A DNA stretch of 33,978 bases from a virus. The translations under genes and the position numbers were made by a program. Below are positions 1-33,978 of the stretch, piece after piece. The stretch's first letter is position 1. Every line of letters begins with the position of its first letter. The stretch lies in IMG/VR virus record IMGVR_UViG_3300029868_000015; one strand, 5' to 3'. Under the pieces are notes generated by a model that saw nothing but the letters and a program-made list of their open reading frames with translations, was not told the origin of the DNA and made no database searches.

Positions 1-119
1 ATCAGTGGGAAATACTAGACCTTCCAGCAATACAGGACAATCAAGCGCTATGGCCTTCAAAGTACCCACTTGATAAGCTCCAGAAGATTAAAGCCGCAAT
101 TGGTGCAAGGGAATGGTCG
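1..119. repeat. Terminal direct repeat, left copy (identical to 33860..33978). This is the assembly overlap of a circular or circularly permuted genome.
   Basis: Read directly: atcagtgggaaatactagacc...ggtgcaagggaatggtcg is present at both window ends. Unit length is 33859 bp. Confidence 0.95.
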
Positions 120-791
120 GCACTATATCAACAGCAGCCGCAACCAGACGAGGGAACATACTTCCTGAAGACATGGTTTGAAAGATACGACAAGTTGCCT
201 GACCCTGTGAACGTCTGGATGACTTCAGATTACGCCGTGAGTGAAGATAAGGGCGACTACACAGAACACACAGTCTGGGGTATTGATTACGAAAACAATA
301 TTTATGTGATGGATAATTGGCACGGCCAAACAACACCTGATGTGTGGATTGATGAAGCATTAAAATTGATCCGTAAATACACCCCTTATGTGTGGTTCGG
401 CGAAGGCGGGGTAATTCGCAGGTCAACAGAACCTTTCATCAGGAAGGCTATGCAAGACCAGGAGACATACGTTCGGCTAGAGTGGATAAACCCAGTTGGC
501 GATAAGCCTTCAAGGGCCAGAGCATTTCAAGCACGTGCCGCAATGGGCAAAGTGTTTCTTCCGAATAACGAGGTAGGCAATCGGGCGCTAGACCAATTAA
601 TACGGTTCCCAACTGGTAAGCATGACGATTTCGTTGATACCGCTTCATTGATGGGCTTAGTGATTGCTCAGGCACACCAAGCATTTATTCCAACCAAGGA
701 ACCAGCAACGGATTACTTGCGCCAAACAAGGTTTAAAGATATTGTTAGGGGCGCAGGCAAAAACCGCAAAGCAAGAGAAAAGATTTGGTAA
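1..791 (+). CDS. terL: Terminase large subunit, C-terminal (nuclease) part. The 5' part of the same ORF is 33121..33978.
   Basis: Frame 3 is open from base 3 to TAA 789-791. The duplicated 119 bp keeps this frame continuous with the ORF starting at ATG 33121, giving a joined length of 1530 nt. The motif FPTGKHDDFVDTASLMG resembles the TerL nuclease C-terminus. Confidence 0.9.
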   Translation, partial: QWEILDLPAIQDNQALWPSKYPLDKLQKIKAAIGAREWSALYQQQPQPDEGTYFLKTWFERYDKLPDPVNVWMTSDYAVSEDKGDYTEHTVWGIDYENNIYVMDNWHGQTTPDVWIDEALKLIRKYTPYVWFGEGGVIRRSTEPFIRKAMQDQETYVRLEWINPVGDKPSRARAFQARAAMGKVFLPNNEVGNRALDQLIRFPTGKHDDFVDTASLMGLVIAQAHQAFIPTKEPATDYLRQTRFKDIVRGAGKNRKAREKIW

Positions 792-2899
792 TGGCTAAAA
801 AACGTTCAATGACAGATTCACAAAAGTTCTGGGCGGGTCAGATTTCCGGCCAAAAGAAGAAGTTTAAGGACGGATGGTGGGGCCGTGGCGAGAACACCGT
901 TAAGCGGTATCGTGAGGGCGGGCAAGCTAAAGGTGAAACTAATTTTAATATCTTGTGGTCGAACACAGAAATCCTAAAAGCCGCTACATTCTCACGCACG
1001 CCTCCTCCCAATATTGCCCGCAGACATAAGAACGTTAATGCAGAGAATGACCCGCAGGTTAAGCTACAGTCAGCCGTAGCAAGGGAAGCTTCAGAAACAA
1101 TTGAACGTGTGCTTGAGTTCTACAGTGAAGAGAAGAGCTTCACCAAGAATCTCCGCAAGTGCCGCGATGATATGCTGTTGCCTGGGCGTGGCGTGGTTTG
1201 GGTTCAATATGATTCTGAGTTCAGGACTGTGCAGCTTGAGATAGAGGAGGATGTTTTAGACCTACCCGCAGAACAGCGACCAGAACCAACCTTTAGGTTT
1301 GAGGGGCAGATTATGACCCCTAATGAATTTATAGACATAGAAGGCGAAAGTACCCCGGTAGCGCATCAGTTCGTAAAGGAAGACCTTTCTCTCCATTACG
1401 TATACTGGAAGGACTTCCTAACGTCTGATTCCCGTTCATGGGAGGATGTGTGGTGGGTTGCTCGACTTCATGGGCTTGATAAAGACGAGTTAACTGATAA
1501 GTTCGGAAAAGAAGCTATAGACAAAATAGACTTTGACGGGTCCACGCAGACAGATAGCAACGACAACCGGCGCGATGTTTTCAACGTATGGGAAATATGG
1601 GATAAGACACGCGGAGAACGAGTGTGGTTTATGGAAGACGCGCTAGACACCCTGAAGATCCACAAGGTTACGCTTAACTTGAAAGACTTCTTCCCCTGCC
1701 CGCAGCCTATCATGCCATTTGAAACTAACGACACAATGATGCCTATTCCTGAGTTTTTGGTATACAAAGACTTGGCTGACGAACTTGATGTAATATCTAG
1801 CCGCCTTACTTCGTTGACAGAAGCCATGAAGCTTTCTGGCATCTATAATTCAATGAATAAGGAAAGCATTGCTAACCTACAGAGCGCAGATGATGGGCAA
1901 CTTATCGCTGTTAATATGTCGGCGTTTAATGAGGGCGGATCGTTAAGCCAGCAAATTGAATGGATGCCTATTGAGAAGGCTGCGGGTACTATTCAGCAGC
2001 TCGAATCTCGCAAGGCTATAATTAAAAACGAAATCCACGAGATTACAGGAATTAGTGATATTGTTCGCGGTGCTACTGATCCCAACGAAACGGCAACAGC
2101 GCAGCGTCTGAAGGGTTCCTTTGGTTCTCTTCGTTTGCGCCCAAGGCGTGAGCCTATGGAAGAGCTTGTTCGTGATGTTTACGGCATCATGGGCGAAATC
2201 ATTGCAGAACAATTTGACCAATCAACACTGGAGAAGATTACAGGAAAGCCTGTGCATCCAATGGTTATGGAGTTCTTACAGGATGATGAGCTTAGAGATT
2301 TCCGTATTGATGTTGAAACAGACGCTACAGTGCAGCCTAACCAGGAGCTAGACCAGCGCAACGCGGTAGAGTTTGTTCAAGTTATCAACAGTATGTTCTC
2401 TGTTGCTATCCCTGCCGTGAAAGAAACACCTGAATTAGGGGCTCTTGTGGGCGCAACCATGAAGTTCGTCGGCAATCAGTTTAAAGCGGGCCGTGAGCTT
2501 ATGGCTATCTTTGATGAAACAATTGACCGCATGACACAGCAGGCGCAGCAGCCACAAGGTGAAGACGTAGCGTCACAGCTTGCGGCTCAACAGCAGCAGA
2601 TTGAACAAGGCAAGCTTCAGGTTGACCAAGGCAAATTGCAGATCGAGCAAGGAAAACTACAGGGAGACTCTGAAGAGCGCCAATTAAAACAGCAGCAGCA
2701 GCAGATTGACGTTGCAACACTTCAGCAGGAAGAACGCATTAATAGCGAGAACAACCAGGTAGATTTACTGCAAAACCAGATCCAGGCAGGCGCGCAAGTA
2801 ACAACAGTGCAAATAGAGGCCGCAACATCTGCCGATGACAACGACACGAAAATAGCTGTTGAGCAGTTAAAACGCCTCGCTAGTAGTGGTTTAAATTAA
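791..2899 (+). CDS. Portal protein
   Basis: About 700 aa ORF immediately after terL, with a TAATG stop/start overlap at 789-793 (the track start 785 is an upstream TTG). Position and size are typical of a portal. The C-terminus is Q-rich and looks like a coiled coil. Confidence 0.75.
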   Translation: MAKKRSMTDSQKFWAGQISGQKKKFKDGWWGRGENTVKRYREGGQAKGETNFNILWSNTEILKAATFSRTPPPNIARRHKNVNAENDPQVKLQSAVAREASETIERVLEFYSEEKSFTKNLRKCRDDMLLPGRGVVWVQYDSEFRTVQLEIEEDVLDLPAEQRPEPTFRFEGQIMTPNEFIDIEGESTPVAHQFVKEDLSLHYVYWKDFLTSDSRSWEDVWWVARLHGLDKDELTDKFGKEAIDKIDFDGSTQTDSNDNRRDVFNVWEIWDKTRGERVWFMEDALDTLKIHKVTLNLKDFFPCPQPIMPFETNDTMMPIPEFLVYKDLADELDVISSRLTSLTEAMKLSGIYNSMNKESIANLQSADDGQLIAVNMSAFNEGGSLSQQIEWMPIEKAAGTIQQLESRKAIIKNEIHEITGISDIVRGATDPNETATAQRLKGSFGSLRLRPRREPMEELVRDVYGIMGEIIAEQFDQSTLEKITGKPVHPMVMEFLQDDELRDFRIDVETDATVQPNQELDQRNAVEFVQVINSMFSVAIPAVKETPELGALVGATMKFVGNQFKAGRELMAIFDETIDRMTQQAQQPQGEDVASQLAAQQQQIEQGKLQVDQGKLQIEQGKLQGDSEERQLKQQQQQIDVATLQQEERINSENNQVDLLQNQIQAGAQVTTVQIEAATSADDNDTKIAVEQLKRLASSGLN
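2600..2662 (+). repeat. Three tandem 21-bp coding repeats in the portal C-terminus (IEQGKLQ / VDQGKLQ / IEQGKLQ)
   Basis: Read directly: attgaacaaggcaagcttcag gttgaccaaggcaaattgcag atcgagcaaggaaaactacag. The units differ mainly at synonymous positions. Confidence 0.8.
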
Positions 2900-2902
2900 T
2901 TG

Positions 2903-2931
2903 TTTACGAATAACATAATTTTAGCTAGTAT
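2903..2931 (+). promoter_or_regulatory. Candidate sigma70-like promoter upstream of the scaffold/capsid genes
   Basis: TTTACG (2903-2908), a 17-nt spacer, then TAGTAT (2926-2931), in an AT-rich 59-bp gap after the portal stop. Confidence 0.3.
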
Positions 2932-2958
2932 TAACTGTAATTTAGTTAAGGGCGAATA

Positions 2959-3228
2959 ATGGCTATTTCACAGGAAGTCTTTGCATACTGGCGTAAACAT
3001 GGCGCTCCCGGTGTCACAACTAGTGAACGGGAGGCCTTTGTTTCTCAGGCTAACGGCAAGACTTACACTTGTTCCAAAAAATACGAAGCTGACATTAAAG
3101 CGCAGGGTTATGAGATTGTTGGAGACGCAGCAGTTGAAACCGCAGACGATAAGCCAAGCGCTGATTATGTGGCTAAACTAGATAGTGACATTAGAACAGC
3201 ATACAACAATCATGAGGGCGATACATGA
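2959..3228 (+). CDS. Hypothetical protein (89 aa) between portal and scaffold
   Basis: ORF with the SD-like sequence aagggcg upstream. An ATGA overlap joins it to the next gene. Confidence 0.6.
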   Translation: MAISQEVFAYWRKHGAPGVTTSEREAFVSQANGKTYTCSKKYEADIKAQGYEIVGDAAVETADDKPSADYVAKLDSDIRTAYNNHEGDT

Positions 3229-4343
3229 CTGATATGACACCAGAGCAGCAACTAACCGCTGACCTTGAAAAGGCTATGGAAGAGAACTTCTCGCCTGATG
3301 AAACAGAAGCCGTGGCCGAAGAGGTTACAAAAGCTGAGGAGCCGGAAGTTGAAGAAAGTACCGAACAATCTGAACCTGAAGAACCTGCTGATTCTACCGA
3401 AGCCAACGACGAAGATGGCGAAAAGCAGCCTGAAGCTTCCGACGTGGTGGAAGAAAGTGACACAGCATTAACTGAAGACGACGAAGAATTATTAACAGTA
3501 TCCGAAAGCTGGTCTAAAGAAGATCGCGCCGTTTTTGACGGAATGGAACCGGATGCACAACAGATATTACTTCAGCAGTCCAGGAACCTGCAAAAAGGGT
3601 TCACGCGTAAATCTATGAAACGTGCGGATGACCTGAAGTCTTATGAAGATATTGCCAGCCTATACAGTGGTATGGAAGTACAGTTGAACCAAGCAGGCCT
3701 GAACCCGGTAACGGCAACTCAGAGACTTGTGGGCGCTCAACAAGCACTTATGCAGAACCCTGAAGCTGGGCTAAGGCAATTAATGCAGGAATACGGCGGA
3801 GGCGACCTTAAGGGCATCGTCACGCGTATGGCAACAGACTTAGGCATAACCGCAGCAGCCGAAGAAGGCCAAGCTGAGTATATGAGCGATACAGAGCGAG
3901 CTTTGCAACAGCGTGTAACTGCAATGGAGCAGTCACAGATACAGCGGGCTCAAGAAACACAAACACAACAAGTCAACGCATTGCAAAATCAAGTCAATTT
4001 GTTTGAAGGCGCAACCGACGACCAAGGTAACAAGCTACACCCTCACTTTAATGAGGTTCAAAATGTAATCGTATCGTTAATAAACGGCGATCCGTCATTA
4101 AACCTAGACGCGGCATATGCCAAAGCCGTTCTGACTATTCCAAAGCATTTTGACTCATTAGTGAACGATAGAGTTACCGCAGCGCAGAAGACAGCAGACG
4201 CCAAGCGGAAACAAAAAGTAGCACAATCCAAGGACGCCGGTTTTAACGTCAACTCAAATAAAGCACCAGCTAAGAGCCGCGATAAGCGCGCCAACTTAGA
4301 TGATGCAATTAATGATTCGATGAGCAATCACAAGTTTGGCTAA
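3225..4343 (+). CDS. Scaffolding protein (candidate)
   Basis: Lies between portal and capsid. It has a very acidic E/D-rich N-terminal third followed by a Q/A-rich, helical-looking sequence. Call is from position and composition only. Confidence 0.6.
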   Translation: MTDMTPEQQLTADLEKAMEENFSPDETEAVAEEVTKAEEPEVEESTEQSEPEEPADSTEANDEDGEKQPEASDVVEESDTALTEDDEELLTVSESWSKEDRAVFDGMEPDAQQILLQQSRNLQKGFTRKSMKRADDLKSYEDIASLYSGMEVQLNQAGLNPVTATQRLVGAQQALMQNPEAGLRQLMQEYGGGDLKGIVTRMATDLGITAAAEEGQAEYMSDTERALQQRVTAMEQSQIQRAQETQTQQVNALQNQVNLFEGATDDQGNKLHPHFNEVQNVIVSLINGDPSLNLDAAYAKAVLTIPKHFDSLVNDRVTAAQKTADAKRKQKVAQSKDAGFNVNSNKAPAKSRDKRANLDDAINDSMSNHKFG

Positions 4344-4355
4344 TGGAGAAATAAT

Positions 4356-5336
4356 ATGGCTTCGGCTAATTCACTGTTTGACGATATTCTGACGTCAACG
4401 CTGATCAATCGTGATGGCGCTACCGCAGATAACGTATCAAACCATAACTCACTCTTGCGCTTCTTGCGTAAGGCTGGCAACATTTCATTGTATGACGGCG
4501 GCACTTCGCTATTGCAGAACATTGACTTCGCAGAAAACACTACTTTCAAGTGGTATAGCGATTACGATGTTCTTGACGTTTCAGCATCACAGACTTTTAG
4601 CGCTGCTGAGTACGATGAGAAGCAGTCTGCTGTTACTATCACTATGTCTGGTAAAGAGATGCGCCAGAACGCAGGCAGTAAAACCCGTGTATTCGATCTT
4701 GTAAAAGCTCGTATCATGAATGCTGACCGTACCGCTGCTAACAAGATTTCTACGGCAGTATATTCAGACGGAACTGGTTCTGGTGGTCAAGAGATTGGCG
4801 GCTTGCAGCTTCTTGTTGCTGATGATCCTACATCTGGTATCGTAGGCGGCATTAACCGCGCTAACTTCAGCTTCTGGCGTAACCAGAAATTTGATGTTGA
4901 CGTTGACGGTTCTGGCGCTGCTACTGCTGCGAACATTCAAGGCTACATGGATCAGCTATGGCTTGATTGTGTACGCGGCGAAGATGTTCCTAAGATGATC
5001 GTTGCAGACGTAAACTACTACAAGCTTTTCCGCGAGTCCTTGACTGACATTCAGCGCATCACAAGCACTGACACAGCAGGCGCTGGCGCAAACAACCTTG
5101 CCTACCACGGCACAGGCGGAACAGCACAGGTAATGATGGACAAGTCAGGCCCTGCAAATCACATGTATTTCTTGAACACAGACTTCCTGTTCTTCAAGGC
5201 GCACCGTGACGCTAACTTTACGTTCCAGCCTGAGCAGACACCTGTTAATCAAGACGCTGTTGTGAAGCACCTATTGTTCCAAGGTAATATGACCATGAGC
5301 AATGCTTCCCTCCAGGGCGTTCTGTTTGACGCATAA
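4356..5336 (+). CDS. Major capsid protein (candidate)
   Basis: 326 aa ORF directly after the scaffold gene, with the SD GGAGAA. The capsid plus decoration gene pair is followed by a strong hairpin. Order matches P22-type portal-scaffold-coat. Confidence 0.7.
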   Translation: MASANSLFDDILTSTLINRDGATADNVSNHNSLLRFLRKAGNISLYDGGTSLLQNIDFAENTTFKWYSDYDVLDVSASQTFSAAEYDEKQSAVTITMSGKEMRQNAGSKTRVFDLVKARIMNADRTAANKISTAVYSDGTGSGGQEIGGLQLLVADDPTSGIVGGINRANFSFWRNQKFDVDVDGSGAATAANIQGYMDQLWLDCVRGEDVPKMIVADVNYYKLFRESLTDIQRITSTDTAGAGANNLAYHGTGGTAQVMMDKSGPANHMYFLNTDFLFFKAHRDANFTFQPEQTPVNQDAVVKHLLFQGNMTMSNASLQGVLFDA

Positions 5337-5351
5337 GAAAGGAGAATAAAA

Positions 5352-5816
5352 ATGTCTAATGTAGGTTTAATTACTGACCGTATCGACACAAGCAAGAAAT
5401 ATACACTTGGCTTGGTTTTCGAGCAAAACCTTGATGCAACTGAAACTAAAAAGTTCAAGTACATTCAATATGAAGCTGGTACTGCCGCTGTAGCGGGTGT
5501 TGCTGGTGAGGTTTGTTACTATGATGGTGCCGGGGCAACTCTAACCAACATCGTAACAAGCGATCTATCTGATAGTGTTAATGTAGGCGCTGGCGTTCTT
5601 CAGGCTAATCTTGCTGACGGTAACTTCGGCTGGATTCAGGTTCGTGGTTCCGCAACGCTTACTATCGCACTAACCGCAGGCGCAGACGGTAACGCGCTTA
5701 CACCAGTTGGCTCAACAGACGGTTCACTTGATGTATCCGCCGCTTTTACTGACCATGTTTGTGCATATGCTGACGATATTTCTGAGAAGAAAATCATCTG
5801 TGCATTTCCAGACTAA
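5352..5816 (+). CDS. Head decoration / cement protein (candidate)
   Basis: 154 aa G/A/V-rich, beta-type sequence immediately after the capsid gene, with the strong SD GAAAGGAG. The call is positional. Confidence 0.4.
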   Translation: MSNVGLITDRIDTSKKYTLGLVFEQNLDATETKKFKYIQYEAGTAAVAGVAGEVCYYDGAGATLTNIVTSDLSDSVNVGAGVLQANLADGNFGWIQVRGSATLTIALTAGADGNALTPVGSTDGSLDVSAAFTDHVCAYADDISEKKIICAFPD

Positions 5817-5823
5817 TGAATTT

Positions 5824-5849
5824 GGGAGAGGGGCTTCGGCCCTTCTCTC
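5824..5849 (+). terminator. Stem-loop with a UUCG tetraloop after the capsid/decoration genes (attenuator or terminator-like, weak U tract)
   Basis: gggagaggggc ttcg gcccttctctc gives an 11-bp stem including 2 G-U pairs. It is followed by tcctc rather than a clean T run. Confidence 0.5.
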
Positions 5850-5873
5850 TCCTCAACAACAAAGGGCGAAACC

Positions 5874-6500
5874 ATGACTGACACAGAATTTTCCATATCT
5901 CACATCCACCAAGACGGCATAGATACAGGCACATTCATTTCCATCTACACTAAAGCTATACGAATGAACCGTCAGAGCGACGAAGAAGGCCGCGAGATTT
6001 ACGAAGACCGCGTATATATTAAGATTGAACCGCCAGGACAGACAAAATCTATCGTTAACCGCCCGATCAAAGATGATGACAAGGTGCGATTTAAAGCTGG
6101 GTGGGATAAGTTCGAGAGCGGAAAAGAATGTCAAGAGGGCGGCACACCAATTGAACGCTTGGGTGATTTGCCCCTATCTCGCTATAAGGAATTGCGGGCT
6201 ACTGGCTTTAGAACCATTGAACAATTAGCAAATGCACCAGATTCAAAGATTGGCTTTATTGGCCCTGATTCTTTGAACCTGAAAAAGCAAGCTAAATTAT
6301 TCCTTGCGGGACAAACAGAGGATAGTGTAAAGTTACAAGAGCTTGAAGCAGAGAATTCAGCCATGAAAGACGAAATGGCAGAGATGAAGGAAATGCTGGA
6401 ACAGCTAACGGCAGCCGAGGCCAAGCCGTCTACACCGAAACGTAGAGGAAGGCCTCCGAAGAATGACACTGCTGACCATAGTGAAGACAGCCCTGAATGA
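5874..6500 (+). CDS. Hypothetical head-module protein with an HhH-like segment and a C-terminal AT-hook
   Basis: 208 aa. LRATGFRTIEQLANAPDSKI is helix-hairpin-helix-like. A coiled-coil stretch (LQELEAENSAMKDEMAEMKEMLEQL) follows, then KRRGRPPKN, which contains the AT-hook core RGRP. Confidence 0.6.
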   Translation: MTDTEFSISHIHQDGIDTGTFISIYTKAIRMNRQSDEEGREIYEDRVYIKIEPPGQTKSIVNRPIKDDDKVRFKAGWDKFESGKECQEGGTPIERLGDLPLSRYKELRATGFRTIEQLANAPDSKIGFIGPDSLNLKKQAKLFLAGQTEDSVKLQELEAENSAMKDEMAEMKEMLEQLTAAEAKPSTPKRRGRPPKNDTADHSEDSPE

Positions 6501-7176
6501 AATCGGTAGTACCGAGGTTCCTTCAACTGTTGTAGGTAATGAGAACGAAACAGCAAAACAATCTTTAGCGCTTGCCAACCGGGCGCTAAGGGAGACCGCT
6601 AAACGTACTAAGTGGGAATTGCTGACCAGAACAGAGACTATCACAACGGTTGCCAGTCAAGCAGAGTATGACCTCCCCTCTGATTTCAAATCAATTCACA
6701 ATCAAACAATGTGGAACACCAGCCAGCGCAGGCCAACGCAGGCAGTGACGCCACAAGCATGGTCTTTCCTGCAAGCGTTCACTGACGTTAGCGGCATTAT
6801 CCTGCATTATAGAATTTTCCGTGATCCATCCGGAAACGGTCAAAAGGTGCAATTCTTTCCAACTCCAGGCGCAGGCCAAGTCATAACATACGAATATGTA
6901 TCTAATGGATTGGTGCAATCGGCTGCCGGAGTGTTGCAGGAAGAGTTCCTTGCGGATTCAGACACAGCATTGCTTGATGAAGACACAATTGCTTTAGGTT
7001 TAAAGTGGCGATTTGAATCGGCAAAAGGTTTCCCATATGCAGAATCTTTACAGGATTATGAGAAAGCCATTGCATATGATGTAGACGCAACACCTAGCCA
7101 AATCGTTAACATGGGCGGCGGGAATAGACGCTTGCGTACAGTGCTTATTGTTCCAGATTCGATAGTTGGCTCATGA
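6463..7176 (+). CDS. Head-to-tail adaptor (candidate, P22 gp4 position)
   Basis: 237 aa ORF that overlaps the previous gene by 38 nt. Call rests on synteny only. Confidence 0.4.
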   Translation: MTLLTIVKTALNEIGSTEVPSTVVGNENETAKQSLALANRALRETAKRTKWELLTRTETITTVASQAEYDLPSDFKSIHNQTMWNTSQRRPTQAVTPQAWSFLQAFTDVSGIILHYRIFRDPSGNGQKVQFFPTPGAGQVITYEYVSNGLVQSAAGVLQEEFLADSDTALLDEDTIALGLKWRFESAKGFPYAESLQDYEKAIAYDVDATPSQIVNMGGGNRRLRTVLIVPDSIVGS

Positions 7177-8771
7177 GAACAGCAATAGCAGACACAAGGC
7201 GGCGTACCCAGACTTCCACAGTGTTAGCACTGCAAGCTCCTATTGGGGGCTGGAATACTGCTGACAGCTTGGCAACGATGCCACAGCTTGACGCTATTGT
7301 TATGGATAACTTTATACCTGACGAATCAGGCGTAATTTTGCGGGGAGGGGATACCCTCTTTGCAACCGGCATGTCGGGCGCGGTTGAAATGTTGATTGAA
7401 TACGTCTCGCCCACGGATAATCAGCTTTTGGCCGCGTCTGACGGTAATATATACAATATCACATCTGGAACACCTTCGACACTAGGTACCGGGTTTACAA
7501 ATGCACAGTGGCAGACTGCTAACTATAATACGTTCACGTTCTTTGCCAACGGCGCGGATACTGTACAGCGGTATGACGGCACCACACTAGCCAATTCAAC
7601 GTTTAGCGGCGTGACACTCTCTACACTCATTAATGTGTCTGCTGTTCGCAATCGTATCTGGTTTGCCCGTAAGAACACAGGCGAAGCATGGTACGGGGGC
7701 CTAAACGCTGTATCTGGCGCTTTGACACTGTTCGATATTGGAGAAGTTGCAAGAGCTGGTTTCCTTGTTGAAGTCTCTTCATGGTCCCGTGATGCTGGTG
7801 ACGGCATGGACGATTTAACTATCTTCACAATGTCCACGGGCGAAACCCTAGCTTATACTGGCGATGTTGCTAGCACGTTTACCCTTGTAGGCAAGTTCCA
7901 GGCTCCTAAGCCTATCGGGTTTAGATGCACAACTAACATTGGTGGCGAATTGGTTGTTATCACTGAAGGCGGTTACTTTACCCTTTCGGATATTATGGCC
8001 GGTCAGATTAGACCGCAGGACGCGCTTTCAGCTAAGATCCGGCAGGCAGTTAGTGACGCGTTTAAGGCAAGCGGCAATCTAGACGGTTGGAGCATTCATT
8101 TAACTGAAGACAACCGGCGTATGATTATCAACGTTCCTGTTACAACAACCACATCAAACCAGCATGTGTTTAACACAGTTACTAAAGCATGGGGCAGATG
8201 GTTAGAGAGAAACACCTTCTCTATTGCTTCATTCCTTGGCGACCTATACGGCGGCTTTGCAGGCGGTGAAGTGTTCAAGCTTGAAACAGGACGCACCGAC
8301 GCCAGCCGCACGGCCAAATGGGACACCACAAACACAAATTGGGAAGATACAGTTCAGTTGTGGGAGTCACCACCCGGCGCTAATATTAAAGGTTACGCGA
8401 TACAAGCATTTAACGGCTTTGAAGAAGCGTTGCCCGGCGTAAGAAACAAACAGCTATCAATGATGCAGCCCTTCATTGAAGGTACGGGTAAAATTAAAAC
8501 TACCGTTGCAGTCTGGACAGATTTCTCTTTTGGCACGCTAACATCAAACTTGCAGACACTTAATGTGGGCGGTTTGTTTTGGGAAGAAGTACCAGACTTA
8601 TGGGAAGATGCAGACTTTAATTGGGAGAACAACCAAGGGGCGGTTTCACAAGTAAATCTCTCGGCGAACGCTATAGGAAGCAGCTTTGCAGTTGCAGTTG
8701 ATGCAGACACAAACCAAAGCATAGCTTGGTATAGTACAAACTTAACAATCAGGCCGGGAGGCATTATATAA
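7173..8771 (+). CDS. Tail hub / nozzle protein (candidate, P22 gp10 position)
   Basis: 532 aa, beta-rich with repeated G/T/N-rich segments. An ATGA overlap joins it to the upstream gene. Call rests on synteny only. Confidence 0.4.
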   Translation: MRTAIADTRRRTQTSTVLALQAPIGGWNTADSLATMPQLDAIVMDNFIPDESGVILRGGDTLFATGMSGAVEMLIEYVSPTDNQLLAASDGNIYNITSGTPSTLGTGFTNAQWQTANYNTFTFFANGADTVQRYDGTTLANSTFSGVTLSTLINVSAVRNRIWFARKNTGEAWYGGLNAVSGALTLFDIGEVARAGFLVEVSSWSRDAGDGMDDLTIFTMSTGETLAYTGDVASTFTLVGKFQAPKPIGFRCTTNIGGELVVITEGGYFTLSDIMAGQIRPQDALSAKIRQAVSDAFKASGNLDGWSIHLTEDNRRMIINVPVTTTTSNQHVFNTVTKAWGRWLERNTFSIASFLGDLYGGFAGGEVFKLETGRTDASRTAKWDTTNTNWEDTVQLWESPPGANIKGYAIQAFNGFEEALPGVRNKQLSMMQPFIEGTGKIKTTVAVWTDFSFGTLTSNLQTLNVGGLFWEEVPDLWEDADFNWENNQGAVSQVNLSANAIGSSFAVAVDADTNQSIAWYSTNLTIRPGGII

Positions 8772-9505
8772 TGGCAGATTTTACAGGTAATTCAATCGCA
8801 GATACTTACAAACGAGTGTTGCAGATCGGCGTGGATAATACCGGCGTTTCTGCAACACTACAGGACGTAGAAGACGGCGCGGGCGCAACAACGGCTTTGC
8901 AGCTGTCAACTAAAGCAGTCGTTTTCCAAAACGGCGGCACAGCGGAAGAATATGCTAGATTTAATGACAACGGCAAGTTATTGATGAACAATCCGGTAGC
9001 GTTAACCACTGGGCAGGGTTTCTCGTCTTCCCTTCAGTTAAACGGCTTGAATGGTAGCGATGCTAGCTTGTCAATTGCGCGATCTTCTGACAATACAGGC
9101 GGCACATTCTTATCTGGAAATAAGTCTAGGGGTACATTAGCTGCTCCGACTATTGTAGTGGACGGCGATAATATATTCAACATCACCGCAGCAGTACACA
9201 ACGGTACAGATTTTGACAATCCAGCGGTCCAAATGCGCTTTGTTGTTGAAGGCACTGTAACGCCCGGCGCGTCTTCGCAACCAGGAATGTTAGAAATAAC
9301 CAATGGTAGCGTTACGTCAGCTAGGTTTCATGGTGACAGTTACTTCGAAGTGCTTTTAGGAATTGTTAACGCCGTGTTTACAAACGGCTCAAGGCCTTCG
9401 GCTTCTTCTGTACGTGCAGGCACTGAGATTTGGAACAGCGACGACAAGTTTTCTAATACTTCAGACGGTTCTGACTGGTATGATCCTGCGGGGAACATCA
9501 CCTAA
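8771..9505 (+). CDS. Tail needle / fibre-like protein (candidate)
   Basis: 244 aa with a TAATG overlap. G/S/T/N-rich and beta-type. The call is positional. Confidence 0.35.
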   Translation: MADFTGNSIADTYKRVLQIGVDNTGVSATLQDVEDGAGATTALQLSTKAVVFQNGGTAEEYARFNDNGKLLMNNPVALTTGQGFSSSLQLNGLNGSDASLSIARSSDNTGGTFLSGNKSRGTLAAPTIVVDGDNIFNITAAVHNGTDFDNPAVQMRFVVEGTVTPGASSQPGMLEITNGSVTSARFHGDSYFEVLLGIVNAVFTNGSRPSASSVRAGTEIWNSDDKFSNTSDGSDWYDPAGNIT

Positions 9506-9918
9506 TGCCTGATATTGCCATAGGATATGACGAGCAAGTTCGGGATTGGGTTTCTAATGAGCTTGGCCTTGAAAAGATAGGCGGCGATATGTTTGCGGCT
9601 ATTGGCATTGCTGAAGACGGTGAGCTAATAGGCGGCGCTGTGTTTCATGATTACCGAGAACACATGATTGAAATGAGCTTTGCGTCAACGTCTCCTACGT
9701 GGTGTTCTAAGAAGATACTAAAGGCTATATTTGATTATCCTTTTAATCAGCTTGGCGTTACTCGGATAAACGCAGTTTGCGCTAAAGGTAATAAGAAGAT
9801 GCGGCTAACAGTTAAACGAATTGGGTTCAAACAAGAAGGCTGCGCCCGCAAAGGGTATGACGGAAAGCAAGACGCTGTATTGTACGGCATGCTAAATAAA
9901 GATTGTAACTGGAATTAG
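9505..9918 (+). CDS. GNAT-fold N-acetyltransferase-like protein (RimJ/RimL-like pattern)
   Basis: 137 aa. The stretch ...LKAIFDYPFNQLGVTRINAVCAKGNKKMRLTVKRIGFKQEGCARKGY...DAVLYGML matches the recalled Acetyltransf_3 core pattern (yaF..lgl.Ri.a.v...N..s.rl.ek.GF..EG..R). Confidence 0.55.
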   Translation: MPDIAIGYDEQVRDWVSNELGLEKIGGDMFAAIGIAEDGELIGGAVFHDYREHMIEMSFASTSPTWCSKKILKAIFDYPFNQLGVTRINAVCAKGNKKMRLTVKRIGFKQEGCARKGYDGKQDAVLYGMLNKDCNWN

Positions 9919-9921
9919 AAA

Positions 9922-11169
9922 ATGGGTAAAAGCTCACCAACACCACCACAAGCGCCGAATCCTATCGCCATTGCAGGCGCGCAGGGTGAAGCTAATATCG
10001 AGTCGGCAATTGCTAGCGCCATACTCAACCAACAGAATGTTGTTGGCCCTGAAGGGACTGTAAGCTTCGCACAGACGGGCGGCCAGAATGTTGGCGGTCA
10101 ATTTGTCCCTTCCTTCACGCGAACCACGCAGCTAACACCTGAAGCACAAGCTCAGTTTGAAGCACAGCAGCAACTTGGCGGCGCTCTTACTGGACTAGCA
10201 CAAGGACAAGTCGGCAGGATTGAAGGCGCATTAGGACAAGGCATTGACACTTCAGGATTGCCGGGCCTCGCTGGTGGCGCTCAAGGTGGCGCTATAACGG
10301 GCGGCATTGATACGTCCGGCTTACAACAAGTTCGTCAAGATTTCGGGCAGCAAGGCCAAGAGCTTGAGCAGGCCACCTTCCAGCGGGGGCTTAACTTACT
10401 ACGTCCGGAACTTGCACGACAGCGTGGCGATGTTGAACGGCTTGTCAGTGAGCGGGGGCTTCCTATAGGCTCTGAAGCCGCACAGAACAGATTATTCTCG
10501 CCGTTTGAAGAACGCAGAAACCAAGCGTTAGAAAACCTTGCTTTAAGCTCTGTAGGCGCAGGCCGTCAAGAACAAGCTAGATTGTTCCAGCAGGGTTCCC
10601 AGCAAAGAGGGCAGCAGTTCGGCGAACAAAGCGCAGGCGCACAGTTTGCAAATCAGGCTCAAAACTTAGGGTTTAATCAGGCTCTAGCAAGTGGACAGGC
10701 AGCAAATGCAGCAAGGGCGCAAGGCTTCCAAGAGCAAGCTTTCCAGCGTTCAATACCAATTAACGACATTGCCGCATTGCTCGGTACGGCTCCAGGTGTG
10801 CAGGCTCCGCAGTTCCAGGCAACGCCAGCCTTCGGTGTACAAGCTCCTGACGTTATCGGGGCTAGTCTAGGAGCTGCTAATATTGCACAGCAGCAGTTTG
10901 CACAACAGCAGCAACAAAGCAGCGGCTTACTTGGTGGTCTATTTAACCTTGGTGGATCTTTAGGATCGGCGGCCATTCTCTCAGATCGCAGGCTAAAAGC
11001 TAACGTTCGCAAGATCGGTAAAACATCTAAGGGCTTCAATCTCTACAGCTACATTAAAAACGGCATTGAAGAGATCGGCGTGATGGCGCAGGAAGTAATG
11101 CAAACCCTACCTGAAGCGGTTGTAATTAAAGACGGCTATTATGCTGTAATTTACAATGAGGTGACATAA
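9922..11169 (+). CDS. Q/G/A-rich virion protein with a C-terminal Peptidase_S74-like (intramolecular chaperone, self-cleaving) domain
   Basis: The C-terminal 62 aa, SDRRLKANVRKIGKTSKGFNLYSYIKNGIEEIGVMAQEVMQTLPEAVVIKDGYYAVIYNEV, fit the S74 pattern (SDxRLK...GxxAQEv..v.PeaV). The N-terminal 350 aa are low-complexity, with GIDTSGL repeated twice. Confidence 0.7.
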   Translation: MGKSSPTPPQAPNPIAIAGAQGEANIESAIASAILNQQNVVGPEGTVSFAQTGGQNVGGQFVPSFTRTTQLTPEAQAQFEAQQQLGGALTGLAQGQVGRIEGALGQGIDTSGLPGLAGGAQGGAITGGIDTSGLQQVRQDFGQQGQELEQATFQRGLNLLRPELARQRGDVERLVSERGLPIGSEAAQNRLFSPFEERRNQALENLALSSVGAGRQEQARLFQQGSQQRGQQFGEQSAGAQFANQAQNLGFNQALASGQAANAARAQGFQEQAFQRSIPINDIAALLGTAPGVQAPQFQATPAFGVQAPDVIGASLGAANIAQQQFAQQQQQSSGLLGGLFNLGGSLGSAAILSDRRLKANVRKIGKTSKGFNLYSYIKNGIEEIGVMAQEVMQTLPEAVVIKDGYYAVIYNEVT

Positions 11170-12338
11170 TGGCTTTTCAAGGCGGTGGGTTAAACCCATT
11201 ACTACAAGCTTTGCAGCAGCGGCAACAAGTACAGGGTGGGCAAGTTCCGCAACCGCCTGTTATCCAAACGGGGCCGGATCGTAGTCAGTTGGTCGCGCAG
11301 TTATTGCAGCAGCAACAAGCGCAGCAGCCTAGAAACATTGGTTCTATTGGCGAAGGTCTAGCTAGATTGGGTTCTAGGCTTGTTGATACAGCAGCAGGCA
11401 AGAGCCGCATTGATAAACAGGTATCAGCGCAGGAGACACAGCAGCAAGCAATAGCTCAAGCCCTTCAGGGTGCGTTCGCTGGTGATGAAGGTGCATTAGG
11501 CCAGGTCGCACAGTTTAACCCGCAGTTAGCGGCGCAATTGAAGGCACAACAGCTAGCGCAAAAGGCCAGGAGTGATGCCGCACAGGCCACACCAGCATCG
11601 CAGGCTGCCTTTAAAGCCCTAACCGCCGGCCTATCAGAAGAAGAAGTAACCGAGGCTCAGAAAATTAGGCTTGGCTTATCCCCTAGAGCTGTAGGCGCTG
11701 CCGCTAAAACCTTCGATATTGGCGGGGTTCCTCACGTATTCGATCCGGTAACGCAGGAAGTAGTGCCTGTAGAAGTCGGGGGTGCTGACATAACATCTAA
11801 AGAGGTTGGAGTATCTAGGGCCGAAATAGCCGAGGCTAAAAAGCGCGGTGAAGGTAAAGGAACGCTTGCAGGAAAGACTATAGATAAAGGGTTTACTGCA
11901 ATCGGGAAAATAAGAGCCAACCTATTTAACATTGATCGGGCTATTGCCGCACTAGACAAAGGCGCTGACACCGGAGCTGTATCTAGGTTCCTACCAAGCG
12001 TAAGGGCTTCGACTGTTGAGCTTAACCAAATACAAAATGAACTAGCTCTTGATGTTGTTGGCGCGACCACCTTTGGTGCGCTAAGTGCTGGGGAACTTGC
12101 GCTAGCGAGAGAAACGGCGCTCCCTACCGGATTATCACCCGCTGCTTTGAAAGAGTTCCTTGTTAACAAGAAGACGGCACAAACAAAGCTATCTAATTAC
12201 TTCCAGCAGCAAATAGAGTTTTTAGAGGATGGCGGAACAGTGGTAGAGTTCTTGCGGCAACAGGGAGGAGGGGCTGAAGCTCCTACAGACCTTTCGCAGC
12301 TTACAGATGAAGAATTATTGAAGAGATTGAACCAGTAA
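11169..12338 (+). CDS. Internal virion / ejection protein (candidate)
   Basis: 389 aa, Q/A-rich, with a TAATG overlap. It sits at the position of the P22 ejection proteins. Confidence 0.4.
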   Translation: MAFQGGGLNPLLQALQQRQQVQGGQVPQPPVIQTGPDRSQLVAQLLQQQQAQQPRNIGSIGEGLARLGSRLVDTAAGKSRIDKQVSAQETQQQAIAQALQGAFAGDEGALGQVAQFNPQLAAQLKAQQLAQKARSDAAQATPASQAAFKALTAGLSEEEVTEAQKIRLGLSPRAVGAAAKTFDIGGVPHVFDPVTQEVVPVEVGGADITSKEVGVSRAEIAEAKKRGEGKGTLAGKTIDKGFTAIGKIRANLFNIDRAIAALDKGADTGAVSRFLPSVRASTVELNQIQNELALDVVGATTFGALSAGELALARETALPTGLSPAALKEFLVNKKTAQTKLSNYFQQQIEFLEDGGTVVEFLRQQGGGAEAPTDLSQLTDEELLKRLNQ

Positions 12339-14149
12339 TGGCAGATCAAAAAGACATACTTGAGGCGCTGCGCCGGGGATTGATAACGGAAGCGGAGGCA
12401 AAGCGAAGGCTTGCAGGCCCGCAACCTGATATTGAAGCGCCCGCCGAAGCATTAACGCAGCCGGGAGAACCTGCGCCACAGCTTCGGCAGCGCAAGGGAG
12501 CTTTTGAAGCTGCGGGCCAAGAGGTCAGAAAGTTTGTAGGTGAAGAATTTGGTCTTGACCCTGAAAACGCTAGAGCTGTAACTAGCTTTCTTCGGAGAGG
12601 CAATTTACCTGCTGGCCTAGATACAATTGCGCAAGCTTTATTAAATACAGGTGTACAAGCTGGTGAACTTATCGGCGGGGCAACTATAGGCGGCGCTAGT
12701 CTATTGGGTGATGTTTTAGGTTCCGTAATACCCGGCGCTACACCGGAACAAGGGCGGCGTGAGGCTCTTGCTTTCACTGAAACAGCGTTTCCCCCTTCCC
12801 GTGCAGCAGCTATCCCAAGAATCGCAGCCCGTACAGCACGAAGAGCGCCAGAGCTAGCACAAGCTAGGCGCGGTCAAGAGATTGTTGAAGCTGGTGAACA
12901 GGCCGGCGTTCCGGTTCTTACTACTGATATTCGCCAGCCACAAACTGCAATTGGTAAGATCGCACGCTCTACCGCTGAAAAGGTTCCTTTCGGTGCAGGC
13001 ACAGGACCAGCAAGGGCAGCACAGCAAGAAGCACGCGTAACTGCAACTGAAGACATTCTTCGGGAGTTTGGAGCAACCGCAGACGCACCGCTAGAAGCTC
13101 GTATAATCGAAGGTCTTTCACAAACACAGAAAGCCAGCCAAGCCAGAGCCGCAACAATACGCACGCAAGCTGTTGATAGCTTAAACCAGTTTGGTGATGT
13201 TCCTACAAAGAGCGCAACCAGCGAAATTGCACAGCAAATTGCACGGGAAGAAGGCCTAGGGACACTAGCAAGGCAAGACCTTTTGCAAAGGCTACGTTCT
13301 GTTGATGGCGCTTTAGGTGGTGACTTTGAACTATTAACCCGTGTTCGTAGTGAGGTTATCAGCGACATAGAACAACTATCCAGAGGCCAGCACTCAGTTT
13401 TAATTCAGCGTGACGCTTCAGCACTGCGGAAAGTCAAAGCGGCAATTGACAAGGACTTGCAGACATTCGCTAAAGCAAACGATCCAGAAGCAGCGGCTAA
13501 GTTCACTAAATCCAATGAGTTGTTTGCAGAAGAGTTTAGTAAGTTCAAGCGCAGCGAATTGCGTAACGTTCTTTCTAGGGGTGAAACCACACCTGAAGTG
13601 GCGGCTCAAGTTCTTAGAGGCGGCAAGACAAGCGAGCTAGAACGTTTAGCTAGTAATGCCGGGCAAGAAGGACGCGCAGCAGCAAGGGCGGCTATTATTC
13701 GGGATGCAGTAAATAAAGCTGGCGGGTTTATTAATTTAAATCCTGACAGAATTACTAACGAGTTCCTGAAGCCAAACACACAGAAAGCTATTAAGGCCTT
13801 CTTTAAAGGTGACGACAGGAAGAGGTTAGACGGCTTTGTTAAGCTCCTTGATGCCACTAGAGAAGCACAAAGGGCTGCAACTACCACACCTACAGGTCAA
13901 CAGTTAATCCCGTTTGCAACAGGCGGTGCGGCCATTGTAGACCCACTATCAACATTTATCGGGGTTGCAGGCATTGGCGGAGCTGGCAGAGCATACGAGA
14001 GCAAAGCCTTTAGAGACTTCTTATTGCGGGCAGCTAATACACCTAAAGACACACGGCAGTTTAACGAGCTAGCGGCAAACTTTGCGGCAGCATTAAACGA
14101 TGCAGTTACAGCAACGCAGCTAGCACAATCAGCAGGGGCGGAACAATGA
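12338..14149 (+). CDS. Internal virion / ejection protein (candidate, largest)
   Basis: 603 aa, A/R/E-rich and helical-looking, with a TAATG overlap. It is the last large gene before the membrane/spanin genes, as with P22 gp16. Confidence 0.4.
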   Translation: MADQKDILEALRRGLITEAEAKRRLAGPQPDIEAPAEALTQPGEPAPQLRQRKGAFEAAGQEVRKFVGEEFGLDPENARAVTSFLRRGNLPAGLDTIAQALLNTGVQAGELIGGATIGGASLLGDVLGSVIPGATPEQGRREALAFTETAFPPSRAAAIPRIAARTARRAPELAQARRGQEIVEAGEQAGVPVLTTDIRQPQTAIGKIARSTAEKVPFGAGTGPARAAQQEARVTATEDILREFGATADAPLEARIIEGLSQTQKASQARAATIRTQAVDSLNQFGDVPTKSATSEIAQQIAREEGLGTLARQDLLQRLRSVDGALGGDFELLTRVRSEVISDIEQLSRGQHSVLIQRDASALRKVKAAIDKDLQTFAKANDPEAAAKFTKSNELFAEEFSKFKRSELRNVLSRGETTPEVAAQVLRGGKTSELERLASNAGQEGRAAARAAIIRDAVNKAGGFINLNPDRITNEFLKPNTQKAIKAFFKGDDRKRLDGFVKLLDATREAQRAATTTPTGQQLIPFATGGAAIVDPLSTFIGVAGIGGAGRAYESKAFRDFLLRAANTPKDTRQFNELAANFAAALNDAVTATQLAQSAGAEQ

Positions 14150-14391
14150 TTATAATAGGCACAATATTCCACATCATCATAGGGCTTGGCTTAAGCTTTA
14201 TATTCTCTCCAGTAGCCATTGCGTTGTTCTTCTGGTTCAAAGAGGTAGGCGAGGCGAAACATAAGGTTAAAGGCTCTATCAAGACCATCAAGAAAAACCT
14301 TGAAATGGTAGCTTATCCGTTCAGGCCTAAAATGTTACCGCAATGGATACTCCCTGGCGTTGGCGCTTACCTGCTGCAATTAGCATTCTAA
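14146..14391 (+). CDS. Small membrane protein (holin candidate)
   Basis: 81 aa with at least two hydrophobic segments (IIIGTIFHIIIGLGLSFIFSPVAIALFFWF, and LPGVGAYLLQLAF at the C-terminus). An ATGA overlap joins it to the upstream gene. Confidence 0.5.
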   Translation: MIIIGTIFHIIIGLGLSFIFSPVAIALFFWFKEVGEAKHKVKGSIKTIKKNLEMVAYPFRPKMLPQWILPGVGAYLLQLAF

Positions 14392-14576
14392 TGGACGATA
14401 AGTATAAAAACTCTCGGCGGTTTGCCGTTGTGTTGTACGGCGTGGTGACTGCTTTAATGATACTCGCTATATACATTATGGGCGAAAAGGCAGCGCCAAT
14501 CCTGACTACAACGCTCCCAACAATGTTATTGCACGCTATGGCCTATTCTCACACGACGAACAAAGGTGATAAATAA
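14391..14576 (+). CDS. Small membrane protein (holin/antiholin candidate)
   Basis: ATG at 14391 in a TAATG overlap (the track start 14343 is upstream and less likely). 61 aa with the TM segment FAVVLYGVVTALMILAIYIM. Confidence 0.5.
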   Translation: MDDKYKNSRRFAVVLYGVVTALMILAIYIMGEKAAPILTTTLPTMLLHAMAYSHTTNKGDK

Positions 14577-15058
14577 TGATGGCCGCCCTTTCATTCATAA
14601 CGTCAATGTTCGGTTCGAGTAAAACCGGCATTATGTTTGTGATCGGTGCAGTTGCGGCTATTGGTTGGGGCATGTACTATATGACCGATAAGGCGTATGA
14701 TGCTTTGTTGGTTGATAGCGCTAAGAAGATCGAACGCGCAGAGCAAAACACGCGAACAGTTGAAGGCGTTTTAAAGGCCACCAACGCGTCACTAGATCAA
14801 TTGAGGCTAGATAGGTTAGAAGACTACAAGCTTAAGATACAGCAGGACGTAGAACGGGCGCAAGACAGGAAAGAACTTGCAGACCTTCAGAACAAGCTGA
14901 ACAGTTATCGGAAGAGGTGGGCGAATGTTGCAAATAAGAAACCTGAGCTTCTTGCTCGTATTATCAACCGTGCTACTCGTAAGCGGGTGCGGGAAATCCA
15001 AGCTGCCACCTGTAGAGCGAATTGTAACCCAGACGAAAATAGTTCAAACGGTTCCTAA
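14576..15058 (+). CDS. i-spanin (Rz-like)
   Basis: N-terminal TM segment (GIMFVIGAVAAIGWGMYYM) followed by a charged coiled-coil region. A lipoprotein gene in another frame overlaps its 3' end. Confidence 0.6.
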   Translation: MMAALSFITSMFGSSKTGIMFVIGAVAAIGWGMYYMTDKAYDALLVDSAKKIERAEQNTRTVEGVLKATNASLDQLRLDRLEDYKLKIQQDVERAQDRKELADLQNKLNSYRKRWANVANKKPELLARIINRATRKRVREIQAATCRANCNPDENSSNGS

Positions 15059-15314
15059 TCCTGGCAATCTACCAGATGAAGTAACGCCGCGAGAGTTTGC
15101 AGAGTTTGAGATTATAACGCAGGCAAATATTCATTCGATCATTGAAAAGGTAGAATCTGGCGAAAGAGCACCCTTGAATCACGTAGCAATCGAATACACA
15201 TACTATCTAGAGCTAGCGGCATGGATGGCAGCAATACAGAAATATATTGACCAAGCCGACCCAATGCTTAAACGTTGGCAAGCTCTCTACCGCGAAAGTT
15301 TAGAGAAGAAGTAG
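14925..15314 (+). CDS. o-spanin (Rz1-like outer-membrane lipoprotein), overlapped architecture
   Basis: Signal peptide with a lipobox (LLVSGC), a proline-containing mature N-terminus and the SD GAGGTG. It overlaps the last 134 nt of the i-spanin gene in a different frame. Confidence 0.6.
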   Translation: MLQIRNLSFLLVLSTVLLVSGCGKSKLPPVERIVTQTKIVQTVPNPGNLPDEVTPREFAEFEIITQANIHSIIEKVESGERAPLNHVAIEYTYYLELAAWMAAIQKYIDQADPMLKRWQALYRESLEKK

Positions 15315-15353
15315 TTTTTGTTCCGAGTATTTACTATAACAAAGGAGTAAGTT

Positions 15354-15449
15354 ATGCTTGACATTACAATGAGCGACCCTGAGGACGATCTGGAAGACGG
15401 CGGCACAGCACCAGGGCCACCAATTGACCCAGATCCGGACGGTGACTAA
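15354..15449 (+). CDS. Tiny acidic ORF (31 aa, MLDITMSDPEDDLEDGGTAPGPPIDPDPDGD)
   Basis: ATG lies 6 nt after the strong SD AAGGAG. Too short for the ORF track, so read by hand. Confidence 0.35.
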   Translation: MLDITMSDPEDDLEDGGTAPGPPIDPDPDGD

Positions 15450-15527
15450 CGTGTCTAGCGACGGAAAAAGGGGCGGCACAGTTCGAAAGCCCCCGAAGAA
15501 ACCAACAAAAAAGAAGACTGTGAAAAA

Positions 15528-16208
15528 ATGACCTTATTCGACATAGCACAATATGCACCTCACGCTTTACTGGTGCTGTGCTGTGTCGGCATGGCTGGGT
15601 TGCCCGGCCCAACGCTCCAAAAGCCTAATACATGGCACATGACCATGATTATCATTGCAGGGTTCAGCGCGTTTAATATGGGTGCAGCCCATGTATACGG
15701 TTACTTCATGGGACAAGAATACGGCGATTCTCTATACAGCGAATACGGTTTAAAGGAGGGGTATAACCTCTGGCAGATGACATTCGCCTATATATATTCG
15801 TTCCTTGCATTCTTGGAATTAGCCACATTTAAGATGGTTCGCAAGTATTCACAGAAGGGTAGAACGTCCATAGCGTTCCTTATGGCGGCGTTTATCTCTG
15901 TCAACCTAGCCACTATAGTTTCCCTTTTAGCTAGAATTACAAAAGTAGATACTATTGAAGTGTTTAGTTTTAATATACTTAGTGCAACTAACAGTATATA
16001 TTCCAACTATGAGCAATCGATATTGTTTTTAAATATACTACAAATACTCGTCTTATTGGGAGCTTGCAGTGGATGGTCAAGAGGTGATGCTAGTAGGAAC
16101 ATACGGGGGTTTGTATCCTTTGTATGTGGTGGCGGTAATTTTGGCGGGCTGCGTCCTATCTTTAATTCAATACGGCATAAAAGGCCTAGTCAAGGAGTGG
16201 CGACGTGA
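15528..16208 (+). CDS. Multi-pass membrane protein (function unknown)
   Basis: 226 aa with several hydrophobic segments. The gene body is visibly more AT-rich than the neighbouring virion genes. The last 46 aa look non-native and overlap the next ORF. Confidence 0.55.
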   Translation: MTLFDIAQYAPHALLVLCCVGMAGLPGPTLQKPNTWHMTMIIIAGFSAFNMGAAHVYGYFMGQEYGDSLYSEYGLKEGYNLWQMTFAYIYSFLAFLELATFKMVRKYSQKGRTSIAFLMAAFISVNLATIVSLLARITKVDTIEVFSFNILSATNSIYSNYEQSILFLNILQILVLLGACSGWSRGDASRNIRGFVSFVCGGGNFGGLRPIFNSIRHKRPSQGVAT

Positions 16209-16257
16209 TAGGGCTGAAGCTAGAGAGCGTATTAATCGGGATCGGGATGACGGGTAG
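16069..16257 (+). CDS. Small single-TM protein with a highly charged C-terminus
   Basis: GTG 16069 follows the SD GGGAG. Contains the TM segment LYPLYVVAVILAGCVLSLI and then KEWRRDRAEARERINRDRDDG. It is embedded in another frame of 15528..16208. Confidence 0.45.
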   Translation: MDGQEVMLVGTYGGLYPLYVVAVILAGCVLSLIQYGIKGLVKEWRRDRAEARERINRDRDDG

Positions 16258-16456
16258 CTTATTTTCGGCTCTACTTGCAGACCTTAACGAAAACGCCGCA
16301 GCATACGGGTTAATAATTTCATTATGCATAGGGTTGATTGGTGTTATAATCCACGCCATACGAGGTGAAATCAACACAAGAGTAACAAAGAGAAACGCCC
16401 TGCTTACCAGAAAAGAACAGGCTCGGCACAATAGGGCGATTGAAGAAGCTAATTAG
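16247..16456 (+). CDS. Small membrane protein with a charged C-terminus
   Basis: Starts at ATG 16247 (alternative GTG 16205). Contains the TM segment YGLIISLCIGLIGVIIHAI and then a basic tail. It is the last gene of the rightward block. Confidence 0.5.
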   Translation: MTGSLFSALLADLNENAAAYGLIISLCIGLIGVIIHAIRGEINTRVTKRNALLTRKEQARHNRAIEEAN

Positions 16457-16769
16457 ATTCCTCCCAGGCATTCACAGCCCACGCCACCAAATCAATATCA
16501 TACATCTTCCTGAAGGCCTCTTCACCTCCGAGTAAATGCACGCCGTAACGACCCATATGGTGTTCAATATGACAAAGAGGAACCACAAACCTGTGATCCC
16601 TCCTTCTAGCTTTACCCTTCATATGCATAATATGGTGTGGAACAGCCTCCCTACCGCACACTAGGCATCCATAAGACAAAACCCGGTCAATGTGTGCCTG
16701 CTCTACCTTGTTGGGGTCTGCTGCCCCTTTAGGCTTAATGCGTTTGTGTTTGGGAGCTTTTGGCCGCAT
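16449..16769 (-). CDS. HNH-type nuclease, DUF968 / phage P1 Ref-like (candidate)
   Basis: Internal ATG 16769 follows the SD AAGGAG (the track start 17027 overlaps the upstream gene). The sequence CLVCGREAVPHHIMHMKGKARRRDHRFVVPLCHIEHHMGRYGVH fits the recalled pattern CxxC...HH...PLC..HH. Confidence 0.55.
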   Translation of the reverse strand: MRPKAPKHKRIKPKGAADPNKVEQAHIDRVLSYGCLVCGREAVPHHIMHMKGKARRRDHRFVVPLCHIEHHMGRYGVHLLGGEEAFRKMYDIDLVAWAVNAWEESN

Positions 16770-16776
16770 AGTCTTT

Positions 16777-17079
16777 CTAACTCCTTGCAATACTGCCCTC
16801 AAGATCCAGACCTTCAGCTTTTGATAGAGCGGCTTCAGTGTGAATATGTGAAGACCTGTATTGGCGTTTGTGGTTCCACTTTGCCAGCCTAAGGAATATA
16901 CCTGTTGTCTTCTCAATTCGTGCGAGTAAACAAGCGGTGACTTCCTTTTCACGCTTGGCAGTCTTAGCGCCCCATTCCTTGTCTCGTTCGGTTTGTGCGT
17001 GCTGTACAGCCTTAAGTGTGCGGTCAAACTCGCCGTCTTTTGTATATCCGCCCAGCAGTTTAATTAAAAAGTCTCTCAT
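16777..17079 (-). CDS. Hypothetical protein (100 aa)
   Basis: ORF preceded by a 38-nt gap. No motif recognised. Confidence 0.5.
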   Translation of the reverse strand: MRDFLIKLLGGYTKDGEFDRTLKAVQHAQTERDKEWGAKTAKREKEVTACLLARIEKTTGIFLRLAKWNHKRQYRSSHIHTEAALSKAEGLDLEGSIARS

Positions 17080-17117
17080 CGTCTCGCCTCTCTCTAGTTA
17101 ACTTAAATCTGGTTAAT

Positions 17118-17450
17118 TTATTTCACAATGTGAACAGTTACCCCGTAGTGCGCCTTTACCAGTGCGCGCTTTAGCTTTGATGTTGAGGTATCCATTCCCT
17201 TGAAGTCTTCTATAATCTCTCCCCTTTCCTTATCCATGTATTTGAAATCAGCTTTATATACAGCTTGTCTGCCACTTTCGTATTTAACCGGGACATCGCC
17301 ACAATAGAGCTTAAATGATGGCTGTAGCTCCAGGTTACTAATAACTCCGCCACGCTCTAATAGCTTTAGCTCCCGATACCTGCGGCCCTCGCCTCTACTT
17401 GCAAACCTAATGCCGTCAATGGTTATAGGCTTTGCGCCGTACTTATTCAT
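17118..17450 (-). CDS. DUF1064-like protein (putative nuclease / resolvase-like)
   Basis: MNKYGAKPITIDGIRFASRGEGRRYRELKLLERGG...YKADFKY...IEDFKG matches the recalled DUF1064 pattern. ATG 17450 follows the SD-like GAGAG, so the track start 17462 is less likely. Confidence 0.6.
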   Translation of the reverse strand: MNKYGAKPITIDGIRFASRGEGRRYRELKLLERGGVISNLELQPSFKLYCGDVPVKYESGRQAVYKADFKYMDKERGEIIEDFKGMDTSTSKLKRALVKAHYGVTVHIVK

Positions 17451-17451
17451 T

Positions 17452-17646
17452 CTAGCTCTCATCTTTTGGGGGTTTGTTGGCTAAATAGAACTCGGCGATT
17501 GCGTTGTAGAGCGCATTGCCAGTCTTGTCTCGATAACCACCATCAAAGCTCACCCCAAAACATTCAGTCAGAGAGTCAAATAACTCGTGACAACACTGCT
17601 CAATGTATTCGCTTTCCGGTCCTGTCAATTTATCCCTAGCTTCCAT
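17452..17646 (-). CDS. Hypothetical protein (64 aa)
   Basis: ATG 17646 follows the SD AAGGAT and overlaps the upstream gene by 11 nt. The C-terminus is ...LANKPPKDES. Confidence 0.5.
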   Translation of the reverse strand: MEARDKLTGPESEYIEQCCHELFDSLTECFGVSFDGGYRDKTGNALYNAIAEFYLANKPPKDES

Positions 17647-17974
17647 TGTCTGTATCCTTCGGGCGTTTGTTGTCAAAACTAGGGAAAAAATTAGCAGGAT
17701 CGGCATAGTAAGCGTGACTGCACATAATCACGTTTCTAAAACCATCGTCGCCGGTGAACATTGCCAGTATTGGATGAAAGCCACCATCAACCAAAATAAG
17801 CCACGGATTACCACTAGGCGCGTATTCGCTCTTAGGCCATGTCTTAACGTCCTCAGGGTCAAGCGTATCCCAAGCCGCATCAATACCAGCGCGCAGCATC
17901 GGCGCGGCTATGGGGGAAACGAATTCCTTTGCGGCTTCATCCTCGGCGGCAAGTTTCATTTTTTCGCTAATCAT
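17636..17974 (-). CDS. Hypothetical protein (112 aa)
   Basis: ATGA overlap with the upstream gene. The C-terminus is ...FDNKRPKDTDNGS. Confidence 0.55.
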   Translation of the reverse strand: MISEKMKLAAEDEAAKEFVSPIAAPMLRAGIDAAWDTLDPEDVKTWPKSEYAPSGNPWLILVDGGFHPILAMFTGDDGFRNVIMCSHAYYADPANFFPSFDNKRPKDTDNGS

Positions 17975-18198
17975 TTGATGCTCCCATCATTTGGGGGTTT
18001 GTTGGCAACTAGTTTGATGTGGCTTTTTCGTGCTGGATCGTTGTTAGTAACCTCAAAATCTCCATGTTGGATAAGCAAAGAAATATGCTCTTTCGCATCA
18101 CCTTCTTGCTCGAACTGCATAGCGTCATCACTGATAATGTGATCTTCATCCGATCCTAAAAATAGGCCAGTCGGCTTATGTTTGATTACGTACGTCAT
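17971..18198 (-). CDS. Hypothetical protein (75 aa)
   Basis: ORF with the C-terminus ...VANKPPNDGSIK. Confidence 0.55.
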   Translation of the reverse strand: MTYVIKHKPTGLFLGSDEDHIISDDAMQFEQEGDAKEHISLLIQHGDFEVTNNDPARKSHIKLVANKPPNDGSIK

Positions 18199-18210
18199 GT
18201 TATTTATCCG

Positions 18211-18366
18211 TTACTTTCTCGGCCTTAAAAAATACTCGTCAATGAAATGGACACCCCAAAGCAAAACGAAACTTGCATCAGCACGCTTGCCTCGGCTCTC
18301 TGTCTTGCGAACCAACCAAAACCCCACAAGAAGATATATTGCTATTGTGATGGCTATGATTTCCAT
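18211..18366 (-). CDS. Small membrane protein (51 aa, MEIIAITIAIYLLVGFWLV...)
   Basis: Hand-translated because it is below the track size cutoff. ATG 18366 is in an ATGA overlap with the upstream stop. One clear TM segment. Confidence 0.45.
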   Translation of the reverse strand: MEIIAITIAIYLLVGFWLVRKTESRGKRADASFVLLWGVHFIDEYFLRPRK

Positions 18367-18782
18367 CACGTCTCTCCCTCGACAGGTGATAGGGGTGAGT
18401 TGGCAGGATTTCCAAAGGCGGCTTGTGCGGCCTCAGTAACGGGCGTCATAGCTTCGCCATAACCCCAAACATCACCGCGCCAGTCTTTAAAGTTTCTGAA
18501 ATAATTTAAATTCACCGGCTTACCCTTTCGAATGTAGTCGGTGAACATTTTGACAATACTTTGAAGCGTTCCGCCGTTGGTGAAACCCTTATGCCAATTG
18601 TTCATGCCTGTTAGATAAATTGCCTTATTGGTATATTCATCACGCCATCTAAGATGGCCATCAAACCCAAGGAAAAAATGACCGTAGCGATCAAACTTTT
18701 TGCTGTAGAAAAACCGGCGACCATTATCGGCCATGACACGTATGAAGGTGTTCACCTGCTTTATGCGATCCGCTTTATTCAT
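18366..18782 (-). CDS. Hypothetical protein (138 aa)
   Basis: ATGA overlap with the upstream gene. Aromatic-rich sequence with no family recognised. Confidence 0.55.
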   Translation of the reverse strand: MNKADRIKQVNTFIRVMADNGRRFFYSKKFDRYGHFFLGFDGHLRWRDEYTNKAIYLTGMNNWHKGFTNGGTLQSIVKMFTDYIRKGKPVNLNYFRNFKDWRGDVWGYGEAMTPVTEAAQAAFGNPANSPLSPVEGET

Positions 18783-19030
18783 TGCTCAGTCTCCAGGGGG
18801 CGTTTGTTGGCCGGACGGGCCATTGCCCAAGTGGACTTAACTTTAACCGCATGGCTATAACCAGCGAACAAATCATTTCCTGTTGTTCCAGGATACGCAG
18901 TGGTCGTTATGCCGTTAATATTTAATTCAGTATTCACCCCCAGCAGGGTTGCAACACGGCAAAGCTCGTCACAGCCCTCTCGTATAGAAGGCCCCGCAAC
19001 ATTGTCTAACTTGAGTGTAAGGATGCCCAT
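18779..19030 (-). CDS. Hypothetical protein (83 aa)
   Basis: First gene downstream of the inverted cassette, with a candidate promoter of its own. The C-terminus is ...PANKRPLETEQ. Confidence 0.55.
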   Translation of the reverse strand: MGILTLKLDNVAGPSIREGCDELCRVATLLGVNTELNINGITTTAYPGTTGNDLFAGYSHAVKVKSTWAMARPANKRPLETEQ

Positions 19031-19048
19031 TGCTTTATCTTTCCTTTA

Positions 19049-19057
19049 TGATACAAT
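19049..19057 (+). promoter_or_regulatory. Candidate extended -10 promoter for the recombinase-like gene
   Basis: TGATACAAT (TGn plus TACAAT) lies about 50 nt upstream of the TTG start at 19107. Confidence 0.3.
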
Positions 19058-19077
19058 TCTTGTTACCAATTACATTT

Positions 19078-19105
19078 ACTGTACTAGATATGTAGGAGTT
19101 GTCAA
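19078..19105 (-). promoter_or_regulatory. Candidate sigma70-like promoter reading leftward into 18779..19030
   Basis: On the minus strand: TTGACA (19105-19100), a 16-nt spacer, then TACAGT (19083-19078). Confidence 0.4.
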
Positions 19106-19106
19106 G

Positions 19107-19649
19107 TTGAATTCAAGATTTAAAATAGGTTTTATTCAGGTTCTTAATTATGGCCCATCTGCCGATCAACAGGAACAAATGCTTGTTGGTGCTGGCGTGC
19201 TGAAGGACAACATATTCAGATCAAAGCCTGATACTATTCTTGATGCAATCAACGCCTGCCGTTTAGGTGACAAAAACATTCTTGTCGTAGCCTTTGAGCG
19301 TATCCTTGGTAAGCTTACAGGCGAGGTATTCAAACAGTTGGATGAACGGGGCGCAGACCTTTACTGTGTGGCTAGCGATACCCTGTACCCTGGCGCTAAT
19401 GGTGCGACGTTCTGCGAGTTCCTTAAGCAAAAGCAAAAGGGGCAGACTGCCAAGGCACGTTCTATGCGTGGTGATAGAAAAGGCGGCGCTCCCGTTAAGG
19501 TCACTGCTACCGACCTGCTGCGCGCTGAGAAGCTTATTCATCAAGGCTGGTCTATGCGCGAAGTCACTGACGAACTTGGCGTGGCTCCTAACTACCTCTA
19601 TCGCAAAGGGATTACGCTTGAGAGTGTCACGGCCAAGTACGACAACTGA
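19107..19649 (+). CDS. Serine-recombinase (resolvase/invertase)-like protein lacking the catalytic serine, with a C-terminal HTH; probable DNA-binding regulator
   Basis: TTG start lies 8 nt after AGGAG. IGFIQVLNYGPSADQQEQMLVGAGV..NIF...GDKNILVVAFERILGK aligns by eye with the resolvase pattern GYxRVSTxxQ....L...G.....if.D...GD.LvV..lDRLgR, but RVS is replaced by QVL. The C-terminal WSMREVTDELGVAPNYLYRK is HTH_7-like. Confidence 0.6.
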   Translation: MNSRFKIGFIQVLNYGPSADQQEQMLVGAGVLKDNIFRSKPDTILDAINACRLGDKNILVVAFERILGKLTGEVFKQLDERGADLYCVASDTLYPGANGATFCEFLKQKQKGQTAKARSMRGDRKGGAPVKVTATDLLRAEKLIHQGWSMREVTDELGVAPNYLYRKGITLESVTAKYDN

Positions 19650-19660
19650 TGACTGTTTGC

Positions 19661-19891
19661 TCATGTTCCATGCTCCATATATTGCAAATAAACATCTAAA
19701 GCCGCGAGCATTGGCCATTTAACATTGGTGCCCATAAAGCCCATGTTTTGGTAATGAGTGTCCATCCCAATCAGTGCCCGAGTTTCTCTTTCGGTCATAT
19801 CAAACTGTTCTGAGAGTTTTTCAACATCGTGTCCCTTGCAGAGTTCGTCTACCCATTCCACGATAGATGTATTATCAACTGTAGACTTCAT
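19661..19891 (-). CDS. Hypothetical protein (76 aa)
   Basis: ATGA overlap with the upstream gene. N-terminus MKSTVD. Confidence 0.55.
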   Translation of the reverse strand: MKSTVDNTSIVEWVDELCKGHDVEKLSEQFDMTERETRALIGMDTHYQNMGFMGTNVKWPMLAALDVYLQYMEHGT

Positions 19892-20082
19892 ATCATTACC
19901 TCAATCTTTACAGGCACAAATTTCAGACGCTTAAATAGTTCGTATTCACCACATATTGTATCGTGAAAATTAAGCTCGGCTTCTTCCTCATTCGATCCAA
20001 TGGCGTTGATGTAATAAACATCTTCAACAGGATCATAGGGGATTACACCCTTGAATTTCTTGTCAACTGATGACTGTTTCAT
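19888..20082 (-). CDS. Hypothetical protein (64 aa)
   Basis: ATGA overlap with the upstream gene. N-terminus MKQSSVD. Confidence 0.55.
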   Translation of the reverse strand: MKQSSVDKKFKGVIPYDPVEDVYYINAIGSNEEEAELNFHDTICGEYELFKRLKFVPVKIEVMI

Positions 20083-20318
20083 TCGATCACTCCTTCAGCC
20101 TTCAGCACAAGTTCAAGCATATGCTCAATAACCTTGCTTGCTTCAGGGCTTCTCTCTGCCGCTTTTTGAATGATTGCTTGATAGCGCCCGCAAATCATCG
20201 CGGTTGCCATACCAGAAGTGGCTGAGTGCCTATATTCGTAGCTTTCGAGCATTGCCATAAGCTCGACCACGCGAGGCAATCTATTGATGACAACTGAGGA
20301 CCTAGTAGAACTCGACAT
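20079..20318 (-). CDS. Hypothetical protein (about 79 aa)
   Basis: ATG 20318 (or 20321) follows the SD GGAGG. The track start 20441 lies inside the upstream gene. N-terminus MSSSTRSSVV. Confidence 0.5.
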   Translation of the reverse strand: MSSSTRSSVVINRLPRVVELMAMLESYEYRHSATSGMATAMICGRYQAIIQKAAERSPEASKVIEHMLELVLKAEGVIE

Positions 20319-20604
20319 CATTAACCTCCGGTTTCTGCGGCTTTGATAATTTAGGGCCCGGTGGGTTTGGCGGAAGCATCCAGTGCGTAGGCAGCAGGAA
20401 CGGGCCAAGCCATGTAGCCGTTGTCGGCGTCCATGCTTCATCCAAGGAATCCCACCCGCCAGTAGTCATGAATGGCTCTTTGAAAAGAACCCCTTCAAAT
20501 TCCTGTGAGAATTCGGGTTTGCAATACATCAGAATATGCGTCCCATCTTTGGGCGCTGTTTCCATTGGCTGCCATGTGCTATCTGATGACTTTGAATTGC
20601 TCAT
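20302..20604 (-). CDS. DUF551-like protein
   Basis: ATG 20604 is in an ATGA overlap. WQPMETAPKDGTHILMY resembles the recalled DUF551 N-terminal motif (W.p....P.dG..vL). Confidence 0.5.
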   Translation of the reverse strand: MSNSKSSDSTWQPMETAPKDGTHILMYCKPEFSQEFEGVLFKEPFMTTGGWDSLDEAWTPTTATWLGPFLLPTHWMLPPNPPGPKLSKPQKPEVNDVEFY

Positions 20605-20891
20605 AGTGACAACCTCACTTTTTGAAACGGGATAATACCAACTATCTCTTCGTCGGGAAAAACAGGCTCCTTTGACCACTCAACTTTAAAGTTGAAATAC
20701 ATGCGGCCATCCCCACTGAATTTATAGTTTCCGGGGTTAGGAATATGGACGTGCGGCAGTGCATCAACCAGATTTTGAGCCTGCCCTTTAGTGATCCTAC
20801 ATTTGCGCGCTAATTCAGAAAGCCATATGGGACCACTGCCTTTTACAATGCGGGTTAGCTTTTCGCCCATGTCAACTGAGGACTGTTTCAT
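20601..20891 (-). CDS. Hypothetical protein with a winged-helix-like segment
   Basis: N-terminus MKQSSVD. LSELARKCRITKGQAQNLVDAL looks like an HTH. Confidence 0.5.
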   Translation of the reverse strand: MKQSSVDMGEKLTRIVKGSGPIWLSELARKCRITKGQAQNLVDALPHVHIPNPGNYKFSGDGRMYFNFKVEWSKEPVFPDEEIVGIIPFQKVRLSL

Positions 20892-21109
20892 AAATCTAAC
20901 CCTTCCAAAATCTTGCGCTTCGAAACCTCCAACATGAAAACCGCTGATGAGTTATCCATATGACTGCTGGTGATTGCTAATGCGCCGTCCTTGTCATAGC
21001 TAATTATCAGAACATCTTTCATGCCTTCACGTCCGACCTTTTCAAGTGCTTGTTCAACCGTCATTTTATCATGATTGTTTAACTCGCTGACAACTGATGA
21101 CTTAGACAT
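20888..21109 (-). CDS. Hypothetical protein (73 aa)
   Basis: ATG 21109 (MSKSSVV...) overlaps the peptidase stop by 8 nt. The track start 21127 is less likely. Confidence 0.5.
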   Translation of the reverse strand: MSKSSVVSELNNHDKMTVEQALEKVGREGMKDVLIISYDKDGALAITSSHMDNSSAVFMLEVSKRKILEGLDL

Positions 21110-21545
21110 GTGGCAACCCCTTCGCATAAAGATTGTGCGTCTTAGTTAAAACCTCGTTCCGGTTCTTCTCTGAGATGCTGCAATGTATCCAGGCTTTCCC
21201 GAGCTGACGCTGTTCGAGTATGAGCTGGTCAAACTCAACATTGTCTCTAATCCAGCGCGCTAGATTTACAATGTCAATTCCTGGCACGGTGAAGTCAACA
21301 GCTTGGCCTAGCATGTGCTGGCTTTTCGGTGAGCCTCCTATAGCCGAGTTAAGCGCCTCACATCTAAACCCGCTACTAGGCGTTATCGGTACACCGTAAT
21401 GCTCTCTGACGGGCTGTAAAATCTCGTTACATACGCGCTCAAGGTATTCTTCTGCCTTCTTGTCAGGCGTGTTGTCTATGCCTTCACGTTCCGCTGTATC
21501 GCTGCGGGTCATTTCTGCAAGGGTAAAGTTTTTGCTCAGTTCCAT
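21102..21545 (-). CDS. Peptidase M15 family (VanY / L-alanyl-D-glutamate peptidase-like) cell-wall hydrolase; endolysin candidate
   Basis: FTLAEMTRS...SGFRCEALNSAIGGSPKSQHMLGQAVDF...WIHCS matches the recalled Peptidase_M15_3 zinc-site pattern (SGyR...N...GG...SqH..G.AvD...H). Confidence 0.8.
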   Translation of the reverse strand: MELSKNFTLAEMTRSDTAEREGIDNTPDKKAEEYLERVCNEILQPVREHYGVPITPSSGFRCEALNSAIGGSPKSQHMLGQAVDFTVPGIDIVNLARWIRDNVEFDQLILEQRQLGKAWIHCSISEKNRNEVLTKTHNLYAKGLPHV

Positions 21546-21745
21546 TGTTTAAGCCTTTCGAATGCTTCCAGAACGTCCGACCACTTAGCAGGGCCGGGTA
21601 ATACCTTACCATGTCGCCACATTGACCAACTGGTTGTTGAAACGTTAGCGTCACCTAGAAACTGTTCTAGCGTTACATCTCGAATTTTCATCTCTGCTTC
21701 AATAGCGTGCGTTTTCCGCACTATCTTCTCAACGGTTATAATCAA
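21536..21745 (-). CDS. Cro/XRE-like HTH regulator, first gene of the leftward block
   Basis: TTG start lies 7 nt after AAGGAG. VTLEQFLGDANVSTTSWSMWRHGK fits the XRE-type HTH pattern. Confidence 0.55.
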   Translation of the reverse strand: MIITVEKIVRKTHAIEAEMKIRDVTLEQFLGDANVSTTSWSMWRHGKVLPGPAKWSDVLEAFERLKQWN

Positions 21746-21763
21746 TTGTTCTCTCCTTATGCC

Positions 21764-21794
21764 TCTTTATACGCTGTACATATATATACGTCAA
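21764..21794 (-). promoter_or_regulatory. Candidate leftward early promoter
   Basis: On the minus strand: TTGACG (21794-21789), a 19-nt spacer, then TATAAA (21769-21764). The spacer is longer than the optimum. Confidence 0.35.
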
Positions 21795-21847
21795 GTTTAT
21801 TTAAATAAAGCTGATGCCTATTGACTTCTTTATATAAGTACATATAT
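21774..21847. promoter_or_regulatory. Two exact 10-bp direct repeats, GTACATATAT (21774-21783 and 21838-21847); operator candidates
   Basis: Read directly. The copies are 64 bp apart start to start, one inside each divergent promoter candidate. Confidence 0.45.
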
Positions 21848-21848
21848 T
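21821..21848 (+). promoter_or_regulatory. Candidate rightward early promoter
   Basis: TTGACT (21821-21826), a 16-nt spacer, then TATATT (21843-21848). The SD AAGGAGAGAGA lies downstream, before ATG 21872. Confidence 0.55.
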
Positions 21849-21871
21849 AAGTAGTAACAAGGAGAGAGAAA

Positions 21872-22141
21872 ATGCAGCAGCAAGAATCAATCATCATCGA
21901 AGAATACCCGGTAACAATATTCGGGTGTGAAATGCTCATCACTATAGAAGCCTTCGGATCTTTCGAGTCTGTAGGATTATGCGAGAGCTACAACGGCGGC
22001 GGCGTTGCACGCCTTTATGAGGATTACGAGCTTAGCTGGGTTGATGTACAATCGCCTGAAGTTGGAACCATGAAGTTCGACGCAATGCCTAAAGAGCTGC
22101 AAGACAAGATTAAGCGTATGCTGGAAAGGGAGCGAGAATGA
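21872..22141 (+). CDS. Hypothetical acidic protein (89 aa), first rightward gene
   Basis: Strong SD. By my count D+E is roughly twice K+R. Confidence 0.6.
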   Translation: MQQQESIIIEEYPVTIFGCEMLITIEAFGSFESVGLCESYNGGGVARLYEDYELSWVDVQSPEVGTMKFDAMPKELQDKIKRMLERERE

Positions 22142-22299
22142 CCGAGCTAGAAAGATTTAAGCACGACATTGACCAGCAGATAATTGCGCTGGAGGGTTAT
22201 CTTTTAGGCAAAGGCCAAACCCAGGCGGTGCGGGAACTGATGTTTCAGAAGCAGCGATTTGACCAAATTATGAACGAACAAATAAAGGGCGAGATATGA
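22138..22299 (+). CDS. Small hypothetical protein (53 aa)
   Basis: Hand-translated as MTELERFKHDIDQQIIALEGYLLGKGQ.... ATGA overlaps are present at both ends. Confidence 0.45.
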   Translation: MTELERFKHDIDQQIIALEGYLLGKGQTQAVRELMFQKQRFDQIMNEQIKGEI

Positions 22300-23105
22300 G
22301 CGAATTAAATATACACCAGCGGATTGCAGCAGTTATGCAGGCTATCGCATACGTGCAAAAAGAGAATAAAAAGGTCAACAATCAGTACACGTTTGTTAGC
22401 CATGACGCCGTTACAGCGGCAGTGAGAACGCACCTTATTGATAACGGTATCGTTGTTATCCCCACGGTGACAAAGCATATACAGGACGGCAACAGGACCG
22501 AGGTAGATTTAAACATCGACTTCGTGAACATTGATAAACCTGAAGACAAGATTTCAGTGCAGATGTTCGGCTATGGTGTTGACCAACAAGACAAGGGGCC
22601 GGGCAAGGCTTTCTCATACGCAAAGAAATACGCCTTCCTGCAATTGTTCCTCTTGGAAACTGGCGACGATCCAGAGCGTGACAACATTGACCACAGGAAA
22701 ACATCGCGCACGAAAACAGCGGTTCACAAGGATATGAAAGCCGCAGCGTTTAAGATGACACAGACCGCAACCATTGAAGCGTTTGAAAGCTTCTTGGCTG
22801 GTGACGGGTTCCAAAAGCTGATTAAAGAGTTACGCAGTGAATGGCCTGAAGAATTTCAAGGCTTGCGTGAAGAGAAGGACAAGCACAAGAAACGCCTTGA
22901 GGCTGGCCCAAAGCTCACCAGTGAAGATATACAGCTCTATATAGAGAAGTTCACTAAAGACCTTAGCTCTGAATTTGATGCTGGAATGTGCGCGGAAATG
23001 TTTAAGATAGCCAAGAACGACCTGTTAAAAGCTGCCGCAACTGGCGAGCAAATCCATGAGGTCGAGGTTGCTTATGATGAACACATACAGCGCTTAGGTG
23101 ATTAA
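22296..23105 (+). CDS. erf: ERF-family single-strand annealing recombinase
   Basis: The N-terminal 130 aa (IHQRIAAVMQAIAYVQKENKKVNNQYTFVSHDAVTAAVRTHLIDNGI...GPGKAFSYAKKYAFLQLFLLETGDDPE) match the recalled ERF domain pattern. Confidence 0.75.
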   Translation: MSELNIHQRIAAVMQAIAYVQKENKKVNNQYTFVSHDAVTAAVRTHLIDNGIVVIPTVTKHIQDGNRTEVDLNIDFVNIDKPEDKISVQMFGYGVDQQDKGPGKAFSYAKKYAFLQLFLLETGDDPERDNIDHRKTSRTKTAVHKDMKAAAFKMTQTATIEAFESFLAGDGFQKLIKELRSEWPEEFQGLREEKDKHKKRLEAGPKLTSEDIQLYIEKFTKDLSSEFDAGMCAEMFKIAKNDLLKAAATGEQIHEVEVAYDEHIQRLGD

Positions 23106-23512
23106 TGTTATTCCGCCGTACACTTGAAGGCTTTTCCCCTGCTGACACAGAGGCGGGGGATTGGCACCACAAGACCAAGCTAGGCGCACTGGTGGAGCTT
23201 AAAGGCAACCGGCCACGCAATCCACAGCATCACCGAAAGTTCTTTGCCTTGATGAACATCGTTGTAGACAATAGCGATGACTACGACACGGTGGAACAAT
23301 TCAGGTTTGTGTTAATGGCCACACTACAGCGGGGCAAGTGGATAGAGGTTCCGCACGCAACCAGGGCAATGTTTATCCCTGAAAGCATATCGTTCAAGAG
23401 CATGAAGCAGGAGGATTTCGACACGCTGTACAATGCTGCGATTAATGCAATCCTGAAATACTTCATACCGATGGACAGAGACGACCTGATAGAAATGATT
23501 GCTTTAGCTTAG
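23105..23512 (+). CDS. DUF1367-like phage protein
   Basis: NPQHHRKFFALMNIVVDN and the overall size resemble the recalled DUF1367 family. Confidence 0.45.
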   Translation: MLFRRTLEGFSPADTEAGDWHHKTKLGALVELKGNRPRNPQHHRKFFALMNIVVDNSDDYDTVEQFRFVLMATLQRGKWIEVPHATRAMFIPESISFKSMKQEDFDTLYNAAINAILKYFIPMDRDDLIEMIALA

Positions 23513-23525
23513 ATATTCATAGATT

Positions 23526-23593
23526 GCCCTCAAACATCTGACCCGAGGGCATCAACAGGGGTGAGGTTGTTGTTTTCCCCAGCGCCTCACCCC
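23526..23593 (+). other. Two consecutive stem-loops in the gap after 23512
   Basis: GCCCTC (23526-31) pairs with GAGGGC (23545-50). GGGGTGAGG (23558-66) pairs with CCTCACCCC (23585-93). There is no T run, so this is not a canonical intrinsic terminator. Confidence 0.5.
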
Positions 23594-23611
23594 AAACCTA
23601 AAAGGTGACAT

Positions 23612-23740
23612 ATGAGTGAGAACCCAGGATTTCAAGAGTTCAAAACGGTGAAAGACCTAGAGAAGTACGAACCCGGCGCGGCAAAGAAGATGCAGGAGCT
23701 GCGGGCAAAGTGGAAGCGTGAGGAGAAAGACGGTGAGTGA
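23612..23740 (+). CDS. Small hypothetical protein (42 aa)
   Basis: Hand-translated as MSENPGFQEFKTVKDLEKYEPGAAKKMQELRAKWKREEKDGE. The SD-like aaaaggtg lies upstream. Confidence 0.4.
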   Translation: MSENPGFQEFKTVKDLEKYEPGAAKKMQELRAKWKREEKDGE

Positions 23741-23843
23741 TTTACTGGTTATTTCCGCGTTAGGTGTTGGCTTTATCTTGGGGTGCGGATTTGCAATGTT
23801 GTTAATCGTTTTAGCTCGGAAATTGAAAAAGGATGAGACATGA
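23733..23843 (+). CDS. Small single-TM peptide (36 aa)
   Basis: GTG lies 7 nt after GAGGAG. Reads (M)SDLLVISALGVGFILGCGFAMLLIVLARKLKKDET. An ATGA overlap joins it to the next gene. Confidence 0.4.
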   Translation: MSDLLVISALGVGFILGCGFAMLLIVLARKLKKDET

Positions 23844-24106
23844 CCAACTACGTAATAGAAAAATCACCAACGAAAAGCATATCCTTAACACCAACCATTA
23901 AAATAGAAGCGTGCAAAGATAGTGTTTTAATCACCATGACTGATTGCAACAAGGCATTAAAGTTTGGTGGCATTGTCATAGATAGCAATGCGGATGGCGT
24001 CCATAACTTTATTGATGATGCATCCGAATGGCTGAAAGATGAGCTAGTAAGGGCGATAGATTTAGTAATTAAAGGTTCATCAAAAATTAACTTGCACGAA
24101 GACTAA
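23840..24106 (+). CDS. Hypothetical protein (88 aa)
   Basis: ORF in the track with no motif recognised. Confidence 0.55.
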   Translation: MTNYVIEKSPTKSISLTPTIKIEACKDSVLITMTDCNKALKFGGIVIDSNADGVHNFIDDASEWLKDELVRAIDLVIKGSSKINLHED

Positions 24107-24120
24107 CTAAATAATACTAT
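24092..24120 (+). promoter_or_regulatory. Candidate promoter at the left edge of the long noncoding region
   Basis: TTGCAC (24092-97), a 17-nt spacer, then TACTAT (24115-20). Confidence 0.25.
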
Positions 24121-24579
24121 ATGCATGCAACACGTTTTGACCTCGTATGTGGTCAATATGTAACGGGGAGCTAGAGATAGCTCTTGAACGTTAGGCCCCA
24201 GTCCTTTCTGCTCCCCATTTCTACCCACTGGAACCGCTTACTGGGCGCGGTGTCTATTTCAGACAAAACACTTCCCAAGGACTAAACCCCAAGATTTGGC
24301 TGACCGCAGCATTTCTTGTGTATGAGTTGACTACTGTGGTGTCTAGCGTCAGTCAACAGGCCAGAGCGAAAGAAGGATGGTCTTGCTAGCATAGGGAGAA
24401 TGGCCCCTAAGAAAGAACCTTCGAGGCGTGAGTGTCGTTAATCACGCTGACCGTAAGACCACTACAAAGCTCTAAAGGTTTTTAGATGGCCCGGTAAGCT
24501 CTACCCCTTGCTCTAATAAGCTTGGTTGGTAGAGCTATGACCAACGACATACAAGATAAAGGTTTTTAGGAACTTACAG
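24107..24579 (+). ncRNA. 473-nt noncoding, stem-rich region upstream of the HNH gene (candidate structured RNA or cis-acting DNA site, class unknown)
   Basis: No plausible ORF on either strand. At least 8 stems of 5-9 bp were read by eye (listed in the findings), one with a GAGA tetraloop. The 3' part contains internal repeats of about 85 nt. Confidence 0.4.
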
Positions 24580-25071
24580 ATGTATATATGGAACAGTAGG
24601 AAACTAGGTAAACAACACATTTTAAGCCCTGAAGGAAAATCATGGTGCAATGTAGAAAATAGTGGTGTGGATCTAAATGTGAGTTCAATGAGCGCAAACG
24701 GATCAAGAAAAATATGCAGCCTTTGTGCGCGTAAAGCTAGTGCGCCTCCTAAAAAAAAGAAGAAGCACAAGGCAAAAAAGGGTTCGCCTAAATACCGTGA
24801 TAACTTTTACAGAAGCATGTCCTGGAAGAAATTACGTTACAAAGCTTTGAAGTTTAATAACGGTAAATGTGAATTGTGCGGAGCTTCTAAACACTACGGC
24901 GCAGTCCTTAATGTAGACCATATAAAACCTAGAAAGCACAGACCCGACCTCGAATTAAAACTAAGCAACCTGCAAGTTCTTTGTGCAAGCTGCAACATGG
25001 GAAAGTGCAACGACGACGATACAGACTGGCGAGAACCTTCACTGAAGAAATTAATGGGCGAAGAGATGTAG
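24580..25071 (+). CDS. HNH endonuclease (free-standing)
   Basis: CELCGASKHYGAVLNVDHIKPRKHRPDLELKLSNLQVLCASCNMGK is a classical HNH motif. The start is uncertain, with an in-frame ATG at 24688 as an alternative. The N-terminal part is AT-rich with a K-run. Confidence 0.8.
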   Translation: MYIWNSRKLGKQHILSPEGKSWCNVENSGVDLNVSSMSANGSRKICSLCARKASAPPKKKKKHKAKKGSPKYRDNFYRSMSWKKLRYKALKFNNGKCELCGASKHYGAVLNVDHIKPRKHRPDLELKLSNLQVLCASCNMGKCNDDDTDWREPSLKKLMGEEM

Positions 25072-25102
25072 AGCTATGCCTGAAACACAAAGGAGAGAGA
25101 GA

Positions 25103-25294
25103 ATGAAGTGGATTTTAGTAATATTTTTGGTCGGCGCTCCAGAAGGCGGTGCTGATGTTAAAACCATAGAAATGGAAACAAAGGAGCTGTGTGAAGTCGC
25201 TGCGAGGGCGGTTCCAAAGGTGAGTGACGGTGGATGGATTAGGTTCGTAGCTAAAGCATTTTGCGTTAAGGTAAGGGAGCAAGACAGTGAGTGA
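25103..25294 (+). CDS. Small protein with an N-terminal hydrophobic segment (63 aa)
   Basis: ATG 25103 follows the SD AAGGAGAGAGAG. Begins MKWILVIFLVGAPEGG... Confidence 0.5.
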   Translation: MKWILVIFLVGAPEGGADVKTIEMETKELCEVAARAVPKVSDGGWIRFVAKAFCVKVREQDSE

Positions 25295-25511
25295 GCGAAC
25301 AGTTAAGAAGGTTACGTCTTTTGAGGCCACTGACGGGAAAGGTTTCCTGACACTGGAAGAAGCAATAAGCCACCAGATAAAATTAGAGCTTGAGGAATTT
25401 TGCATTCAACGCGGTATTTTTGGGGAAGGACTGCCTGCCTTAGATGTAGCTGAAGGACTGTTTGATTGGCAGGATCAATTGCGCTCAATTCTGGCGGGAG
25501 AACCCCAGTGA
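25287..25511 (+). CDS. Hypothetical protein (74 aa)
   Basis: GTG start within the junction sequence GTGAGTGA. Confidence 0.5.
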   Translation: MSERTVKKVTSFEATDGKGFLTLEEAISHQIKLELEEFCIQRGIFGEGLPALDVAEGLFDWQDQLRSILAGEPQ

Positions 25512-25765
25512 GTAAACGGTACGAATATAAAAAAGATATTTACATTGAAGCCTACCCACTAGAAGACGTCCTGAATAAAGAAGGTGGTGAAGGTTGGCGT
25601 GCGATAAAGGTGGAAGGCAACGAACTTAGAGGCGATATACTTTTTGAACGGGAAATAATAGAACAAGACACACAATACACGGACTTCTTGCGATCATTAC
25701 TCGGAACCGATGAAGCAATTTCACTTGCTGAAGCCACAAGAGAATACTGGGGGCGAGACAAATGA
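25508..25765 (+). CDS. Hypothetical protein (85 aa)
   Basis: GTG 25508 is in a GTGA overlap (junction GTGAGTAA). The track start 25466 is upstream. Confidence 0.5.
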   Translation: MSKRYEYKKDIYIEAYPLEDVLNKEGGEGWRAIKVEGNELRGDILFEREIIEQDTQYTDFLRSLLGTDEAISLAEATREYWGRDK

Positions 25766-26433
25766 ATGAGAGAGAATTAACAGAATACAACGAACGCTGG
25801 CTTAAAGAGTGCGAGAAGGACGAGAACCTTTTCGACCATGAGCGCGCATTACTACGGGTTATGATTGGCGCGTTGCCTTCACCGGAGAAAAACAAAGAGA
25901 GCATGTTAGAGATCCTTGGGGAGATGTCCAAAAACTACAATAGGGGCGATGCCGACCAAGGTGAACCGGGCGGCGATTTCCTGACCACCAGCAAGAAGAA
26001 AAAACTTAAAGGTGCAGACCTAGAAAAGTTCTGGTTGTTTTGGAATGCGTTTGACTACAAGAAAAGCCGTGCAGAAGCCGCACAAGCTTGGATGGATATT
26101 CAAGACACCAAAGACGAAGCGTTCATGGAGGCAATCCTGTACGCAGCCCGCCAGACCGTAAGCGAGCGAAAGCCTACAGTTACACCCAAGATGGCACAAG
26201 GCTGGCTCTCAGCGCGTCGGTGGGAGGATTACGAGGCATCTAACGCACAAGCACCAACAGAATGGAACCTAGACAAGTGGAGGGAAACGCTAGACGGCCC
26301 AGCAGGTAGCTTTATGAAGCGCTCGCAATCCTGGCCAGAATACATGCCCGGCCATAACCCATGGGAACACCGCAACACAGATATACCCCGCGAAGTTCAC
26401 CTAATTTATGCAGAGAAGTGGAATTGGAAATGA
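25762..26433 (+). CDS. Hypothetical protein; weak resemblance to replication-organiser-type proteins
   Basis: LEKFWLFWNAFDYKKSRAEAAQAWMDI...PKMAQGWLSARRWEDYE resembles a pattern I recall (F..FW..Yp.K..k..A...w......P....WL...rWeD) from proteins annotated as replication or DnaD-like. This is unverified. Confidence 0.3.
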   Translation: MNERELTEYNERWLKECEKDENLFDHERALLRVMIGALPSPEKNKESMLEILGEMSKNYNRGDADQGEPGGDFLTTSKKKKLKGADLEKFWLFWNAFDYKKSRAEAAQAWMDIQDTKDEAFMEAILYAARQTVSERKPTVTPKMAQGWLSARRWEDYEASNAQAPTEWNLDKWRETLDGPAGSFMKRSQSWPEYMPGHNPWEHRNTDIPREVHLIYAEKWNWK

Positions 26434-26603
26434 GTAAATCGTTATTTTATACAGTGCCGTGCTGGATCAAACATTCTTGGTCAGAATGGTCAAGGCCGCT
26501 AGAAGTAATATTTGAAGAAACCGTTTTTCTTCCTTCAAGTGAAGGTCTGGTGCAACAGAGATCATGTAGCAAGTGCAATCGCATTCACACGAGGAAGCTA
26601 TGA
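26430..26603 (+). CDS. Small Cys-containing protein (57 aa)
   Basis: ATG 26430 is in an ATGA overlap. Contains C..W...C..C. Confidence 0.45.
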   Translation: MSKSLFYTVPCWIKHSWSEWSRPLEVIFEETVFLPSSEGLVQQRSCSKCNRIHTRKL

Positions 26604-26836
26604 AAAATGCATCAGTTATCAACGTGGTGGATATGGGTGAATTTAAATTTAACAGCTACAATATCATATCCGAGAGTGATTTCAATAAAGCCACTTTACA
26701 GCGGACGTCGTTCATAGATGTAGGAACTAATCTAGGGCGCATCGCGTTATTTCTTGTTGGGGGAAAAGTCTACAAGCGCACAGGACAAGACGGGGAATTT
26801 CAATACTGGTTAATCAAGGAGGTGATCTATGAATAA
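26600..26836 (+). CDS. Hypothetical protein (78 aa)
   Basis: ATG 26600 is in an ATGA overlap. Confidence 0.5.
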   Translation: MKNASVINVVDMGEFKFNSYNIISESDFNKATLQRTSFIDVGTNLGRIALFLVGGKVYKRTGQDGEFQYWLIKEVIYE

Positions 26837-27041
26837 TCTATCAATAGACAAGGTATCAAAAGCACACATCGCAGCATCTCAAGCTGTAGACCAATACCTA
26901 GAAGGACACCCCGAGCGATCAGCATGGGATATGCCCGCAGAGATAGCCAAGAAACGCGGTTGGGGATGGGCAACAGGGACAATCAGCGGCAGGGAATACG
27001 CTGCATTCGTTCTGATGTTCAACGCATTAGTTAGGGAATAG
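26829..27041 (+). CDS. Hypothetical protein (70 aa)
   Basis: ORF in the track with the SD aaggagg upstream. Confidence 0.55.
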   Translation: MNNLSIDKVSKAHIAASQAVDQYLEGHPERSAWDMPAEIAKKRGWGWATGTISGREYAAFVLMFNALVRE

Positions 27042-27043
27042 TT

Positions 27044-27400
27044 ATGATATTCGAAAGAAAGAGAGTTAGCAAAGATTATTTATACAAGGCAATAGAAACG
27101 CTAAACGGCACATTAAACCGCTATGCGTCGGTAATTGAGATAGCAAAATATTTAAACTGTGAGCCTGAAGCATTATCAAGGCCGCTGCATTTATTGGTGG
27201 CGAAAGGATTAATCAAACATGACATACAAGATGGGTTATTTTTCCGCGTGGTACCGAAGCACTTTGTTAAGGCGAAGGCTAAGAAAACTAGAAAAGTTGG
27301 TAGACCGCTTAGCAAGAAAGATGCAAACGGAAAGCTAATACACCTTAAAAGATACAACGAATATGGGCTTAAGATAATTCAAGGGCATGTTGTATTATAG
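27044..27400 (+). CDS. Winged-helix DNA-binding protein with a basic C-terminal region (late regulator candidate)
   Basis: YASVIEIAKYLNCEPEALSRPLHLLVAKGLI is wHTH-like. It is followed by KAKAKKTRKVGRPLSKK. This is the last gene before the tailspike cluster. Confidence 0.45.
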   Translation: MIFERKRVSKDYLYKAIETLNGTLNRYASVIEIAKYLNCEPEALSRPLHLLVAKGLIKHDIQDGLFFRVVPKHFVKAKAKKTRKVGRPLSKKDANGKLIHLKRYNEYGLKIIQGHVVL

Positions 27401-27484
27401 CAACGCAAGGAAAAAGTTATTGTTAACCGCGTTCATATAAAGGGGTTTAGATAGTTCTGTAATATTTGTTCTGAGTTAATATTT

Positions 27485-28726
27485 ATGAGGCGAGACGTTA
27501 TATTGGAAACAATCATGACGGTATACCAATTCGTAGGCGGTGAACTCGCTTCAAGTAGTGATACAGAGATACTAGTGCAGAAAGCCTCCGACCTAGCAGG
27601 TACACTAAGGAGCGACGTTGCCTATTTAATTGACGGCAGCATTGATATGGGTAGCCAATCCATAATAGTTCCGCAGGGTGGTTTAACCTTGATGGGGAAT
27701 GGTTTCAATATCGCACAGCTAACAACCAGCGTAACCAACGCAACTCTATTTGTAGACGATGGTGTTTTTGCTGGAGATTTATTCCTTCGCATGATGGATA
27801 TTGAAGTTACAGGAACCGGCGCGAAAGTGTTTGACCTAGATAATAACGAAAATTCTGACGCGATAGAATTTGACGCTGTTAACTTCAATAATTGCACAAG
27901 CCTTGGTTCAATGGATAGCTACAGGCAGCTACTTGCGAGAAACGTTGCATTCTTTGCCCCTGCTGACGGGCTGGAATTTATCGGCCCGTGGTCCGGTGGT
28001 TTAGCTATTGTTGACACAATTGTAATTCTATTGCCATCTGGCGCAACATTATTTAAAGCTGGTACGGGTTTCCTTGTGGGCGCAAGTGTTCGCTCAGATA
28101 TGAACGCGTTATCAGTAGATGCCAGTTCAACTATATTTGACTTTGCACCATCTAACATCACCCCTGATGGTGGGTTCTCATTAAGCAACTTCAGAACAGC
28201 CGCAGACGATGCATTGCCTAATTTCCCCTCTTCTAGTGTGAAGGCTAATTTCTCAAACTGTATTGGTATTAGTAACACATTCCCTGGCGGCAACTGGTCT
28301 ATATCCAGCGCTGCAACAACCACAATCGGAATGGTTGACACATTAGTTAAGCTTGCAGGAACCACCACATACAACGGGTTGCAGTGGTTTACAGGTTCGA
28401 ACAACAATGAGTTTGTTTTTGAGTCCACACAGGAAATTGACATTGTTGTTTCTGGTATATTGACCTTCACAGGCGGCGCTAACGATGAGATGGCCGTGCA
28501 GATACGAAGGTTTGACGATAGCGCAAGTTCATACGTAAATGTAGGTTCAGAGTTTAGCACTACTATCAGTTCAGGAGGCAGGGCCTCAAATTTACCGTTT
28601 AGAGGTGTAACAACCGTAGCAGAGAATGACCGTATTGAAGTATGGGTTAAGAACCTGACGGATGACACAGATATAACTGGATCAGTCGGCGGTAGTGTAG
28701 CCATTGGCGAGCGCTCATCTGTATAG
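27485..28726 (+). CDS. Tailspike / receptor-binding protein with a beta-helix-like repeat pattern
   Basis: About 400 aa, rich in G/N/S/T/V/I beta-strand periodicity (…IIVPQGGLTLMGNGFNIAQL…IEVTGTGAKVFDLDN…AVNFNNCTSLG…). The start is uncertain, with ATG 27515 as an alternative. Confidence 0.5.
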   Translation: MRRDVILETIMTVYQFVGGELASSSDTEILVQKASDLAGTLRSDVAYLIDGSIDMGSQSIIVPQGGLTLMGNGFNIAQLTTSVTNATLFVDDGVFAGDLFLRMMDIEVTGTGAKVFDLDNNENSDAIEFDAVNFNNCTSLGSMDSYRQLLARNVAFFAPADGLEFIGPWSGGLAIVDTIVILLPSGATLFKAGTGFLVGASVRSDMNALSVDASSTIFDFAPSNITPDGGFSLSNFRTAADDALPNFPSSSVKANFSNCIGISNTFPGGNWSISSAATTTIGMVDTLVKLAGTTTYNGLQWFTGSNNNEFVFESTQEIDIVVSGILTFTGGANDEMAVQIRRFDDSASSYVNVGSEFSTTISSGGRASNLPFRGVTTVAENDRIEVWVKNLTDDTDITGSVGGSVAIGERSSV

Positions 28727-28782
28727 CTTGCGGTCCCTTAACTTCCATAGTAGACTAGCCGAAACAATTAAAGGAATTTAAT

Positions 28783-29157
28783 ATGCCGGGTCTTTTTGGT
28801 AGCGGCGGTATAGGTGACGAGGTTGGTGATTTTAGCATTTCGGGGAAATTAAATCTTGGAATGCCTGAGGAACTAACAATATCTTCTGGCGCTGTTTTAA
28901 TTACCATGTCTAACCACATCATAGACACTGAAGCAGACGCGGCAACAGATGATCTTGACACCATCAACGGGGGGGATATAGGTGACCTTCTGATTATACG
29001 GGCCGTTGATAATTCTCGTACAGTGGTGGTAAAAGATGGCGGCGGCAACCTGAGAATAGACGGTGACTTCTCATTGACGCACGTCCAAGATTCTATGATG
29101 TTGCTTTTTATAGGCACAAATTGGGTCGAAATAAGTAGGTCAAATAACGCGAGTTAA
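28783..29157 (+). CDS. Hypothetical virion-associated protein (124 aa)
   Basis: ORF following the tailspike gene. The motif TISSGAV..T.S.H..DTE....TDDLDTI.GG is one I recall from genes next to phage tail fibres. This is unverified. Confidence 0.45.
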   Translation: MPGLFGSGGIGDEVGDFSISGKLNLGMPEELTISSGAVLITMSNHIIDTEADAATDDLDTINGGDIGDLLIIRAVDNSRTVVVKDGGGNLRIDGDFSLTHVQDSMMLLFIGTNWVEISRSNNAS

Positions 29158-29174
29158 GCGAAGGACATGTTATA

Positions 29175-29513
29175 ATGGGTACTGCAACAATTGAATGGGT
29201 AGACCTCCGCGCTAATAACGCAACGGTTGCTACAAACGTAAACGACACACCGGTTGATTTGAAGTCAATTGATTTCACCAACTCAAGCTTTGAGGTAGTT
29301 GCAACAACAGCCACAAGCACAGACTCAGGCACACCACCCGCAACAGCAACGCACGCAGTTGTAACCAGTGTTGGATCAAGCCACTATGTACGAATAACCA
29401 CAGCCCCAACCACATCAACGGGCGGTGTAACTATTATGTCAGGTGGGTCACGGCTAATCGCTGTAGAAGGCGGCGCAGCGGGTTCAGTACTCAAGATTTG
29501 CACAACAAGCTAA
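29175..29513 (+). CDS. Hypothetical T/A/S-rich protein (112 aa)
   Basis: ORF in the track. Confidence 0.45.
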   Translation: MGTATIEWVDLRANNATVATNVNDTPVDLKSIDFTNSSFEVVATTATSTDSGTPPATATHAVVTSVGSSHYVRITTAPTTSTGGVTIMSGGSRLIAVEGGAAGSVLKICTTS

Positions 29514-29523
29514 GGAATTAACT

Positions 29524-29751
29524 GTGGGCGAGACAGTGATAAGCGACGGCAAGACCTTCCACTGCCTCTGCATGAGCGGCGCAGGGACAAGTGAGTGCAC
29601 AGAAATCACAGCATTAGGCGTAATAGGCGGCGGAGTTATAATTCGCACGAAGACAACTACAGCAAAAACAGTAGCCGAAGCACTCACTCACCTACCCGGC
29701 GCACACCTCACTGAAGACAACGGCATTATAGCTATTAGCGGTGAAGCGTAA
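29524..29751 (+). CDS. Hypothetical protein (75 aa)
   Basis: GTG start, with a TAATG overlap into terS. Confidence 0.4.
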   Translation: MGETVISDGKTFHCLCMSGAGTSECTEITALGVIGGGVIIRTKTTTAKTVAEALTHLPGAHLTEDNGIIAISGEA

Positions 29752-30167
29752 TGACAGGCAGACCCTCCGCATACACCAAAGAACTAGGTGATGAGATCCT
29801 AGTACGCATATCAGCAGGTGAGAAGATTACTCACATCGCACACGATAAACATATGCCAGCGTTATCAACAATATATTTGTGGAAGTCAGCACAAGAAGGC
29901 TTTTCGGAAGCTTTCGCACATGCGCGAGATGAAGGATGTGATGCAATATCCTTCCAAGCCCTTGAAATTGCTGATGATGTTGACATAGACCCTGCACACA
30001 AGCGGGTTATGGTTGACACTAGATTGAAGCTCTTGGGCATGTGGAGCAACCGCTACAGCGCCAAGCAATCCATAGACCACACCACAGCAGGCAAAGAGAT
30101 AAAGCCCGCACAGCAAGCTAGTACAGCAGAGCTTGAGGCCCTTATAGCCTCACACATGAAGAAGTAG
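29751..30167 (+). CDS. terS: Terminase small subunit
   Basis: GRPSAYTKELGDEILVRISAGEKITHIAHDKHMPALSTIYLWKSAQEGFSEAFAHARDEG...IADDVD...RLKLLGMWSNRYS matches the recalled TerS pattern GRP.kYt.e.a..Ic..la.G.sl..ic.....P...tv..W......F...y..Ar. Confidence 0.75.
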   Translation: MTGRPSAYTKELGDEILVRISAGEKITHIAHDKHMPALSTIYLWKSAQEGFSEAFAHARDEGCDAISFQALEIADDVDIDPAHKRVMVDTRLKLLGMWSNRYSAKQSIDHTTAGKEIKPAQQASTAELEALIASHMKK

Positions 30168-30194
30168 GCTAAGGGTTGTCCCCCTTAAAAGCGC

Positions 30195-30225
30195 GTTCCC
30201 GTCCGTGTAGCCGAAGGCGGGGAAC
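30195..30225 (+). other. Imperfect hairpin after terS (part of repeated element X1)
   Basis: GTTCCC (30195-200) pairs with GGGAAC (30220-25). An inner stem GCC-gaa-GGC is also present. Confidence 0.5.
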
Positions 30226-30239
30226 AAAAAGGACAAGCT

Positions 30240-30551
30240 ATGATAGACAAAGGAATATTCGACCAGAAGCATGTGTGGGTGCCGTTTCGTGACGGCTGGC
30301 ATTTCACGAGCGCACGTAACTCTGGCGGTGACGTTGAGCTTTTGATAGGAGCTAGGGCTTGGGATAAAGAGGGTGGTTGGGAAGGAAACCAATTCACATG
30401 GTCTTTCATTGGCCCGCTGTTTTCTGCCAAAAAAGAACATGTTGCCTCAACGATGTCTGAGAATGGAATTGAGATAACAGGCGAAGAGATTGCAGACATT
30501 GCGCTGAAGGTTAAAGAGCTATTCCCTAAAGCCAAGATGAATATTAACTAA
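30240..30551 (+). CDS. Hypothetical protein (103 aa)
   Basis: ORF in the track with the SD-like aaaaagga upstream. Confidence 0.55.
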   Translation: MIDKGIFDQKHVWVPFRDGWHFTSARNSGGDVELLIGARAWDKEGGWEGNQFTWSFIGPLFSAKKEHVASTMSENGIEITGEEIADIALKVKELFPKAKMNIN

Positions 30552-30565
30552 CGTAAGGGCGGAAA

Positions 30566-30982
30566 ATGAGAAGCACATCAAAGAACGACATTACATTCTC
30601 TGTGAACAAGGACGGCGATAATAACCGCTTTTGGGCTGGCAATTACAAGGTTGTCTGCAAAAAAGGTGAGGATTTCCAATGGGGTCCGGCTGATTTCACC
30701 TTTCAACTGGTAGACATGACATTCGAGGCAGACCCTAGCATGGACGGTACGCATGTGTTTATTATCAACTGGGCTGTAGCATCTAAAGACATAATGAAAC
30801 CTATAGAGATAGCCGGCCCAGAGGTGCCTGATGCAGGCCGTGACTTCATGATAGGTGAGGACTTCACGCTAGACGATCTAAACAAGCAGCTAGCACCACT
30901 CCTTACCTTTGACCGTGCAGACGCTAACTTAATGCTAGAGATGGTTAAACATCTTGGCGGTCCAGATATTACAATAGGCTAA
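30566..30982 (+). CDS. Hypothetical protein (138 aa)
   Basis: ORF in the track with the SD-like aagggcgg upstream. Confidence 0.55.
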   Translation: MRSTSKNDITFSVNKDGDNNRFWAGNYKVVCKKGEDFQWGPADFTFQLVDMTFEADPSMDGTHVFIINWAVASKDIMKPIEIAGPEVPDAGRDFMIGEDFTLDDLNKQLAPLLTFDRADANLMLEMVKHLGGPDITIG

Positions 30983-31041
30983 GGGCGACGGCATAGCGTC
31001 CTCGTATGCACCTCCGCAGTGTTAGCCGAAGCGGGAAGATT

Positions 31042-31066
31042 AAGCCTCTCACGGGGCTTTTTCTTT
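31042..31066 (+). terminator. Intrinsic terminator candidate
   Basis: The stem AAGCCTC / GGGGCTT (31042-48 and 31053-59, 7 bp including one G-U pair) has the loop TCAC and runs into TTTTTCTTT. Confidence 0.6.
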
Positions 31067-31070
31067 GTCT

Positions 31071-31490
31071 GCCGTGCAAGTATCTTATAGGATATTAAAG
31101 ATATAACCCGCTGTAAGACCGGAAAGCATCAGAAATCTTTTAGATTGCCCTTGTATTCCTGTTTTGAAGGCGTATATTAGGATGGTAACGAGCGGCGTTG
31201 AAAGTAGAAACGCAGTAGGTTTGTGAGAGGGTAAGCATCCTTTGGGCGATGCAGGGTTGCCGATGAATGGATCGAAGCCATACTGATGACCACAATACGG
31301 AGGCAGCAAGCCCTAGTAACGCGGGGCCTCGTTACAAGTTCTGAGTATGTATTGAGTAAGGTGTGTGCAGATGATCAGATACCAGAGGAAGTAGGCAAAA
31401 TAGCGATAGCATTAGCCTGACCGGAAGCCAGAGACTGTTCATTAATGCCGGGCCGCACACCGCTCACCACATCAAACACAGAGGCGAGAC
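31071..31490 (+). other. 420-nt noncoding, stem-rich region between terS and terL (candidate structured RNA, promoter/leader or packaging-related site)
   Basis: No credible ORF on either strand. Five or more stems were read by eye. Promoter candidate: TTGTAT (31151-56), 16-nt spacer, TATATT (31173-78). Confidence 0.4.
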
Positions 31491-31814
31491 ATGAGTGACT
31501 TTGAGACAGATGATTTTGAAATGTATTGGGACCCTGATGGGCTTGGTGTAAGCGTACGTGATTATGAGGGGTCGGCGTTCGCTCTACTCACTAGAGATGA
31601 GTCTAGGTGGCTCCTAGGGTGGCTACAGGCCAACCAACATGAAGACAATCACGAATACAAGCTAGGCGACAAGGGCCTCACCACCAGAGGCATTGCATAC
31701 GAGATCGTAGCTACAGATCCTGTGCGTGTCCACATGGGAGGCAATGACATGCAGCTAGAGGGTATGAAAATAGAGCTGCTGCCACCTACGGGAAATGTAG
31801 CAGACGGGGATTAA
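31491..31814 (+). CDS. Strongly acidic hypothetical protein (107 aa)
   Basis: ATG immediately follows GAGGCGAGAC, the same leader as terL. Rich in D/E. Confidence 0.55.
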   Translation: MSDFETDDFEMYWDPDGLGVSVRDYEGSAFALLTRDESRWLLGWLQANQHEDNHEYKLGDKGLTTRGIAYEIVATDPVRVHMGGNDMQLEGMKIELLPPTGNVADGD

Positions 31815-31827
31815 TGGGAGAGAGGCG

Positions 31828-31992
31828 ATGAGTATAGTTACATGTGTGCGTGATTGGCACAGGCGGGGCATATTTCACGAAGACCTGAATACAAGCAATC
31901 ATGACGGCTGCGACTTGGTTATGACTAATGACGGGCGGATGGTTCGCAATTACGATGTGATTTACAAGAACGCATGGAACATCAAGCGATGA
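31828..31992 (+). CDS. Small hypothetical protein (54 aa)
   Basis: Hand-translated as MSIVTCVRDWHRRGIFHEDLNTSNHDGCDLVMTNDGRMVRNYDVIYKNAWNIKR. The SD is GAGAGG. Confidence 0.4.
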   Translation: MSIVTCVRDWHRRGIFHEDLNTSNHDGCDLVMTNDGRMVRNYDVIYKNAWNIKR

Positions 31993-32174
31993 CCTTTGTA
32001 GACAAGCTAGCAGAAGCAGGCTTCACCAGTAAGCGCCAGTTTGCCATGTACGTTAATTACACACCGCAGGCCGTGAGCGATTGGAAAGAGAAGCCCCCGC
32101 ACTGGGCGCACATCATCTTGGATGACCGCATAAGAGACCAGGTATTGATCAAACTCATACAGCAGGGGTTATAA
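31989..32174 (+). CDS. Small HTH DNA-binding protein (Cro/YdaS-like)
   Basis: ATG 31989 is in an ATGA overlap. FTSKRQFAMYVNYTPQAVSDWKEKPP fits an HTH pattern. Confidence 0.5.
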   Translation: MTFVDKLAEAGFTSKRQFAMYVNYTPQAVSDWKEKPPHWAHIILDDRIRDQVLIKLIQQGL

Positions 32175-32341
32175 TGGACTATTCAACATACGTTCTATTC
32201 ATTGCCATAGTAGCCATTGGCTTCATCAACTACGAGCAAACAGCCCACCGCAGCTTTTGGCGCATAATCGAAACTCAAGTGTTGTTCACGTGCTTTTTAA
32301 TCATAGCGTGGTTATGCTGGCAGGTGGCTTGGTTTGATTGA
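32174..32341 (+). CDS. Small two-TM membrane protein (55 aa)
   Basis: Hand-translated as MDYSTYVLFIAIVAIGFINYEQTAHRSFWRIIETQVLFTCFLIIAWLCWQVAWFD. A TAATG overlap joins it to the upstream gene. Confidence 0.45.
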   Translation: MDYSTYVLFIAIVAIGFINYEQTAHRSFWRIIETQVLFTCFLIIAWLCWQVAWFD

Positions 32342-32342
32342 T

Positions 32343-32831
32343 ATGAAACTATTAGCTTTATTGCTGATGTTAAGTGCCTGCGCTGTATATCCGCAGTCTG
32401 ATGCAGTTAGGGGCGTTGCGAGGGCTGAGTTGATCCCAGGTGCCGTGAGGCCTTCCAACATATACGAGTTAGAGCATACGATTGAGGCTTATGATTGTCT
32501 TGGTGGGTGGTCTCACCAGTTTAAAAATCTAGCCGACTATGCAGTGAAGACCGGAAAAATGGTAAGATGGCACGGTAACGTTTTCAGCGCCTGTACTGTA
32601 ATGGCCGACAGGATACGGGATAAGGGCGGCAATCAGTGCCTTGTGTCTAATCGGGTTAATTTCGGATACCATCAGGCCCGTGATAATGCAGGAAACTATA
32701 GCTCAAACATAAGTTACCGAGATGATACAAAAGCATGGATCAAAAAACAGGGCGGCATGAAAAAAGGCAACAACCTGTTAATCATGAAGGGTGCAGAGCT
32801 GCTAAAGTTCTACAAGATGTGCAATGGTTAA
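32343..32831 (+). CDS. Lipoprotein (162 aa), function unknown
   Basis: MKLLALLLMLSAC has a signal peptide and a lipobox (L-S-A-C). The track start 32334 is an upstream TTG. Confidence 0.6.
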   Translation: MKLLALLLMLSACAVYPQSDAVRGVARAELIPGAVRPSNIYELEHTIEAYDCLGGWSHQFKNLADYAVKTGKMVRWHGNVFSACTVMADRIRDKGGNQCLVSNRVNFGYHQARDNAGNYSSNISYRDDTKAWIKKQGGMKKGNNLLIMKGAELLKFYKMCNG

Positions 32832-33045
32832 AGTTGGAGACAAAATAGAATGCTGCGGTAATCACATGATAACCATGATTAAGCCGGTTAAAAGCTGTGA
32901 ACCGCTAATCGCTCATAAATGGGCTTATGCTAACGGTGATGTCATTAAGTTTGGCGAAGCTATCAAGATGTGCCCGACTTGCGGTAATATGGATTGGTTT
33001 AATTTACTGCGATTAAGGATCGGTGACGAGAATAAAGATGTGTGA
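32824..33045 (+). CDS. Small Cys-rich (zinc-ribbon-like) protein (73 aa)
   Basis: Contains CC at residues 10-11 and CPTC near the C-terminus. Confidence 0.5.
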   Translation: MVKVGDKIECCGNHMITMIKPVKSCEPLIAHKWAYANGDVIKFGEAIKMCPTCGNMDWFNLLRLRIGDENKDV

Positions 33046-33120
33046 ATAGAGCATTACTAAATAAACTCTTTGGGTTGGCGCTAGGTGATATATACTAGTG
33101 TCAACACATGGAGGCGAGAC

Positions 33121-33978
33121 ATGAACATAGAAGAAGCAGCTAAAGAGCTGTTGAGGCGCAGGCGGGCAGAGGCAGGCCTGATAGATTTCACACGGTATAC
33201 ATTCCCAAAGTACCGACCTGCCGACCACCATTTCCAAATAGCGGCAAAACTTGAAGCTGTAGAGCGTGGCGACATTAAACGCCTGATGATATTTATGCCA
33301 CCTCGTCACGGTAAGAGTGAGCTAGCATCAAAGCGCTTCCCTGCATGGTGCCTTGGCCGTGATCCAGATAAGAACTTCATATCAGCATCATACAACTCAG
33401 AGCTTGCTGGTGATTTTGGCCGTGAGGTTAGAAACATCATTCAAGAGGAAGAATATGCAAACCTGTTTCCGAATACCAGCATTGCAAAGGATAGCGGATC
33501 TGCACCACGCTGGCACACTAACGGGCTAGGTGGATATGTTGCGGCGGGTATTGGTACAGCGGTTACAGGCCGGGGCGCTCACATCTTCACCATTGATGAC
33601 CCGATTAAAGACAGAGAACAGGCAGAGAGCGAAACCCAACGGCGCAGAATTTACGACTGGTACAAGTCAACAGCCTACACACGCCTGGAATCAGAACTAA
33701 GCGGTGAAGTAACAGAGGAAGACCTGTTTTGGGACGTGTCTGCATCACTTAGGGAAGGGTTAATCAAGCCATTCGAGGGCGCAATCGTTCTAATTCAAAC
33801 ACGATGGCATGAAGACGATCTAGCAGGCAAGCTGATAACCGACATGGAGAACGGGGCGGATCAGTGGGAAATACTAGACCTTCCAGCAATACAGGACAAT
33901 CAAGCGCTATGGCCTTCAAAGTACCCACTTGATAAGCTCCAGAAGATTAAAGCCGCAATTGGTGCAAGGGAATGGTCG
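33121..33978 (+). CDS. terL: Terminase large subunit, N-terminal (ATPase) part. It is open to the window end and continues at 120..791.
   Basis: Hand-translated as MNIEEAAKELLRRRRAEAGLIDFTRYTFPKYRPADHHFQIAAKLEAVERGDIKRLMIFMPPRHGKSELAS.... Walker A-like PRHGKS, Walker B-like HIFTIDDP, and TRWHEDDL are present. There is no stop before the end of the window. Confidence 0.9.
   Translation, partial: MNIEEAAKELLRRRRAEAGLIDFTRYTFPKYRPADHHFQIAAKLEAVERGDIKRLMIFMPPRHGKSELASKRFPAWCLGRDPDKNFISASYNSELAGDFGREVRNIIQEEEYANLFPNTSIAKDSGSAPRWHTNGLGGYVAAGIGTAVTGRGAHIFTIDDPIKDREQAESETQRRRIYDWYKSTAYTRLESELSGEVTEEDLFWDVSASLREGLIKPFEGAIVLIQTRWHEDDLAGKLITDMENGADQWEILDLPAIQDNQALWPSKYPLDKLQKIKAAIGAREWS
33860..33978. 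repeat. Terminal direct repeat, right copy (identical to 1..119)
   Basis: Read directly. Confidence 0.95.

Follow-up and report, generated by a model that had tools for sequence, protein, structure and literature searches.

The window, here meaning the whole 33,978-nt stretch of DNA that was analysed, is a circular contig of an uncultivated phage with a 119-bp terminal overlap, and its large terminase gene (terL) is full length at 509 aa. Six small genes, i1 to i6, lie immediately upstream of terL and were compared with those of five related contigs: L253, the closest relative found (92% amino acid identity in terL and 82% in the portal protein), the P22-like phage L249, and L256, L257 and L168. 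The features of the locus are as follows.

29751-30167, + strand: terS, Sf6-type small terminase gene (PF20901, 1.9e-22; phrog_1482; L253 homologue 66% aa)
30240-30551, + strand: orfA, no family match; absent from L253, L256 homologue 95% nt
30566-30982, + strand: orfB, no family match; absent from L253 and L256
31042-31068, + strand: intrinsic terminator closing the terS-containing unit, stem-loop AAGCCTCTCACGGGGCTT and T-run; kept in L253 and L256
31151-31178, + strand: predicted sigma70-type promoter, TTGTAT-16 nt-TATATT; hexamers and spacing kept in relatives
31179-31480, + strand: conserved leader, probably a structured 5′ UTR, with a long-range helix (31347-31367 with 31454-31470) and a hairpin (31195-31213)
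31464-31494, + strand: left repeat copy, leader end and translation-initiation region, TCACCACATCAAACACAGAGGCGAGACATGA, with the exact 14-mer
31491-31814, + strand: i1, 107-aa acidic protein (pI 4.3), fusion of two 57-aa genes; P0006 matches residues 1-53 and P0004 residues 52-107
31828-31992, + strand: i2, 54-aa protein (L257 homologue 89% aa; dN/dS 0.10; no significant family match)
31989-32174, + strand: i3, 61-aa HTH protein, the conserved anchor gene; start at 31989, not 31974
32174-32341, + strand: i4, 55-aa membrane peptide, hydrophobic at residues 30-48 (L256 homologue 53% aa; dN/dS 0.38)
32343-32831, + strand: i5, 162-aa lipoprotein with lipobox MKLLALLLMLSAC (LSAC); homologues in L168 (56-61% aa) and L256 (69%); dN/dS ~0.1
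32814-33042, + strand: indel carrying i6, with an 8-bp direct repeat AAGATGTG at 32814-32821 and 33035-33042
32824-33045, + strand: i6, 73 aa with five Cys, inside the indel
33101-33124, + strand: right repeat copy, TCAACACAT-G-GAGGCGAGACATGA, terL translation-initiation region, with the exact 14-mer
33121-33978, + strand: 5′ part of terL (Terminase_6N, phrog_38), continuing at 120-791

The ends of the six co-oriented genes overlap or nearly abut. The acidity of i1, the lipobox of i5 and the five cysteines of i6 were found as a preliminary description of this DNA had claimed; its reading of i4 as a two-TM peptide held for one clear transmembrane segment, the second, N-terminal one being weaker. 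Purifying selection acts on i2 to i5 (dN/dS 0.08-0.44), evidence that the genes are real. No island protein scored over the curated threshold of any profile library, and i6 had no homologue among 5.8 billion proteins. Homologues of i3 were found in L253 (77% aa over a 52-residue tblastn match, 69% over 61 codons), L256 (84%), L257 (77%) and L249 (48%). Profile searches gave i3 weak matches to phrog_409 (regulator; 1e-4) and to P22_Cro (0.036, below the cut-off), and hmmsearch against the PDB returned two non-significant matches, the second-best being P22 Cro (E = 0.55), and no Aca. The best Foldseek matches of the i3 AF2 model (pLDDT 85) were Aca1 entries, at TM 0.57-0.63 and non-significant E-values of 0.5-1.4; the i5 model (pLDDT 46) was unusable for a fold search.

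The limits of the region, here called the slot, were set by blastn against L253. Window positions 31041-31471 correspond to L253 6554-6977 (75%) and 33117-33978 to 9299-10160 (85%), almost exactly the island boundaries first described; between these blocks L253 holds 2.3 kb of different genes, with only i3 in common. The left breakpoint, at 31472, is the leader end, and the right one, at 33117, falls inside the right repeat copy, though L253 has no copy there: its terL leader differs (tttaaggcATG) and overlaps an upstream ORF. L253 thus fills the same slot while lacking a repeat at terL, which shows that a slot can exist without one. Three of the five related contigs are fragments of 0.7-1.5 kb, so that only two genomes display the slot's right end. 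The terS gene abuts terL in every one of the 24 more distant relatives in which terS could be detected, in agreement with the claim that the island separates the two. Lineage-specific material between them begins at 30168, however, rather than at 31471 as had been described, and includes orfA and orfB. In L253 the terminator follows terS directly; orfA and orfB, lying between these two in the window, make up a second variable spot.

Left of the slot, what had been described as a noncoding region is no passive site: it is a conserved terminator-promoter-leader unit (31042-31494), whose 3′ end is the left repeat copy. The promoter hexamers are identical in L256 and read TTGATT-16-TATATT in L253 and TTGCAA-16-TATATT in L249, the spacer sequence differing. 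The leader, of ~300 nt, is 75% identical to that of L253 and ~99% identical to that of L249 over ~190 nt, and immediately past the ATG the identity with L249 drops sharply from this ~99% to ~60% nt (42% aa). Compensatory changes in the leader, with a U.G to A-U change in L256, were seen in a comparison of three or four sequences; folded as a single sequence, the leader shows no unusual stability (z = 0.13), and it had no Rfam match. No inverted-repeat operator was found in the core promoter, where the repeat search detected no local palindrome and none is conserved in the spacers across contigs. The predicted -10 element lies 313 nt upstream of the i1 ATG, near which are GGTGTG...CACACC arms, 85 nt apart in the window. 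There is no terminator between i6 and terL, and the unit, with its predicted and conserved promoter, probably reads into terL. Judged from sequence, the promoter would fire and the leader would act as an RNA.

The content of the slot changes from contig to contig. L256 has the order orfA, terminator/promoter (96.6%), a short leader, an 85-aa TM gene, i3, i4 and i5, and L257 has a minimal leader, a 40-aa TM gene, i2 and i3. In the P22-like phage L249 the order is a regulator, the leader, i1N, i1C, a TM peptide, an i3-like gene, further genes, terS and terL. L168 and L256 are the only other contigs with i5, the lipobox being kept in both; in L168 this gene lacks i6 behind it and comes after an unrelated gene. 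Metagenome fragments carry i2-i3, i3-i4-i5 or i5 alone. Across five contigs i3 is conserved and its neighbours vary, which lends comparative support to the acr-aca-like layout proposed earlier, and small TM peptides (38, 40, 57 and 85 aa) are present in every version of the slot.

Smaller rearrangements are also recorded in the locus. The halves of i1 are adjacent as separate genes in L249, and the window lacks the 20 nt, ACAAAGAGGGCGAGACATGA, lying between them; the fusion is a 20-nt deletion with ACAA microhomology. The end of the L168 i5 homologue, ...AAGATGTGTGAATAGAGCA, equals window positions 33035-33053 (19/19), and the alignment upstream stops at 32821. Other indels of the locus family also have short direct repeats at their ends, and the L253 leader has a ~140-nt insertion flanked by the 8-bp repeat AACACAGT. 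In these comparisons the genes assort independently, and the cargo was put together one gene at a time.

The 14-mer GAGGCGAGACATGA was reported at 31481-31494 and 33111-33124, and both copies are exact. The left one heads the 107-aa ORF and the right one starts terL (ATG at 33121; Terminase_6N, 1.7e-11; phrog_38, 1e-71), as had been said. Allowing up to two mismatches, GAGGCGAGACATGA has four matches in the window, where 0.14 are expected from shuffles. The reported similarity of the upstream flanks is real but small: in the repeat search the ungapped repeat including the flank was 19 nt long (17/19 identical), and with a 2-nt gap it reads AACACA followed by the 14-mer. The partial leader copies were found again (GAGGCGAGAC at 27487, GGCGAGAC at 29527), together with one that had not been listed, an exact minus-strand 10-mer at 17090 that lies a single base ahead of the start codon (ATG) of ORF 16777-17079.

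The repeat is clearly beyond chance when set against random sequence, and only modestly so against the genome's own start-site composition. Its core is also a start-site motif that this phage group uses often, and it stands at several other genes. Cassette heads in five contigs share the motif: G[AG]GG(G)CGAGAC followed by 0-3 nt and ATG occurs at window 31481 and 33111, L249 9821 and 9990, L253 8711, L256 402 and L257 175. In L249, two motif copies flank the i1N cassette. At its 3′ end the leader carries the ribosome-binding sequence GAGGCGAGAC-ATG. In L249 and L256, too, the first cargo gene is preceded by this leader end, and in L257 and at L253 8711 by a shortened form of it (GGTGTGCGCACACCACAAG plus the motif). 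The two 14-mers might be independent instances of a ribosome-binding sequence preferred by this phage group, uninformative on recombination. Such coincidence or convergence would fit the use of a related motif, (A/G)AGGGCGA(G/A)AC plus ATG, at many genes of the genome, as well as the further occurrence of the exact 10-mer at 17090(-) and 27487. Among 1953 gene-start pairs the 31481/33111 pair is the sole 10/10 match, but one other pair reaches 9/10 and ten reach 8/10, and its local-alignment score of 34 is barely over those of the next pairs (32 and 31). We nevertheless regard convergence as improbable, since a column-independent model of start-site composition predicts 0.036 identical start-site pairs, the breakpoints of homology with L253 and L249 coincide with the motif, and the 9-mer TCAACACAT abutting the right copy, which occurs once in the genome, matches the leader end of the relatives (CTCAACACAT/CTCAACACAG in L249, L253 and L256). 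Part of the identity of the copies could still come from convergence.

It is this last evidence, from outside the window, that makes the duplication convincing. The two copies are related, as the preliminary description held: the left copy is the ribosome-binding 3′ end of the conserved terminator-promoter-leader unit, and the right copy, in front of terL, is a shortened duplicate of the leader end. The leader form at issue in front of terL is also written TCAACACAT-GGAGGCGAGAC.

Our preferred reading, to which we give a probability of roughly 70%, is that a hypervariable slot for accessory genes currently has 31472-33116 as its cargo and that the repeat is the leader end present twice. The slot would be bordered on the left by a portable terminator-promoter-leader expression unit and on the right by the terL start codon. 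Its cargo would turn over one gene at a time, by recombination at very short stretches of homology where genes meet, these being the leader-end/start-site motif, overlapping stop/start codons and 4-12-bp repeats, with the small HTH gene i3 as the only cargo gene retained. The leader end at its normal place would head the first cargo gene, and the shortened copy would be terL's own ribosome-binding site. The repeat may have arisen by cargo recombining in between the leader and terL, an ERF-family annealing protein of the phage (22296-23105) may aid such events, and i3 may regulate the unit.

Under a stricter model, one ~1.6-kb block was inserted once, by recombination at the terL leader, which was thereby duplicated, in an ancestor in which the noncoding region was joined directly to terL. 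This would account for a repeat that brackets exactly the stretch differing from L253 and for a right copy derived from the leader end, and the other indels of the locus are likewise flanked by short direct repeats. We consider the model unlikely. The cargo is composite: i2, i3, i4-i5 and i6 stand in other combinations elsewhere, i1 is a secondary fusion and i6 a separate indel, so that the single inserted block of the preliminary description cannot be upheld, and in L253 the slot is filled while terL lacks the repeat. None of the related contigs showed an empty site, in which the leader would run straight into terL, and three assemblies, which are 100% identical, showed no deletion variant. 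Because no empty site was found, we infer the direction of events.

The cargo proteins matched no known anti-defence, exclusion or defence family; there was no PADLOC match and no Acr homologue. Our best guess is that the cargo consists of host-interaction genes, with i4 and i5 acting in envelope-directed exclusion and the small soluble proteins possibly in anti-defence. An action of the cargo on the envelope, by superinfection exclusion or receptor masking through i4 and i5 in a Cor/Llp/Sie-like manner, is put forward tentatively. The clear lipobox and strong purifying selection of i5, the joint presence of i4 and i5 in L256, the recurrence of small TM peptides in every slot version, and the secreted proteins of the L249 version, among them a BTLCP-type peptidase, all point this way. 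However, Pfam, PHROG, NCBIfam and the PDB gave no match to Cor, to Llp or to exclusion proteins of other families, Llp and Cor are much smaller than i5 (~145 aa mature), there is no sign of a temperate phage, and the TM peptides might have a role in lysis.

More doubtful is an acr-aca-type anti-defence operon, in which i1, i2, i6 and their alternatives would inhibit host immunity and i3 would be an Aca-like autorepressor. Although the layout, with a dedicated promoter, small ORFs that vary and a single small HTH gene that is conserved, recurs across five contigs with two unrelated structural backgrounds, and i1 is acidic, the likeness of i3 to Aca1 is not significant, small HTH folds are generic and by sequence i3 matches no Aca. 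Membrane or secreted proteins make up much of the cargo, which is unusual for Acr proteins. In Mu-like Pseudomonas phages, acr-aca loci lie amid morphogenesis and packaging genes, and the slot has a similar setting. It further resembles acr-aca loci (PMC9410906, PMC6765145, PMC8633003) in having its own promoter, co-oriented variable small genes beside one conserved small HTH gene, and Aca1 as the nearest solved fold of i3. It differs in that i3 belongs by sequence to no described Aca family and stands mid-cargo rather than at the end, and in its membrane and lipoprotein cargo. Whereas acr-aca operators are inverted repeats in the core promoter, at most ~150 bp from the first ATG (PMC9410906), the promoter here is ~310 nt from the first ATG, behind ~300 nt of conserved leader, and has no operator repeat in its core.

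Variable regions of this kind are known from phages, and the slot adds a new example. In lambdoid phages, work on morons and conserved gene-boundary sequences by Hendrix, Juhala and colleagues, and by Clark and co-workers in 2001, is said to have placed mosaic joints at gene boundaries. The slot is moron-like in that extra genes, probably with their own promoter, lie between genes adjacent in relatives (terS and terL), with joints at gene boundaries. Classic morons are single genes, each with a promoter and a terminator of its own; here several genes share a promoter and leader, are re-assorted individually and form an array that runs on into terL. In the PeSL cassettes of hyperplastic regions of T4-type phages, short conserved regulatory sequences border non-essential ORFan genes and delimit the insertions, deletions and replacements that distinguish close relatives; recombination between nearby copies was proposed, which could also delete intervening genes, and mini-circles were shown (Arbiol et al. 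2010, PMC2839356; PMC4122927). At the present locus, too, short conserved regulatory sequences lie at the borders of ORFan genes, and they may delimit such changes in the same way: the left breakpoint with L253 falls at the leader end, the right one inside a copy that L253 lacks. PeSLs are composite promoter and terminator stem-loops in many copies, however, and the element here is a leader 3′ end with ribosome-binding site (14-24 nt) in two copies, beside a single terminator-promoter unit (31042-31178). Hotspots described in 2022 (PMC9122126) also occupy a fixed position between conserved genes and hold different cargo in relatives, but theirs comprises recognisable anti-phage defence systems in temperate elements, and the cargo here consists of tiny ORFan genes.

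A further proposal, which we hold to be rather unlikely, is that the conserved promoter, the structured ~300-nt leader and the Aca1-like HTH protein i3 jointly make up a new, portable platform for gene expression, which moves between unrelated phage backbones and collects counter-defence or exclusion genes by recombination at its ribosome-binding end. The backbones concerned are a Pam1-like packaging module (the window and L253) and a P22-like phage (L249). If the proposal is true, the leader RNA would itself count as a new regulatory element, acting for instance in processing or antitermination, and i3 would be the first member of a new Aca-like family that could be used for guilt-by-association mining.

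The block of six small genes before terL is best explained, from comparison with the very few related contigs known, as a hypervariable cargo slot with a portable promoter-leader unit upstream, terL downstream and the HTH gene i3 as a conserved anchor. An exact terminal direct repeat of 119 bp (1-119 = 33860-33978) indicates a circular assembly with a true length of 33,859 bp. Three independent assemblies contain this phage at 100% identity; samples with the phage are JGI 3300005056 and ENA ERZ23495903 and ERZ23500217.

Features of the terS-terL region of the window.
29751-30167: terS, Sf6 type, assigned by family match
30240-30982: orfA and orfB, between terS and the terminator
31042-31068: terminator, followed by about 420 nt of noncoding DNA
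31179-31480: leader, corresponding to 9533-9820 in L249 (P22-like) and 6693-6977 in L253 (closest relative found)
31491-33045, plus strand: i1 to i6, six small ORFs between the noncoding DNA and terL
33121-33978 and 120-791: terL, 509 aa, across the circular junction

A megablast comparison of the region with 50,697 phage records gave no match, and scans anchored on terL, run over viral, metagenome and genome collections, returned, among the matches listed, only relatives at or below 66% amino acid identity. In all 24 distant relatives with a detectable terS, again among the matches listed, terS abuts terL, and none of the 24 carries genes of the block that separates them in the window. L253 was retrieved solely through a DNA pattern of the leader and was not among the terL-scan matches listed. 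Two DNA-pattern scans with the terL 5′ end gave 0 matches though L253 contains the pattern; since this known carrier was missed, the negative collection scans (viral_contigs) are not evidence of absence. The leader pattern led to L252/L253, in which terL, portal and terS share 92%, 82% and 66% amino acid identity, respectively, with the window. In L253, terS is followed by the terminator, by the promoter with the leader, by small unrelated genes that fill 2.3 kb, by a homolog of i3 (amino acid identity 77% within the tblastn match), by an ORF of 61 aa and finally by terL. Homology between the window and L253 breaks off at 31471/31472 and starts again at 33117, almost exactly where the preliminary description had placed the edges of a ∼1.6-kb island, and the L253 terL leader differs from that of the window and overlaps the upstream ORF. 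One L253 cargo protein of 252 aa contains a long Ala/Asp-rich tract (8180-8310) built from GCTGCTGAT-type repeats.

A full-library search with i1 identified L249, in which two 57-aa genes, each corresponding to one half of i1, lie side by side. The noncoding DNA of the window and L249 is ∼95% identical at 31170-31213 and ∼99% identical over ∼190 nt ending at the i1 start, and identity falls to about 60% (42% at the amino acid level) immediately after the i1 ATG, which makes the start-site motif the place of a mosaic joint. Two further fragments were found by an i3 profile search. L256 carries the end of orfA (no orfB), the terminator and promoter (96.6%), a shorter leader, an 85-aa TM gene, i3, i4 and i5; L257 carries a minimal leader, a 40-aa TM gene, i2 and i3. 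The composition profile showed no GC anomaly in the island. A second variable spot was noted at 30168-30982, where L253 lacks both orfA and orfB and L256 has just orfA; the two genes are ORFans, and orfB has a weak PADLOC match to a homing endonuclease (E = 0.012). In the region 29524-29540, the probable start of the 75-aa ORF before terS is the GTG at 29536, preceded by GGGCGAGACA, and not 29524; the protein weakly matches Pfam 'Lockin' (PF26760) in precomputed tables.

The 14-mer GAGGCGAGACATGA, noted previously, was confirmed as exact at 31481-31494, heading i1 (left copy), and at 33111-33124, heading terL (right copy); without gaps the repeat covers 19 nt, 17 of them identical. The core is also present elsewhere, including the two partial copies reported previously (27487-96 and 29526-34): GAGGCGAGAC occurs at 27487 (plus strand) and at 17090 (minus strand, one base 5′ of an ATG), GGCGAGAC lies upstream of the gene start at 25762 and probably also of that at 29536, and the related sequence (A/G)AGGGCGA(G/A)AC-ATG is used by many genes of the window. 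Among 1953 pairs of gene-start regions the left and right copies form the sole 10/10 match (0.036 identical pairs expected under a column-independent model), together with one 9/10 and ten 8/10 pairs, and in local alignment they score 34, the next-best start pairs 32 and 31. Because the pair tops a fat tail and scores barely above the pairs that follow, the repeat is suggestive rather than compelling as evidence from this genome alone. The 10-mer GAGGCGAGAC at 27487 lies within a site (27476-27510) that is possibly a recombination scar: it sits in the spacer of a promoter-like TTAATA-17-TATATT, 18 nt upstream of the likely ATG (27515) of a 413-aa gene, not a ribosome-binding distance, and is followed by GTTATATTGG, a sequence similar to the leader promoter around its -10.

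The relatives strengthen the case for the repeat. The window terL is headed by TCAACACAT-G-GAGGCGAGAC-ATG, in which TCAACACAT occurs once in the genome and equals the leader end found in relatives; the window's own leader differs from it by one mismatch (TCACCACAT). In every relative the first gene after the leader is headed by G[AG]GG(G)CGAGAC, 0-3 nt and ATG, preceded by CGCTCAACACA in the long leaders (L249, L256) and by the shortened form GGTGTGCGCACACCACAAG in L257 and at L253 8711. Since the genome-unique TCAACACAT next to it matches the relatives' leader end, the right copy is, on these alignments, a shortened duplicate of the leader end, minus about 7-8 nt (CAAACACA). The same match speaks against a ribosome-binding site that evolved independently.

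The predicted leader promoter lies directly downstream of the conserved terminator. Its -35/-10 pair is kept in four contigs (TTGTAT/TATATT in the window and L256, TTGATT/TATATT in L253, TTGCAA/TATATT in L249) with a 16-nt spacer of varying sequence. The leader itself is ∼99% identical between two phages whose structural modules differ, and compensatory changes are present. A consensus fold predicts a hairpin at 31195-31213 with a covarying pair (UA/CG/UG), a stem AAU..AUU in the window that becomes AAC..GUU in L253, and a long-range helix between GUAUUGAGUAAGGUGUGUG (31347-67) and CGCACACCGCUCA.CAC (31454-70). In L256 unrelated sequence takes the place of ∼85 nt inside this helix, which is kept with a two-sided change from U.G to A-U, and in L257 and the second L253 copy its arms abut (GGTGTGCGCACACC). 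GUAACGAG (31185-92) can pair with CUCGUUAC (31328-35), the alternative being a local hairpin at 31316-35 (31316-21 with 31328-35). The leader is a probable structured 5′ UTR and a candidate new RNA element, the support for its structure coming from three or four sequences only. No Rfam family matched the leader at gathering or E-value thresholds, a tRNA/tmRNA search was likewise empty, nhmmer found no further leader copies in 2.4 Mb of fetched loci, and single-sequence folding showed no unusual stability for either strand of the noncoding region. All three leader-bearing phages encode a winged-helix regulator (38-48% amino acid identity; window 27044-27400, 118 aa, L249 9169-9486, L253 2820-3113), which in L249 lies immediately upstream of the leader, as Q precedes pR′ in lambdoid phages, and which may control the leader promoter.

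The halves of i1 are separate proteins elsewhere. In L249 the half-genes are separated by ACAAAGAGGGCGAGACATGA, and the window lacks exactly these 20 nt; therefore two genes were fused as i1. The fusion point (∼31640) corresponds to a 20-nt deletion with ACAA microhomology that removed the start-site motif. A match of i1 to a 1199-aa repeat protein (P0005) was treated as a low-complexity artefact. L083, which is 580 bp long and comes from sample TULL18-1, is 100% identical to window 31400-31911 and continues inside i2 with unrelated sequence; this 68-nt tail (513-580) is probably a low-coverage assembly chimera, though it could be a variant junction, and the TULL18-1 assembly also breaks at 31400-31410.

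The genes i2 to i5, with dN/dS of 0.08-0.44, are real genes by their substitution pattern. None of the island proteins had a match below E 0.01 in PADLOC or NCBIfam or below E 0.03 in Pfam, no curated cut-off was passed, and the best PHROG match was the sub-threshold one of i3 to phrog_409 (E 1e-4); the alternative cargos of the relatives also lack family matches, except for a BTLCP-type peptidase in L249. The i2 protein carries GIFHEDLNTSN...DGRMV, resembling a kinase catalytic loop, and a weak NCBIfam match to Kdo kinase (E = 0.01), but a kinase is impossible at 54 aa, though purifying selection is strong (dN/dS 0.10). The small HTH protein i3 has a confident AF2 model (pLDDT 85), and its top Foldseek matches are Aca1 of phage JBD30 (TM 0.57-0.63, E 0.5-1.4, not significant); its nearest named solved relative by sequence is P22 Cro, also not significant. 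An NCBI entry identical to i3 (P0007) belongs to a 'Flavobacteriales bacterium' MAG. Strong Shine-Dalgarno-type start sites speak against a Bacteroidota host, and since the start sites of this phage are strongly of that type, the binning of the record is doubtful. The lipoprotein i5 has a clear lipobox and an unusable AF2 model (pLDDT 46); a ClpP-like peptidase, suggested by sequence motifs, was rejected (hhalign probability 0.2%). A spanin or holin pair formed by i5 and the membrane peptide i4 is unsupported, i5 being a large globular Cys-containing lipoprotein without a C-terminal TM segment; other TM proteins of the phage are encoded at 14146-16456. Besides L256, the sole i5 homolog is in L168, preceded by an unrelated gene and without the Cys-rich i6. 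The 3′ end of the L168 gene (AAGATGTGTGAATAGAGCA) matches window 33035-53 at 19/19 positions, which makes the stretch with i6 an indel of 221 bp between two copies of the 8-bp repeat AAGATGTG.

Direct repeats flank four indels of the locus family: they measure 14-24 bp at the island, 8 bp at i6, 4 bp at the i1 fusion and 8 bp (AACACAGT) at a ∼140-nt insertion that the L253 leader (6972-7126) carries relative to the L256 leader-end form. On the slot reading, cargo is swapped gene by gene at very short homologies, and the ERF-family annealing protein encoded by the phage could promote such exchanges. The preliminary description had instead proposed a single insertion by recombination at the terL leader. 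The related copies and the repeat-flanked indels agree with recombination at this site, but the island is not one block; a single insertion is possible as one step in the history of the slot, and leaves the composite cargo and the state of L253 unexplained. Deletion of the island between the two copies, the other expectation of that proposal, is plausible, and no such variant was seen in the three 100%-identical assemblies.

For recombination logic the nearest known system is the PeSL-mediated shuffling of T4-type phages (PMC2839356), from which the slot differs in the repeated unit, and for layout it is the acr-aca operon (PMC9410906); the moron concept and fixed-position hotspots (PMC9122126) fit in a general way only. 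The unit may work like an acr-aca operon, but since i3 belongs to none of the known Aca families, a long distance separates the promoter from the first gene, and a search of the core promoter gave no operator repeat, it is not to be filed as one. That the leader and the HTH gene form a portable platform for counter-defence or exclusion genes seems unlikely on present evidence.

Taken together, the slot would show a small phage gaining and losing ORFan genes singly, the events falling at start or stop junctions and at 4-14-bp repeats behind a promoter-leader unit that can be reused. With ∼99% conservation, compensatory changes and no Rfam family, the leader is a candidate for a new RNA element. 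The i3 HTH gene together with the leader offers a handle for mining metagenomes for further cargo of the slot, an approach that has brought anti-CRISPR and other counter-defence genes to light.
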